From Candidatus Bathyarchaeota archaeon (GTDB lineage: Archaea > Thermoproteota > Bathyarchaeia > Bathyarchaeales > Bathycorpusculaceae), in the NCBI GenBank assembly GCA_963811105.1, contig CAWEPZ010000002.1:544001-608000 (forward strand): a DNA stretch of 64,000 nucleotides, given 5' to 3'. Shown in pieces: positions 1 to 64,000 of the stretch; within the stretch, counting starts at the first letter, position 1, and each line of letters starts with the position of its first letter. The translations under genes were made by a program, and so were the position numbers. The notes beneath the pieces were generated by a model that did not search any database, was not told where the DNA came from, and saw only the letters and a list, made by a program, of their open reading frames with translations.

Positions 1-150
1 AGGTAATAGAGATAAAAGTCCGAATAGACCCAGACGAACCCATAACAAATTAACGGATAAATTTGGTAATTTCTATATATTCCAACACATAATATCGGGG
101 CAGGGCAGCACACGGTTTTTGTATTTGCTTCGATTAAATGATTTTTTGGG

Positions 151-168
151 GTTTAGGTATACCTAAAC
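151..168. promoter_or_regulatory. DtxR/MntR-family operator (perfect 18-bp palindrome GTTTAGGTATACCTAAAC)
   Basis: Perfect palindrome about 50 bp upstream of a DtxR-family gene; TTAGG..CCTAA half-sites are typical of DtxR/IdeR-type boxes. Confidence 0.8.
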
Positions 169-190
169 TTTATTAGGCGGCGACGTTAAT

Positions 191-206
191 TTTAGGTAAA
201 CCTAAA
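191..206. promoter_or_regulatory. Second DtxR-family operator (TTTAGGTAAACCTAAA)
   Basis: Near-identical copy of the 151-168 palindrome, between the TATA-like TTTATTA and the start codon. Confidence 0.75.
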
Positions 207-219
207 CTATGGTGAAATC

Positions 220-948
220 ATGTCAAACAAAACATTTGAAGATTACCTCAAAGCCATATCGATTCTTTCATCAAACGGCAAAACAGTAAACACAACCGAG
301 ATTTCACGCCATTTCAAAATTTCACCCGCCAGCGTAACGGAAATGCTCAAGAAACTTGCAGAAAAAGAATATATAGCATATTCACCCTACCACGGAAGCA
401 CTCTCACAGCCAAAGGCCTTCAGATCGCGGAGAGAGTAACAAGAAAACACAGACTGCTCGAAAAATTCCTTTATGACGTTTTGAGGATAGGGAAAGACCA
501 TGTTCATGCACAAGCCTGCGAAATGGAACACACCCTATCTGACGAGGCAGAAGAGTCACTTTGCCGCCTTTTAAACCACCCTGACAAATGCCCCGATGAC
601 AATAATATTATTCCTGCATGTAATTTGCCATTCTCAAACTGCGAAGAATGCATACAAATGCACAACAAAGGTTTAGAAGAGGTTGGAAAACGAGAACAGC
701 ACCTAGTTTCGATAAGTAATCTCAAAGAGGGCAAACAGGGTAAAGTTTCCTTTGTAAGGGGCGAGCACAAGACCCTTCAGAGACTATTGGATATGGGTTT
801 AACGCCAGGAACTTGCGTAAAAGTCTTAAGAGTTGCTCCCCTCAGTGGTCCAACCGAGATCGGCATTAGAGGTTCAAAAATAGCGCTCGGACAAGACATT
901 GCTTCAAACGTTTTCATCGAAGTCTCTCAAGAAAAACAAATAGGATGA
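220..948 (+). CDS. DtxR/MntR-family metal-dependent repressor with C-terminal FeoA domain
   Basis: EDYLKAI, wHTH ISPASVTEMLKKL, RKHRLLE, ACEMEH; C-terminal FeoA signature RLLDMGLTPG...APLSGP. Confidence 0.93.
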   Translation: MSNKTFEDYLKAISILSSNGKTVNTTEISRHFKISPASVTEMLKKLAEKEYIAYSPYHGSTLTAKGLQIAERVTRKHRLLEKFLYDVLRIGKDHVHAQACEMEHTLSDEAEESLCRLLNHPDKCPDDNNIIPACNLPFSNCEECIQMHNKGLEEVGKREQHLVSISNLKEGKQGKVSFVRGEHKTLQRLLDMGLTPGTCVKVLRVAPLSGPTEIGIRGSKIALGQDIASNVFIEVSQEKQIG

Positions 949-957
949 TCATTCGAA

Positions 958-2934
958 ATGGAAGCCCGCCTGGACATAAAAGGAGAAAACCAAGCACCCC
1001 TCGGGAGCAGGAACTTGGTTTTCGCCTTGGCCGGCAATGCCAATGTGGGCAAAAGCGTATTGTTTAATCACCTGACAGGGTCTAGTCAAATCATCGGTAA
1101 CTGGCCTGGAAAAACCATAGAAAGGGCACAAGGCACACTTGAGTTTGAAGGCCAGAAAATCATAGTCGTAGATTTGCCCGGAATCTATTCGTTCTCCACT
1201 TTTTCGATGGAAGAAATTGTATCACGCGAATACATAGCTCTTGAGCATCCTGATGTTGTCATTAACGTTGTAGATGCCGCTATTCTTGAGCGCAACTTGT
1301 TTTTTACCATTCAATTAATGGAGATGGAAATCCCGCTCGTTTTATGCCTCAACCAGTTAGATGCAGCCAAAAAGAAAGGCATAACTATCGACTTGAAGAA
1401 GTTAGAACAAACTTTAGGCGTACCAGTTGTTCCCACAGTGGCCATAAGAGGAGAAGGAATTTACGAACTCACCAAAAAAGCAGTTGAAATGGCCAAGCGA
1501 AAAGGTTCCAAGAAACCAAAACCAGTTACATACGGGAGCGAAATAGAAGAAAAAATACAAAAGCTCACCTCATTAATTCAATCAAAAAAGATAGCCCCCC
1601 AATACCCGCCTCGATGGGTAGCAGTCAAACTCCTAGAGAACGATCCGGAAATCAAAAAACTCGCAAGCTCCAAATCCCAAGATATTTTGCGTGAAGTGGA
1701 TGCTGCTGGGGAAGAGATTTTTCAGATCCACAAAGAACAAGCCTTCGCTGTAATAGCCTCTGAAAGGTACGCTCTTGCAAGCAAGATTGCCAATGAAACC
1801 CAGAAACAGGCAATCATGAAAACTACACTTTCAGATAAGCTGGAATGGGTTACTACTCATCGAGTGCTCGGGTATTTTACTTCGGTTGGTGTGATAGCGG
1901 GTTTGCTCTTGTGGACCTTTACTATTGGGAACCTACTTTCGACGCTCCTTTCAGATGCATTGAAAATAATTTCACCAGTAAATCCAGCCTTGAACGGTTC
2001 TATTTGGGGGGTTCTTTGGAATGGAATTTTCGGTGGCATAGTAGCAGGCATCACGCTAATCATCCCTTACGTAATACCGTTTTATCTGATGCTTTCAATG
2101 ATTGAGGATTCAGGCGTCCTTACCAGAGTAGCATTCATGATGGACAGCGCCATGCACAAAATAGGCTTGCATGGAAAAGCCCTCATCCCACTTATACTAG
2201 GTTTTGGATGCAACGTTCCAGCCATACGTTCTTGTCGAATAATGGAAACCAAACGCGAACGTCTACTCGCCGCTTTCGCCATCACATTTGCCCCATGCGC
2301 GGCCAGAACAATCCTCATACTAGGGCTGGTTGCAGCGTTCTTGGGTCCAGTCTGGGCGCTTGCACTCTATGCAATAGACATCGCAATCATATTCATTATG
2401 GGTAGAGTGGCGCTAAAAGTCGTGCCAGGGCAGTCAACAGGATTGATAATGGAGATGCATTCTTTCAAAGTTCCATCCCTCTCAGTTATAGGTAAACAGA
2501 CTTGGGTGCGAACAAAATCTCTCATCTACATTGTGTTCCCTATTTACATTGTTGGAAGCGCGCTTATCCAGGTGTTTTATGCGCTAGGTGTTCTTGAACC
2601 AGTAAGCAGTGCCATTTCACCGCTGACTGTTGGCTGGCTGGGATTGCCAGTTACTGTGGGGATATTGCTCTTGTTTGGGATCGTGAGAAAAGAATTTATA
2701 TTGCTAGGGGCAGTTGCCATTTTCGGTTCAACAAACCTTCTGCTGTTCCTTACACCTGTTCAGCTCATAACGCTGGCTTTGGTAGGCATTCTTTATTTGC
2801 CTTGTCTTTCCACAATATCGGTTCTAGCAAAGGATTTCGGCTGGAAAGCCGCCGTTACAATTTCCCTAGCAAATTTTGCCACTGCCCTAATCGTAGGAGG
2901 ATTGGCGTTCAGAATTCTTTCTCTTCTAATGTAG
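958..2934 (+). CDS. feoB: Ferrous iron transporter FeoB
   Basis: G1 [26 protein letters not shown]; membrane gate motifs GFGCNVPA and PCAART. Confidence 0.96.
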
Positions 2935-2945
2935 CGCGTGTTGTG

Positions 2946-3380
2946 TTAGAGTGGACTTGGTTTTTGTCTAGTATATATTTCTATCACGTAGTTGTCTGGG
3001 TCGCAGAATGACACTGCGTGGTAACCTGGCTCAAATTGAGGATGCTCTTCACATGGAAAGAGGGGTTCGAATCCGTTCTTCTTCATTTCTTCCTCGATCT
3101 CATAGACAGTTTTCTTGTCTTGAACGAGTACTGCCAAATGGTCAGTGACGACGAACTCTTCTCCAGTCGGAGCTTTCCGCTTAACTCTTGATTCATTCAA
3201 CTCTCCCAACCATATTGAGAAATTCTGGTTGGAGAATCCTACTCCATCTTCATTGTCTATAATAACCTTGAAGCCAAGTCCTTCAAGCAGAGTCTTATAA
3301 AACTTCTTTGAATTACTCAAATTCGAAGCTTCAATTCCCACGTGACCAACTATCGCGCCAGCTTGCTTGTCTGAAATCAT
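2946..3380 (-). CDS. VOC (glyoxalase/bleomycin resistance) family protein
   Basis: N-terminal GHVGI..S..FY; DHLAV; C-terminal FCDPDNYVIE. Confidence 0.85.
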   Translation of the reverse strand: MISDKQAGAIVGHVGIEASNLSNSKKFYKTLLEGLGFKVIIDNEDGVGFSNQNFSIWLGELNESRVKRKAPTGEEFVVTDHLAVLVQDKKTVYEIEEEMKKNGFEPLFPCEEHPQFEPGYHAVSFCDPDNYVIEIYTRQKPSPL

Positions 3381-3967
3381 ATCATCATACCAAGACTTCT
3401 TTTCTTCTTTCTCAGATAAATATTCTTCTCATAGTCAGTAGATGGAAAAGTAGTTTTAGGTTTTGATGTTTTGTTAGTTTTCTAATTCGGGCACACATGA
3501 AAAGGTGCCACTCTGAGCAAGGTGTTTCATTGAGCAGTTTTATATTTTCAAGATCACTGTACAAAAGAATTTGGCGGAGTTTAAGGTCTGATCTACCCGG
3601 ATCGGTTCTTCGAATGCATCCAAGAATGCTTAGTGTCAAGGTGGCCCTAACCCGCCAATAACAAAGTCTTCAAAGTGCACAGCCAACCTAGTCAGCTTCA
3701 ACAGCGGCTTAACAAAACAACTTTTTAACACTCTGCAAAGCAGCAAGTTAGCGTAGTTCCAAACATTATAGAAAAGCACCCAAGCCAAATGGTAAAGCAA
3801 CCTAAATTTTTGTTAGGAATAAGATCAAAAAATATGATGTTAGACAATAACTACTCTTCGCAACTAAAAGAAAATACTAGAATAATCAATGAAATCAGAA
3901 GCAGTCTTAGCCGAAAACGCAGCCATCAGTCAAAACACGAAATCGCCTGAGTTACAAATTGCGGAAT

Positions 3968-5092
3968 TTATCTTAGTCTCGTGCTATGTTTTCTAATAAC
4001 AAACGCCACGGCAACCGCTACAATAACAACTACAACTATTACTATCGCGATGTACAATGCTGATGAAGTTGGTGAAGACGGCAAATGTTCTCCATAGCCT
4101 GACGGAAAATACTGCTCATTTGCAGCAGTAGTGCCGGCTTGAGGGTTAGGAAAATTGTCCGTGCCGCCTAAAGCATATAGAGTGTCATTTACAACCGCTA
4201 CAGACAAGGCTCCACGAGTAGTTGGCATTGAAGCGCCAATGGTCCAGCTGTTCGATTGCGGATCATAAATCCGGTTTGTTGTGTTAACGGCATTAATTCC
4301 ATCGGACGTCCCGCCTAAAACATAGAGCCGTGCAGGCGCAACAACTCCGTTGGTTGAAGCCGCAGCTGCCCATACAAGAGGAGCAGGAAGAGGCTCACCT
4401 AAAGTCCACACGTTAGTGTTAGTATCATAAATCTGATTTAGGTCACTTATCTTCGGTCCGCTTTGTCCTCCACCCTCCACGTATATCTTGTTGTTGACAA
4501 CTGCCGAAGCATACAGACCGACAGGGTAAGGAATAGGCGCTGCCGCACTCCAAGAATCCTTAGATGGATCATAGACCTCGGTAGCGTTTGAAATATCGCC
4601 GTTGGGAAGTGTGCCGCCTATGAGGTAGATTTTGCCATTCACCACGTTAGCTTGCATTTCCGCTCGGGCCGTAGGCATGGGTGCTCGATTCTTCCAGGTG
4701 TCTGTTGCTGGATTAAACACTTCATTTTTTTGAGTACAATTGATTGGGTATCCAGATGTTGGGTTGAAGCCGCTGCATCCGCCAAAGACGTAGATCATGT
4801 TTTGGTAAGTGGCAGATGCAAAACCATATTGCACGGTTGGCATTGAACTTTTGGTTGCCCATGTGTCGGTGGACGGATCATATAAATAAGTGGAATTAGG
4901 GACGATAACGTATATTTCTCCTTCCACCGTTACTGCTCCGGCATATGCAGATGCTGTTGGCATAGGCGCTTTTTCAACCCAGAAATCACCCGCGGCTTTA
5001 GCAGGCTGCATTGAAACGGTAGGTAACAACACAAGGACCACAACAATCAGCGCAGACAACAGCGCCTTTTTGTTAGTTAACGAAAACCACAA
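3968..5092 (-). CDS. Membrane-anchored Kelch-repeat (beta-propeller) surface protein
   Basis: Signal-like N-terminus; repeated IYxxGG...YDP..W...MPT.R units; C-terminal TM helix with basic tail. Confidence 0.9.
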   Translation of the reverse strand: MWFSLTNKKALLSALIVVVLVLLPTVSMQPAKAAGDFWVEKAPMPTASAYAGAVTVEGEIYVIVPNSTYLYDPSTDTWATKSSMPTVQYGFASATYQNMIYVFGGCSGFNPTSGYPINCTQKNEVFNPATDTWKNRAPMPTARAEMQANVVNGKIYLIGGTLPNGDISNATEVYDPSKDSWSAAAPIPYPVGLYASAVVNNKIYVEGGGQSGPKISDLNQIYDTNTNVWTLGEPLPAPLVWAAAASTNGVVAPARLYVLGGTSDGINAVNTTNRIYDPQSNSWTIGASMPTTRGALSVAVVNDTLYALGGTDNFPNPQAGTTAANEQYFPSGYGEHLPSSPTSSALYIAIVIVVVVIVAVAVAFVIRKHSTRLR

Positions 5093-5232
5093 TTACGCTA
5101 ACGCCTCTTTTCCTACGTATAATACAATATGCAAGTCTATATTAGCTCTCTTCTGTTGTAGTGTGCCGGCAGCAAAAACTAAAAAGCCAACCACACATAT
5201 TAAAAATTACAATACTGAACAGTTTGTGAGAG

Positions 5233-5400
5233 ATGTTTATGGCAACTTACAATGAGATTCAACTCTATGTTGAAAGCACGTATAGCTTTGCACCGCAAAC
5301 TGCTTGGATTGCTGAAATCAAAGAGCTCTCTCATATCCTTCGTAGTAGCCATTGGACCTATTTTTTTTACCAAAACTTTCATGCTGTTTGGCCAAATAAC
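5233..5400. pseudogene. Two convergent N-terminal gene fragments (MATYNEIQ...WIAEIKEL on +; MKVLVKKIGPMATTKDM on -)
   Basis: Protein-like N-termini that both turn into nonsense sequence near 5332. Confidence 0.35.
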
Positions 5401-5920
5401 CATGCAGTTAAGGGTCCATTCCGTCCGCTCCCCATAGCAATACTATCAAGAAAATAGTTAGTAGCCCTTAATCATGGCCGCCTCTAAAATACGAGCCATC
5501 ACCCTTCTATCGCAATTTACTTTTTGAATTGTTGGTTTGATTACATTTTAATCCAAACTCGATCGAAAAAACAAAATCTTTGTTGTTTTAAGGTTAGCAA
5601 AGTAAAGTAATGCTAAGTCACGCTTAGGCAACCGAAGTCCACAAATGGCGGCAGAACTTACTTCTTTTCGTGAACTAATATGTAAAATTCAAAGTCCCCT
5701 CTCTAGCAGCGTATTATTCGCGGATAGTTCGTGTCTTGGGCTTAACCAACTTAAAACACTCTGTATCCAGAGAAACAGATAGGATTCAATAGCCGTGTTT
5801 TTTTTGTTGAAAGATTCCCTTTAGAATGTTGTCAATGTGTTTCTTGTGCTTTAGTCGTCGATACTAAGTATTCTGGAACGGTTATCCCGTCTTTTTTATT
5901 TTTCTCACGGAAAAGAAATT

Positions 5921-6310
5921 CTAGCAGTATCCACCGTTGGCTGATGGCAGCAGTTTATATTCTATTTTTTCCATAATCATTTTGGTTAAGAAACTGCATA
6001 AATGCTGTAGGTCTTCCGTTCTTGCGCCCAACATCGAGTCTGAGTGCCAGATTACCTCTTTGACTAAGCTGCCGTTTTGAATCCTAAGATAGTAATCGGA
6101 TCGCGGAGTTACTACCCCCATTGACGGGAAGGTTTCTGGGTAGTCAAAAAAGCGTATGTCAGAAAGCCTCTTTTGTATCTGGCTCAGTTCTTCCTGCGAC
6201 AAGATCAGCCTTGTTGTGATCGTTCCGTCAATAATCAAGTCTTTTGTGAACGTGCCATTGAAGGTGTTTAATTCGTTTCTTGCTCCGACGCCAAATTTGA
6301 AAACAACGTT
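5921..6310 (-). pseudogene. 5'-truncated hypothetical protein (NVVFKFGVGARNELNTFNGTFTKDLIIDG...)
   Basis: The frame continues upstream of the annotated start to ~6310, then meets an in-frame stop 9 codons further, with no start codon or signal region. Confidence 0.55.
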
Positions 6311-6976
6311 CTCAAGAAATACAATTTTGAAACATCAAGAAACCTCTTTGGCATTAGTCAAATTGACAATGTTAAATTTGAAAACCTGATGGTTACAAGA
6401 CGAAAATTAATGGCGATAGAAGCTCACAACTCAAAAGGCTACTTCTCGCAAATCTTTAGCATATTCCCAGAAAAGCTAAGACCTCAAACAAGAGAAACTT
6501 TCAACGCTTACGATGGATTGAATAATGTTTTCAATTTTGCTTATTACATTCTAGAATGCAGAGTCCACAAGGCTTTATTGAAAGCTAAGCTTGAGCCATA
6601 CTTGGGTTTTCTACATTCGGTTCAACATGGCAAACCCAGTTTAGTATGTGACTTTCAGGAACTCTATCGCTATTTGATTGATGAATACTTGATTGAACGC
6701 TCTCACAAATTACGTAAGAAAGACTTTGTTCTTGTAACCGATTTTATGATGCATCTAAAGATGGGGAAAAAGATTCATCTTTGCGAGTTTGAAGCTGACA
6801 GTCTTGCTGAAGGTTTGAATAGTCTTTTTGAACGCAATGTTGAGGTTGCACGAATCAAACATGGAGATAGGCAGACGATTGATACATTGATAGGTGAAGA
6901 GACTCTGCTGTTTGCGAAGTATCTAAGAGACGAGCGAAAGAATGGGTTCCAAGATTACCACAAATATAGACCTTAA
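6305..6976 (+). pseudogene. cas1: Truncated solo Cas1 (C-terminal catalytic helical domain only)
   Basis: LMAIEA..YF, NNVFNFAY, LEPYLGFLH...KPSLVCDFQELYR are Cas1 catalytic-domain motifs; the frame is open from 6305; the N-terminal beta domain is absent; a 1-nt deletion near 6941 shifts the ...WVPRLPQI* end. Confidence 0.85.
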
Positions 6977-7100
6977 AACTTCTTTGCCAACCTGTGCGAG
7001 TAACTTTTATAAAGATACCAACGGGCATAAATGTTTAAGTTAGCAATAGCGCGCTAGACTAATATAATTCAGTGAAATCGATGAAAGGAGATATCAGATA

Positions 7101-8219
7101 ATGGTCTTTTTCGCTAATTTAACTCCTGAGCAGATTAAACAACTAACAGTTGCAATAAATAGACCCGAAGGGAGTTTCGTATTTGATGTAGTCTATGATT
7201 CAAAGCTTTTTGATAAAAATATGGATAAATTGATACTTTTAGATTTCCCATCAGGAAAATTGGTCTTCAGATTAGTAAGGGAAAGTAACTTAGATGTTAC
7301 TTTCATTTATTCTTCACCTAGTACTGGAACTAGAATAGCAACCGTCAATATAGAATCGTTAAAATTAGAAAAAAAATTCAAGATAATATTCACCTGGTCT
7401 CCTGAGAATATCAGTCTAGCTTTTGGTGTTATGGGAAAAAAGCCCTTTATGAGTGAGGGATGGCAAAAAGCTGATTATGACCTTATGGTTGATAAAAATG
7501 GACAAGTCGTTCAAGTTGGAGATAAAGGTATTGATATATCGGGTGTTTTTTTTGTACAAAATGGAAAAACGGTCTTAGAAAGCACGGCAATCAAAACATG
7601 GGATGAAACACTAAATGCCATTAAAGTTTTGCAAAAAGGTACTTCTCCTGATGGTTACTTGTTTGAGTCAATACTGTCTAATCAGTTAATCAGTTTACTT
7701 TGCACTAGCTTGGAGATTTATTGCAGAAAACGGTTTATAGAGTTAATAGGCGAGGGAATTAAGCCAGAATATCGCGAGCTTGAAAAAGTCTTTCTGACTA
7801 ATTTTGAAAAAAATCAAGGGATGATGAAAAGTTATTCAGAGGAAGCCCAAAAGAATGGAGAAACAATTGCCGAGCAGTTGATAAAAAACCGAAAAATAGA
7901 CTTTGGCAATTATCAAGACCTCAAAGATGCATACTCTAAAGGTTATGGTCTTAAATTTCCAGATGATGTTGGGGTTGACGGAAAGACAATTAACTCAATT
8001 ATTGAGTTCATAGGTTATCGCCATCGAATTATCCATGTCGCCCCATGTAACCCTTTCTTGAACCAAATAGAGGTTCCCCCGAAGAAACCTGTTTTCGCTA
8101 ACAAAGCGACAGTTGATTTAGCGGTTAAGAACTTCGATGCGTTTATCAGGGGTCTTCATGCTGCAACATTAGAACTTAGACCAAAAGATGCCTCATCACC
8201 CAATGTAACGCGGCTATAG
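7101..8219 (+). CDS. Hypothetical protein: N-terminal beta-sandwich (ConA/LamG-like) plus C-terminal HEPN-like domain
   Basis: AT-rich intact ORF with GGAG SD; beta-rich N-half; helical C-half with TSLEIY and RxxxxH (RHRIIH). Confidence 0.6.
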   Translation: MVFFANLTPEQIKQLTVAINRPEGSFVFDVVYDSKLFDKNMDKLILLDFPSGKLVFRLVRESNLDVTFIYSSPSTGTRIATVNIESLKLEKKFKIIFTWSPENISLAFGVMGKKPFMSEGWQKADYDLMVDKNGQVVQVGDKGIDISGVFFVQNGKTVLESTAIKTWDETLNAIKVLQKGTSPDGYLFESILSNQLISLLCTSLEIYCRKRFIELIGEGIKPEYRELEKVFLTNFEKNQGMMKSYSEEAQKNGETIAEQLIKNRKIDFGNYQDLKDAYSKGYGLKFPDDVGVDGKTINSIIEFIGYRHRIIHVAPCNPFLNQIEVPPKKPVFANKATVDLAVKNFDAFIRGLHAATLELRPKDASSPNVTRL

Positions 8220-8326
8220 CTCGCGCTAATAATCACAAAATGCATAGAACACAGATAAGCGCAAGGTCAAAGGGGTAAAATCTGTTCTTGTGTGTGTTTT
8301 TCTGGCAATTGTCTAATGGATTGAGA

Positions 8327-8470
8327 GTCAGTGTGGCAGATATATTGACAGAATGTCAGTGAGACTGACTGAGAGTGTCTGACAGGAAGACAGAGGTTGA
8401 CTGGCAGACAGAGTGACAGGGTACGCGCGCGTGTGTGCGCGGGTGGGAGTACGTTTGAGAGAGAGAAAGA
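8327..8470. repeat. Cluster of GAC(A/T)G short repeats followed by a GC/GT-rich tract bounded by GTACG
   Basis: GACWG at 8347, 8363, 8367, 8381, 8389, 8399, 8407, 8415; then GTACGCGCGCGTGTGTGCGCGGGTGGGAGTACG and a (GA)n run. Confidence 0.6.
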
Positions 8471-8588
8471 ATAGATTTTAATTAAAAAAAATTAACGACT
8501 GAGGTGCTCATAGTCAAAAGTAATATTCAATCTACAATACTCTCTTTTTTGGATTAAAATTTGATTAAAAAAGGGAAGGGTTGGATTG

Positions 8589-8942
8589 TTAAGTTGTGCC
8601 TGTGGTGGTGTCTTCTTTGAATTGTATTTTGATGCCGCCAATTCTGGGTGCGAGGAAGTTGTAGACTACTGCAACGATTAAGCCTTGGATCAATCCGCCG
8701 ATGAATGCCATTATTGGGACTATTATGATTGCAGCAACACCAAAGATGAGACCGAAAAAGCCAGGAATAGCAGTTGTAGTGCCTGTTGTTGAGGGAAGAT
8801 TATTTAGGATTGAGGAAAATATTGCTCCAAAGATTGCTGCGTAAAAGATGCCGACAATTAGTCCTATTACTGCCCCGATACACGCTAGCATTAATGCAAA
8901 GGGCATGACGGGGATTTTTTGTATTGTTTTTTCTATTGCCAT
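8589..8942 (-). CDS. Small two-helix membrane protein (DUF3566-like)
   Basis: Likely start MAIEKTIQKI at 8942; two TM helices; C-terminal YNFLAPRIGGIKI. Confidence 0.7.
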   Translation of the reverse strand: MAIEKTIQKIPVMPFALMLACIGAVIGLIVGIFYAAIFGAIFSSILNNLPSTTGTTTAIPGFFGLIFGVAAIIIVPIMAFIGGLIQGLIVAVVYNFLAPRIGGIKIQFKEDTTTGTT

Positions 8943-9132
8943 AGATCTAACCTTCTTAACAGTTTGTCGGTGTCCAAATTTAAGATTTGGCATTTATCTG
9001 ATCTATTGTTCGGTAAAGCTTCGTTATTTCTTTGCCAAGTTTCTTAATCAAGATAATGCATATCAAACGCTAAGTGTCTATGTTGGCGCTTACGATCCGT
9101 AACTATTCTGATAAGCGGCTCCGAATGCTTCT

Positions 9133-9739
9133 TTGCCTCACCCACGCCTTACTAAAAGCGAACAAGGCATAAAACCTAAATGTGGAAAAAAGGTTTTAAA
9201 TCCTGAAAAAACATTGATAAACATTGTTTTCTCAGCTGTTATCAGCTTGGATTCAAGCTTTGGTTATCTGCCCTCTAAAGCTGAAGATTTGAAAAGCTTT
9301 CACGAAATCTCACGGATTTTAGCAACTAACGGAATTTGCTTATTTGACTTTTTCAATGAACCTTATCTTGACGAGCACCAATCAGCCTGGCTAAGCTTTA
9401 AAATCTCAGAGATCTATTTTAAATTTCAACATTTCCGAGAAATTTACTCGCTTGTTTCAGTGGAGAGAATATTCAACCTTCTATCTGCACGAAAAAAATA
9501 GGGCAAACAGCCAAAGACAGATCTGGAGTTTGTTTTGGGTTTTTTGCGATAAGAAAAATGGGGTTATAAGAACATTTTATCACTTTCTACTACTATATAA
9601 CTTGCTTCAGATTCGAACGTTAATGCAAAAAGCAGGGCTACAAGTAACCGCAACCTTTGGCAATTTTAATGGCGACAACTATAACAGAGATTCTAGAAGG
9701 TTAATCCTAAAGGCATGCAAGGTCTTACCGTTCGTATAA
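9133..9739 (+). pseudogene. Degraded class I SAM-dependent methyltransferase
   Basis: FSAVISLDSSFGY..L..ISRIL and AGLQVTATFGNF..SRRLI lie in two frames; the N-terminal motif I is missing. Confidence 0.6.
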
Positions 9740-10158
9740 GTACAGTATACATGAACCTGTAGCGCCTAACGAGTGTAACATCACGTAAACACATATGCTT
9801 AAACCATTTAAAACTCTTAATTGTTGTTTGCCAAATCATTTGAATCTTCAAATCATGTGATAGCTTTATGTGATTGTGTACAAGCACCAACTCTGCCCAC
9901 GGACAGCAAAAATGTCTTTCACACAAACCAAACCCACACCCCTCTGTCACAAACACCTCTCCGAAGTGAATCAGGCAGAATAGATTAACTCACAAAGAGA
10001 GTGGCGAGTAATAATTTGGCAATACTCATCCATTCAAGAACCTTGAAGAGTTTACTCTAACTTTTTCTTAAAGCATGAGTTCCACGTGCAGTACAATTTC
10101 TCGCCGTTAACCTTAACTTAGAATGTGCAGTATTCTAGGTTCAACGAGAAGATGTTTT

Positions 10159-11553
10159 TTGAAGAAAACAAAGATTGTATGCACTTTAGGTCCCGCTAGC
10201 TCTTCAAGGCAAGTGATTGAAAAAATGTTCCACGCTGGCATGAACGGCGTAAGGATAAACACCGCTTATGGAAATCTCGCTCAATACAAATCCGTTATTG
10301 AAACAGTGCGTGAAGTTGCGGATATCCCAATTATAATTGATGTTAAGGGGCCAGAAATCAGAATCAGGGCAGCTCAAAAAAGGGTCTTTAGTAAAGGAGA
10401 CATTTTGGAAATAGGCTTCGACGGGGAAGAAATAAGTTTCAATCATGATTTCTATGACGAAATGAGCGTTGAAGACGAGGTCTACTTTGACAATGGAAAA
10501 ATTAGAACTCAGTTAGTTGAAAAGAAAGATGGAAAACTTCGTCTTCTGACCCTGAACAGCGGTTCCATTGAAGACGGGAAAGGCGTTAACATCCCAAACA
10601 ATCATCTTCCAGTTCCAACTTTCACCGAGAAGGATCTTGAAATAATAAGGTTTGCAAAGAAGCATGACGTCGAATACATCGCGCTTTCCTTCACAAGAAA
10701 TGTAGAAGACGTAAGGAACCTGTCTCAAATCAATGGGTTTGAAGGTGGAATAATCGCCAAGATTGAGAACTCGGAGGGTGTTCAAAACGTTGAAGATATC
10801 TTAGAAGCCGCCAGCGGATTAATGGTTGCAAGAGGCGATTTAGCAGTTGAAATTGAACCTGAAAAAGTGCCTTTGGTTCAGAAAGCCCTGATCAAATTAT
10901 GCAATCAGAAGGGCAAGCTTGTTGTTACGGCAACAGAGATGCTTGAATCGATGATTAATCAACCTAACCCAACCAGGGCAGAAGTCAGTGATGTTGCAAA
11001 CGCTATTCTCGATGGGTCAGACGCGGTTATGCTTTCTGGAGAAACAGCGATGGGTCAGTATCCTGTGGAGTCGGTTGAGATGATGACTCGCATAGCCAAT
11101 GAGACAGAGAAAGCGGTCAGGAGCAAAGTTGAAGATACGTCTTTTATCAACATCTCGGACACGATAAGCAGGGCAATCAAAGATATATGTCAATGCATGC
11201 CGATTCACAAGGTTATAACTTTGACGCGATCAGGCTATACAGCCCGAATGATCGCTCGATTCAAAATTGGACAGCCAATAATTTCTGTCACTCCTGAAAT
11301 CAAAGTCAAAAAACAACTAGAACTAATATTTGGCGTATACCCTATTCTGATTAACTACCGTGAAGAAAAAGACAGATTATTGGCAGTCACAAACAAACTC
11401 CATGAGATGCATTTGGTTGATGATAAAGAGACTGTCTTGTTCACTGAGGGTGTGAGAACCGCTATGGAGCACGCCAGCAACTCAATAGAAATACATAACA
11501 TAAAAGAGTTAAGAGAACTTGCGGCATCCTCCGCGCTTACGACATTTTGGTGA
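10159..11553 (+). CDS. pyk: Pyruvate kinase
   Basis: KTKIVCTLGPAS, DVKGPEIR, IAKIEN, MVARGDL, ATEMLESM, PTRAEVSDVANAILDG; TTG start at 10159 assumed. Confidence 0.96.
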   Translation: MKKTKIVCTLGPASSSRQVIEKMFHAGMNGVRINTAYGNLAQYKSVIETVREVADIPIIIDVKGPEIRIRAAQKRVFSKGDILEIGFDGEEISFNHDFYDEMSVEDEVYFDNGKIRTQLVEKKDGKLRLLTLNSGSIEDGKGVNIPNNHLPVPTFTEKDLEIIRFAKKHDVEYIALSFTRNVEDVRNLSQINGFEGGIIAKIENSEGVQNVEDILEAASGLMVARGDLAVEIEPEKVPLVQKALIKLCNQKGKLVVTATEMLESMINQPNPTRAEVSDVANAILDGSDAVMLSGETAMGQYPVESVEMMTRIANETEKAVRSKVEDTSFINISDTISRAIKDICQCMPIHKVITLTRSGYTARMIARFKIGQPIISVTPEIKVKKQLELIFGVYPILINYREEKDRLLAVTNKLHEMHLVDDKETVLFTEGVRTAMEHASNSIEIHNIKELRELAASSALTTFW

Positions 11554-11562
11554 AACCAGAAT

Positions 11563-12252
11563 ATGATCTGTAATCTGTTCGTTTTTAGACACGCGGAGAC
11601 TACCGATAACAGCAACCAAATATTCTCAGGCTGGCGTGACCCAGACTTAACTCCAAAAGGACTTTTACAGGCACAAGAAATAGCTCAACAGCTTAAACAG
11701 GAAAAAATTGATTATGCATTCACATCACACCTTTTGAGAGCCAAAAAAACCCTTGAAATTGTCCTAAAACCGCACCTCAACATTCCTGTTTTCATAGACG
11801 ACCGCCTGATAGAACGGTGCTATGGTACGTTGCAGGGCAAAAGCAAAATCGAGATTACAGCCGAAAAACCTGAGTGGTTTGCCAAAGTCCATCGAGACTA
11901 CGATTTTCCCCCTCCTGAGGGTGAAAGCCTTAAAATGGTTGAAAGCCGCACCTTGCCCTTTATTGTGCAGCTTGAAAGTTGGCTTCGACAGAAGCCTGGT
12001 AATGTAGCTATCTCTTGCCATGGCAACTCAATGCGTCCAATTAGGAGAGTCTTTGAACACTTAAGCCTTAAACAGATGCTTCAGCTTGAGAACCCTCAGG
12101 ACCAAGCAATGGAATATGCTCTTCACATACATCGTGTTAATGTTGACGAAATTGAGGAATGCAGACTCGAAAAGGATTGGAACAACATTGTGGTTCCCTC
12201 ATCTGTAAAGTTGGCGACGGACCCAAGAAACCCACTGAAGCAATACTATTAA
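11563..12252 (+). CDS. gpmA: 2,3-bisphosphoglycerate-dependent phosphoglycerate mutase (histidine phosphatase family)
   Basis: RHAET, FSGWRD, ERCYG, PPEGES, HGNSMR; directly downstream of pyk. Confidence 0.85.
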   Translation: MICNLFVFRHAETTDNSNQIFSGWRDPDLTPKGLLQAQEIAQQLKQEKIDYAFTSHLLRAKKTLEIVLKPHLNIPVFIDDRLIERCYGTLQGKSKIEITAEKPEWFAKVHRDYDFPPPEGESLKMVESRTLPFIVQLESWLRQKPGNVAISCHGNSMRPIRRVFEHLSLKQMLQLENPQDQAMEYALHIHRVNVDEIEECRLEKDWNNIVVPSSVKLATDPRNPLKQYY

Positions 12253-12567
12253 ATCCGAACAAAGGCACCCTCTGCCTCAGAATTAGTACAACCTTAAAAA
12301 CCCACAAAATAGGTAACTTTTTTTCATCTTCCTTTTTGCATGGCATTAATCCGAAGCGCTTAGGTCATCAAAAGCATCTTTGGTGAATCCCTGTGGATCT
12401 GCAATAAAAAATCTAACGCGCACTTAGACTGCAGGACTAATCAAAAATAATTTAGATTAATTCTTCTTAGTTTCTCCCCAAATTTCTATTGTGAAGCCAG
12501 TTAATGCCCAGTGCCAACCTCGTTTCTCAGAAATTAGCAGACATAGTTGTTACCTCCGTTTCCAATC

Positions 12568-12780
12568 TTGACCGTTTCCTTACTCTTTGCGCCAACTAAA
12601 CCGAAAACTTCAGTAAGCAACCCAACAAGCCGCTCATTAACAGTAACCAAACCATTAACCGTTTGAATCAAAACATCAACTTTCTGAGCCAACTCAACAA
12701 AAAGCTCCGGATTCTGCGAGTATTCTCATGTCGTCGAGGTCTGCTTCGCGTTCGGTTAGTGCTGCAAATAAAATCAGAGC
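12568..12780 (-). pseudogene. Fused gene fragments (LTEREADLDDMRILAESG, nucleotidyltransferase-like, plus the C-terminus of another protein)
   Basis: Protein-like segments without start codons; no ORF of normal length. Confidence 0.35.
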
Positions 12781-12828
12781 GCACTACTACTTCTCCTAAT
12801 CGTTACAGCGAGAAAGAGGTAGATAAAA

Positions 12829-13779
12829 TCACTGTTTAAACTCAAAGATGTAAATCGATTCTTTTCCATGGTCCGGAATGATGTTTTCGACTATCATCTC
12901 CAAGTCTCCCTTCGTTTTGCCGCTAGCCACTATCACGTTGTTTGCTACTGCAAACCAACCACTTTTTACACCTACGTTTCTTAGCTGTTTTTTTAGCTGC
13001 CTAGAGTTTGCTTTTCCCATTTCTCGAAAGTAGGTGGGCTGCAAATCCTTGTTTTTTAGCAGTTCCTCTATTTCTTCCCAGTTTTCTTGTCTGCGTTCCT
13101 TGGTGCTGAGGTAGAACGCGAGTTTCTCTTCCTCGCTGGGTGTAGCGGGTTTTTCGTATGGAAGTGACTCGACCAGTCCGTGCTCCATTACAGAGCGATC
13201 GCAAATTGCCCTAAGTTCGCGTGCCATTCCGCCGCCGAAGAGGATTCGGTCTGCGTTTATTAAGCCGTCGTAGATGATTCTGCCCTTGAACGGCAAAAGC
13301 ACTGCCTCCACTCTTGCAGGAGGCAGAACAGGAATTATTTCCCACAACGGGGTTCCTAATGCAAGAACCCGGTATGCTTTAGGATCATTGTCAGTTTCTT
13401 CGAGAAATATAGCTCCATTCTCAGTGTAATTGATCACGAAGAAGGCTCCGCTCACATAGTTCTTCCATGACTTTATGATTTCAAGCTCTGACGCGGTGAA
13501 ATTGAAAGGATTTGTGTCAACGAACTGGTCGATAAGGTGGATTCTTTTCATCAAGTCATTTCTTATTTTGAGTTTTTCTTCCGTGGTCAGTTTCAGGAAG
13601 TCGTCTCTGCTATTGACATTAAATTTTGAGCTGAGCTTTTGCGTGGCAAATACCAGCAGATTCTGGTTAAGCTTTAGATAAAGCTGGTAGTTTTCAGGAG
13701 AAAGTCTGAAGGTGAAGTTGCTATCAGGATAATTACTTTTATTTTTCTTATTCGTTGGCATCACCTGTAAACACTTCAT
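12829..13779 (-). CDS. Hypothetical protein (accessory cargo)
   Basis: Intact 316-aa ORF with a conserved-looking VLLPFKGRIIYDGL block; function not recognised. Confidence 0.7.
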   Translation of the reverse strand: MKCLQVMPTNKKNKSNYPDSNFTFRLSPENYQLYLKLNQNLLVFATQKLSSKFNVNSRDDFLKLTTEEKLKIRNDLMKRIHLIDQFVDTNPFNFTASELEIIKSWKNYVSGAFFVINYTENGAIFLEETDNDPKAYRVLALGTPLWEIIPVLPPARVEAVLLPFKGRIIYDGLINADRILFGGGMARELRAICDRSVMEHGLVESLPYEKPATPSEEEKLAFYLSTKERRQENWEEIEELLKNKDLQPTYFREMGKANSRQLKKQLRNVGVKSGWFAVANNVIVASGKTKGDLEMIVENIIPDHGKESIYIFEFKQ

Positions 13780-13834
13780 TATACAGAGCTTGCTGTGTTA
13801 TTCAAATTTTCGGCACAGTTCCAATTAACGTTTT

Positions 13835-14100
13835 TTAACTGTGACCCATATATTTGACGTATTTCTGGCTTCTTATACGTAGTTCTTGAGAGAGTCGACC
13901 TTTCAAAGCTCCAACTAAAGTCTTGAGTTCTTCCTCAATTGAAGGCAACTCAACTGGCAAAACTAACTTATCAAAGGTAGATGATGATGGCGTGTTTTTT
14001 TCACTCCCATCATCATCTTCTAAGCCTAAGCGAGATGCTTTCAACCGTACAGCAATAAGGGTTTTGCCTAGAATCTTTGCAATAGATTGCATAGATTTTT
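13835..14100 (-). pseudogene. Fragment of an HTH-containing mobile-element protein
   Basis: IAKILGKT..AVR.KASRLGL (HTH-like) followed by LPVELPSIEEELK; 5' end missing. Confidence 0.5.
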
Positions 14101-14923
14101 GGCACACTAGCCAAACTCCAATACCGACACGTCAAACGCGACCTTGAAAAAGGAATTGTACCGATCCATGTTCACGTCGAATCAGAAATCACCAAAGGAA
14201 AATATCATGACTACGACACCTTCCTAAACCAGGAAGCCTCAGACTACCTCAGAGCTTATTTGGAAAACCAAAGAAAAGGCAGCCCAAGAGGCAGAACACC
14301 GCCAGAAAACATCCGAGATGATTCACTACTTATCCGAGACGGCTACAGCAGACACTCACATCCAATAACACCCTGCCCGCCTCTATGCCATAATTCATAA
14401 CCTCTACATAGAAGCAGGATTATTGACCAGCAACCCTCTCGGAAGACGCCACGATCTACGCGCCCACAGCATACGCAAATTCTACCGCACACAAATGGCA
14501 TCCATAGGAGTAGACCGCGACTACATCGAATACATGATGGGCCACACAATCAGCACATATCACGACATAAAAATGAAAGGCATCGAATACCTAAGAGGCA
14601 TATACATGGCATCCGGACTAAGCATAAAACCAAAAACCAGAGTAAACAAACTTGACGCACTCAAAGAAATAATCCGCGCATGGGGACTCAACCCAGAAGA
14701 AATCTTAACTCGCGACGCAATGAGAGAACCAAACCGAACCATAATCGACCGCTCAGAAATAGAAAGCCACCAGCTAAATCAACTGACTTCAGAGTTAAAT
14801 CAGCAAATGCTCAAAGAAATCCAGCAAAACCAACCTGAAAAAAATATGAACTCAAGCTGGGCGAAAAGTAGCCCGGGAGAGATTCGAACTCTCGTCGGAG
14901 GGTCCAAAGCCCTCTATGCTTGA
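14101..14923 (+). pseudogene. Truncated, frameshifted tyrosine recombinase/integrase
   Basis: GTLAKLQYRHV...TKGKY, then after a frameshift HSIRK (HxxR), MMGH and the catalytic Tyr region; the first catalytic Arg is deleted; the ORF runs into tRNA-Gln. Confidence 0.85.
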
Positions 14924-14941
14924 CCACTACACCACCGGGCT
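14869..14941 (-). tRNA. tRNA-Gln(UUG)
   Basis: Reverse complement AGCCCGGTGGTGTAGTGGTCAAGCATAGAGGGCTTTGGACCCTCCGACGAGAGTTCGAATCTCTCCCGGGCTA folds as a cloverleaf with anticodon TTG; no intron. Confidence 0.96.
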
Positions 14942-15312
14942 GCGGCATCGTTTAAAGGGCACCTTTTTTCCTAATAAGGATTCCTTGTGTTTTTTATGCT
15001 TGAATGGTGAATAAGTTTTTGTGTCCCCGTATTTATTGCAAAATTTCGTGGATTATCAACGCTATTTTTGGTTGTGCTGGAGCTGGCGCGTGTGTGCTGG
15101 AAATTAGCATTTTTGTATGCTTTTACTGATTAACCTTGAATTGCAGGCTCGAAGAATTATAACTTTCTTTGTGCAATAACTTTATTAAAACCACAAAGCT
15201 TAAATACTTAAATGCTGACTTTGCATAGTTTGCGCGGGCCGAATGTACTATTTCTAGCCCAGACATGGACTTAGTGACGGTTCTACGCATATCAAAATTG
15301 AGGTAGAAAGAA

Positions 15313-16251
15313 TTGAGCAAAAAAGAAACTAAAACACAAACACGCTTGTCTGACAAGTGTGCAGAGTGCGGAAGCGAAAACTTAGTTCACGATTATGACA
15401 CGGGGGAAACCGTTTGCGGCGACTGCGGATTAGTCCTATACGAGCAAATGATGGACAAGGGACCTGAATGGCGTGCATTTACACAAGAGGAGAAAGCGTC
15501 CAGAAGCCGAGTTGGAGTTCCAACATCTTACTCCGTACACGACAAAGGATTGTCCACAGCAATTAGCCAAGTTGATCGAGATGCTTTTGGAAGAAAACTA
15601 CCATTATCCACAAGGTTGCAAATGTGGCGCCTTAGGAAATGGCAAATACGAAGCCGAGTACACTCATCTATTGACCGAAACCTTGCACAAGCCATGGCAG
15701 AGCTTGACCGGCTTTCAGATAAAGTCTATATTCCGCCACCAATCAAAGAAAAAGCTGCAGTGGTTTATCGTAAAGCCCTAGACAAAGGTTTGGTTCGCGG
15801 AAGATCAATTGCTGCAATCGCTGCTGCTGCGCTTTACGCAGCATGCCGAGGAAGCGGAACACCTCGTACACTGCGAGAAATCGCCGAAGCCAGTCTTGTT
15901 GACAAGAAAGACGTTGCAAGATGCTACAGACTACTGTTACGTGAGCTTGACGTTCATATGCCAATCGCAGACCCATTGACATACGTCTCCAAAATCGCAG
16001 AAAAAACTGGGATCTCAGGAAAAACTCAGGGTGCAGCCATTCAAATTCTAAGAGATGCAAGACGCAAACGTGCTGCCGCAGGAAAAGATCCAATGGGTTT
16101 AGCTGCTGCCGCATTGTATATCGCATGTTTGCAAAATGGCGAAAAGAAGACTCAGAAAGACATCGCTGAAGCTGCTGGCGTAACCGAAGTAACAGTCCGC
16201 AACCGCTATAAAACGCTTAAGAAACAACTAAATCTTGAATTGCCTGACTAA
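15313..16251 (+). CDS. tfb: Transcription initiation factor IIB
   Basis: Zn ribbon CAECG..CGDCG, GPEWRAF, two cyclin repeats, GVTEVTVRNRY. Confidence 0.97.
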   Translation: MSKKETKTQTRLSDKCAECGSENLVHDYDTGETVCGDCGLVLYEQMMDKGPEWRAFTQEEKASRSRVGVPTSYSVHDKGLSTAISQVDRDAFGRKLPLSTRLQMWRLRKWQIRSRVHSSIDRNLAQAMAELDRLSDKVYIPPPIKEKAAVVYRKALDKGLVRGRSIAAIAAAALYAACRGSGTPRTLREIAEASLVDKKDVARCYRLLLRELDVHMPIADPLTYVSKIAEKTGISGKTQGAAIQILRDARRKRAAAGKDPMGLAAAALYIACLQNGEKKTQKDIAEAAGVTEVTVRNRYKTLKKQLNLELPD

Positions 16252-16259
16252 GGCATTTT

Positions 16260-16472
16260 TTATTCAACATCATTTTCTTCTTTTTCAAGTTCCATAACCA
16301 CGATTCCAACATAGTGGCAATCTTCACAATAATATTGTTTAGGTGTTAGCCAAACTGCTAGGCTGCTTGTTAAGTGAATTTTTGGACTGCAACATCGTGG
16401 ACAAAAAATCTGCGTTGGTTTGCGGTGTTTTGCATTTTTGAAAACTTCGCGGAAATCGTCTACCTTTTTCAC
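16260..16472 (-). CDS. Small zinc-ribbon protein
   Basis: CPRC...CEDC pair in a 70-aa ORF. Confidence 0.7.
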   Translation of the reverse strand: MKKVDDFREVFKNAKHRKPTQIFCPRCCSPKIHLTSSLAVWLTPKQYYCEDCHYVGIVVMELEKEENDVE

Positions 16473-16501
16473 ATTACTGCACCTTTGGTTGACTTTGCGG
16501 C

Positions 16502-16810
16502 TTATTGTACTTCAATGTTTTCGGTCGGATAACCCAATTTTAACAAGAATCCGCGAATTCTATCTCGGTGATCTCCTTGCAACATAATTTGACCGTTTTT
16601 GCTAGTTCCTCCGCACGCACAATAAGTTTTAAGTTTTTGTGCAATACTAGCTAAGTTGATGTTTTTATCTTCCATACCGTCGATTACAGTAGTTGGCCTG
16701 CCAAATTTTCTTGTTTCAAGTCTCACGCGAATTCGTTGTTGTTCTTTTTCTATTTCTCCACAAACGCATAAGTCCTTTGGAAGCCCGCACGTTGAACAAA
16801 CTTCAGCCAT
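16502..16810 (-). CDS. sui1: Translation initiation factor aIF1 (SUI1 family)
   Basis: CSTCGLPKDLCVC; LK..CACGGT..I.LQGDHR; start MAEVC at 16810. Confidence 0.93.
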   Translation of the reverse strand: MAEVCSTCGLPKDLCVCGEIEKEQQRIRVRLETRKFGRPTTVIDGMEDKNINLASIAQKLKTYCACGGTSKNGQIMLQGDHRDRIRGFLLKLGYPTENIEVQ

Positions 16811-16929
16811 GACACTCAACAGTGAATTAGAATCTGTAATATATAAAAGTTTCAAGAAAGTTGGACAGTAACTGGTTACGGTTACATTAATTATTTATTT
16901 TCTTAGACCCTTAATGGATGTTGATGCGT

Positions 16930-17405
16930 ATGGAAAGCGGCGTTTAAAAGCTACAGCATATAGGCATAACCGAGTAGAGGCAAGGCTTATTTGACATTGT
17001 TAATTACGCATCTCAGCACTGCCACGCAGGTTTCTGACAGGTCAGGTGTACCGCGTTCCAAAATTTATTCGATGCTTGATTCTCTAAAAGATAAAGGTTG
17101 GGTTCGCGTCTATCCTATGTACCCTTGTTATTCAGTGGTTAGGATAAGCAACATTCCAAGTGTTGTTGGAAGAGTTGGTGCCACTCTTGAAGGACAAGGA
17201 TTTGATGATTGTTTTGCCGCAAAACCAAACGCCAACCGAAGAGCTAAAGCAATTAGCTCCATTAGCCACAAGTGAAGCCCGAGTATACATAGATTACATG
17301 GGTCAAGAGGCAAATTCTGACACTGTTAACTTTGCAAGCCGCAGCTTCAGTATTATCAGGGTAGACGACAAAATTCTTGGTGTCTCAGCAATGAAAATAT
17401 TGTAA
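16930..17405 (+). pseudogene. Degraded TrmB-family transcriptional regulator
   Basis: SGVPRSKIYSMLDSLKDKGWV wHTH; internal stops and frame changes. Confidence 0.7.
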
Positions 17406-17473
17406 ATGTGCTAAATGCCTTATGGAAACATTTGAAGAAGCTGGCACTACGCACAAAATGTTGGGATATTTGT

Positions 17474-18034
17474 CTACAGCTTTTCCTCTAAGTCTTTAGC
17501 GTTAACTTCTATCATTTGTTTTGCTATCTCTGAAATTTGCTGCCTGAATTTTTCTCCCATCTTGTTGAAACGCATAGCTGCTGATGGATGAATAACTTGC
17601 ACGTATTGTATACCTTCGAGTCGTGGGGTTTCTTTTGCAGATGCCCCAAGCAACACGATTATTTTTGGTTTAATCACGTTGATTTGTTTAATCAAGTAAG
17701 GTAGACATGCGGCTACTTCATCGTTGTAAGGTTTTCTGTTTTGAGGAGAAATGTGTTTGACGATGTTGGTTATGAAGACATCTTCGCGTTTTACGTGGTT
17801 CTCTGAAAGTACTTTGGTTAAGAATTTTCCAGCTCTTCCGACAAAAGGCTTCCCTGATTCGTCCTCGTCAGCTCCAGGGTTCTGTCCTACCAGCATAACC
17901 TTAGCGTTTAAGGGTCCTTCGCCTGGTACGCTGTGTTTTGCTCCTTGCCAAAGCCTGCATTTTCTGCAACCATAAATTTGCTGGTTTAGATTTTCAAGCG
18001 CCAAATTATTCGCCTTGTAGGTGGGTATTGACAA
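17474..18034 (-). CDS. udg: Uracil-DNA glycosylase family 4
   Basis: CRKCRL, VPGEG, GQNPG, GKPFVGRAG, TNIVK, HPSA. Confidence 0.9.
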   Translation of the reverse strand: MSIPTYKANNLALENLNQQIYGCRKCRLWQGAKHSVPGEGPLNAKVMLVGQNPGADEDESGKPFVGRAGKFLTKVLSENHVKREDVFITNIVKHISPQNRKPYNDEVAACLPYLIKQINVIKPKIIVLLGASAKETPRLEGIQYVQVIHPSAAMRFNKMGEKFRQQISEIAKQMIEVNAKDLEEKL

Positions 18035-18130
18035 TCACACAAGCTTAAAAAAACCGCGGTACTAGTATTTTTAAGTGAGTTCTTGTTTGGTTTAGATGGA
18101 AGCGAGCAGGCTTTTGAAGGAAGTTAAATA

Positions 18131-18430
18131 ATGCAGGGAGAATCGGTTTCTGACTCATTCATAGAGAGTACAGTTCGGGTTCTTTTACGAGTTGTTTTTG
18201 TTTTTGAGCCTTTGGCACCTACAGCTATAACTAGATTGGTAAACCAGCAATTGCATAGATACAAAGAAGCAGGCGCAGTTGGGAATTTTAAGACTAAAAC
18301 CAAACGGTTAGGAAAATTCCATTACCGTATTGAAGTCGATTTGGACTTAACCGGAATGCAAGCGGCTCATCTCCTCGCTAACCTATTTCCCAAACAATTA
18401 AGCAGATTTAGGAGGTGGTTCCATGACTGA
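18131..18430 (+). CDS. Hypothetical protein
   Basis: Intact 99-aa ORF whose 3' end holds the SD (GGAGGTG) of the next small ORF. Confidence 0.65.
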   Translation: MQGESVSDSFIESTVRVLLRVVFVFEPLAPTAITRLVNQQLHRYKEAGAVGNFKTKTKRLGKFHYRIEVDLDLTGMQAAHLLANLFPKQLSRFRRWFHD

Positions 18431-18431
18431 A

Positions 18432-18575
18432 ATGGCCGACAAGAAAGGACGCTTGAAACTGACGGTAGAAGTAGAGGTTAACCAAGAACTTATGGACTTA
18501 GCAAAAGAAACAATGTCTAAAATGTCAATGAAAATTCCTGATCTAATGAAGCGCGGTGGGGAAAACAAGCAATAA
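18432..18575 (+). CDS. Small hypothetical protein (MADKKGRLKLTVEVEVNQELM...)
   Basis: 47-aa ORF below the track cutoff; SD upstream; followed by a T-rich terminator-like tract. Confidence 0.6.
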   Translation: MADKKGRLKLTVEVEVNQELMDLAKETMSKMSMKIPDLMKRGGENKQ

Positions 18576-18702
18576 GCTCAGCTATCATAAATGAATTCGA
18601 GTTTTTTTCTTTCTAAATTTTAAATGTTTCAGATCAACAGTATTTGATTGTTTGTTTAAACAACTCAGATACTATTTTTTCGAAGCTAATTCGCATTTTT
18701 CC

Positions 18703-19680
18703 TTAATCGATTTGTTTCTTTTCTGTAGGTACATGCTTATGCAAAAAGCTAACCCTGGACGAGAGCAAAGGCAGAATTTTCTCTACTGCAATAAAGGCCA
18801 AAGTAGCATATGCTATGCCTGCCAAAACATCAACGAAATAATGCTCCCCAAGGTAGACTGCGCTAAACCAAGTGCCAACTGGAATAATTGCGACTGGAAG
18901 AGACTTCCATCTCCAAACTTTAAACGCAAAAAGAAACACCAGCCATGGTATAGCTGAATGCATGCTTGGAAGAGCGGCAAATAAATTTGGACTTAAGAAA
19001 TCAAACAGTGTCTTGTAAACAGGAAGACCTAGATTAACATCAACTGCTCCAGTTAGAACTCTCAGAACCTGTGGTCCCACGTATGCAGGATTGAAAGCCG
19101 AGTTATACTCCCACCATGGAGGCGCAACAGGATAAAATAGAAATGTTACCAACGCGGCATACGTTAAAACCCCAAAAGAAACAGTGTACTTCCAATAGTT
19201 TCTTGGGCTTTTTTTCCAAAGAATAAAAGCAAAAATGGTTGGCACAAAAAAGTAAATGCCGTAAAATACTGCTCCCATGTAATCTAAGAATGGAAATCTA
19301 AAACTTTGTTGAAGAGCCAAGCTTGGAAGCTGTCCAAACAAAGCAAGGTCAAAATTACGGGGTCCCGAATGAAGATTGTTCGCTGAAATGGTTCCTACTA
19401 TGCTGTACATGATTTCATAGGAAATAAATACCGTTACGAAAGGTAGCCAATCCTTCAAAGCACTGTATGTACGTTTATTGTATGAAGCGTAGAATAGGAT
19501 GCCTAAAACAAGAAATTCAGGTCCTGGAATTATTTCGTATCTTATACAAAAAACTGTTATTGCAACTACGTATACCGCCATAAAAACAAGTGAGAAGAAG
19601 CGCGTAGAATGATAGTCAAAGCTTAAATCATGCTTCCATTTTTCCAGCTTCGACTGCGTTTCCTCTTTCTTCTTCACCAT
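18703..19680 (-). CDS. PAP2-superfamily membrane protein (inositol phosphorylceramide synthase/AUR1-like)
   Basis: PVAPPW, AALPSMHSA, SAVYLGEHYFVD. Confidence 0.85.
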   Translation of the reverse strand: MVKKKEETQSKLEKWKHDLSFDYHSTRFFSLVFMAVYVVAITVFCIRYEIIPGPEFLVLGILFYASYNKRTYSALKDWLPFVTVFISYEIMYSIVGTISANNLHSGPRNFDLALFGQLPSLALQQSFRFPFLDYMGAVFYGIYFFVPTIFAFILWKKSPRNYWKYTVSFGVLTYAALVTFLFYPVAPPWWEYNSAFNPAYVGPQVLRVLTGAVDVNLGLPVYKTLFDFLSPNLFAALPSMHSAIPWLVFLFAFKVWRWKSLPVAIIPVGTWFSAVYLGEHYFVDVLAGIAYATLAFIAVEKILPLLSSRVSFLHKHVPTEKKQID

Positions 19681-19870
19681 TAGCTAACCATTACCAGCCT
19701 CTTAGCTTATATGAGCTTTTTTAAATGCCTTTTCCCAATTCACCCCTATTTCAAACCAAGCAACCTTCAATTAGGCTCAAGATTCTATTTTTCCTCAGTG
19801 CAAAAACTCCATTTCTTAAGGGGCACAAAAACTTTAGAAACCCGCATAAACCCTAACATGCTGTGGAAGA

Positions 19871-20191
19871 ATGGAGAAAGTCTGGGAAGAACTCAAAAAA
19901 ATCGAAGCCAAAGCTGACCAAATCAAGAGCACTGCTCAAAATAAAGCCAAAGAAATAACTGTCCTAGCGCAACAAGAAGCGGAGAAACTCGTAGCAAACA
20001 GCAAAACTTACGCTGAAGAAGAGGCGAAGCAAGCTTTACGCAGACTCAATTGAGGAAGCAAACCGCAACTGTGTTGAACAGCTGAAAGGAAATCAAGAAG
20101 CCGCAGAAGATCTAAAAATACAATCGGAAAAACGCATGAAACAAGCCTCCACGGAAATTGTGAACTCAGTGCTCGGAGAAACCAAACATTG
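19871..20191 (+). CDS. atpH: A/V-type ATP synthase subunit H (G-like stalk), with a +1 frameshift near 20031
   Basis: Charged coiled-coil MEKVWEELKKIE; the shifted frame continues LYADSIEEANRN...VLGETKH* and overlaps the subunit C start. Confidence 0.7.
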
Positions 20192-21241
20192 ATCCAGACA
20201 ACGCTTTACGCTTCTGTTCTAGCCAAAATCGGCGCTGAAAGAGGCAAACTGCTTAGTGAAGCAAAACTGAAAACTCTAACCGAAACCAAAAAACTCCAAG
20301 AATTTACAAATCAACTAAGAGACACCACTTACCAAGAGAAATTAGCCAAAATACCTTTGCCCCTAACAAGTCGCAAACTTGAAAGAGCATTCAACGAAAA
20401 TCTCATTTCAACATATGAAAAGTTAATTAAAAGCTCACCCAAAAAAGCCAAGGAATACCTCCATTTGTATCTTTATAGATTTGAGGTTGAAAACATTAAG
20501 GCCATCATAAAAGCAACCAACGCTAACCTAACCCCCGAGCAAAAAATAAACAAAACCTATCTTTCCGTGCAAGATTACCTCAAGAATAGGGCTGTCATTG
20601 AAGAAGCTGCCAAAGCTCTGACCTTAAAACAGATCGCTAATGTCATGAAAAACACTGATTACTCGTTAGCGCTGAGTATGGGGTTGGAGAGTTATGAGGA
20701 GGATGGATCAACTGCATGCATTGATGTACTACTTGACAAGGTATTCTACGAGAAACTTTATGAAACCTATGAGAGTCTCGCCAAAAACGAAAAGCCGCAC
20801 GCACTTTTTTACTCAAGTATGAACAACGACAGCTTCACGCTGTTGACACTTCTGAGAGGAAAAGCCTTAGCATACGACCCTAACTGGCTAAGATTAGCAG
20901 TTCCGCAAAATAATTTTAACCTTGACAAGGAAACAGTTGAATCTCTAGTTTCAACAATCGATTTCGACTCAGCCCTAAAAATTGCCCAGGAAAGCTATTA
21001 TTCACAATACATCGTCAAAGCAGCAAATTCATCGGAAATAATCGCAAATAGCGAAAAAGCCTTCAAAAGAGCAGTGCTTGAGTATGCCAAAACTAGCATA
21101 GTTAATGAGACTTTTAACATTGGGGCAGTGCTTGCATTTATAACGCAGAAAGAAAATGAAGTGCATAATCTCACTATAATTAGCTTAGGTGTGGAAGCAA
21201 ATATGGAACCTGCATACATACAAAATCAACTTTTACTTTGA
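20189..21241 (+). CDS. atpC: A/V-type ATP synthase subunit C
   Basis: YA..LAKIGA..LL, EVENIK, LAFITQKENEVHNL; operon context. Confidence 0.85.
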   Translation: MIQTTLYASVLAKIGAERGKLLSEAKLKTLTETKKLQEFTNQLRDTTYQEKLAKIPLPLTSRKLERAFNENLISTYEKLIKSSPKKAKEYLHLYLYRFEVENIKAIIKATNANLTPEQKINKTYLSVQDYLKNRAVIEEAAKALTLKQIANVMKNTDYSLALSMGLESYEEDGSTACIDVLLDKVFYEKLYETYESLAKNEKPHALFYSSMNNDSFTLLTLLRGKALAYDPNWLRLAVPQNNFNLDKETVESLVSTIDFDSALKIAQESYYSQYIVKAANSSEIIANSEKAFKRAVLEYAKTSIVNETFNIGAVLAFITQKENEVHNLTIISLGVEANMEPAYIQNQLLL

Positions 21242-23250
21242 GATTGTTTTGGCTTTGCAACCATTTTTGTATAGAAGAAGTTTTGCTTAAACGGTTTGAA
21301 TGGAGTTCCTGTGCCCTGATAGAACTTGCTAAACCACTCGTAAAAGTGCAGTCTTAAAGTGTGGATAAAAACGATTAAGCCTTCGAGGGCAATTACAAAA
21401 ATGTTTCCTCCCACAACAACTAAGCCAGTAACAATTAGACTCAAAATTGAAGCCGTACCTATCAAACCAGCAACAGTGTAAGTGGCAAGAATCAACGCCC
21501 AATGAGCCATTAGCAAAGCCAGAATCCGTGTGTAAGAAATCGTGTTGCCAAGCAGGCGCGTCACTAAGTCGCCGCTTTCAAAAAGCCTCTGACCCAACGA
21601 GTTCTGTTCACTCTGAGCGCCAACCGCACCCAAAGAAAACCTCGAAAGAGCCAAAAAAGCAGGTTTAGCAAAAACTAGGAAAACAAATGGTGCAATCACA
21701 AGCAAGATTGGACCGCTGAACCATAAGGCAAAATTCAACTGGTAAACTACAATAAGGTAGACGGCTCCAACATAAAATGCCATTTTAGGCGCAGAAGTGA
21801 AGATTGCATCTGCGACGTTTTTTCTTAGTAGGAAATTCGCCATTTCTAAAGCTAAACCGCTCATGATTTGTATTATGCCAATGAATAGGCTGAAAATCAG
21901 AAACATAAAGACATTATTGGTTGGATTGAATGGATTGAACCATAGAGGGGCAAGTTCCACCCCGAAGAATTCGCCATATAATGCTCCAGCTATGATAGCG
22001 CCAACGCCGCAAGCAGCCAAAATCCAGCAGACGTTTTTAATCGCCTGATTTCTTTTTATCAATATACCTATCGTTAACCCGCCAACCAGTAAAATTAAGC
22101 CATGTCCAATGTCACCGAACATTAACCCAAAAATGATTGGGAACGTCAAGGCAATAAGAGGAGTTGGATCTAACTCATCATAATGCGGTAACCCGTAGAG
22201 TTGTGTTATTTCCTCAAAAGGCTTGACAAACCTGCTATGGCTAAACTTTGTAGGGGGATCTTCAACCTCAGTCACTTCGTTCTGCAGCACCAACGCCTTT
22301 CCTTCAAGCATCACATTGACTTTTTCGCTCAATGAATCGAATTCTTTCTTGGGAACAAACCCTTTGATGGTTGCAAGTCGTCCAGACTGCAGGATCTTTC
22401 TTTTAGCATTAAGTAAGGCGAGAATGTTTTCAGTGGTTTCTTTCAATGAAGCAACTTTGCTTCTGTTTTCATTACTTAATTTGGTTAATGAGGACAAAAT
22501 GGCTTTTTCGTTATTCATGTTCTCATTTATTCGATTGTTAACTTCTTTGAGTGCTTCAGATGTATCGTGCGGTAAATCATTGGGAACTTGAAAGATTTCA
22601 GCGTGATGAATCTTTAAAATTTTCCCAATTTCTTCTTGACGTTTGCTGGGCATCACTATGCAGGCGAAATCTGTTTTTTTAGTTAGGTAGCAGCGATGCA
22701 GAATAATCGGGAACCCAGCCAAAGCTGTGATGAGTCCCGCGATGTTCTTGTGAGGTACACTTGTAATTTCAATACGGATTAGTTGCAGCTCATCCATTGC
22801 AGCAAGGTCTGCACCCATCTTATTCATTATCGTCAAAACATCTTTGATGTGATTGTGCTCAGAGGTTATTTCTTGTAAATTTGATAGAGCAGAATTGAGG
22901 GTTTCAACTTCTTTTTTTAGAACTAAGATTTGTTGGGTTGTGAATTGAAGAAGCTCTTGCCAGTTTTCTACGGTTACTTTAGTTTTAGTTGGTTGTGTAC
23001 TTTTGAAGATGTCAAATGGGCTTGATTTTTCCTGGACAAGCCACCGACTCAATTCGTTGACGTTTAACAGTGATTCTTCAGCTCCCTGAATTGATTGGTT
23101 GTATTCGGTAACGCTTGCCTCTTGGGTTGCTTGTTCAATGTGAAATTCCCCAAAACTGCTTAGCGCTTCCAGTACAGATTCAACGTGTTTTGCGCTGCAG
23201 ATAACGGAGGCAAAAGTCATTCTTTCTGGTTGGAACATATTCCCTAACAA
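21226..23250 (-). CDS. atpI: A/V-type ATP synthase subunit I (a), encoded on the opposite strand
   Basis: YGLPHYDELDPT, FGLMFGDIGHG, SYTRILAL (essential Arg), HTLRLHFYEWFSKFY. Confidence 0.93.
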   Translation of the reverse strand: MLGNMFQPERMTFASVICSAKHVESVLEALSSFGEFHIEQATQEASVTEYNQSIQGAEESLLNVNELSRWLVQEKSSPFDIFKSTQPTKTKVTVENWQELLQFTTQQILVLKKEVETLNSALSNLQEITSEHNHIKDVLTIMNKMGADLAAMDELQLIRIEITSVPHKNIAGLITALAGFPIILHRCYLTKKTDFACIVMPSKRQEEIGKILKIHHAEIFQVPNDLPHDTSEALKEVNNRINENMNNEKAILSSLTKLSNENRSKVASLKETTENILALLNAKRKILQSGRLATIKGFVPKKEFDSLSEKVNVMLEGKALVLQNEVTEVEDPPTKFSHSRFVKPFEEITQLYGLPHYDELDPTPLIALTFPIIFGLMFGDIGHGLILLVGGLTIGILIKRNQAIKNVCWILAACGVGAIIAGALYGEFFGVELAPLWFNPFNPTNNVFMFLIFSLFIGIIQIMSGLALEMANFLLRKNVADAIFTSAPKMAFYVGAVYLIVVYQLNFALWFSGPILLVIAPFVFLVFAKPAFLALSRFSLGAVGAQSEQNSLGQRLFESGDLVTRLLGNTISYTRILALLMAHWALILATYTVAGLIGTASILSLIVTGLVVVGGNIFVIALEGLIVFIHTLRLHFYEWFSKFYQGTGTPFKPFKQNFFYTKMVAKPKQSQSKS

Positions 23251-23295
23251 AATGTTGATTAACCTAGGAATTAAAGTTTCATTAGGCGAAACAGA

Positions 23296-23604
23296 ATGCT
23301 AGGTTTTGTCATTGGAGACAGCGACATGATTACTGGGTTTAGGCTTGTAGGTGTTGAAGGGGTCGAAGTAAGTTCACCTGAAGAAGCGTTACAGGCTCTA
23401 AACAAAGCGCTCGCTCAAACTGACCTGGCGCTCATTATTATAAGCGAAGACTTTTCTACCCAGCCGAAACTTCATGAAACAATCGATAAAACACGCCGCG
23501 AAAAAAGGCACCCATTAATCGTGGAGTTACCTGGAAGCAATGGAAAACCAACTCAAATCCGTATGTCTGACCTCATGAGCAAAACCTTAGGCATTAGAAT
23601 GTGA
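23296..23604 (+). CDS. atpF: A/V-type ATP synthase subunit F
   Basis: VIGDSDMITGFRLVGV; PLIVELP. Confidence 0.92.
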   Translation: MLGFVIGDSDMITGFRLVGVEGVEVSSPEEALQALNKALAQTDLALIIISEDFSTQPKLHETIDKTRREKRHPLIVELPGSNGKPTQIRMSDLMSKTLGIRM

Positions 23605-23617
23605 AGGCAACTCAAAC

Positions 23618-24238
23618 ATGAGTATCAAAGATGGTCTTTCAGCAATTGCAAAGGAAGTTATAGGAGACGTACAAAAAGAAGCAGAAGCCATAATTTTAGC
23701 AGCGGAAAAAGAAGCAAAGGAAACCTTAAGGGTGGCTAAAGAGCAAGCAGACAAAAACTCTCAAGCTATAATTAGCGAAGCAAAAGCAAAAGCGGAAAAT
23801 GAAAAACGAAAAATTGCTTCTATAACTCAGGTGGAGCTGAGAAATCGGTTGCTTCAAACAAAAGAAGGCTTAGTTGACGCGGCTTTCGACAACGCCCTTA
23901 TTAGATTTAAGGAATATGTGGAAACAAAAGATTATCGTGTTTATCTTCTTAAGCTTATTGAAGAAGCGACAAAAAGAATTGATCAAAAAAACTTGGTTGT
24001 GCAACTTAACGCCAAAGACAAAACTTGGTTAACCCAAGAGGTTCTTAACCAATTATCCAAAAAGTCAGGTTACAAATTAAAGTTTTCAAAAGAAACCGAA
24101 GACTTCATTGGTGGCTGCAAAATCCAAACCGTTGACGGGAAAATAACTTATGATAGCACTATTGATGGTCGGCTGCACGAACTTAAGCCTGCTCTACGTA
24201 TTGTAGTAGCCAAAATTCTGTTCGGCAAGGAGGCTTAA
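23618..24238 (+). CDS. atpE: A/V-type ATP synthase subunit E
   Basis: N-terminal coiled coil; IGGC...DGKITYDST..RL. Confidence 0.9.
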   Translation: MSIKDGLSAIAKEVIGDVQKEAEAIILAAEKEAKETLRVAKEQADKNSQAIISEAKAKAENEKRKIASITQVELRNRLLQTKEGLVDAAFDNALIRFKEYVETKDYRVYLLKLIEEATKRIDQKNLVVQLNAKDKTWLTQEVLNQLSKKSGYKLKFSKETEDFIGGCKIQTVDGKITYDSTIDGRLHELKPALRIVVAKILFGKEA

Positions 24239-24250
24239 AGGAGGTGCCGA

Positions 24251-26015
24251 CTGAAGGGTAGCGTAATCCGAGTTGCAGGACCAGTTGTTGAAGCTAAAGG
24301 CATGGCAAAAGCCGTTATGCATGAATTAGTTGAAGTTGGCGAAGAGGGTTTAATTGGTGAAATTATTCGTCTAGAAGGCGACCATGCCACAATTCAAGTT
24401 TACCAAAACACATCCGGTCTCAAGCTTAATGAACCCGTCTTAGGCACAGGTGGCCCGCTTTCAGTTATCTTGGCTCCAGGCTTGGTAGGAAACGTTTTTG
24501 ATGGCATCCAAAGACCCCTCGAAGTGTTACGGACACTTACAGGAGCATTCATCAAACAAGTTCGGGGAGTGCCCTCTCTTTCTATTGACAAAAAATGGTC
24601 CTTCCAACCGAAAGCAAAGGTTGGCAGCCTCATGTCAAGCGGGGACGTGATCGGGACCGTTGCGGAAACCGATTTGGTTGAACATCGTATCCTTGTTCCA
24701 CCGAACTTGCAAGGCAAACTTGTGCAAATTGCGTCTGAAAGCAAATACATAATCACTGAGATAATCGCCACAATTGAAGCGAACGAAACACAAACCGAGT
24801 TGTCCATGCTTCAAAAATGGCCTGTGCGTAAACCTCGACCGCATAGTCGAAGACTTCCTGCCTCGGTGCCTCTAATCACGGGTCAACGTGTTATTGACAC
24901 TTTTTTCCCAATTGCCAAAGGTGGAAGCGCTTCAATTCCAGGCGGTTTCGGCACGGGGAAAACTATTACCCAGCAGCAACTTGCAAAATGGTCAGATGCC
25001 AACTTGGTAATTTACGTTGGTTGTGGAGAGCGCGGCAATGAGATGGTGGATGTGTTGTCCAGTTTTCCTAAGTTAATTGATCCGACAACTGGACATCCGC
25101 TTATGGAACGAACCATACTTATCGCTAACACAAGCAATATGCCTGTTTCCGCTCGTGAAGCCAGCATATACACAGGCATGACCATCGCTGAGTATTACCG
25201 AGACATGGGTTACAACGTGGCTTTAATGGCAGATTCAACAAGCCGCTGGGCAGAGGCATTAAGAGAAGTTTCAGGAAGGCTTGAAGAGATGCCTGCCGAA
25301 GAAGGATTCCCAAGTTATTTGCCCTCGCGCTTAGCAGAGTTTTATGAACGCACAGGCGTCGTAGAAACCTTAGGCGCGGAAAAACGGGTAGGCTCAATTT
25401 GCGCGATTGGAGCGGTTTCTCCACCTGGCGGAGACTTCTCTGAACCTGTCACACAGCATACCAAACGTTTTACACGGGTCTTCTGGGCTACTTGATCCTG
25501 AACTAGCAGACTCAAGACATTATCCTGCGATTAATTGGATTCAAAGCTACAGCGGTTACATCGGCGAACTTGCAGGTTGGTGGCATAACCAAGTCGATAA
25601 AGACTGGAATAGCTATAGGGAAGAGGCAATGCGCATCTTGCAGGCTGAGGATGACTTGAAAAATATCGTTAAACTGGTTGGTCCTGAAGCTTTGCCCGAT
25701 AGGCAACGCTTAATTTTAGAGATAGCCCGAATAATCCGAACAGCTTTCCTTCAACAGAACGCATTAGATGCAGTGGATACATATTGCTCTCCCCAGAAAC
25801 AATTCAAAATGCTCAAAATAATAATTGATTTCCAAAAGTCAGCTGAGCGGGTTGTAAGCAAGGGCGCACCAATCTTTAAAATTATTCAGTTGCCGGAGAC
25901 AGAAGAAATTATGCGCATGAAGACTTCAGTGTCAAATGACAAGATCAATCTTTTAGATGATCTGGAAAAGAGGATGCAGCAGCGCTTTGAGGAATTGGAG
26001 GCAAGTTTGAGGTAG
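24251..26015 (+). CDS. atpA: A/V-type ATP synthase subunit A (probable CTG start; +1 frameshift at ~25490)
   Basis: RVAGPVV N-terminus from 24251; P-loop [25 protein letters not shown]; RVFWA|[16 protein letters not shown] continues in the shifted frame. Confidence 0.93.
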
Positions 26016-26020
26016 CGAAT

Positions 26021-27418
26021 ATGGCTGGTACAGGATTAGAGTATAAAGGAGTAGCTTCAATTTCTGGCCCAATAATTATTGTGGAAAACGTTCGTGAAGT
26101 AGGCTATGACGAGCTTGTAAGCGTGAAAACGCAAACTGGAGAAACGCGTCTGGGAAAAGTCATTGAAGTAACTCAGAAAGCCGTAACCGTTCAAATCTTC
26201 GAAGGCACAACTGGCTTGTCGCCTTCTGAGACGCGTACTCGATTTCTAGGAAGATCCTTAGAAGTGCCTGTTTCCACAGAGATGCTTGGTCGAGTAATGA
26301 ACAGTTTTGGTGAACCTATTGATGGGCATCCGAGGTTTTTCACGGAAGAAAAACGTGATGTAAATGGTTGGCCTCTAAATCCTACTGCCCGAGAATACCC
26401 CAGAGACTTCATCCAAACAGGCATATCTGCAATTGACGGTTTAACCAGCCTTGTGAGGGGGCAAAAGCTTCCAATCTTCAGCGGTCCAGGCTTATCCCAT
26501 AATGATCTTGCTGCCCAAATTGTTAGACAGGCGCAGATTCGGGGGGGCGGAGAAGAATTCAACATAATATTTATTGCAATGGGACTTGAGCATGACGACG
26601 CCGCTTTCTTTCAAAAAAGTTTCGAAGAAACAGGCGCAATAAAAAACGTAGCTATGTTCCTTAATTTGGCAGAGGACCCGCCTGTGGAGAGAATTATCAC
26701 ACCTCGGGCTGGTTTGACTTTAGCGGAATATTTGGCGTTTGACCAGGAATCACATGTGCTTGTGATTTTGACCGATATGACAAATTACTGTGAAGCACTA
26801 CGCGAGGTTAGTGCATCAATGGAGGAAGTTCCAAGCAGAAAGGGGTATCCAGGATACATGTACAGTGACCTTGCAAGCCTATACGAGCGAGCAGGCAGAA
26901 TCGCAGGCAAAAAGGGCTCAATCACCCAAATGCCAATTTTAACCATGCCAAACGACGATATCACCCATCCTATTCCTGACTTAACAGGCTACATTACAGA
27001 AGGACAAATCGTTTTGTCAAGGGGTTTGGAAAAGCAGAGCATTTATCCCCCAATCACAATTTCCACAAGCCTTTCCAGACTGATGAAAGATGGCATAGGA
27101 AAAGATAGAACAAGAGAAGACCACGCCGATGTTGCAAGTCAACTATATTCAGCGTACGCCCAATACATCACAGTAAAGTCTTTGGCAACAATTATCGGCG
27201 AAGAAGGCCTGAGCAGCAGAGACAAGGATTACTTGCGTTTTGGCGAGCAATTTGAGCATAAACTAATTAATCAAGGCAAAAACGAGAACCGCTCCATTGA
27301 GCAAACGCTTTCAATAGCTTGGGACATAATGTCGGTTTTGCCAGACGAAGAATTAACCCGTATACACCCCGAAATCATCAAAAAATATTTCCCCAACATG
27401 GTTAAAGAGGTTACATGA
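26021..27418 (+). CDS. atpB: A/V-type ATP synthase subunit B
   Basis: [38 protein letters not shown]. Confidence 0.96.
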
Positions 27419-27424
27419 CAAAAA

Positions 27425-28060
27425 TTGTCTTTTGAAAACGTCAGTCCAACAAGAATTAATCTTATACAAACCAAAAAAACCCTTAGCCTAGCGGAGTCTG
27501 GACGCGATGTGCTTGAGCGTAAACGGGACATTTTGCTTCGTGAGCTACGAAATAGCATTTATGATGCAGAAAGAATTCGCGAGGATTTGTTGGAAGTTTT
27601 AAAGAAGGCCTATCAGAGTCTACAGGAGGCAAATATGGCTAAGGGGCCAGATACAATTGCCAACGTGGCCTTGGGGTCAAGTTTTGAATCTAATTTTCTA
27701 TTGGATTTCAAAAGCATCATGGGCGTCACCGTTCCAATTGTTGAATATCAAGGCGAACCAGAAGTGAAGCCAGATTATGGTTTTGCCAACACCAGTTCGG
27801 AATTAGATAGGGCGTTTAAGCAATTCTATAGCACGCTTGAGCTAATCGCTGATTTAGCTCGAGCCGAGGGAACAACGTTTCAAATTGCTAATGACGTGCG
27901 GAGAACCCAACGTCGAGTCAACGCCTTGAATCATGTTCTTATTCCCATGTACCGAAGCATTGCTAAACGGATTGAACTTGTTTTGGAAGAAAGGGATCGT
28001 GAAGAATTTGTAAGGACGAAATGGATTAAGCACATCGTTGAGGTGCGTGGCAGAGGATGA
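27425..28060 (+). CDS. atpD: A/V-type ATP synthase subunit D
   Basis: PTRINL, LERKRD, TQRRVNAL, LEERDRE; TTG start. Confidence 0.93.
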   Translation: MSFENVSPTRINLIQTKKTLSLAESGRDVLERKRDILLRELRNSIYDAERIREDLLEVLKKAYQSLQEANMAKGPDTIANVALGSSFESNFLLDFKSIMGVTVPIVEYQGEPEVKPDYGFANTSSELDRAFKQFYSTLELIADLARAEGTTFQIANDVRRTQRRVNALNHVLIPMYRSIAKRIELVLEERDREEFVRTKWIKHIVEVRGRG

Positions 28061-28503
28061 GTTGTTCGACTTTTAAGAGTATCCAGAAAATTTTGATCCC
28101 GACCGATGGTTCTGATTACAGTATTCGGGCGGCAGAATACGGTATATGTATTGCCAAGATGCTTGATGCTCAAATCACGGTTGTCTACGTGATAGACGAT
28201 GTTGTTCTTAACCAAATTTTCAAAGTGACCGAACTTGAAGAAGCTGAACTGGAACTAAAGAATGATGGTCAACGATACATCAATTATGTGCTTGGCTTAG
28301 CTCAGAAAGAAAATGTCAAGGCTGCTTCCTTGATTGCGAAGGGAAGGCCATTCGAGCAGATTGTTCATTTGGCTAAAGGATTAAATGTGGATTTAATTGT
28401 GATGGGAACATATGGGCGAAGGGGTGCCGAGCGTATTCTCATCGGGAGCGTTGCTGAACGAGTGATTGAATATTCACCATGTCCTGTTCTAGTTGTTAAA
28501 TAA
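28057..28503 (+). CDS. Universal stress protein (UspA family)
   Basis: KILIPTDGS, DLIVMGTYGR, IGSVAERV..SPCPVLVV; ATGA overlap with atpD. Confidence 0.92.
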   Translation: MSCSTFKSIQKILIPTDGSDYSIRAAEYGICIAKMLDAQITVVYVIDDVVLNQIFKVTELEEAELELKNDGQRYINYVLGLAQKENVKAASLIAKGRPFEQIVHLAKGLNVDLIVMGTYGRRGAERILIGSVAERVIEYSPCPVLVVK

Positions 28504-28522
28504 CCGTTGTGGAGAAGAAATA

Positions 28523-28714
28523 ATGGCGAAAGAAGGCAAGATAGAAAAAGACTACGCTGCTCTTAACGTAGCAATTGAAAGTTTGGCTCAAAAAGAGTTA
28601 AAGAATATTCAACAAGAAACTAACTTGTTAAAAGATGAGGTGGAAAAAACTGGTGAAGCCATCGAAAATTCCATAAACAAAACTCACATGAAGGCAAGCA
28701 AGAAAGAAAGTTAA
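28523..28714 (+). CDS. Small coiled-coil hypothetical protein in the ATPase cluster
   Basis: ATG at 28523 after GGAG; 63 aa, charged. Confidence 0.55.
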   Translation: MAKEGKIEKDYAALNVAIESLAQKELKNIQQETNLLKDEVEKTGEAIENSINKTHMKASKKES

Positions 28715-28754
28715 TAGATAAGCATGTGTTCTTTTTATTGGAGTTTGGCTCTCT

Positions 28755-29090
28755 GTGAAAGGTAAAATTTTAGTTTTGTTCCTATTGCCCCTCGTGGTCC
28801 TTGTGCCTCTTGTTGGAATGGCAGCAGCATTCTCAGTTTCTACAGTTCAAGCAACTACAACAACCGCTGGACCATATGATAGACTTGGCATAGCAATTAG
28901 TGCTGGACTAGCCATTGGGCTTTCTTCATTAGGCGCTGGACTTGCTATTTCCGCTGCCGGCAGCGCAGCAATTAGCGCATTGGCTGAGAAGCCTGAAACG
29001 TTTTTTAGAAGTTTCTTGATTGTTGCATTGGCTGAGGCATTGGCGATTTACGGTTTAATTATGGGTATTCTGCTTTGGCTCAAACTATGA
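28755..29090 (+). CDS. atpK: A/V-type ATP synthase proteolipid subunit K (c)
   Basis: Gly/Ala-rich hairpin, AEKPE, LAEALAIYG with the ion-binding Glu; N-terminal signal-like extension. Confidence 0.92.
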   Translation: MKGKILVLFLLPLVVLVPLVGMAAAFSVSTVQATTTTAGPYDRLGIAISAGLAIGLSSLGAGLAISAAGSAAISALAEKPETFFRSFLIVALAEALAIYGLIMGILLWLKL

Positions 29091-29225
29091 GCAATTTCCA
29101 ATGTTAGTGTTGATTGAATTAGCACCGCAGAAACTGAGTTAGTGATTGTTGTAGTTGCTAGGCAACCACACAAGCTTTAATTGACTTCTACAGAGTAAGA
29201 CTACTTGAGGTTCTTCGTTTTGCCA

Positions 29226-30083
29226 ATGAGCAGGCGTGAGTTTATAAAAATTGGCGCAGCAGCCGCTATAGGGGCTGGCGTAGCCAGTGCAATTGAAATA
29301 CCCATTTTAGAGAATGTTATTCAATCAGAAAATAGTAAGAGTAACCAGCTACAAAATCAGGATGTCCAGGTATTCTTAACTCTAAATAAAAATGAGCGTG
29401 TAATAGTTGAAGCTTTAGCTGAAACCATAATTCCAACCGATAGCAGTGGTCCAGGCGCAAAAGAAGCTGGAGTGATTTATTTTATTGACCATATGTTAGC
29501 TGGAAATTACGGCAAAGGAGGCAACATGTACCTTCAAGGGCCATTTGTCCATCCTCAATCTAGCTCATTAACAGTTACAGGGGCAGTTTACCCCACAACA
29601 ACAAAAAGCACCATCACCTATTCAGGCGGAACCATAACACCACGCCAACAGGCTGGTACAGCTTATCAATACGCTTTTAATCCACGAGAATTCTGGCGAC
29701 GTGGATTAGTTTTTCTTGATAATTATTGTACCGCCTCGAAAGGCAAAAATTTTGAATCCCTATCTTCGACAGATCGGATAACAGTGCTTCAAGAATTATT
29801 TGACAATAGCTCAAGCAACACTACTTTGCAGTCAGCTTTCCAAGGTCCAAACGCTGCAGAATTCTTCAACGAAGTCTATGACATGGTAGTTGCCGGGTTT
29901 TGGACAGATCCAATGTATGGCGGAAACCAAGGAATGGTAGGCTGGCAGCTAATAGCTTTTAATGCAAACTACTGGGGCGACGATATAGGTTTAGGCGCAA
30001 AAAAGTTAATGACGGCAGGCACCCCTACTCGGTTAAAACCCAAGAGTCTTGGTCAACTTCAAAAAGAAGGCGGAGGAGTATAA
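29226..30083 (+). CDS. Gluconate 2-dehydrogenase subunit 3-like protein with Tat signal
   Basis: SRREFIK twin-arginine motif; IIP..GPGAKEAGV..FID; GFWTDPMYGGNQ..VGW. Confidence 0.88.
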   Translation: MSRREFIKIGAAAAIGAGVASAIEIPILENVIQSENSKSNQLQNQDVQVFLTLNKNERVIVEALAETIIPTDSSGPGAKEAGVIYFIDHMLAGNYGKGGNMYLQGPFVHPQSSSLTVTGAVYPTTTKSTITYSGGTITPRQQAGTAYQYAFNPREFWRRGLVFLDNYCTASKGKNFESLSSTDRITVLQELFDNSSSNTTLQSAFQGPNAAEFFNEVYDMVVAGFWTDPMYGGNQGMVGWQLIAFNANYWGDDIGLGAKKLMTAGTPTRLKPKSLGQLQKEGGGV

Positions 30084-31901
30084 ATGTCAACCCCAATCAC
30101 ACATCCACAAACCGACGTCGTGGTATGCGGTTTAGGTCATATGGGTGGTCCAATAGCTGCAGAATTAACTGCAGCGAAATACAATGTTGTGGGAATAGAA
30201 AAAGGCCCATTCTGGGATTTTGCGACTGACTGGCGACAAGACAACAAAGATGACGAATGGGCTATCGGGCTGGAAAGAAAGTTCGATCATCCACTTTACA
30301 TTTCAACCTTCACAATTAGAAACACCATGGACCAGTTTGCTTTGCCCGTAAGACGCTACACAAAATCCGTTCAGTACCATGCTTTAGGTCATGGCGTGGG
30401 CGGCGTTGGAGTTCATTATGGTGGTGGCCTGGGAAGATTTTCACCATGGTCATATTCACCTGTCACCATGACAAAAGCGAAATATGGCGAAGCAGGATAC
30501 AACACTATATTAAGCAACGTGAAGGGAGGAACACCGGACTTAGAAGACTGGCCTGTCACATATGAAGACATGGTGCCATACTATGACTCCTGGGAAAAAG
30601 CTCTAGGCGTAGTAGGAACCAACCAAGACCCCTTCATCCCAAACGCCCATTATCCAAACCCTCCCCACCCAGAAACTGCTCATGCACCAATTTTCAAAAA
30701 TGCAGTAACAAGCCTTGGCTACACTCCTTATCCAACTGTTAGCGGCCTAGTAAGTGCAGGTTACACAAACCAATATGGCATCGCACGAAACAGTTGCGTA
30801 TACTGCGGCTGGTGTGGCGGCGCCTGTAACTATCCTTGTGAAGTTGGCGCCAAAAGTAGTTCTCATGTAACTACAATCCCTGCAGCAATTAATACAGGCC
30901 TATTCGACATGCGGCTTGACTCATACATTTTCCGCATCGACACCGATAATACGGGCAAAGCAACAGGCGTCAGATACTACGACGCCACAGGCAAGGTGCA
31001 TGTCCAACCCGCAAAGGTCGTGTTCAACGGGTTATGGGGCTTTAACCTCATGCGAGCAATGCTCTTGTCAGGAATAGGCACACCATACGACCCTGTTAAT
31101 CACACTGGTTCTTTAGGACGCGGCTTAGCCAACGGTTATAACCCTGCAACTTCAAGCGCAAGCGTACCGCTAAACGTTGGAGCAAACACTTACGTAAGCG
31201 GAAACGCCGCTGGCGGAGGTTACGCCATAATGGACCTCAACGAAGTCAACCCAAAATACAGCCATACTGACGATTTAACCTTCATGGGCGGTGTCAGCTT
31301 AAGCTTTGGAAACTACTTGGGAAGTGGTCCAGCGACATTCTCTTCTCACCCGCCAGGTAGAACTAACTTTGGCAGCACATGGAAAGCATCCATTAAAGAC
31401 GAGAGAATCCCCCAGAAAATAACAGCAACCCTATCAGGTACAGGACCTAATTTACCTCTCCTTGAACACTTTGCTGACTTGGACCCACATTACAGCGACA
31501 TCTACGGTGACCCATGCGCACGAATCACCCTGGACTGGGATGCCAACACTTACCGGACCTCAAATTACCTCATCAACAAAACCACGCTTATCACAGACAT
31601 CCTTGGCAAAATGGGCGACTCAACTAAAATCAAGAAAAACACGGTTGCTGAGCTTTCCCAGCATGTTGACTGGTGGGGACACCACATGAGAGGCGGCGCA
31701 AGAACAGGCTCAAACAAGGCAACATCAGTATTTAATAAGTGGATGCAGTGCTGGACTAGCGAAAACTTGTTTGCTGCTGGAGAAATCTGCGATACTTTCG
31801 GAGACAACATAACTGCTGGAACACACGTTGCCGGAGCAATGGCATATCTTGCAGCCGACGGAATAAAGAAGTATCTAGCAAATCCAGCCCCGCTTGTCTA
31901 A
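30084..31901 (+). CDS. GMC flavoprotein, gluconate 2-dehydrogenase alpha-subunit-like
   Basis: DVVVCGLGHMGG FAD motif, GVGG..VHY, DWPVTYED..PYY, Cys cluster CVYCGWC..CEVGAK, DLDPHYSD.YG.P. Confidence 0.9.
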   Translation: MSTPITHPQTDVVVCGLGHMGGPIAAELTAAKYNVVGIEKGPFWDFATDWRQDNKDDEWAIGLERKFDHPLYISTFTIRNTMDQFALPVRRYTKSVQYHALGHGVGGVGVHYGGGLGRFSPWSYSPVTMTKAKYGEAGYNTILSNVKGGTPDLEDWPVTYEDMVPYYDSWEKALGVVGTNQDPFIPNAHYPNPPHPETAHAPIFKNAVTSLGYTPYPTVSGLVSAGYTNQYGIARNSCVYCGWCGGACNYPCEVGAKSSSHVTTIPAAINTGLFDMRLDSYIFRIDTDNTGKATGVRYYDATGKVHVQPAKVVFNGLWGFNLMRAMLLSGIGTPYDPVNHTGSLGRGLANGYNPATSSASVPLNVGANTYVSGNAAGGGYAIMDLNEVNPKYSHTDDLTFMGGVSLSFGNYLGSGPATFSSHPPGRTNFGSTWKASIKDERIPQKITATLSGTGPNLPLLEHFADLDPHYSDIYGDPCARITLDWDANTYRTSNYLINKTTLITDILGKMGDSTKIKKNTVAELSQHVDWWGHHMRGGARTGSNKATSVFNKWMQCWTSENLFAAGEICDTFGDNITAGTHVAGAMAYLAADGIKKYLANPAPLV

Positions 31902-31941
31902 ACAACGAACCCAACTCTTTTTTACTCTTTGAGTTTCAAGC

Positions 31942-32517
31942 ATGAGCTATACTAACAAGGATATTTGGGATCAACTTAGCCACTTTGTAAACATAATTCC
32001 GCAAGAATATCTCAAAGCACTATTGATTTTGCATGATAAACTTGGAGACAAGACTATCAAGTGGGTCCTGACTGGCGACTTGGCGGAAAGTTTAAGAGTA
32101 GTTAAAGTTGAACCTAACTGCATAGAAATTGTAACTTCAGAAGATGACGCGCAACGAATTTTACCAGCAGTTCAAGAATTTGCTCCGACCCCAATAACTT
32201 TTCAAACCCAGAAACTCTCGAGAAACGCCTTAATTCAGGGAAAAGAGTATCCAGTATACATTAGAAGCTACTTTTTCAACTTTAACCTAAATTCGGTCAA
32301 AGTCAAGGTTCAAGGCGACTTGCAGTACAAAGTCGGACACTGGGACTGGGGTGACATTTTCGATTTTACTCCTGACTACGTTAGTGTTGTTGGAAAAAGA
32401 ATCGCAGTGACACCTCTCTCAATCGCAACTGAACTTTACCAATCTCTAGGGTGGGTTGACAGAGTGGATAAAATAAAAGAAGTAACTCAAAAATCGCGAG
32501 TTCCAAGGCCATCTTAG
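31942..32517 (+). CDS. Hypothetical protein, nucleotidyltransferase-like fold
   Basis: WVLTGDLA..L.V..EP..IEI resembles a degenerate NTase motif. Confidence 0.55.
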   Translation: MSYTNKDIWDQLSHFVNIIPQEYLKALLILHDKLGDKTIKWVLTGDLAESLRVVKVEPNCIEIVTSEDDAQRILPAVQEFAPTPITFQTQKLSRNALIQGKEYPVYIRSYFFNFNLNSVKVKVQGDLQYKVGHWDWGDIFDFTPDYVSVVGKRIAVTPLSIATELYQSLGWVDRVDKIKEVTQKSRVPRPS

Positions 32518-32523
32518 AACAAA

Positions 32524-33390
32524 TTAAATTAAGATTATTTTATCAACAATTAACCCTATCATCAAACACGCTAAATAAGGCATTGAGGCAACAAATACCT
32601 TGAATCCGTTCGCCTCAGACGTTCCGGCTATCAATCCTCTATTTTGAAACAAAAATAAAGATCCAGCCACCACAGCAAAAAACAAAAAAACGGTGCCTGT
32701 CAGTTGCGAAAGCGGAAACAGAAAAGCGGAAGCAACCGTCAAAACATTCAGCCCAAAAACAACATACGAAGACCTAACTATGCCAATCCTAACGGGCAAC
32801 ATTGGAACTCCAGCATGTTTGTACTCTTTCATTTTTTTGATGGCTAACCCCCAGAGATGTCCAGGAGTCCAAAGAAAATCAAACATTGCAACGAGCAGGG
32901 GCATTAAACTCAGAGTATTCACGGCAGCTGTCCAGCCTGAAAGAGCTGCGAAACAGCCAGCAAAGCCTCCAATAACTACATTCCAGGAGCTGATGCGTTT
33001 AAGCCAAACCGTGTACACATAGAGGTAAAATGCTGTTCCAAGAGCAATCATTAAAGCGGTTAATGGGTTAAGAAGAAAGAAGGCTAAGCCAAGGGATGAT
33101 CCAATCATAATTGTTCCAAATACTATCGCCTTATTAGACTTGACATGTCCAGATGGAATTGCCCTTCTTGATGTTCGCGCCATCAACTTGTCAATATCTT
33201 GATCGTAAACACTATTTATGACACCACAACCGCCCGCCGCCAAATAGCCAATCACAACAAACACTGCCAGCTTAAGCCAATCAACAGTTGGAAACCCTGC
33301 AACCACGAAACAGGTGACGCCTACCAGTAGGTTTAAGAGAGTAACCTTAGGCTTTGTAAGTTCGAGATATTTGCTTGTTTTTTGGGGCAT
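32524..33390 (-). CDS. cyoE: Heme O synthase (protoheme IX farnesyltransferase)
   Basis: LTKPKV, N..YDQDID.LM.RT..R.IPSG, YT.WLKR, WTPGH, EY..AGVPMLP. Confidence 0.95.
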   Translation of the reverse strand: MPQKTSKYLELTKPKVTLLNLLVGVTCFVVAGFPTVDWLKLAVFVVIGYLAAGGCGVINSVYDQDIDKLMARTSRRAIPSGHVKSNKAIVFGTIMIGSSLGLAFFLLNPLTALMIALGTAFYLYVYTVWLKRISSWNVVIGGFAGCFAALSGWTAAVNTLSLMPLLVAMFDFLWTPGHLWGLAIKKMKEYKHAGVPMLPVRIGIVRSSYVVFGLNVLTVASAFLFPLSQLTGTVFLFFAVVAGSLFLFQNRGLIAGTSEANGFKVFVASMPYLACLMIGLIVDKIILI

Positions 33391-33420
33391 TATGCTAAAC
33401 TCTTTTGAATATTGATACTC

Positions 33421-33957
33421 TTACATTCCCATTCCATTTTCCAGGCTTGAATTTGTGGTGATTATGACAGAGCCGTACATTCCAGCTTCAGCGTGTCCTG
33501 AAATTGGACAGATGTAGTAAAATGTTGAACCAGCGTTGTTGGGTGTAAAAATCACTGAGCCTTTTTGGTTTGGCTGAACCGGATCGGTGGCTGAACCGAT
33601 TTGAGCGTTGAAAAGCACCTTGGCTCCTGTTCTCGGTGCATTGGTAACTGCAAAAGCGTAAGGCATTTTTCCAATGTTAACTACGGTTATGTTAACCACA
33701 TCAGATGTTTTGAATCGAAGTGTGGGTCCGGGTGAAGCCAAAGTATTTGGCGATTCGCCGAAACCATATTGATTTCCTGATATTTCTCCCTCATAAAGTA
33801 CAATGTTTATTGTTGGAGTTTTGTTTGAAGCGATAGAAATTGCAGTTAACGGGAGTTGGGCATCAAATACAAACACAGTCATTGCCGCAAAGTAAAAAAT
33901 TGCCGCAAGCCCTATGATCCCAATAATTGTTAAGTTTGTTTTGCGCGTTTTGTTTAC
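33421..33957 (-). CDS. Membrane-anchored sulfocyanin/rusticyanin-like cupredoxin (first His ligand reads Tyr)
   Basis: SPGPTL, YYICPISGHAEAGMYG (C, H, M ligands); the open frame encodes an N-terminal TM anchor from ~33957 with no canonical start. Confidence 0.8.
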   Translation of the reverse strand, partial: VNKTRKTNLTIIGIIGLAAIFYFAAMTVFVFDAQLPLTAISIASNKTPTINIVLYEGEISGNQYGFGESPNTLASPGPTLRFKTSDVVNITVVNIGKMPYAFAVTNAPRTGAKVLFNAQIGSATDPVQPNQKGSVIFTPNNAGSTFYYICPISGHAEAGMYGSVIITTNSSLENGMGM

Positions 33958-34235
33958 ATCCCCATTGTGATAGTCAATGCGGCAGAAACCCCAAGGAAAA
34001 CAACGCCTATAATGGCAGCTAAGGGTAGAGTAGCAAGTCTAATTCCGTCATAACGTAGGTGCTGATAGTACAGCGCTATAGCCATTGCTTTCGCTGAGGC
34101 AATTAGGCTGATCACAAGCACGATAAAGGATGTTGATCCAGGCAGAGATCGGACTACTACCTCCATTACAGTAGCTAACACTAGTCCAAGCCAGATTCCG
34201 ATATAGATTTTAATTCCAGGCATACTTTTTTTCAC
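33954..34235 (-). CDS. ctaF: Heme-copper oxidase subunit IV
   Basis: Three short TM helices; KA..IALYYQHLRY motif; follows subunit III. Confidence 0.8.
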   Translation of the reverse strand: MKKSMPGIKIYIGIWLGLVLATVMEVVVRSLPGSTSFIVLVISLIASAKAMAIALYYQHLRYDGIRLATLPLAAIIGVVFLGVSAALTITMGM

Positions 34236-35009
34236 CTAAATTAAGTAGAAGAGCGGAAAGAGGAACATCCAAACGATATCAACAAAGTGCCAATAGACAC
34301 CGATGTTTTCTACTGCAATGTGTTTCGTGCTCGTAAATCCTCCGCCAAATGCCCTAAACATAAGATATCCAACTGCCACTAAGCCCACAGCTACGTGTAC
34401 TGCATGAATGCCAGTTAACACATAGTAACTAGAGGCAGGCAAACCGCTGTTTATTGTGAATCCATTGCGGACAAGAGTGGGCCATTCAACTCCAAGCTTA
34501 ATTCCTAGGAAAGCGAAGCCTAACGCAAATGTTGTTACTAAACAAATTTTTAGTCCTTTCACGTTGCCTTCCCTTATCGAGTAAAGTGCTAGAATCATTG
34601 CCAAACTGCTTGTAAGCAAGATAATCGTGTTCGTCATTCCAAGTAGCATGTTATGGGTTTGCGTTGCTATAGGCCAAGAACCGCTATTTATTCGAACGTA
34701 AACGTAGGCAATAATAAGCGACCCAAAAATCAAGATTTCTGATGCAAGAAAAACCCATAATCCAAGTTTCTCCTTGCTTACTGACTCAAGAGGAAATTTT
34801 TCTTCCGCAGTTTCTTTGGATCCGGCGAACTTTTCCTCAGCGCCGTCTTTGAACACTTTAATCAGCGCTGCGGATATGATGATTAGTCCAGCTACGAGAA
34901 GCGGAATATAGATTGCAAGTCCCAGCAAAAATACTGCGACTCCTGCCGCAATTAAAATCGGCATGTAGGAAGATTTGCTTTCCTCAGCTTTTGTATTTTC
35001 ATCTTTCAT
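34236..35009 (-). CDS. coxC: Heme-copper oxidase subunit III
   Basis: WVFLASE..FG, NT.ILL.SS, LTGIHAVHV, YWHFVDIVW; start MKDEN at 35009. Confidence 0.93.
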   Translation of the reverse strand: MKDENTKAEESKSSYMPILIAAGVAVFLLGLAIYIPLLVAGLIIISAALIKVFKDGAEEKFAGSKETAEEKFPLESVSKEKLGLWVFLASEILIFGSLIIAYVYVRINSGSWPIATQTHNMLLGMTNTIILLTSSLAMILALYSIREGNVKGLKICLVTTFALGFAFLGIKLGVEWPTLVRNGFTINSGLPASSYYVLTGIHAVHVAVGLVAVGYLMFRAFGGGFTSTKHIAVENIGVYWHFVDIVWMFLFPLFYLI

Positions 35010-35010
35010 A

Positions 35011-36669
35011 TTATGATACCTTCTCGGGAGCTTTGGTTCCCTCAATTGTTTCTGACGAGTCAGTCGCATCCGCTGTGTCGGATGTCTTTATCATAGACTC
35101 GGGTGACGATTCTGATCCGCTATAGTTGCCTGTCCACTCCATTTCTTTTGCGTCCCATGGGTTTGGTTCGGAAGGTTCATTTTTTCTATAACTTATAAGA
35201 AGGTTTAGAATGGTTAGTAAGACGGCTGGTCCGAACACATAAGCCCCTATTGTTGCATCAAGATTCAAGGATGCCCATCCTGAAAGCACAGGGTAAGTTG
35301 AAATTCTTCTGGGCATATTCAGAAGGAAAAAGTAGGGCATATAGAGTACATTGAATCCAATGAACGAAATTGCAAAGGTGACTTTGCCGAATTTTTCGTT
35401 GTATTTTCTTTTGGTTATTTTTGGCCACCAATAATAGAGCCCGGCCAAAAGCGCGAACAATGCAGTTCCAGCCATGACATAGTGAAAGTGGCCTACCACC
35501 CAGTATGTTCCTCGGAAAGCGAAGTCTAAAACTGGAAAAGCTTGCAAGACCCCGGTAACTCCGCCAAGGGTGACAGTAAATATTGACGCTAAACAAAATA
35601 GCATCGGCGTTGTCAGCTTTATTCTGCCTTTATAAAGTGTTAACACCAAGCCAAGAACTAGCCCTTCAAAAGGTATGGAAATAGCCAAAGTCGTAACCGA
35701 GAATGCTTGCAAAACATCGTAGTTTACTCCTGTTGTGAACATATGGTGCATCCAAACTCCCAAGCTCAGAAAGGTCACTGCGGCAAACTCTATAATGAAA
35801 ATTTTTCTCTGGAATAATGGTTTCTTGGCAAATGTCATAAAAACTTCGGCAATTATGCCCAAAGAAGGAAAAACAACAATGTAGACTTCTGGGTGTCCAA
35901 AGAACCAGAAGAGCTCGTCCCACAAAATGCTTCCTCCCTGTGTAGAACTGAAGAAGACGGTGCCTAGGATTCGGTCCGTTGTTAGCAACACCAACCCTGC
36001 TGCTAATGGGGGAAACGCAAAAAGCGCCAGCGCCATAGTCATTAGAATGGACCAAGTAAAGATTGGTAGACGCGTCCACGTTACACCTTTAGCCCTGTTT
36101 TTCACGACCGTCGTGATAAAGTTAATTGAGGACATTGTGGCTGAGACAGCAAATAATGCTAATGCCAATATGGCAAGAGTTGCTCCTGCTTGAGGTGTGA
36201 ATTGTATGGTGTTTAGAGGCGCATAAAGTGTCCAACCTGTATTTGGTCCACCTCCAGGGAGAAAAACTGTTCCAACAAGAAGTACACCGCTGAAGAGGTA
36301 CATCCAGTAGCTTGTAGCGTTTAAACGTGGAAATGCCAAGTCTTTTGCACCTATCTGAAGTGGCACAATGTAGTTAGCTATTCCAAAACCAAGAGCTGAA
36401 AGAACCCAGAGAATCATTAAAAGCCCATGCAAGGTTACGACCTGATCATAAGCGAAAGGATCAAGAAGAGTTCCGTTTGGCACCGCGAGTTGTGTTCTTA
36501 TAAGTTCGCCAAACGAGCCTGCCACGATTAGAAAAAACACGGCTGTTATTATGTAGAGTATGCCTACTCGCTTGTGATTGGTTGTTGTTAACCAGTTTTT
36601 GATGGAGTCTCCGCGGTACAAGTTTTTAGCCTCCTGACTTTGTAGGGTTTGTCGCTGTCTGATTTCCAA
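35011..36669 (-). CDS. coxA: Heme-copper oxidase subunit I, A1 type
   Basis: TNHKRVG, HGLLM, DLAFPRLN (D-channel), GWT.Y.PL, FGHPEVY, WMHHMF, GHFHY, MPRR. Confidence 0.96.
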   Translation of the reverse strand: MEIRQRQTLQSQEAKNLYRGDSIKNWLTTTNHKRVGILYIITAVFFLIVAGSFGELIRTQLAVPNGTLLDPFAYDQVVTLHGLLMILWVLSALGFGIANYIVPLQIGAKDLAFPRLNATSYWMYLFSGVLLVGTVFLPGGGPNTGWTLYAPLNTIQFTPQAGATLAILALALFAVSATMSSINFITTVVKNRAKGVTWTRLPIFTWSILMTMALALFAFPPLAAGLVLLTTDRILGTVFFSSTQGGSILWDELFWFFGHPEVYIVVFPSLGIIAEVFMTFAKKPLFQRKIFIIEFAAVTFLSLGVWMHHMFTTGVNYDVLQAFSVTTLAISIPFEGLVLGLVLTLYKGRIKLTTPMLFCLASIFTVTLGGVTGVLQAFPVLDFAFRGTYWVVGHFHYVMAGTALFALLAGLYYWWPKITKRKYNEKFGKVTFAISFIGFNVLYMPYFFLLNMPRRISTYPVLSGWASLNLDATIGAYVFGPAVLLTILNLLISYRKNEPSEPNPWDAKEMEWTGNYSGSESSPESMIKTSDTADATDSSETIEGTKAPEKVS

Positions 36670-37297
36670 GCCACTGGTTAAAAGCGGCTGAATCCATAAT
36701 TATAAGTGGCATATTCATGTACGTGTGACCAGCGCCACACAATTCGTAGCAGCGAATAGTATAGTTTAGTTGACTGTTTCCATTTAAGGATGGAGTTGTT
36801 ACTCCAATTACATTGTATCTGCCCGGTATGGCGTCGACTTTAACTCTGAAGTCCATTAGACCAAAATTATGCATAACGTCGCTACTTGTTACATTAAAAA
36901 TAATACTTTTGTTAGCCGGAACAGCACATTCTCTTGTAGAGTATACTCCGGTAGGATAAGTAAAATTAAAACTCCATTGGAAAGCTGTGACCTTTATAAC
37001 TAAGCTTTCTGAAACAGGTGGTGGAAACCGAGCATTGGGCGTGAGTCTGTAGGAAGCGACTGTCAAACTAAGCAAGATTATAATTGAAATTACTGCGAAA
37101 ATCACAGCTTCTCTAGCTCGATTTCTTGATAAACCGATTTGAGGAATAAATTTTGGTTGTCCTTTTCTCTCCCGATATCTTATCGCAAAGAAAACCATTG
37201 CGCCTATAACAACCGCCACTGCCAATATTGCGATAGTAACAGCTAGAGTGAAGAGATTGTTCCAATCTACAGTCGAAGAGGGCAGAGGTTGTGACAT
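36626..37297 (-). CDS. coxB: Heme-copper oxidase subunit II with CuA site
   Basis: Two TM helices, QWSF, DVMH, CYELCGAGHTYM; no fused cytochrome c (no CxxCH). Confidence 0.94.
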   Translation of the reverse strand: MSQPLPSSTVDWNNLFTLAVTIAILAVAVVIGAMVFFAIRYRERKGQPKFIPQIGLSRNRAREAVIFAVISIIILLSLTVASYRLTPNARFPPPVSESLVIKVTAFQWSFNFTYPTGVYSTRECAVPANKSIIFNVTSSDVMHNFGLMDFRVKVDAIPGRYNVIGVTTPSLNGNSQLNYTIRCYELCGAGHTYMNMPLIIMDSAAFNQWLGNQTATNPTKSGG

Positions 37298-37369
37298 AAA
37301 ATTGGCCTTTTCTTTTTAATCAAAACTCTGTAAGAAAATAAAAAGAAAGAGGGATTATCAAAGTCATGT

Positions 37370-37840
37370 TTATGGGGCAACCGTAACTGGACCATACATT
37401 CCTAAGCTTACGTGGCTGTCAAGTTGACATATGTAAAAATAGCTTCCCGCGCTGCCTGCTGTGAATGTTGCTGAAGCACTGCTTCCTGGTGCGACTGGAT
37501 TGCTGACTGATCCTACTTGTGCGCCGATGAAGGCTAAGTTTGTGTTTCCATCGGTTTTCTGAGCGACGATGGCCCAGTTGTGTGGAATTGTTCCAACATT
37601 GTGAAGGGTAACGGTATAGGTTTGTCCTGCGGTGAAGGTCATTGTTGGTCCAGGTGATGTTATGCTGCCGGCAGTGTTGCCAAATCCGTATGCTGGTGAG
37701 TCTGATGCGTATATGTCAACGTGTGTTCCTCCGCCTCCCCCTGTGGAAGACGGTTTATAATACACATATGCGAGGACTCCTGCTATTACTATAACTATTA
37801 CGACGACTGCTGCGATAATGTATGAAGTAGTTTTATTCAT
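37370..37840 (-). CDS. Membrane-anchored sulfocyanin-like blue copper protein
   Basis: N-terminal TM anchor, SPGPT, PHNW, YFYICQLDSHVSLGM (H, C, H, M type 1 copper ligands). Confidence 0.88.
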   Translation of the reverse strand: MNKTTSYIIAAVVVIVIVIAGVLAYVYYKPSSTGGGGGTHVDIYASDSPAYGFGNTAGSITSPGPTMTFTAGQTYTVTLHNVGTIPHNWAIVAQKTDGNTNLAFIGAQVGSVSNPVAPGSSASATFTAGSAGSYFYICQLDSHVSLGMYGPVTVAP

Positions 37841-38066
37841 TCTTCCTGTCTCCTGAATTTTACTAAATCAGTTGATTAATAATCAGAAACTTGAGGGTTT
37901 AAAGCTGTGTTGGTTGCTTCGTACAGTCACAAGTTAATAAATGGGTTGAGAAATTAATGATAATTCAACGATGGATCGCATGTACAAAACTGATTAAGTG
38001 TGATTGACAAGCACCTATCACATAAATAGAAATAGCTAGGTCGGTTCCTTTATTTTAGGAATAATC

Positions 38067-38540
38067 ATGTTTCAGTATTGGCTAAGGATTATTGCTTTGC
38101 ATGCTGGGACTCCGCCCGTTATTTCCCAAACCATAATGTCGGTAATGTTTGTTAGTTTAGGCGTTTTTTTAATGGGCATCGGATTCGGGTATCTAATAAA
38201 GACCAGAGAAAATCTGCTTCAACATCGTTGGGTCTTGTCGGCGGTTGTCGCTTTATCTTTAGGCGCGATTTTTTTTGGGATGCTTCCTTCGTTTATCCGA
38301 TATTACGGCGATACTGATGTTGAGTTTTATTCTGCGCTCTCAGGGACAACGTTACTTCATGCCATTATTGGCGCCCCCGCAATCATTACAGCAACATATT
38401 ACGTGTTTGGTATATTGCCCAAGAAGAATTTGAAGAAGTGGATGAGATGGACCGCAGTTCTCTGGATAGCCAGCATTGTTTTAGGCATTGTTTTGTTCCT
38501 TCAGATGTTCAATTTGTTGCCTTCGATGCCAGGTATGTAG
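38067..38540 (+). CDS. DUF420/CtaM-like four-helix membrane protein
   Basis: LLQHRW...LLHAIIG...KKWMRW pattern with two intramembrane His. Confidence 0.65.
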   Translation: MFQYWLRIIALHAGTPPVISQTIMSVMFVSLGVFLMGIGFGYLIKTRENLLQHRWVLSAVVALSLGAIFFGMLPSFIRYYGDTDVEFYSALSGTTLLHAIIGAPAIITATYYVFGILPKKNLKKWMRWTAVLWIASIVLGIVLFLQMFNLLPSMPGM

Positions 38541-38546
38541 AGTACG

Positions 38547-38696
38547 ATGAAAGGAAAGTTGAATAGAGGTCAAAATGTATCAACGGAAAATGACTCAAAA
38601 CGCAAAGACGCAATAAAATTGTTGTTGACTGGGGCAATCGTAGCCACAGTGGCGATTGTAATTGGCTTAATTATTGTTATTCATTTTGGCTTCTAA
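38547..38696 (+). CDS. Small single-TM protein
   Basis: 49-aa ORF with a C-terminal hydrophobic helix, between the two DUF420-like genes. Confidence 0.45.
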   Translation: MKGKLNRGQNVSTENDSKRKDAIKLLLTGAIVATVAIVIGLIIVIHFGF

Positions 38697-38743
38697 CGTT
38701 CGCAAAGAAGAATATTTATTAGAAATTAAGACCTAAGTAATGT

Positions 38744-39184
38744 TTGGTTTTCAGCTTGTTTGCTAATTTAATTTTGATCGTTTCTCAAACTGCCTTAGCG
38801 CTAATGTTGGTTGTTTTAGGCGTGCTTTTTATAGGGATAAGTTACGGCGTTCTGACAAAAAGCAAAGAACGCCTTCTGCTGCATAGATGGAGCATGTCCG
38901 TAGCAATTGTTCTGGCTTGTGGGGCGATTTTGTTGGTCATGCTGCCTTCAGCTTTTAACTTTTACATCGACCCTAGCCTTCAATTTTTCTCTTCTTTATC
39001 AATTATTATTTTTATCCATGCAGTAGTCGGAGCCCCCGCCATCACAATAGGCTTAATTTATGCTCTCGGCGATTTGCCTCAAAAAGTTAAGCAATGGATG
39101 CGTTTGGCAGCAATCTTTTGGGCAATTAGCCTAGGTTTAGGATTATTTGTATTTTTAGAAATGATGGGATTCTTACCCTTTTGA
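38744..39184 (+). CDS. DUF420/CtaM-like membrane protein (paralog of 38067..38540)
   Basis: LLLHRW...IHAVVGAPAI...KQWMR; clearly similar to the upstream paralog. Confidence 0.65.
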   Translation: MVFSLFANLILIVSQTALALMLVVLGVLFIGISYGVLTKSKERLLLHRWSMSVAIVLACGAILLVMLPSAFNFYIDPSLQFFSSLSIIIFIHAVVGAPAITIGLIYALGDLPQKVKQWMRLAAIFWAISLGLGLFVFLEMMGFLPF

Positions 39185-39203
39185 AAGCGCCGTCCGCTCT
39201 CTG

Positions 39204-40763
39204 CTATTTTTTGTGGAACTTCGGAATCTCCTTAGAAATCAGCAGTTCATCTATTCGCAGCAAAAGAGATGAAATCTCATAAGCCCTTCTAATTATTGAG
39301 CGTTTTATTCTAGCTGGTTCCAAGCATACCGTGTCGCAGCAGCTTTCCTCGCTTACTCCGTAACTGCATAGTCCACTCGAATGATGTTTTTTTAATTGTA
39401 GCAAGACATCTGTCGGGTTTAATCCATAATTTTCCGCAAGACACCTTGGGATATCCATCAAAGCAGTGCCAAACGATTCAATTGCAACCTGTTCTCGACT
39501 TGGAAACTTTTTGGCGTAAGATTTTAGTTCTTGCGCTATGTGAGCTTCAACTGCTCCGCTGCCTGGCAAAACTCGGTTATCTTCATTCATTATTTTTAGA
39601 ACTGTCATGCTGTTACGGATAGCGGTTTCCAATTCGTCGATTGCTTGCGGTGTGCTTCCTCTAAGCATAAAGGTTGCGCCTTTGCAGCCTTGAATTGTTA
39701 CCATTTTTTCAAGCTCTATCCTGCCTGTATAAAGTTCTTCTGCAGAGCCTAAGTCTTCTTTCGTAAGTTCCTCTAGTTTCCCAACAATTCTAGCCCCCGT
39801 AGCTCTAGCAACTGCCTCAGTATCCTTCTTGTCAACTTTTTCAAGCGCAAAAATGCCTCGCGAAAGCAGCTTATCTTTCAAGGTTCCATCGATTGGCTGT
39901 TCGCATATCAAAACGTTAGCTTTAAGTTCAATTAACTTGTCTAGGGAGTCTATTCTAATTTTGTTCTCAGCTTCACGGTATTTCCTGAGTTGTTCAGGGC
40001 TTTTTACGTTTAATTTGATTTGGTTTGGTCCTTCACCCTTCATCTTGATTTCTAATCGGTTTATCCCTGGTCTTTGGCTATTGATTGCTATGCGCAAGTT
40101 TTTCAGCTTGTCTGGCATATTTGGGTGAGCTTTTTCTTTCTTTATTACAATTCCTTTGATTAGGTTTGATTCTTGGATGCTGCCCCGAAGGTTCTTCAAA
40201 AATCTCAAGTTATCCTTCTCGAATTTGCCGTCTGAAATCGCCAGCTGGTATGCTTCCATTATCATCGAGCGCATGTTAGGCATCAAAAGTTTTCTTCCAC
40301 AATCAACTATGTCTAAAACATCGATGTTTAGGCTTCCGTAGGCTTTGGCTTGCTGGTCTATTACTTCCAGCGCTTTGTTTGTTGCCAAATAGTAACCGTG
40401 AATAATGGTGTTAGCATGAATCCCCATAGCTAAGAGTTCATCTGCTTTCTTTAGTAAGGCTGACAAGAAAACGACAAAAGTTGCTACCCCGTCGCCTGCT
40501 TCGTTTCGCTGCATCTTGGCAGACTCAGAAATCATAACGGCAGGTGGATACTGAATTGCAAGCTCGTCTAAGATTGCAATCGCGTCTTTGGTGATTTTAA
40601 CAACTTGCTCTGGACCCCTATTGTAAGCTACAAGTTTGTATGCTCCTTGAGGACCGAGTGTGCTTCGGATTTTGTCGGCTGCAAAAATGGCTAAGCGCAG
40701 ATTTTCCCGCCATACATCTTTTCCGGTTGTGCGCTTGTAGTTTTTGGAGATAATGCTTTCCAT
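39204..40763 (-). CDS. Divergent group II chaperonin (thermosome-like)
   Basis: STLGP, ITKD, AGDG, HPNMP, LRG, LPG.GAVE, IPR.LAEN.G, LLRIDE; start MESII at 40763. Confidence 0.88.
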   Translation of the reverse strand: MESIISKNYKRTTGKDVWRENLRLAIFAADKIRSTLGPQGAYKLVAYNRGPEQVVKITKDAIAILDELAIQYPPAVMISESAKMQRNEAGDGVATFVVFLSALLKKADELLAMGIHANTIIHGYYLATNKALEVIDQQAKAYGSLNIDVLDIVDCGRKLLMPNMRSMIMEAYQLAISDGKFEKDNLRFLKNLRGSIQESNLIKGIVIKKEKAHPNMPDKLKNLRIAINSQRPGINRLEIKMKGEGPNQIKLNVKSPEQLRKYREAENKIRIDSLDKLIELKANVLICEQPIDGTLKDKLLSRGIFALEKVDKKDTEAVARATGARIVGKLEELTKEDLGSAEELYTGRIELEKMVTIQGCKGATFMLRGSTPQAIDELETAIRNSMTVLKIMNEDNRVLPGSGAVEAHIAQELKSYAKKFPSREQVAIESFGTALMDIPRCLAENYGLNPTDVLLQLKKHHSSGLCSYGVSEESCCDTVCLEPARIKRSIIRRAYEISSLLLRIDELLISKEIPKFHKK

Positions 40764-40907
40764 CGTTATCCTTCTGTGGTAGTTAATGGCAGAATGCGAA
40801 AGCTTCCGCAAGTCTGCGCATACTTGCTTAGCACCTATTGCTCTTAAAACTAAGTGACTGTAACAACACAACAACAAATATAGAAAACTTTGCACTAAAG
40901 CAACGGG

Positions 40908-41507
40908 TTAAGCAGATTTTGAACAAATAAATAGCCCTATTTCAGCAAATAAGTTTGGAAACAGCTTGATCACACCGTTTTTTCTAATAAATGCTGAGTT
41001 TTCGATGCATACGCTTCTCTTTTTGCAGTATTCTTTGAAATCGGCGATGCCGAGAAAATGAAGGTTTGGGGTATCATACCACTCGTAAGGCAATGCTTTT
41101 GTTACTGGGACTCTGCCTTTGAAGAATATTTGGAATCTGGCTGAGGTTTGCACGAAATTTGGGAATCCAACAATGACTTTCTTTCCTACTCTCAAAGCTT
41201 CTTTCAATGCGAAATCTGGTTTTTTCACCTGTTGCAATGTTTGGTTTAGTATAACGTAATCAAATGCGTTGTCAGCGTATTCAGAAAGTCCGGTGTCTAT
41301 GTCTTGCTGGAAAACGCTTAACCCTTTGGCTACACAGCGGTGGATGGCGCTTTCGCTTAGTTCTATTCCCTGTGCGCGAACATGTTTCTCGTTTATGAGG
41401 CGTGCTAAAAGATCTCCGTCACCGCATCCAAGATCTAATACTGATGCTTCATTGGTAATCCAGCCAAGAATGATTTTGTGCTCAGCTTTTATTGGTGTCT
41501 GCTTCAT
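40908..41507 (-). CDS. metW: Methionine biosynthesis protein MetW
   Basis: [31 protein letters not shown]. Confidence 0.92.
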
Positions 41508-42649
41508 GTAGCACCGCCGTTATTTCCGTTTGACAACGCATATAAGAAGTGACTAATTAGCTCATTTTCCTTTTTCGTCTCCAAAAGGAAAGCGTCATGC
41601 CCATAGGTTGAGTTTATTTCACAGTAGGTAGTGTCGACGCCTGCAAGTTTGCATGCTTTAACGATTTCTTGACTTTGATATGCGGGATATAGCCAGTCAG
41701 ACTTAAACGCTAAAACCATCACCTTCGCTCTTAAGCCGTTGAATATATTGTTCAGGCAATGACCGTTGAGTATGTTGAAGTTGTCGATGGCCTTGGTGAT
41801 GTAAAGGTAGCTGTTTGCGTCAAATCGCTTCACAAAGTTGTCTCCTCGATTATGTAGATAACCTTCGACTTCGAAGTTAGCGCTAAACTTAGCTGTTTCA
41901 CTTTGATGTTTCGTTCGTCTCCCAAATTTTTCAGCCATGGAAACATCACTCATGTAAGTGATATGACCAATCATCCTTGCCACCGCTAAACCTTTAGCTG
42001 GAATAGTGGAACCATAGTAGTTGCCATTCTTCCAATCAGGATCAGCCATGACTGCTTGTCTACCAACTTCATTGAACGCAATTTGCTGAGGAGCATGCTT
42101 CATAGTCGTCGCTATTGGGATAGCAGAGCAAATTCTGTTGGGGTAAGCGACCATCCACTGGAGTACCTGCATTCCACCCATGGAACCGCCAATAACCGTA
42201 AGTAGTTTATCTATGCCTAAATAATCAATTAGATTTGTTTGAGCATTCACCATGTCGCCAATCGTTACTAATGGAAAATCGGTGCCGTAGGGTTTGTCTG
42301 TTTTTGGATTTGGTGAAGATGGACCTGTTGAGCCTTGGCAACCGCCAATGATGTTGGAGCAGATTACAAAGTACTTGTTTGTATCTAAGCCTTTACCGGG
42401 ACCAATTGAGCTATCCCACCAACCATTGGCTTCAGCAGCATGAGCGTCTCCGGTAAGCGCGTGAAGCACTAGAACCGCATTTGATTTTTGTAAGTTTAGT
42501 TCGCCATATGTTTCGTAAGCAAGGGTAATTGGACCAAGTTTCTCGCCTGATTCAAGAAGAAGTTCATTCGGTGGATAAGCGAATGTAAAGTACATTGTCT
42601 TTGAATCTGATTGAGTTTGGTTTACTGTCATTAACTGTGTTGCCTCCAA
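41504..42649 (-). CDS. metX: Homoserine O-acetyltransferase
   Basis: [14 protein letters not shown] nucleophile elbow, SDWLYP, YGHDAFL. Confidence 0.95.
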
Positions 42650-42660
42650 AATTATGAAAT

Positions 42661-43968
<1,308 letters not shown>

Positions 43969-44020
43969 TCACCTTTTAGGTGCAATACTGCATAACGGCG
44001 TTATATTGGTTTTTGACAAA

Positions 44021-44040
44021 AATATTCCAAAAAGAATATT
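44021..44040. promoter_or_regulatory. Candidate operator AATATTC-N6-GAATATT between divergent metY and the HTH-CBS regulator
   Basis: Perfect 7-bp inverted repeat in the ~100-bp divergent promoter region. Confidence 0.45.
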
Positions 44041-44064
44041 ACCCAACAAAACAATTACTGAAAT

Positions 44065-44619
44065 ATGTTCCCAACCTTAGAAGACATAGCCAAACGCAGA
44101 CGCCAACTAGGACTAAAACAGTCCGAACTAGCCAAAATGACAGGTGTAAGCCAATCCCTAATCGCCAAGTTAGAAGCCGGAGCCATCGACTCATCCTACA
44201 CCAAGGTAAAAACGATATTTGACGTCCTGGATCGATTGGAATTCAAGACAAAAACTCAGGCCGACAAGGTTCTTCACAAAAATGTTGTAGCGGTCCAAAA
44301 GGACGAACCCATATCGAAAGTGGTAAAAATAATGAAGGAATACGGCTACTCACAGATACCAGTCTTCGAAGGCAAACATCCCGTTGGTAGCATATCCGAA
44401 AAGGCCATACTGCGCCAAATCTTGGCAGGCAAAGACCTTGACGAGATATCTAAGTTGCCGACGGAAGAAATCATGGAAGAAGCTTTTCCGCAGATAAATG
44501 AAGATGCCCCATTAGCGTTGATTTCAAGCCTCTTACAGAATTACTCGGCGGTTTTGGTTTCCCAAAAAGGCGAAGTAATAGGCATTATCACGAAGGCTGA
44601 TTTGCTAAGAATGATCTAG
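44065..44619 (+). CDS. XRE-HTH plus CBS-pair transcriptional regulator
   Basis: GLKQSELAKMTGVSQSLIAKLE; YSQIPV; GIITKADLL. Confidence 0.9.
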   Translation: MFPTLEDIAKRRRQLGLKQSELAKMTGVSQSLIAKLEAGAIDSSYTKVKTIFDVLDRLEFKTKTQADKVLHKNVVAVQKDEPISKVVKIMKEYGYSQIPVFEGKHPVGSISEKAILRQILAGKDLDEISKLPTEEIMEEAFPQINEDAPLALISSLLQNYSAVLVSQKGEVIGIITKADLLRMI

Positions 44620-44691
44620 TCCTATTCTACCTCAAGTTTCTGATATAACATTTAATTTATTAGGTATAATGATGTTATAATTACGAATCAT

Positions 44692-45072
44692 ATGAGTGCT
44701 CGATGCGAGTCTGTAGGAAAATTTATCGTTCCTATTTTCAGATCCATAGTTGCAAAAGAACTCATAAACACTTACCATTTAACACAGGTTGAGGCGGCAA
44801 AGAGGCTCAAAACTACCCAAGCGGCAGTAAGCCAATATATAAACTCAAAACGCGCTATCAAAGGTGTCATTCAATTCAACGATATATTGCCGAGAATCCA
44901 AACAGAGGCGAAAAAAACCGCTAAACAACTTGCAAATCAAGAAACAACCTGGGATGAAGTTACACTTGATTTCTGCAAGCTCTGCTCCACATTTTATTTA
45001 ACGGAAGAAGATGAAACAGGCGATAACTACATCAATTTGAAAACCTTAACTTTAGTTGAATTTGAGATGTAA
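44692..45072 (+). CDS. Predicted HTH transcriptional regulator with Cys motifs
   Basis: RCE...LTQVEAAKRLKTTQAAVSQYI..KR; FCKLC. Confidence 0.8.
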   Translation: MSARCESVGKFIVPIFRSIVAKELINTYHLTQVEAAKRLKTTQAAVSQYINSKRAIKGVIQFNDILPRIQTEAKKTAKQLANQETTWDEVTLDFCKLCSTFYLTEEDETGDNYINLKTLTLVEFEM

Positions 45073-45376
45073 TGTAAACTTACAGCTGAACCTTATGGTA
45101 AGCCGTTGGTTGTGGTATTTTTCGGAGTAGTCGACCCTGTTATGGAACTATGACTTATGTTGAAAAACAGTTACACACACCTGTAGAGTGTATCACTATC
45201 AGAGTATACAGGTAAAAAAAAAGTTTTACGGTAGCAAACCAAAAACACCAAAAAATATAGCATTAATGCAATTGCTATATTGCTCGTTCAAAGGATATAG
45301 AACCAAGCGTACTGGATCCCGAAGAATAAAAATAATCGATGCAAAATCGCATCGGTTCTGAACTTTTCTCTGATGC

Positions 45377-45517
45377 CTAGTCATCAATTATTTCAATCAT
45401 AGGCTTTCCGCAGCACTCGGGAGCCTTCTCAATGTTACGTCTAACGTCACCGGTGCGAGAAACCTCAAACTCACTTCGTGCCTTATTACCGCATATTGTG
45501 CACATAAACGTTGGCAT
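45377..45517 (-). CDS. 46-aa CxxC...CCG metal-binding microprotein
   Basis: MPTFMCTICGNKARSEFEVSRTGDVRRNIEKAPECCGKPMIEIIDD. Confidence 0.7.
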   Translation of the reverse strand: MPTFMCTICGNKARSEFEVSRTGDVRRNIEKAPECCGKPMIEIIDD

Positions 45518-45783
45518 CTAAAGCTCAAATCCATGTTAAGGAAAGCTACATTATAAAACAATATGCCTAATTTATAAACAGGAATAGAATGAGAAAACCG
45601 CTGTAATGTGCCTAATTTTTTAACTACTTAAACACATATACTTATAAGTATGTATGCACATATTGTGTTATGTGAATAAGTGAATCACCACAAATTAATA
45701 GAGCAAACAAGCAGAAAATTTACCATTCGCTTACTCACAAAATTGTGACACACAAAGCATGCACGAAAACAAGTGATTAAAAA

Positions 45784-45927
45784 ATGGGTCGAATCAATGT
45801 AGACATCTCACAAGAAATAGAAAAGCAACTAAGACTAAAAACAGTAGAAAAATTCGGGGGCAAAAAAGGCGACTTATCCCGAGCAGTTCAAGAAGCAGTA
45901 AAAATATGGATCAACCAAAAAGAATAA
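45784..45927 (+). CDS. 47-aa ribbon-helix-helix DNA-binding protein
   Basis: MGRINVDISQEIEKQLR...GKKGDLSRAVQEAVKIW: alternating N-terminal strand plus two helices. Confidence 0.75.
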   Translation: MGRINVDISQEIEKQLRLKTVEKFGGKKGDLSRAVQEAVKIWINQKE

Positions 45928-45977
45928 CTAATGAAGTCGTTGCCTCTTCAAGCACAGTAACTAAATTATTAAGCATG

Positions 45978-46066
45978 CCTCGGTAAAAGGCGAGGGAAGC
46001 CAGTTAGCCTCAAGCATCCAATCGCAAGGGTGTCATTATGGGCAATCTAGCTGAAAGCCCCTTTTC
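45978..46066 (+). ncRNA. Candidate structured small RNA (unassigned)
   Basis: GC-rich patch in an AT-rich spacer; pairings CAGTTAG/CTAGCTG, GCATCC/GGGTGT, GGG/CCC; upstream TTATTAA; downstream T tract. Confidence 0.35.
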
Positions 46067-46952
46067 AAAATGGTCCTCTCAAAAATTTGGTTTACCCGGT
46101 TGATGGGAATAGTAAGAAAAGTTTAAACGATTCAGAACAAAAAACTCTGATTAATAAGGTGGAGAATTATGGTTAGTAGAAAATTGGAACTTGTTTTCAT
46201 CGACAAGGAAGGGAAATATTACCCTCTAGACGAAGTTGATCGTGAAGAATTGGCAATAGGTTTAGAAAAAATTTCCAAAGAAGTCGCCAAACGACTGCAA
46301 TTGTTAAAAGAGCAAAGATAAAATCGTGTAACGCTGACATTTCGAATTGTTGATTTAACGTTTTTCGCGACTTTTTCCACCAAGACAGCAGCCAAACCAA
46401 TTCGCACAATCAACATACTTGGCCTCATCCTTTAAAGATGAGCCTCCTTTGGAAAAAACAAAAACCTAATTACCATTAACTTATAATTTTTTTCCATTTA
46501 AGAAACCTCAACCAATCCTCTAGTACAGGGATAAAGAAAGAAGGAAAATAGCGAGTTCCCTGTTCGCCATTTTACAATGTAAATTACTCTGCAGAGGATG
46601 ATAGCCTGGGAGAGATGGGCGCTTATGTTAAATTTGTTCGAAATTAAGTCTCGGAGCAACAGTTTTTTTTCCCCGTTTTTATTTTTTTCAAATAAATTTG
46701 ATTGTTGCTAAAAGCCTTTTAGCTAAAAAGGAAAAAAGTGTGTTCGAATCATGCATTTTCAAAGAGGCATGTTTGAGATTTGAATTACACTCTTTTCTAC
46801 GGTTGGTAATCGTAGACGAAGATCAATAATTTTGAAGTTACAGAAGTGGATTATCACTTATTCAGCTATTAGAGTTAACGCGACACCAAAGGAGAAAATA
46901 ATGCTCGATATCTTGGAATAAATTCTGTGAAACAAACGTTTAGCAGTTTTCG

Positions 46953-47755
46953 TTAAATGGTTCGTGTCATTTTATTGGTTATATCTGTAATATCGCCTTG
47001 GTCATACTGCATTAAGCGCATGTTGACTCCCGCTCAGCTCCACATAACTGTTATGCGTTTCTTCGTCATTGACCCATGATCCAGTGTTCACCAAATTCTG
47101 GGTCGGGCTTACAAATGGTCTATGAGTGTGACCAAAAACAAGCAATTGCCCTTCTCTCACATTCTGGGCTGCTTTCTTCTCAACGTCGCCAAAAGCGGTT
47201 AGATAATCTATCCTTCGGAGGTGAAATCAAATGTTGCAAGTATTTCTCTTTCGTAGAATGCAATTCAATAAGATCCGCGATAGAACCTAAAACGTGATCA
47301 CCTGTGGTCACCCACTTCCATACATCAGACCTTACTTGCCCACCTCCATCAGACATGTTATCACAAAGCAACTCCATAAACGGTGCCCGCTGTTCAAAAT
47401 CAAACTCATATCCATGCTTGAATACGTACGTTACACCGTTTCCCGGCAAAGTGAGTTCACTTCTAAATTCAAGAGGATATTTGTGATTAGCCAATTCTAA
47501 GAGATGATAATCATGATTGCCCACAACGTAGTAGACGGTTTTTTTCTGTTTTAGTGTAAGAAGAGTTTGCAAGATTTCATGGTTTTCAAGAAAGATCCCG
47601 CTTACATCTCTTCTCCACATATCAATGAAGTCGCCCAATATTACCAATGCATCAATATCCGCTCTACTTGTCAGGGCTTGAAGAAAAGTGTTAAGCTCAT
47701 CGGCGTTTGATTGCGAATAACCTAAATGAACATCAGAAATAGTCAGAATTGTCAC
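46953..47755 (-). CDS. Calcineurin-like metallophosphoesterase (LpxH-like), frameshifted near 47200 and probably near 47030
   Basis: SDVHLG, GDFID, GNHD, KHG; the shifted frame supplies FGHTH and NTGSW. Confidence 0.75.
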
Positions 47756-48029
47756 ATGGAGTCGCCATTATATTATAGATACTTTGTTTTGTTATTAATA
47801 GTCTGAGTCTAATAAGTGTTAAGAAAAATTAGGGAAGTGTTAAGAATAGCATTTTCAAAATAGTAATTCATCTAAGGCTTCTAAATCATATTTCAATTTA
47901 TTTAGCAATTGTTTGCGGTAGTATTTGAAAGAGAAAAGAGGTTATGAACAGCTTCTAACATATCGAGTTGAGGGTAATTATTTTCTTAGTATTTGCTGAA
48001 CCGTTCCGGATGTTTCACAGCATATTATT

Positions 48030-48485
48030 TTATTTCTTAGAAAGGACTGCCTGAATTATTTGAACCAAGTCAATATTCGAAACGCTTACTGGATTAAAAA
48101 GTCCCTTAACTGTGTTTCCCACAGTTTCAATAATTTTAAGTTGCAATTCTTTTCTAGTAGCCAATACAGCATCAACATTTCCTTTATGAATTGTCCAAAT
48201 CACATCGTTATCAGATGGACGGTTAGGCGGAAACTCATTTGTAATATTACCCGTCAACGCGCCGATGGTGGTTTTGAACACGCCTTTCACAGTTCCGTTG
48301 TCAAAATTTGTTGTAATTACTGTATCAGTGTCAGTCGTAACTTGTTTCATTGCATTGTCCAACAATGCTTTGAATTGTTCCCCAAATTCCTTCAGTTGAT
48401 TGCTGGCGTCGCTTAAGCTTGCATCGATACTTTTTTGAGTGTTTTGAAAAAAACTCATGGCGTTATTATTTAGAATTTCAGACAT
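48030..48485 (-). CDS. Hypothetical protein
   Basis: Intact 151-aa ORF with an upstream SD-like GTGA. Confidence 0.65.
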   Translation of the reverse strand: MSEILNNNAMSFFQNTQKSIDASLSDASNQLKEFGEQFKALLDNAMKQVTTDTDTVITTNFDNGTVKGVFKTTIGALTGNITNEFPPNRPSDNDVIWTIHKGNVDAVLATRKELQLKIIETVGNTVKGLFNPVSVSNIDLVQIIQAVLSKK

Positions 48486-48644
48486 ATCAAATCACGCTAC
48501 TTACTATTTATGCAACTTGCTTATGAAATTTTCCAAACAATGTTCATACTAATCAAATGGTTTACATCGGGTATTGCACTCTATGAATTCAGAGACTTCG
48601 ATACATAAACGGTTTGAGCTTTGCCAAACATCAGAAGAATGGTT

Positions 48645-51173
48645 CTAGAATATTCTCCTGAGCATGTATGGTAAGGAGAGGACATCGCCTTCGACCATGA
48701 TAAAGCCAGGAATGCCTTTCAGCAGTTTCAGTACGGGACTTTCCTTTGAAGAGTACCTCCCAACCATGAAGTTGGGTCCAACCATTCTTATCTCATCGTG
48801 GAAAAGGTTGCCGGTAAAGTCGAACATGTCCATCATATCCTTGGTAAATTTCGTGTTAGATGTTCCCGGAAGTACGCCTCCGAAGTTGTAGTTGCACTTC
48901 AGTGACCCCTGGTCCATGAGGTACGTGAATCTGAACATTACAGGGGAGACTGCGGAGTCAGAAATGAACCTGCCCTCCCACTTTCCAAGCACTTCTTCAG
49001 CATTGGGTTTCCTTGACTTGCTGGAGAAAATTGCCTTAAAGTCGTCCTGCGTCATGAAGTCAACTGAATACCGCCGCGACATGGAGAATGTCAGAATTTG
49101 GACTCCTCTTGGTGGGTCTTCTCCAGCGAACGCCTGCCCAAGGATGGTATCCTTGTCAATAATCTTCAACAGATCGTAGAATTTTTCAAACTCTGGTTCC
49201 AAGTATTTAAGGCGTATTACCTTTCCGAATCCCGGATACTCAGTATCGATGGGCTGGTTCTTCGCAAATACGGGCGCATAATAGGGGTGGGTCACCCCGT
49301 CGATGATGTCGTTACTTTGCACGAATCTCTTCCAGAATCCACCAGCATAAAGAAGGACGGATGTGAGGGATGCGGGATCAGCGGTGAAGAAGCCCTTCCA
49401 GTATCTGTTGTTCCAGATCATCAAGGTCTTGGGGTCAAATGACCAATTCTCGCCGTCCACTATCTCCATTTTCGCCGAGTTTAAAAGGGCGCTGCTTGGC
49501 AAGATTGTGTCGCTGATCTCGTACTTTTGGTTGAGCTGGTTGGTGCGACAATACATCGGCTGTTCCAAGGAGCAAATCTGGCCCAACTTCTCTGTGATCT
49601 CGGGGGCTGCAAAGTTGCTCCAACCCTTGTTTATGCGATCAGCAACCAAGGTGGCGAGAGACATCACAGTCAGTTGCGGGTTGACGCCCACCGCGGTTGG
49701 AAAGACACTGGCATCACAAACGAAGAGATTCCTGTAGTCGTATACCTTACAGTTCGAGTCCACAACACATATTTTACTGTCGTTACCCATCCGGTTTCCT
49801 CCTTGCGGGTGTGCAGAACCCATAAGCAAACTCTTTGAGTCGTTCCTGATTGCCTCAACCAGGTTCGGTATCTGCCCAGTCCCTTCGATAATTGGCAACG
49901 CCAAGTGTGATGTGATCACTTTGGTTGCTCCCAATCCAAACCACATCTTTGCCACAACTTCGACCCCTTTGGCGATCATGTCAATCTCCATTGGACTAAG
50001 AGAGTAACTCACTCGAGGAACTCCGTCGTTCGCTATGGTGATGGTGCCGTTCGACCCATCCCTAACCAGGATGCCTGCCATAGAATAGTGCTGGTATCTC
50101 TTCATCAGTTCTTCATGTTGCCCTCCACCAATGGGCAGGGCCATCGAGAACTGGAAGGGTGGCAGATAGATTCCTTCCACAAGGAACCCTCCCTGCTCTA
50201 CTCCGTTAGTTACCCCGAACTGGTGGAGTGTGTAGGCCATTGGGATACCTTGGTTAGCTCTGACTTCGAACGGAAAGTCACCGAGAACAAAGGGCGCAGG
50301 GTGGAGGGCAAGCCCTTTTCCTGCCTTGTTCTTTGCGATGCCATTCTTCATAAGCAAAGCTGTGGATGCTATGGCGCCTGCGGCTACAATGACCAACTTC
50401 GCGTTAACCCTAATCTTGCAGACCTCGTTATCATCAGCATCCTGGAAACTACCTTCGACCCCGTCAACGACCCCATCTGAAGATGTGATTGTCTCAGCGG
50501 AGCAGTTACAGTAAATGCGGAGCTGCGAGTCGGGGTTGTTTAACGCATTGTGGATGTATGTGATCCTCGGCTCTTGCTTTGTTTCATAGTGGCACCCAAG
50601 GTGACACAGCCCACATTGCATGCAATTGGTGCAGTTGCGAGAATTCGGACGATGCTCAGTGTAACCCATCATCTGACAGCCCTTTCGGAGCATCAAACTG
50701 TTCCGATCTAGCTCCGCCTCGGTCACTTCAGTGACATGAATCTCACGTGAAACCTCAGCAGTGGCATTTTCCCATTCTTGGTCAGAGACGTCCACACCCA
50801 TCTCTCTCCACTGTTTTCGAACAATGTCTGGTATCGGGAAGCAGACTGCGTCGTTGATGTTCGTTGAGCCGCCAAGGCACGAACCTTGGGCAATTGCTAT
50901 TCTGAGATCATCGGTGAAGTTTGCTCCGCTGTTCTTCCAGAGTAAGGGGATCATGTCCTCGTCAATCTGATTCATGTCTTCGTCGTCATAGTATCCGCCT
51001 TTCTCAAGCAGAATCACTGACTTACCTGCATCACAGAACTTCTTTGCCAATACAGCGCCAGCAGCGCCTGAGCCAATGACACAAACATCTGTGTTCTCGA
51101 GCACATCGCCGTCGAGTTTGTGATAGGTCTCTTTTCTATACTTATAGTCGTCGATGCCGTAGATGCAGTTCAT
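48645..51173 (-). CDS. Large GMC oxidoreductase (fatty-alcohol-oxidase-like) with a ~300-aa C-terminal beta-rich extension
   Basis: DVCVIGSGAAG, LGGSTNIN, CMQCGLCHLGC, SAHPQGGNRMG, DASVFPT..GVNP; ATG at 51173 overlaps the upstream stop (ATGA). Confidence 0.9.
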   Translation of the reverse strand: MNCIYGIDDYKYRKETYHKLDGDVLENTDVCVIGSGAAGAVLAKKFCDAGKSVILLEKGGYYDDEDMNQIDEDMIPLLWKNSGANFTDDLRIAIAQGSCLGGSTNINDAVCFPIPDIVRKQWREMGVDVSDQEWENATAEVSREIHVTEVTEAELDRNSLMLRKGCQMMGYTEHRPNSRNCTNCMQCGLCHLGCHYETKQEPRITYIHNALNNPDSQLRIYCNCSAETITSSDGVVDGVEGSFQDADDNEVCKIRVNAKLVIVAAGAIASTALLMKNGIAKNKAGKGLALHPAPFVLGDFPFEVRANQGIPMAYTLHQFGVTNGVEQGGFLVEGIYLPPFQFSMALPIGGGQHEELMKRYQHYSMAGILVRDGSNGTITIANDGVPRVSYSLSPMEIDMIAKGVEVVAKMWFGLGATKVITSHLALPIIEGTGQIPNLVEAIRNDSKSLLMGSAHPQGGNRMGNDSKICVVDSNCKVYDYRNLFVCDASVFPTAVGVNPQLTVMSLATLVADRINKGWSNFAAPEITEKLGQICSLEQPMYCRTNQLNQKYEISDTILPSSALLNSAKMEIVDGENWSFDPKTLMIWNNRYWKGFFTADPASLTSVLLYAGGFWKRFVQSNDIIDGVTHPYYAPVFAKNQPIDTEYPGFGKVIRLKYLEPEFEKFYDLLKIIDKDTILGQAFAGEDPPRGVQILTFSMSRRYSVDFMTQDDFKAIFSSKSRKPNAEEVLGKWEGRFISDSAVSPVMFRFTYLMDQGSLKCNYNFGGVLPGTSNTKFTKDMMDMFDFTGNLFHDEIRMVGPNFMVGRYSSKESPVLKLLKGIPGFIMVEGDVLSLPYMLRRIF

Positions 51174-51760
51174 GTTGGCAACTCCGCTCTGTCCCACCTG
51201 GTGACGTGATAGTGGGCGTTTTTGCGTGGTTCAGATGGAACCTGTATCCCATCATATCCGCCGGCGCCCGCGAGTTGGTCTCTGTAAAGTGTCCAGCTAT
51301 CAAGCGTCCTAAGCAGTTCCTCGGAGATGACCTTCACGTTCTCATTTGATACATTCGATATTTCGGTTATTATCCTGAAGTCTGCAACCAGCTTCCGGAG
51401 GTTGTTTGCGTAGATATTTGGTGCTAATGGGTTCGGCTCGGATTGACCGAGCTTTACTTGGAAATATACATTTCCTGTTGTATTGATTTTCTGCTTTGTT
51501 TCAACGACCACTTTACCATCTTTGTCTCTGATGCGAGTGTAGATGTTGGGGTTATTTTTGAATATGTCCTTGAACAAGTCCTTGGTAAAGATAATCTCAA
51601 AACATCCATCGGAGTCGGTCCGGGATTTGCCCAGTCTGTTATCTGGGTGTAGTTCAATGCCGCTTGCTTTATCGAAAGCCTGCACAGTATAACCTTCAAC
51701 TGGATTATTCTGGTCGTCCCTTATCCTGCCAGTGATGAAATAGTTGGAATTTTTTGACAT
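51170..51760 (-). CDS. Hypothetical protein with an N-terminal transthyretin/carboxypeptidase-regulatory-like domain; translationally coupled to the GMC gene
   Basis: ITGRI.D..PVEG..V.AFD..LG..TD..G.F.I.F; GGAG SD; ATGA overlap. Confidence 0.7.
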   Translation of the reverse strand: MSKNSNYFITGRIRDDQNNPVEGYTVQAFDKASGIELHPDNRLGKSRTDSDGCFEIIFTKDLFKDIFKNNPNIYTRIRDKDGKVVVETKQKINTTGNVYFQVKLGQSEPNPLAPNIYANNLRKLVADFRIITEISNVSNENVKVISEELLRTLDSWTLYRDQLAGAGGYDGIQVPSEPRKNAHYHVTRWDRAELPT

Positions 51761-51918
51761 AAAAATTTTGTCTCCTTATGGAAAGGATTGATCTATAATA
51801 TGTTCTATCACGATATACCGTATTCTGAGAACTTAAGCATTTGTTGCAGTGTAAATACAACCACATGATTCTATAAGCATCTTGAATCTTTAGAATTGAG
51901 CATGAGGAGTAGAAACCG

Positions 51919-52973
51919 TTGCTAACTAACGATATTAACAAATTCTCAGAGGATGTCCGCGCGGATGTGCTACGCGGTGCTTCGGTCCCCGATTACTTCA
52001 GCACTCGTGCGACGAAAGAGTTGCAGGGGATTCTGCATGACACGCCAACCCAGCCGCTTGATAAGCTGCTGAACACGGGCAAGATCCGCATAGACTTCGC
52101 AAACAAACGAATTTTCCGTGATTCATTCTGGAAAGGCTCCTTCGCTCAGGATACCCTGCTTGGGTGGGAAGAGCGAATTCGAAAGAGTATCCTAGGAGAT
52201 ACTGGAGCGAAAGCCGGCGGCATCTTCGCGGGTGGAAGCTTCTGGAAGCGCTTCGATAAGGTGAAGGTGGAGTCGCAACTGGCTATGTGGTAAACTATGA
52301 ACTTACCTTTTTGCCCGGACTTCCTATTGTAAGACAGATTTCCTATCCTGACGATAGGCGCCGCTATTTCCGAAAGGGTGATACGATACTGCTGCTCACC
52401 TACACTAATGACCCTTACAAGATGGTCTACGACACCATCAAGATCATCGACGACAACAACGCCATCGGCGTGATGCACCTAGGAGACTTTCCCAACGGGA
52501 TCGAATTCGTCACATTCGTCATGGCGCGCAACAATTATCCCTTTGCTAACATGTCGGTAAATGACCACAACCTCATCTTTTCCGATCCCCAAACAAGCGT
52601 TCCCACTGGAGCTCAATTGGAAGGTCAATGGAAGGGCCACCTCATCTTTGTGACCACCCCTAACAGCACCCTGCTCAACCAACTCAATCCGGTAGTGTTT
52701 GAAATAATCTTCAAACAAGCAGAAGCTCAGATGGAGTGCCATTATCATTTTGGCCTAGTCAACATGAAGACTCAGGTGAACATGACCAATGATTTCGTGC
52801 GGTTGACTGATCCGACGGGATTCAAAGATGAGATTCGTATGATCGACCAGAATACGCTCATCGGAAAGTGGATCTCGCCAGAACTTGATTCGGCACTGCT
52901 AGATAGTTTGCGCAGTTACCTGGAGCCTTCCACAAAAGGTTTTGTCTTCTACTTCATACTCACCCGTAAATAG
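51919..52973 (+). CDS. Hypothetical protein homologous to the C-terminal extension of the neighbouring GMC; frameshift at ~52268
   Basis: FWKG..GSFWKRF..YDTIKIID..TFVMAR..W.G..DEIRMI aligns by eye with the GMC tail; two ORFs join with one added base. Confidence 0.7.
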
Positions 52974-53404
52974 AAGTTGAACAACTCTCAATGCAGGGTG
53001 ACGCGATACCTTCCTTCTTAAGAAGTTATTGCGAATAGAAGATTAAGAAGTTCTACAGAAGCAGAACGGATTGATCATCGCAAGGGACAAATATGAAGGT
53101 CACCAAAAAGCTGAGCTCAGCCTGAGTCCGGATAAGAAAATCTCTATTCAGCAACTATTCTGTTTTTCAATATTACTTGAATCTCGAAAATACATGAGAC
53201 ATACATTGCGTATGAGCAGAAACGGGTTCCAAGAGAAGACAGAAAAAGAGCGACACATTCTTCTCTTCTATGTTTGAAAGGTTATTTCGGTGATCGCGGT
53301 TTTCTTTTTCTTTTAGAAAGCCAAAATTTTGTTAGTTTGACTGCTAAGAAAACTAAATGGGGATGTTTGATTGGATGAATTTAATCCAGACATATTATAG
53401 CTAT

Positions 53405-53719
53405 CTATGCATTTTTGGTTAACACCGCAATAAGTCCAAGTAATCCTCCTAAGACAACTAGCAATCCGCCAAGTCCGGTACCAATGATTCCTACGATGAT
53501 GAGTACGATTGCCCAGACGAGAGTACTTGCGCTTTTGGCACCGATGATTGCAATAACGCCGCAAATTATAGAAACAATCCCAGCATATGCAAACGCATAA
53601 AAACTAAAATGGAAAATTGCCAGTCCACTGAAACCAATCAGATCCAATAATCCAAAGATTACCAGCAGTATTCCTCCTATGAGCGCTAAGTAGTATGCTA
53701 TTCGAGAAATTTCTGACAT
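53405..53719 (-). CDS. Small Gly-rich multi-pass membrane protein
   Basis: Four hydrophobic segments; GAGGTG SD before ATG 53719. Confidence 0.7.
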   Translation of the reverse strand: MSEISRIAYYLALIGGILLVIFGLLDLIGFSGLAIFHFSFYAFAYAGIVSIICGVIAIIGAKSASTLVWAIVLIIVGIIGTGLGGLLVVLGGLLGLIAVLTKNA

Positions 53720-54088
53720 ATTCAAATTCACCTCCCTAATCAATTAAGTAAGATACAAATTGTTTGAGAGCAGCACATCTCCAATCTGAAGACAAATCAG
53801 TTTCAGCCGATTTGTTAGGACCGAATTTGTTTTACAATCAGAATTTAGATAATGTTGCAAATACCAAACAATTCTGATATTATAATTTTAACGGTCCAAC
53901 ATAAAAACTTAACTCCAAGGTTGAGTAGAGTTAAGCCAGCAGTTAAATCTTGCAATGTTTTAGTGATTTAACTAACGGTTGATTGGTGTAAAGAAGTCCG
54001 AAAAAGATTAACTTTAATTGAGACAATCTGAGAGAGAAATATATGCTTCGCAAAAGAGCAAAGTGGCAGAGAAAGTAAGTGAGGATTA

Positions 54089-54256
54089 TTGAATGTTCTT
54101 TCGGTAGTTCTGGTCGGCTTAGGTCTTTGGCTCATCGTAGATGGCGTTTTGAGCATAATCAAGTATCCCAAGCAAACTTTTCCTGAACAACTAATTAGGA
54201 TGATAAGAGCAATAGTTGGAGTTTTAATAGTTGTCATTGGTATTCTTGGAACTTAG
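54089..54256 (+). CDS. Small two-TM protein (55 aa)
   Basis: TTG start after GAGGA; two hydrophobic helices. Confidence 0.55.
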   Translation: MNVLSVVLVGLGLWLIVDGVLSIIKYPKQTFPEQLIRMIRAIVGVLIVVIGILGT

Positions 54257-54411
54257 GCGATTGGAAAAATATAAAGCCAAAATTTATTAGGCCATTAACA
54301 CTCGGGTCTAAATATGATGGAAAAACGAGGATTCTATCTCTAATTACGTTTATATTCTAAAAAATTATTTGTATTCCAGTTTCCCAATGAGAAGATAAAC
54401 GGGTTGTTCCC

Positions 54412-55333
54412 ATGAATCTTTCTACCCACATAATGGTTGGCATACTAGTTGGAGCCTTATTATTTGGCAGACCAGAGATAGCTTTAATGGTTGGTGTGGG
54501 TTCGGCAATTAACGATCTAGATAGGGAATATGGTTTCTTTAGCAAGGAGATCTTTTCGTCGCCGACAAATACATCGTGCCTTATTCCATAATTTTTTATT
54601 TATTGGCGCAGTTTATTTGATAAACCCTTTTTTTGGCATTGGCGCGTTTCTTCACTCGTTCCTGGATTCATTCACTACAACAAGGGATAGAGGCGTTGAA
54701 TGGCTATATCCTTTTTCAAGAATTGTTACCAAGGCGGTTTATGATTCTGATGGAAACAAATTGGCGCTTGATCCGAAACATAAGATCTACTTTCTTTCGA
54801 ATGATCTGCCAGGATTAACACGAAGAACTACAAAAGATATTAGACCTGGCGAAATACCTATGCCAAATAGAAGAACTTACGGTCCAGCCCTCTCAGGGAA
54901 GTTTCTTGACAAATGTATCTTTTATGGATCCATAGCTATTGTTCTGCTAATGCTTCTCTTTTCTGTTCTCGGTTTGCGACGGTTTATTGATTTCAGCACA
55001 CGTATTGACACCCTTTCAATTGTACTTCCGTTGCTAATTGGTTCGATAGGAGTTTTCTTGAATTTTCTTGTTGGTGAACTTGACAGAAAGAAATTGGTTA
55101 AGACCAAGTCAGATAGACCATACAAGTTTTCGTTTGCCCTTTCGATTGGAATTATGATTTTTGCGATAGTTCTTGGGGGGATTTTGAATCCGGCAGCCGT
55201 ATTCACTACGTTAAGCATAATGCCATTAATTGCTGCTGGGGTTGTAGTTTTTGTTCTTGTAGCGTTTGGTGTGCTGATCTTTTCAACACGAGGTTTTTCA
55301 GTAGATAGCAAGAAAGAGCCGCTAATTGTATAA
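54412..55333 (+). CDS. Membrane-bound metal-dependent hydrolase (YdjM/DUF457-like), frameshift at ~54547
   Basis: MNLSTH..NDLD in the first frame; HRALFHN..HSFLDSFT..GVEWLYPF in the second. Confidence 0.7.
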
Positions 55334-55869
55334 CTAACATCTGTTTTTCAGAAGCATTTAATGTTGTAGGTGGTAGCCACACAGACATGATCATAAAAGG
55401 ACATTACTCAATATAATTATCCATGGAGAAAGTAAATGGAGATTTTTGAGTTCGGACGAGTCGGAAAAGAGTTGAGAGAATTCAGAAACTTCTGGCAACT
55501 GAGTCCACAAAAATTGCAGACGTATTAGAAAGCGGAAACGCTAATTCTGACAGATATTTGAAGGAAAAGTTTGCCAATCATTAGTTGCGAATGTGGAGTT
55601 GAAATACTCGTAGTGCCAGTTTTAAAAGCTATGAATTGGGCTATCAAAACTCATGTGGCCGAACACAGGAAGGAACGAAAAGAACACTAAGAAGAAGGTA
55701 ATCATGTCTGGCAAAATCAATCAACTGCTAAGCTAACTTTCACTAATGAAAATTAGTGAACGAAGCAACATTTAGTTTCTAATGGAGGCAAGAATCAGCA
55801 TTCATGCGATTACTATGTACCATTTTTAGTTAGGTTTTAGAGTTTCGTTACAAGAAAGCGGCATATGCC

Positions 55870-56250
55870 TTATTGTGAGGGTATCATTTCACCATGTAGA
55901 AGTCTCAGCTGAGAGATGCGATTCTTTACGATTTTGACTAGTTCATTCCTCAAGTCCTCATTGAGAAGCTTTCCGTTTATGTGGTTAATTCTTTCAGCTA
56001 ACACATCGTCTCCAACAGTGGTCTTTATCCAGTTTTGAAAATCTTTTCTCTGAAAATGAAACGTGATTGAATTAGCATTTATTGTTTCAAGTTTTTGAGT
56101 GAATGTTTCTAAACTATCAGCAGTCTCACCGGTGTTGTGGTCCAGATCAGCGAAAAAATGGAACCCTTTATTATATGGCATAGTGCTTAAGATCTTAATG
56201 ATTTTTGAATCTGAAATATTCTGTTCTTTAGAAGTTGCATACTTCAACAT
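55870..56250 (-). CDS. DUF5752-like protein
   Basis: GFHFF...SITFHFQRKDFQNWI..VGD..LA. Confidence 0.7.
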   Translation of the reverse strand: MLKYATSKEQNISDSKIIKILSTMPYNKGFHFFADLDHNTGETADSLETFTQKLETINANSITFHFQRKDFQNWIKTTVGDDVLAERINHINGKLLNEDLRNELVKIVKNRISQLRLLHGEMIPSQ

Positions 56251-56463
56251 AAAATAACCAAGATAACATCTAATTCGTCTGGTATAATTGTTATGCACGT
56301 ATTGGTGTCCTTTAAACCGTTTATTCTTTTAAGTTCGGCTTCTAACTGAGGATAACGGTCTGCATATTTAGTGCTTGTCATCGTAGTCAATTAGAGATCT
56401 CCCCTTCCATCCAAGGGCAAAGTAAATTTGAGTGGGTACACTCAAAAATATCCATTACTAAAA

Positions 56464-56901
56464 ATGAAGTCTGAAAACATGAAAAATGAAGACGGCGTTT
56501 ATAAAGTATTGTTTGTATGTACAGGTAATGCATATCGTAGTCCGATTTGCGAAGCACTTCTCAAAAAACTTAGACCAGATTTAGAAGTGGATTCTGCAGG
56601 GACAAGAATAGCAAGAAGAATCACAAGAGAAGCAAGAGAGTATTTAATGTCAGAAGGTGCTCTGCAATATCTTAAGAAGTCACCTGAAAACATTGACAGC
56701 AAACAATTGGAGCAGTACAATATTATTATAGCAATGGAGAAAAGACACAAAGACTCAGTCTTGAAGAAATGTCCTGATTGCAAAAACAAAATAGTTATCT
56801 GGAATATTCCAGACAAGATCTTCTTTTTGCGAGGACGGACTGAGAAGATTAACAATCAAATGAAAAAGAATGTTATTGAATGCGCAGAATCATTAACATA
56901 A
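56464..56901 (+). CDS. Low-molecular-weight protein-tyrosine phosphatase/ArsC family
   Basis: VLFVCTGNAYRSP P-loop, SAGT, WNIPD. Confidence 0.88.
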   Translation: MKSENMKNEDGVYKVLFVCTGNAYRSPICEALLKKLRPDLEVDSAGTRIARRITREAREYLMSEGALQYLKKSPENIDSKQLEQYNIIIAMEKRHKDSVLKKCPDCKNKIVIWNIPDKIFFLRGRTEKINNQMKKNVIECAESLT

Positions 56902-56954
56902 GACTCAAAAGGCTTCCTTGTTTTATTTAAATAAGGGAAACAGGAGAATAATTT

Positions 56955-57548
56955 TTGGAAACATATTTTGTTCCGAAAGGTATTTGTAACTTTTCTATCT
57001 CTGAAAATCTTGCTATCGGAGATGTTAATTACTTGGCAAAACGTTTTCGAGACATTGTGAATTCGTTAAGATTGAGAGTTATGCAGTTAATGAGGCTCAG
57101 AGAGCGAGAAATTAACATTGATGTGTTTTCTAATCCTGAGAAGTATTTGGTACGGCTGCCCGTTGAAAAAATCGTTGCCGACACAAAAGTCTCTCCCGAA
57201 GCTATAGAGTTTTATAAGCAGAAGATCCGAAAAGGAGAGAAAATTGCCCCTATAATAGTGGTTAAGCATCCAAAATTTGAAGTATATGCAGTCTTGGACG
57301 GTCACCACAGATACTATGCTTATTTAGAATTGGGGAAGAAAAAAGTTAATTGTGCTCTAGCTGGTGATTTCTCAAGTGTATTCTTCTATATGGCCAAAAA
57401 CGGTTTCTTCCAGCCAAACCCTGAAACAAAAGGAGAAATGCGAAAACCAGTTCTCCAGCTACACGAAAACATACAAGATTTCCTAAATAATTTTCTGAAA
57501 GACCCCGATAAATTGAGAAAGCCTAAGAGAGACAAACTATCTGATTAG
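56955..57548 (+). CDS. ParB/Srx N-terminal domain protein
   Basis: PIIVV...VLDGHHRY; start uncertain. Confidence 0.75.
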   Translation: METYFVPKGICNFSISENLAIGDVNYLAKRFRDIVNSLRLRVMQLMRLREREINIDVFSNPEKYLVRLPVEKIVADTKVSPEAIEFYKQKIRKGEKIAPIIVVKHPKFEVYAVLDGHHRYYAYLELGKKKVNCALAGDFSSVFFYMAKNGFFQPNPETKGEMRKPVLQLHENIQDFLNNFLKDPDKLRKPKRDKLSD

Positions 57549-57573
57549 CAGCAAGAGATATGAAATCCCAAAG

Positions 57574-58359
57574 TCAGGCTTCAGCTTTTTCCCAATCGGA
57601 TTCAAAACCTGTTCTGAGTACGCCAATAAGGTTGCTGTTATTTGTCCAAAGAGAAGGGCTTTCACCTAATCCGCTTTCTTTGTCAGCAGTAATCAAAGCT
57701 TCCTTATCATCGGACATTATGAAGTGATTTAAGGCTTCAGGATGAAATTTAACATGAACCGAAGCCACATATATGAGTTTTTTCACTTTTTCTCTTAACA
57801 AACTATCAGGGTTTTGTCCTTCAAAAATTAGTCGAATCTGAGCTCCTTTCTCTATTGCCTGTTTGAATTCATCTACGAACTGAGATAAAACGGGAATGAT
57901 TCTTCCTTTGTCTGCAATCAACGCGACTTCTGTTTTGGAGTTTCTAATTAGTTCTGAAGTTTTTGCCAAGATTGCTTTTTTCTCTGCTATCAGTATGTAG
58001 ATGCTTTCTTCCCCAGGAAGCGGTTGTTTCCAGTCTTTTAGGGACAGTCTCTTGACACTACTCCTCATACCTGTCAACCGGTCATCAGATTTGTTCTTTT
58101 CTTCCGACACCAAGAGGCTTAAGGCATCTGAAATAGGAGTAGCCCGGATCTCAGTTGGTTTTCCCAGTAATCTTTCAATCAACCCCATTTTTTCAAGTGA
58201 TGGCAGGATTCTGTAGACATCTTCCCTGCGCACTTTTGAATACTTAGCTACCTGCGCCACTGTAGTTTTTTCCAGCTTGAGTACTGCTAAGTATACCCTT
58301 GCCTGATTAAGACTCAAGCCCAAACCAAGCAATAAATCCGTACTTTCGTCGCTGGACAT
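57574..58359 (-). CDS. TrmB-family transcriptional regulator
   Basis: GLSLNQARVYL, VRREDVYRIL..LEKMGL; C-terminal HFIMSDDKE effector domain. Confidence 0.9.
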   Translation of the reverse strand: MSSDESTDLLLGLGLSLNQARVYLAVLKLEKTTVAQVAKYSKVRREDVYRILPSLEKMGLIERLLGKPTEIRATPISDALSLLVSEEKNKSDDRLTGMRSSVKRLSLKDWKQPLPGEESIYILIAEKKAILAKTSELIRNSKTEVALIADKGRIIPVLSQFVDEFKQAIEKGAQIRLIFEGQNPDSLLREKVKKLIYVASVHVKFHPEALNHFIMSDDKEALITADKESGLGESPSLWTNNSNLIGVLRTGFESDWEKAEA

Positions 58360-58618
58360 TTCCAGTCAATAATATTTTTCAAATTGTATTTAAGTTTTTA
58401 GCTCGTTTTGGCAAAACAAGTAATTTTTTTTGGTTTTGTATATTTGCTATTTCTGGTTTTTAAGGTTTCCCCTTGTGCCAAAAAAGACAAGAAAATTGCT
58501 GTGGAAAGGGGTGAGTAGGGTTTATTCGAAATATTGGTAAAAAAAATTGAGGCGATTTAGCGCATTGTTTTTGTGATTGGCAATTGATTGTTTCCTACGC
58601 GGCTTGATTACATTTATT

Positions 58619-58945
58619 CTATGCGAATACGAAGCCTATTATTACTCCTATTATGAATCCGATGCTTAGTGGTAGTATCCCTATGATGAGTGCACCATAT
58701 TGGTACACAATGGGGCCGTATTGTGCCACATAATTCTTCAGCACGTTAAGGCTCAAACCCCAGAAGCCGAAGTAGGCAACGACGAAGAGTATGATTGCGG
58801 CTATAATAGCTATCTTTAGGAATAGATGGATTAAGTAGCCGACGATTAGTCCGATAACAAACATTATTATAATTATGACAATCGGTGGCAAACCGCCTAT
58901 GTTTCCGGAAGTAATAAAATTAAATATTTGACCTAACGCGTCCAA
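58619..58945 (-). CDS. Small membrane protein (FUN14-like)
   Basis: Hydrophobic; G..VGY...LK pattern; C-terminal GF.IG.IIGF. Confidence 0.6.
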   Translation of the reverse strand: MDALGQIFNFITSGNIGGLPPIVIIIIMFVIGLIVGYLIHLFLKIAIIAAIILFVVAYFGFWGLSLNVLKNYVAQYGPIVYQYGALIIGILPLSIGFIIGVIIGFVFA

Positions 58946-59221
58946 AGCTCCACAACTCCATTGCTACTTAATATAAGTGCAAATGATTATTAAACTTGTG
59001 TTGCTGTAGCTCTACAGCAACAAAGCGGTATGTTGTTTTTGAAATTCCAATTCTGAATCAATAACCAAAAAATGTGTTATTAAAACAAAAAAGAAAAGTG
59101 TTTGTTTTATTTATATGACCTCGCATATTATGTTCAAGATCTTGGAGGATGGAAAAGGGTTTCCCACTATTCTTTGGAAGAAAAAAACATTCACCATTAT
59201 GCGGAGAACTTTTGGCTAGGG

Positions 59222-60178
59222 ATGAGAATTTATCGTAGCCTTATTTCAAACTTGTTGGACGTTAAGGTTCCTCTTTTTTGTGGACATAAAGTGACCTATA
59301 ATTGCAATCTTCGATGCAAAATGTGTCCTTTCTGGAAAAGAATCACTCCTGATTCAAGTATTGATCAGGAAAAAGCAATTCTGAAACAGGTTTATGATTC
59401 TGGTGCTTGTAGTATCGCATTTGAAGGCGGGGAACCACTCCTTAGGAATGATCTAGTCCAAATCCTTGCTTTTTCTCGCTCTCTGCCTTTGCATACTAGC
59501 ATTATAACTAACGGTACTTTACTCGAATCCAGAATAGGCGAAATTGCTCCGTATATTAACGGTGTCGTCTATGTTTCGTTGGATGGTTTAGAGAAAACTC
59601 ATGATGAAATCAGGGGAGTCGGCGGAAGTTTTAGAAAAGCGGTGAGCGGCATATGTGCGGCTAAAGAAAAAGTTGCCGTAACCATAAACACGACAATAAT
59701 GGCTGAAAACATCGACGAAATAGAAGACTTGGTAAAGCTATCAAAAGAGTTAGGTACACGAATATCCTTGGCTGTAGCTCACGAATATTGTAATATCAAC
59801 GCATCTTCACCAGCTACTAGCAAAGCATTAAAAATAGCACATAGGCTGATTGAAATGAAGCGAGAAGGTTATCCTATTGTTAATTCAATCGGCTACTTGA
59901 AAGTGATGGCTAAAGAGAAAAAATGGCAATGTAAACCATGGGCGACGGTAAACATCGATCCCAACGGCAATTTAGTCTTGCCTTGCTATGTTCACAATGA
60001 TTACGTGAGCAACGTTTCCGTTTTTGAAAATAGTATTAAAAACTCTGTTTCTGACTTTGATTGGAAAAAAATAGAAAACTGCAGAAAATGCAGCCTTCAC
60101 TGTTATGTTGAGCCATCTTTAGTGCTTTCACGAGATTTTAAATCGTATATGCATTGGGCATTTCGAGTCAGTCTTTAA
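59222..60178 (+). CDS. Radical SAM protein with a C-terminal SPASM/twitch-like region
   Basis: CNLRCKMC, GGEPLLR, TNG, VSLDG, C-terminal CKP..PC..CRKC..HC; start MRIY at 59222 assumed. Confidence 0.9.
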   Translation: MRIYRSLISNLLDVKVPLFCGHKVTYNCNLRCKMCPFWKRITPDSSIDQEKAILKQVYDSGACSIAFEGGEPLLRNDLVQILAFSRSLPLHTSIITNGTLLESRIGEIAPYINGVVYVSLDGLEKTHDEIRGVGGSFRKAVSGICAAKEKVAVTINTTIMAENIDEIEDLVKLSKELGTRISLAVAHEYCNINASSPATSKALKIAHRLIEMKREGYPIVNSIGYLKVMAKEKKWQCKPWATVNIDPNGNLVLPCYVHNDYVSNVSVFENSIKNSVSDFDWKKIENCRKCSLHCYVEPSLVLSRDFKSYMHWAFRVSL

Positions 60179-60409
60179 TTTTTAGGAGAAATTAGAACCC
60201 AACTGTGTTAATTAGAACGACTGCTTGTTGAAAAGACTGAGTATTAGAAAATTAATATTTATGGTAGATTAGGTATTTTCAGCAAGAAGTGTAGGATAAT
60301 GGTTTACTCAAAAGGCAATGTGGAAGTTACGAGGGATGACAGGGTCAGTGCAAAGGTTTTAAACATTACCCTGTTAGCTTCGGCGAAGAATTAGAAATGG
60401 ATATTGTTG

Positions 60410-60548
60410 AATGCACCCCAAAGAAGAAGGCATAGCTAAAGTTCAAGGTTTAATGATACAAGTTGCCGATGCTAAACTTGGAAAGCACGTGAAAATAAAG
60501 ATAAATCGGATTGGCGGCACAACGGCAGAGGCAGAAATAACAAAATAG
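60410..60548 (+). pseudogene. TRAM-domain fragment
   Basis: EGIAKVQGLMIQVADAKLGKHVKIKI resembles archaeal single-TRAM proteins; the upstream part is interrupted. Confidence 0.45.
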
Positions 60549-60849
60549 CTCGCTTTTCATAAAAATGAAGCCAAGTTTAGATAAAACCAGAGGTTGCATC
60601 AAATTTCGCGCTCTGCGGCTGGTTTTTGAGCGCTGGAAGGACTTTTCTTCTCAGCGCCAACACCCAGTATCTTATCACGATACATCAACCAATTTGCAAA
60701 GACAAAATTTGGCTAAACGTGTCTATTTTAAGGCTTAAATCAAGAATAATATGTCCAAATTAAGCTTCAGAGAGCTAGCGATGCATCTTAACTCGGTCGG
60801 TTACCTTGGAAGCGAGTAAGTTAACATTTAATTCTGATGTAGCGTAATG

Positions 60850-60856
60850 TTTATAT
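60850..60856 (+). promoter_or_regulatory. TATA box of the 16S rRNA transcription unit (TTTATAT)
   Basis: About 28 nt upstream of the first leader segment that pairs with the 3' trailer. Confidence 0.5.
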
Positions 60857-61027
60857 CAGTAGGATTCGCTTCTGATAGAATTCAGCTATAATTGCTAACC
60901 CCGCAGTTTTCACATGGCGGCGGCTCAACCCCCACCGAAACGGCGATTGCCTTGCAGGAATGACGGAGTTGGCCTCCAATTGCGGGGACACGAATGTAGA
61001 CCTGATTAATTGCTCAATTAGGTCTGA

Positions 61028-62734
<1,707 letters not shown>

Positions 62735-62815
62735 AATATAGCAACTATAGCTAGAAAAGGGTTAATCTTTTCTTTTTAAAATAAGAGGGATCTTTATCCG
62801 CTTTTAAAAACAAGG

Positions 62816-63319
62816 TTAATCTGTTAGTTTTTTAGTATAGTCCCAGATTTTGTCGCCTACGTAATGCAATGATTTAACGACTGGCCCTTGCTTGGTGGCT
62901 CTGGCGGTTTCTGCGTCTGTTAGGCTTTCGCCCAGCGCCAATGCTTTGCCAAATTTCACATCTACCACAACTACGAGGTCACCTTTGTTAAATTCTCCTT
63001 CAACCCGCACAATCCCCGGTGCCATTACGTTCGCGCCTTTGCAAACATACGGTACAGCGCCCATGTCAACCACGATTTTAGGGGCCTTAGTATTGAACTC
63101 GGTGAAGTGCAGGGTAGGTAGGATATTATCGCCGACTTTGAAGAGCAAGGGTTTTGCACCGATTAGGTAAACTTCTCCAACATCAGATTCTACAACTTCC
63201 ACGGTTGCTTTACCGCCGTAAAGCGTTTCCAAGTTAATCTTTAATCTAGGTGTGGCTTTTTCAAGAATTTGTTTTGCTTCTTTGGTTTTGAGAGGGAATC
63301 GGCGTTGTTTTGTTGGCAT
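62816..63319 (-). CDS. PUA-domain RNA-binding protein (pre-PUA + PUA)
   Basis: VVDMGAVPYVCKGANVMAPGI, HYVGDKIW. Confidence 0.9.
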   Translation of the reverse strand: MPTKQRRFPLKTKEAKQILEKATPRLKINLETLYGGKATVEVVESDVGEVYLIGAKPLLFKVGDNILPTLHFTEFNTKAPKIVVDMGAVPYVCKGANVMAPGIVRVEGEFNKGDLVVVVDVKFGKALALGESLTDAETARATKQGPVVKSLHYVGDKIWDYTKKLTD

Positions 63320-63356
63320 GCTTGTTCTCTATGTTAAGTCACTGTAGAAGAGAAAT

Positions 63357-63998
63357 TTATCTTTGCTCTTTTTTGGTTTGCCTTTTTTTAAAGATTCTAT
63401 CCAGGATCTTGCCAACATCCACCTTAAACATTATTATCGTAATAATAATTGTCAAAGCTATAGAAATCAAAACTATTTCTAATGGACTTAACAACCCTGA
63501 AAAATTCGATTCAACCCAATTGCCCAGAAAAGCACCAGCAACGGTTATTGTTATTTTACCTAGAAAATAGGATAGAAAAAATTTTGTGGGGCTATACTTC
63601 ATAAGCCCCAGCGGTATAACGACTGGTTCATCAGGAATGGGAGTAGCTGCAGCTATGTAGAGCAGCAAAAAAGCCCAGCGTCTAACCTTTCCAGCTTCAA
63701 CATCAAGTCTCTTTTGACTTTTTTCACTAAGATGCCCGCTTACGAAGAAGGTGATCATGTAGTGGATGCCTTTAGCTAGGGCTGCAGCTAGGGCAATTAG
63801 GAAAGCTATTGTGATAAGGGCAGTTGCGTCAGCATTTGCCAAGCCGATCGCTGCTGTGGATGCGATTAGGAGGTTTGAAGGACCTAAGAAAGGTATCAAA
63901 TTTAACCCGAAGGCAACCAAGAATGTAATAATGAACTCAACGGTAAACAGCATATACTCTACCCAGTTTCTCCAGGAAACAATTAAATTAGCATACAT
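63357..63998 (-). CDS. DedA/VTT-like membrane protein
   Basis: NLIPF.GP, AATPIPDE..IPLGLMKY..F..GK; the start may be 63953 or outside the window. Confidence 0.75.
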   Translation of the reverse strand: MYANLIVSWRNWVEYMLFTVEFIITFLVAFGLNLIPFLGPSNLLIASTAAIGLANADATALITIAFLIALAAALAKGIHYMITFFVSGHLSEKSQKRLDVEAGKVRRWAFLLLYIAAATPIPDEPVVIPLGLMKYSPTKFFLSYFLGKITITVAGAFLGNWVESNFSGLLSPLEIVLISIALTIIITIIMFKVDVGKILDRIFKKRQTKKEQR

Positions 63999-64000
63999 AT

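Follow-up and report, generated by a model that had tools for sequence, protein, structure and literature searches.

How does a soil archaeon pass electrons to its terminal oxidase when no cytochrome c is in sight? The question is raised by a gene cluster on the 64,000-nucleotide stretch of Candidatus Bathyarchaeota DNA analyzed here (the window), taken from a 3.49-Mb genome that is 96.65% complete. An earlier note on this stretch had proposed a quinone-independent mini-chain in which a Tat-exported dehydrogenase reduces a blue copper protein directly. The cluster spans positions 29205 to 40895 and consists of a dehydrogenase pair, a nucleotidyltransferase-fold protein, CtaB, two cupredoxins, oxidase subunits IV, III, I, and II, two DUF420-like proteins, and a thermosome paralog (Table 1). 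ORF and profile searches of the window placed every gene that had been named where the note had put it; the conserved 191-aa gene and the thermosome paralog had been overlooked. An ORF scan likewise agreed that no ORF of the cluster contains CxxCH, and the ATPase said to adjoin the cluster was found as an A-type operon upstream of it.

Table 1. Genes of the cluster, with positions in the window and the matches on which each assignment rests
Position	Strand	Feature	Evidence
29205..30083	+	Small "hitchhiker" subunit, Gluconate_2-dh3 family	PF13618 E 8e-29; TAT_signal E 3e-4, narrowly below cut-off
30084..31901	+	Catalytic FAD subunit, GMC fold, Cys cluster, without own signal peptide	Weak Pfam matches, PF00732 E 4e-6
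31942..32517	+	191-aa cytoplasmic protein, TM1012-like nucleotidyltransferase fold, putative accessory	Conserved; predicted fold
32524..33390	-	Heme O synthase (CtaB)	TIGR01473 245.5 bits vs cut-off 210.3
33421..33882	-	In-operon cupredoxin	Pfam Cu-oxidase_3 and SoxE matches
33954..34235	-	Oxidase subunit IV (COX4_pro)	PF03626 E 1.4e-9
34236..35069	-	Oxidase subunit III (COX3)	PF00510 E 1.8e-26
35011..36669	-	Heme-copper oxidase subunit I, A-type, GHPEVY motif	PF00115 E 4e-133; TIGR02891 564 bits
36626..37297	-	Oxidase subunit II, complete CuA site	TIGR02866 E 2e-42
37370..37840	-	Membrane-anchored type-1 cupredoxin, proposed electron carrier	PF00127 E 1.4e-8
38067..38540	+	DUF420-like four-helix membrane protein	PF04238 E 0.009, below cut-off; Atlas features 0.93 to DUF420 clusters
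38744..39184	+	Second DUF420-like membrane protein	PF04238 E 8e-4, below cut-off; syntenic with cox
39204..40895	-	Divergent thermosome (group II chaperonin) paralog	PF00118 E 4e-113; below thermosome equivalog cut-offs

The nearest match to the dehydrogenase pair was provided by two bacterial direct-electron-transfer complexes, the FAD-glucose dehydrogenase of Burkholderia cepacia (gamma-alpha-beta; 6A2U) and the fructose dehydrogenase of Gluconobacter (7W2J/8XCN), in which the FAD subunit, of GMC fold, likewise has no signal peptide and is accompanied by a PF13618 hitchhiker carrying the Tat signal. A profile of 21 homologues of the GMC subunit matched the large subunit of fructose dehydrogenase from end to end at E 2e-28 and the glucose dehydrogenase alpha subunit at E 6e-22, albeit with low identity to the bacterial enzymes (profile E 1e-22 to 1e-28). 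The twin-arginine motif of the small subunit, MSRREFIK, starts at 29226, which is probably the true start, and its R10, R11, F13, and K15 (RRxFxK) did not vary among the 18 homologues aligned. This subunit was the sole PF13618 match in the genome and, in a motif scan of all ORFs of the genome, the only protein with a classic Tat signal. The cysteine cluster of the GMC subunit, SCVYCGWCGGACNYPC, in which C238, C244, C248, and C252 are all invariant, aligned with those of the fructose dehydrogenase large subunit and the glucose dehydrogenase alpha subunit, where the bacterial enzymes hold a 3Fe-4S cluster; the archaeal spacing is C-x5-C-x3-C-x3-C, compared to CC-x4-C-x3-C in these bacterial enzymes. 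Judged from sequence, it is a likely site for an iron-sulfur center of putative type. Further invariant residues include G16, G18, H111, and H534, and we take H111, in a stretch outside the alignment shown, to correspond to the FAD-linked His105 of the bacterial enzyme. According to the part of PMC6719666 consulted, the homologous enzyme carries its 3Fe-4S cluster at the surface, where the cluster takes electrons from FAD and hands them to the heme subunit. Unlike the bacterial complexes, neither the archaeal cluster nor the genome encodes a multiheme cytochrome c subunit, and at the place expected for the partner of the enzyme, the archaeal locus has a cupredoxin gene.

Two cupredoxins had been described as membrane anchored, and this held fully for only one of them. 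The cupredoxin at 37370 to 37840 carries an N-terminal hydrophobic anchor, and its ligands (H87, C138, H143, and M148) were invariant in 17 of 17 orthologues; in other genomes, its orthologue directly adjoins the dehydrogenase module. The in-operon cupredoxin, on the other hand, has Tyr/Cys/His/Met at the ligand positions, Tyr replacing the first His, and lacks a canonical start codon ahead of the anchor; the frame nonetheless continues open upstream and codes for the anchor present in orthologues. Ligand loss recurs in several orthologues (HSDM, HSQL, and YSDL), and the copy in this genome looks degenerate from its sequence. Three further cupredoxin genes lie outside the locus, for a total of five. 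The claim of an intact CuA site in CoxB stood, since the motif H...CxExCxxxHxxM could be read directly in COX2 as H...CYELCGAGHTYM; CoxI is a single copy in the genome.

Several smaller genes accompany this core. The 191-aa protein, for which neither Pfam nor NCBIfam gave a match, yielded an AF2 model of pLDDT 90 whose top Foldseek match was 2FCL (E 2e-13; TM 0.70/0.84), and in 47 of 68 archaeal loci the dehydrogenase pair has a homologue of this protein no more than 3 kb away. The first DUF420-like protein is probably an oxidase accessory factor, and its synteny with cox extends to most Bathyarchaeia loci. The thermosome paralog, which shares only 31 to 34% identity with the five remaining thermosome genes, was present in all 9 GMC-bearing relatives, in neither of 2 with cox only, and, truncated, in 1 of 12 with neither; it travels with the dehydrogenase module.

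At 96.65% completeness, this genome gave no matches for cytochrome b (PF00033 and PF13631), for cytochrome c (PF13442, nor any ORF with multiple CxxCH motifs), or for cytochrome c maturation (PF01578), and MenA was not found. The four Rieske matches are small, soluble proteins or frames of 100 to 113 aa with no anchor or Tat signal, one of them broken. Same-genus relatives G401 and G366 possess a cassette of Rieske protein, cytochrome b, cupredoxin, MenG-like methyltransferase, and MenA, and cytochrome b is grouped with Rieske protein, cupredoxin, and MenA in G391 as well. The genes flanking this cassette are only about 180 bp apart here (C11:444136-444633 and 444811-445089), so an assembly gap does not explain why it is missing. 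With neither complex III nor MenA found, the genome has no recognizable quinone-dependent feeder, which leaves the dehydrogenase as the only evident input; no other donor to the cupredoxin was detected in the genome. The relatives differ: cytochrome b was present in 12 of the 17 that bear the oxidase, and the absence of complex III is therefore limited to this genome and 5 of those 17 rather than being a property of the group. The genome also encodes an 11-subunit Nuo-like complex, which hints at some membrane carrier beyond those recognised.

The missing cassette could also be read as decay, with the cluster a remnant in an organism that has lost respiration. The degenerate in-operon cupredoxin would fit such a history, as would the atpA gene of the neighboring ATPase operon, which is frameshifted in this assembly, and decay is visible among relatives: GMC and CoxI of G023 are both broken by many stops, cox genes are gone from loci L022, L014, L020, and L060, and G001 retains only TatC and a truncated thermosome gene. 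However, the frames of the small subunit, GMC subunit, CtaB, CoxI to CoxIV, and the anchored cupredoxin are open over their full length, with invariant catalytic or ligand residues, and single-base frameshifts are possibly assembly errors. We consider decay highly improbable.

The earlier note had suggested synteny and co-occurrence across archaea as a check, and both favored the association. Among the 68 archaeal loci at which the dehydrogenase pair occurs, the majority of them from few clades and hence not independent, a cupredoxin gene lay within 4 kb in 41, CoxI lay within 8 kb in 27, and one or the other was present in 45; when the count was restricted to loci flanked by 4 kb or more on each side, the respective figures were 33, 23, and 37 of 48. 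By our own arithmetic, a cupredoxin neighbor would arise by chance at about 1.5% per locus (5 cupredoxin genes in 3.49 Mb). Arrangements varied and included convergent and divergent pairs, inverted cox genes, an inserted thermosome gene, and GMC followed directly by CoxII (L052). Across a sample of 401 genomes of the class, CoxI was detected in 21 of 27 genomes with GMC versus 32 of 374 without it, and each of the six GMC-bearing genomes lacking a detected CoxI is 77 to 91% complete or has a broken GMC gene. Within the family of the window, GMC and CoxI share a contig at a distance of about 5 kb, in several arrangements, and within its genus two GMC pairs occupying the same place beside cox are only about 50% identical.

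Such linkage might nevertheless reflect only a shared set of aerobic genes, co-inherited and co-regulated with no direct wiring, in which the dehydrogenase gives its electrons to O2, a membrane carrier, or an external acceptor and the cupredoxin is served by another donor. Indeed, these genes are patchy in the genus (GMC in 5 and CoxI in 6 of 24 genomes) and are gained or lost in blocks, followed by the thermosome paralog and by TatC, which was detected in all 11 family members that carry GMC or cox but in 1 of the 12 that lack both. The oxidase does not depend on GMC, since G401 and G016 carry it without a GMC gene, and the Nuo-like complex would also suit this explanation. Moreover, 11 of the 48 fully flanked loci, ten of them labelled Nitrososphaerota, had neither cupredoxin nor cox genes nearby. 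No cupredoxin gene or CxxCH ORF was found near the bacterial homologues of the pair (5 Bacillaceae and 2 Actinomycetota; 27 to 34% identity), and two-subunit forms therefore evidently can use some other acceptor. Several of the loci without cupredoxin and cox genes have YbjQ and MFS transporter genes downstream. What shared inheritance does not predict is the situation in genus g96, a finding that goes beyond the check suggested earlier: in 8 of 8 loci, one or two anchored cupredoxins lie immediately upstream of the small subunit while the oxidase is on another contig, such that the cupredoxins have remained linked to the dehydrogenase rather than to the oxidase. The lack of direct wiring is also at odds with the passage of single electrons from a surface Fe-S cluster to a protein partner in homologous dehydrogenases, and with the lack of another cupredoxin donor in this genome. 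Shared inheritance alone is possible but, in our view, doubtful.

The g96 loci bear equally on a further alternative, namely, that the dehydrogenase-cupredoxin module is real but that the heme-copper oxidase is not its sink, or is just one of several; other copper enzymes or extracellular acceptors would then receive the electrons and the adjacency of cox would be secondary. Besides the eight g96 loci, L029, L030, L038, and L062 have a cupredoxin beside the pair and no cox genes in the DNA examined, L014 and L020 have kept GMC and cupredoxin while losing their local cox genes, and the three cupredoxin genes elsewhere in the present genome would also fit this reading. However, CoxI is encoded elsewhere in 11 of 14 g96 genomes with GMC, and CuA is a known site at which cupredoxins such as sulfocyanin and halocyanin deliver electrons in archaeal oxidases. 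A different sink is improbable. Cupredoxin type also tracks GMC clade, with a short-loop CxxHxxM form accompanying one clade and long-loop forms the other two; the short loop, seen beside the pair in g96, L030, and L038, is presumably amicyanin-like.

Amicyanin itself is the dedicated one-electron acceptor of periplasmic methylamine dehydrogenase and is encoded alongside it, an arrangement resembling the present one in that a periplasmic dehydrogenase adjoins a cupredoxin gene. The cofactor there is TTQ rather than FAD and Fe-S, and the electrons of amicyanin in Paracoccus continue via cytochrome c to the oxidase, a route that requires the cytochrome c missing from the archaeal genome. The Sulfolobus SoxM supercomplex and the plastocyanin-type chains of ammonia-oxidizing and heterotrophic marine Thaumarchaeota are alike in being cytochrome c-free and in leading from a blue copper protein to a CuA oxidase, but they include a Rieske/cytochrome b complex and quinone, neither of which the present genome shows, and their dehydrogenases belong to a different class. 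The portions of the thaumarchaeal literature consulted report no dehydrogenase-cupredoxin gene linkage. The suggestion that the architecture was undescribed did not survive intact, since the available part of PMC7300363 already puts forward the hypothesis that, in marine thaumarchaea devoid of cytochrome c, a periplasmic PQQ dehydrogenase delivers electrons to blue copper proteins. A heme-copper oxidase in soil Bathyarchaeia is also in print: cytochrome c oxidase genes of the genus Houtuousia were read as (micro)aerobic respiration in an account that, in the part consulted, is silent on electron donor, cupredoxins, and GMC dehydrogenases (PMC10321748).

Together, the cluster and the absence of other carriers suggest a very short respiratory chain, from FAD through Fe-S and the anchored cupredoxin to the CuA oxidase, for which we see about an even chance. 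What each part is, how consistently the parts are linked, and the absence of matches for alternative carriers are direct observations that partly support the cytochrome c-free mini-chain for this genome, not for the whole group; electron transfer to and from the cupredoxin is inferred from gene context, and the cluster type and the substrate are putative. By analogy with the bacterial fructose and glucose dehydrogenase complexes, on which the proposed export is modelled, the FAD subunit would fold with its cofactors in the cytoplasm and leave via Tat on the signal of the small subunit. Outside the cell, it would oxidize a putative sugar, polyol, or related compound, with electrons passing from FAD to the surface iron-sulfur cluster, which would reduce the cupredoxin at 37370 to 37840 in place of the bacterial triheme cytochrome c subunit. 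The cupredoxin would then reduce the CuA site of the A-type oxidase, and the oxidase would reduce O2 and build a proton gradient for the neighboring A-type ATPase. A second module of menaquinone enzymes, Rieske protein, cytochrome b, and its own cupredoxin, present in some relatives, would feed the same oxidase there. A modular, copper-centered aerobic chain is accordingly the explanation that we prefer, with confidence evenly poised, for this archaeon.

Gene order in the cluster was derived from an ORF listing and family scans of the window.

Features of the window (coordinates are window positions)
Feature	Position	Strand	Remarks
ORF of 195 aa	6389-6976	+	Cas1 match
A-type ATPase operon	20189-29090		upstream of the dehydrogenase/cox cluster
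A-type ATPase subunit A	24302-26015	+	two overlapping frames
Small subunit, Gluconate_2-dh3 family	29205-30083	+	PF13618, E 8e-29; twin-arginine MSRREFIK from 29226
GMC-type protein (large subunit), 605 aa	30084-31901	+
191-aa protein	31942-32517	+	no family match
Heme O synthase	32524-33390	-
In-operon cupredoxin	33421-33882	-
Oxidase subunits IV, III, I, II	33954-37297	-
Second cupredoxin (anchored)	37370-37840	-
DUF420-like membrane proteins (two)	38067-38540, 38744-39184	+
Thermosome-family gene	39204-40895	-
Second GMC oxidoreductase, 850 aa	48645-51197	-

The Pfam scores of the GMC large subunit were weak; a profile built from 21 large-subunit homologues covered the whole large subunit of Gluconobacter fructose dehydrogenase (FDH) (E = 2e-28) and gave a full-length match to the alpha subunit of Burkholderia FAD-glucose dehydrogenase (FAD-GDH) (E = 6e-22). 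In the alignment of these homologues, G16, G18, G22, H111 and H534 are invariant, as are C238, C244, C248 and C252, four putative Fe-S ligands that fall, differently spaced, on the Cys-rich loop shared by FDH and FAD-GDH. H111, in a stretch outside the alignment shown, is taken as the probable counterpart of the FAD-linked His105 of the Burkholderia enzyme. In the published description of the Burkholderia FAD-GDH, electrons pass from FAD to a surface 3Fe-4S cluster and on to a tri-heme subunit, while the small subunit provides the Tat signal on which the complex is exported as a hitchhiker system (PMC6719666). The window proteins resemble the three-subunit FDH and FAD-GDH complexes both in the GMC-fold FAD subunit with its GxGxxG motif and catalytic His and in the small hitchhiker subunit with its Tat signal (PF13618, RRxFxK), whereas for the membrane-bound multi-heme cytochrome c subunit of those complexes no counterpart was found in the window's genome. 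The large subunit has its FAD-binding motif right at the N terminus and carries no signal; all 18 of the aligned small-subunit homologues keep RRxFxK, TatC is encoded in the genome, and a motif scan that covered every ORF of the genome picked out no further classic Tat signal. The neighborhood of the pair gave no basis for substrate prediction. The second GMC oxidoreductase of the window has a similar Cys cluster CTNCMQCGLCHLGC and a 330-aa C-terminal extension without a family match, and no Tat-signal partner adjoins it; a CxxCH within it was rejected as a heme site, being part of that Cys cluster, which resembles the one in the main enzyme.

The oxidase was identified as an A-type heme-copper oxidase from subunit I (PF00115, with the motif GHPEVY) and from the presence of subunits II, III and IV. 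Subunit II retains the complete CuA motif (H...CxExCxxxHxxM), which argues against a quinol oxidase, and its best NCBIfam match was CoxB rather than CyoA or QoxA. The complete CuA site and the GHPEVY motif of subunit I together indicate that the oxidase receives its electrons from a one-electron protein donor and not from quinol. In the cytochrome c oxidase family that donor is cytochrome c, whereas neither a cytochrome c family nor a maturation system was found here. Heme A synthase (PF02628) was looked for and not matched in the genome, by a search that also missed the Sulfolobus control. Of the two copper proteins, the anchored one has an N-terminal membrane anchor and the ligands of a type 1 copper site (H87, C138, H143 and M148), invariant in 17 of 17 orthologues. 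The in-operon cupredoxin carries Tyr, Cys, His and Met at the ligand positions, with Tyr in place of the first His, and so lacks the full type 1 ligand set; no canonical start codon precedes its anchor-coding frame (33421-33953, minus strand), and its orthologues show several independent losses of Cys or other ligands (HSDM, HSQL, YSDL). Given the invariant ligands of the former and the loss of ligand and start codon in the latter, the anchored cupredoxin is the likely electron carrier; the in-operon one is possibly a structural or decaying partner. At another site of the same genome (contig C11:992183-997326, equivalent to locus L081:5184-10327), an anchored cupredoxin (233 aa) has as neighbors a CHRD-domain protein (450 aa) and a beta-propeller protein of 859 aa with a PQQ_2 match; these genes may constitute a second extracellular redox set.

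The earlier note had proposed that an exported GMC dehydrogenase may pass electrons to blue copper proteins and on to the CuA oxidase without cytochrome c or quinone. Searches of the host genome (3.49 Mb in 15 contigs, 96.65% complete) revealed neither c-type cytochromes nor a Rieske/cytochrome b complex. Cytochrome b (PF13631, PF00033), cytochrome c (PF13442) and cytochrome c maturation (PF01578) had no matches there, in searches that were positive for 7 to 9 of the 14 known genomes run as controls; the cluster contains no ORF with CxxCH, and the whole genome none with more than one. Four Rieske hits were rejected as complex III components, being short soluble ferredoxin-like proteins or frames of 100 to 113 aa, one of them broken by a stop and lacking the CxH motif. 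SoxM-type and thaumarchaeal copper chains pair a blue copper protein with Rieske protein and cytochrome b, whereas no such set was found in the host genome. Quinone synthesis was assessed from the members of the UbiA family and by tblastn with the MenA of relatives: the five UbiA-family genes comprise CtaB, two lipid-type prenyltransferases and two PRK13591-like members, with no MenA-like gene among them, and the relatives' MenA had no counterpart by tblastn. The genome does encode a Nuo-like cluster of 11 subunits, which hints that some membrane carrier may exist.

Relatives differ in this respect. Cytochrome b was present in 12 of 17 oxidase-bearing relatives (7 of 7 tested in g96, another genus, plus G129, G391, G401, G366 and G400) and was not found in G010, G012, G375, G411 and G205 or in the host genome. 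In G401, G366 and G391 its gene shares a cassette (L097:5406-11485 in G401; also L098 and L099) with those for a polyprenyl synthetase, a cytochrome b5-Tat-Rieske fusion, a cupredoxin akin to the in-operon one, a MenG/UbiE-like methyltransferase and MenA (TIGR00751, with a score barely over the cut-off). In the host genome, about 180 bp (C11:444633 to 444811) separate the counterparts of the genes that border this cassette in G401 and G366, indicating that it is genuinely absent there. The picture is a modular one, in which copper proteins are the hub and the input, depending on the genome, is quinone and complex III, the dehydrogenase, or both.

Co-occurrence of the dehydrogenase and oxidase genes was examined in 40 relatives, of which 24 belong to the same genus and 16 to other genera of the order. 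The GMC gene was found in 5 and CoxI in 6 of the same-genus genomes, and neither occurred in any of the 16 others; where both were present, they lay on one contig about 5 kb apart. Among 401 genomes of the class, CoxI was found in 53 and GMC in 27, with both in 21, CoxI only in 32 and GMC only in 6, counts that stem from few clades and are not independent. The six GMC-only genomes were 77 to 91% complete or had a broken gene. In two runs of one study that are labeled metatranscriptomic and are probably DNA, contigs of relatives, mostly 90 to 99% alike, lie on 29220-32067 and 37479-37863; in two DNA runs, contigs of relatives cover 29 of 30 and 23 of 30 bins of the stretch. As the kind of run is uncertain and the contigs come from relatives, neither the covered nor the uncovered parts bear on expression. 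The host itself groups among soil and peat Bathyarchaeia, by its nearest public relatives and in the GMC tree.

The large-subunit profile recovered 67 loci from species-representative genomes; with 9 further loci, the archaeal total was 68. Of these 68, 41 had a cupredoxin no more than 4 kb from the pair, 27 had CoxI within 8 kb, and 45 had at least one of the two; where at least 4 kb was available on both sides, the counts were 33, 23 and 37 of 48. The neighbors of bacterial homologues were screened for CxxCH and cupredoxins, and neither turned up. The arrangement was convergent in the window, with the cox genes inverted in L015 and upstream and divergent in L031. An anchored cupredoxin directly followed the 191-aa gene in, for example, L010, L039 and L055 and directly preceded the small subunit in L051 and L072; in L052, CoxII and a CoxI/III fusion came immediately after GMC, and a thermosome gene was inserted in L012, L013, L024 and L027. 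In a quick GMC tree, for which the careful search was unfinished, cupredoxin type tracked the GMC clade, and adjacency to cupredoxin or cox was seen in all three main archaeal GMC clades. The main rival to direct electron transfer is that dehydrogenase and oxidase were co-inherited on an aerobic island with no direct wiring between them, which we consider rather unlikely. It accommodates the oxidase without dehydrogenase in G401 and G016 and the existence of two-subunit dehydrogenase homologues without a nearby cupredoxin; neither cupredoxin nor cox was nearby in 11 of the 48 loci, namely L022 and ten loci labeled Nitrososphaerota. It is weakened by g96, where the oxidase is on other contigs and one or two anchored cupredoxins stand divergently upstream of the small subunit in 8 of 8 loci, an arrangement that is the most telling case for linkage of the pair with a cupredoxin. 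A short CxxHxxM loop marks the cupredoxins of g96, L030 and L038, and a long loop those of the window's clade. Where g96 loci encode a pair of cupredoxins, Leu replaces the axial Met (CxxHxxL) in the second member (L083:6852-7304, with counterparts in L085 to L089), so that such a g96 module has two copper proteins, probably of differing potential.

Within the genus, two pairs that are about 50% identical occupy the same site beside cox (L036, L051, L053 and L028 versus 29205-31901 of the window), whereas the flanking ATPase and cox genes there are 70 to 89% identical; the pair looks to have been swapped in place. As to the flanks in the window itself, a frameshift near 25490 splits ATPase subunit A into frames of 397 and 202 aa; the break could be real or due to misassembly. 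The 195-aa ORF matches the C-terminal half of Cas1 only (profile positions 147 to 282) and is a Cas1 fragment or truncated gene.

Accessory genes accompany the dehydrogenase. A homologue of the 191-aa protein, whose model (pLDDT 90) has a TM1012-like nucleotidyltransferase fold, lay no more than 3 kb from the pair in 47 of 68 archaeal loci. Among genomes of the family, TatC occurred in all 11 that carry GMC or cox and in 1 of the 12 that lack both. The thermosome paralog, 31 to 34% identical to the other five in the genome, occurred in all 9 of the GMC-bearing relatives that were tested and in neither of 2 with cox and no GMC; the single copy among 12 relatives with neither was truncated and lay beside TatC, and in g96 a paralog follows the 191-aa gene. 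The paralog tracks the GMC dehydrogenase and not the oxidase, and may be a chaperonin dedicated to the dehydrogenase as client.

In the host genome, the putative chain would run from FAD by way of the Fe-S center to the anchored cupredoxin and then via CuA to O2, independently of quinone. We infer both electron transfers that involve the cupredoxin. Together, the parts, their linkage and the absence of alternatives fit such a chain, a reading to which we give about an even chance of being right. More tentatively, and with somewhat less than even confidence, we propose that in some soil Bathyarchaeia three protein components (exported FAD/Fe-S dehydrogenase, anchored blue copper protein and CuA heme-copper oxidase) make up a complete respiratory chain without quinone, complex III or cytochrome c. 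The cupredoxin would naturally replace the tri-heme subunit of the bacterial direct-electron-transfer dehydrogenases, and the chain would be acquired on a mobile island that also brings its own Tat component, a helper with a nucleotidyltransferase fold and a thermosome paralog dedicated to its client. The suggestion that this architecture is undescribed appears to hold for the dehydrogenase link: no connection of a GMC/Fe-S or gluconate-2-dehydrogenase-type enzyme with an archaeal cupredoxin was found in the literature searched, which comprised main texts and few subscription journals. It does not extend to the oxidase genes, which are in print for soil Bathyarchaeia with no electron donor named in the accessible text (PMC10321748), or to the general principle, transfer from a periplasmic dehydrogenase to a blue copper protein in cytochrome c-free archaea having been proposed earlier for PQQ enzymes (PMC7300363). 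A fused coxAC is in print for Gagatemarchaeaceae; by a term search, GMC, gluconate, plastocyanin and cupredoxin are all missing from the text of that paper (PMC10640624).

If the proposed chain is correct, it would offer a clean natural case in which energy is conserved with neither quinone nor complex III. Bacterial relatives of the dehydrogenase underlie direct-electron-transfer glucose and fructose biosensors, and the small copper protein would, on the same condition, be a new type of partner for this class of direct-electron-transfer dehydrogenases. A minimal O2-respiring chain that receives its electrons directly from a dehydrogenase acting on sugars or polyols outside the cell would alter the view of what Bathyarchaeia contribute to carbon turnover in soils and peats.
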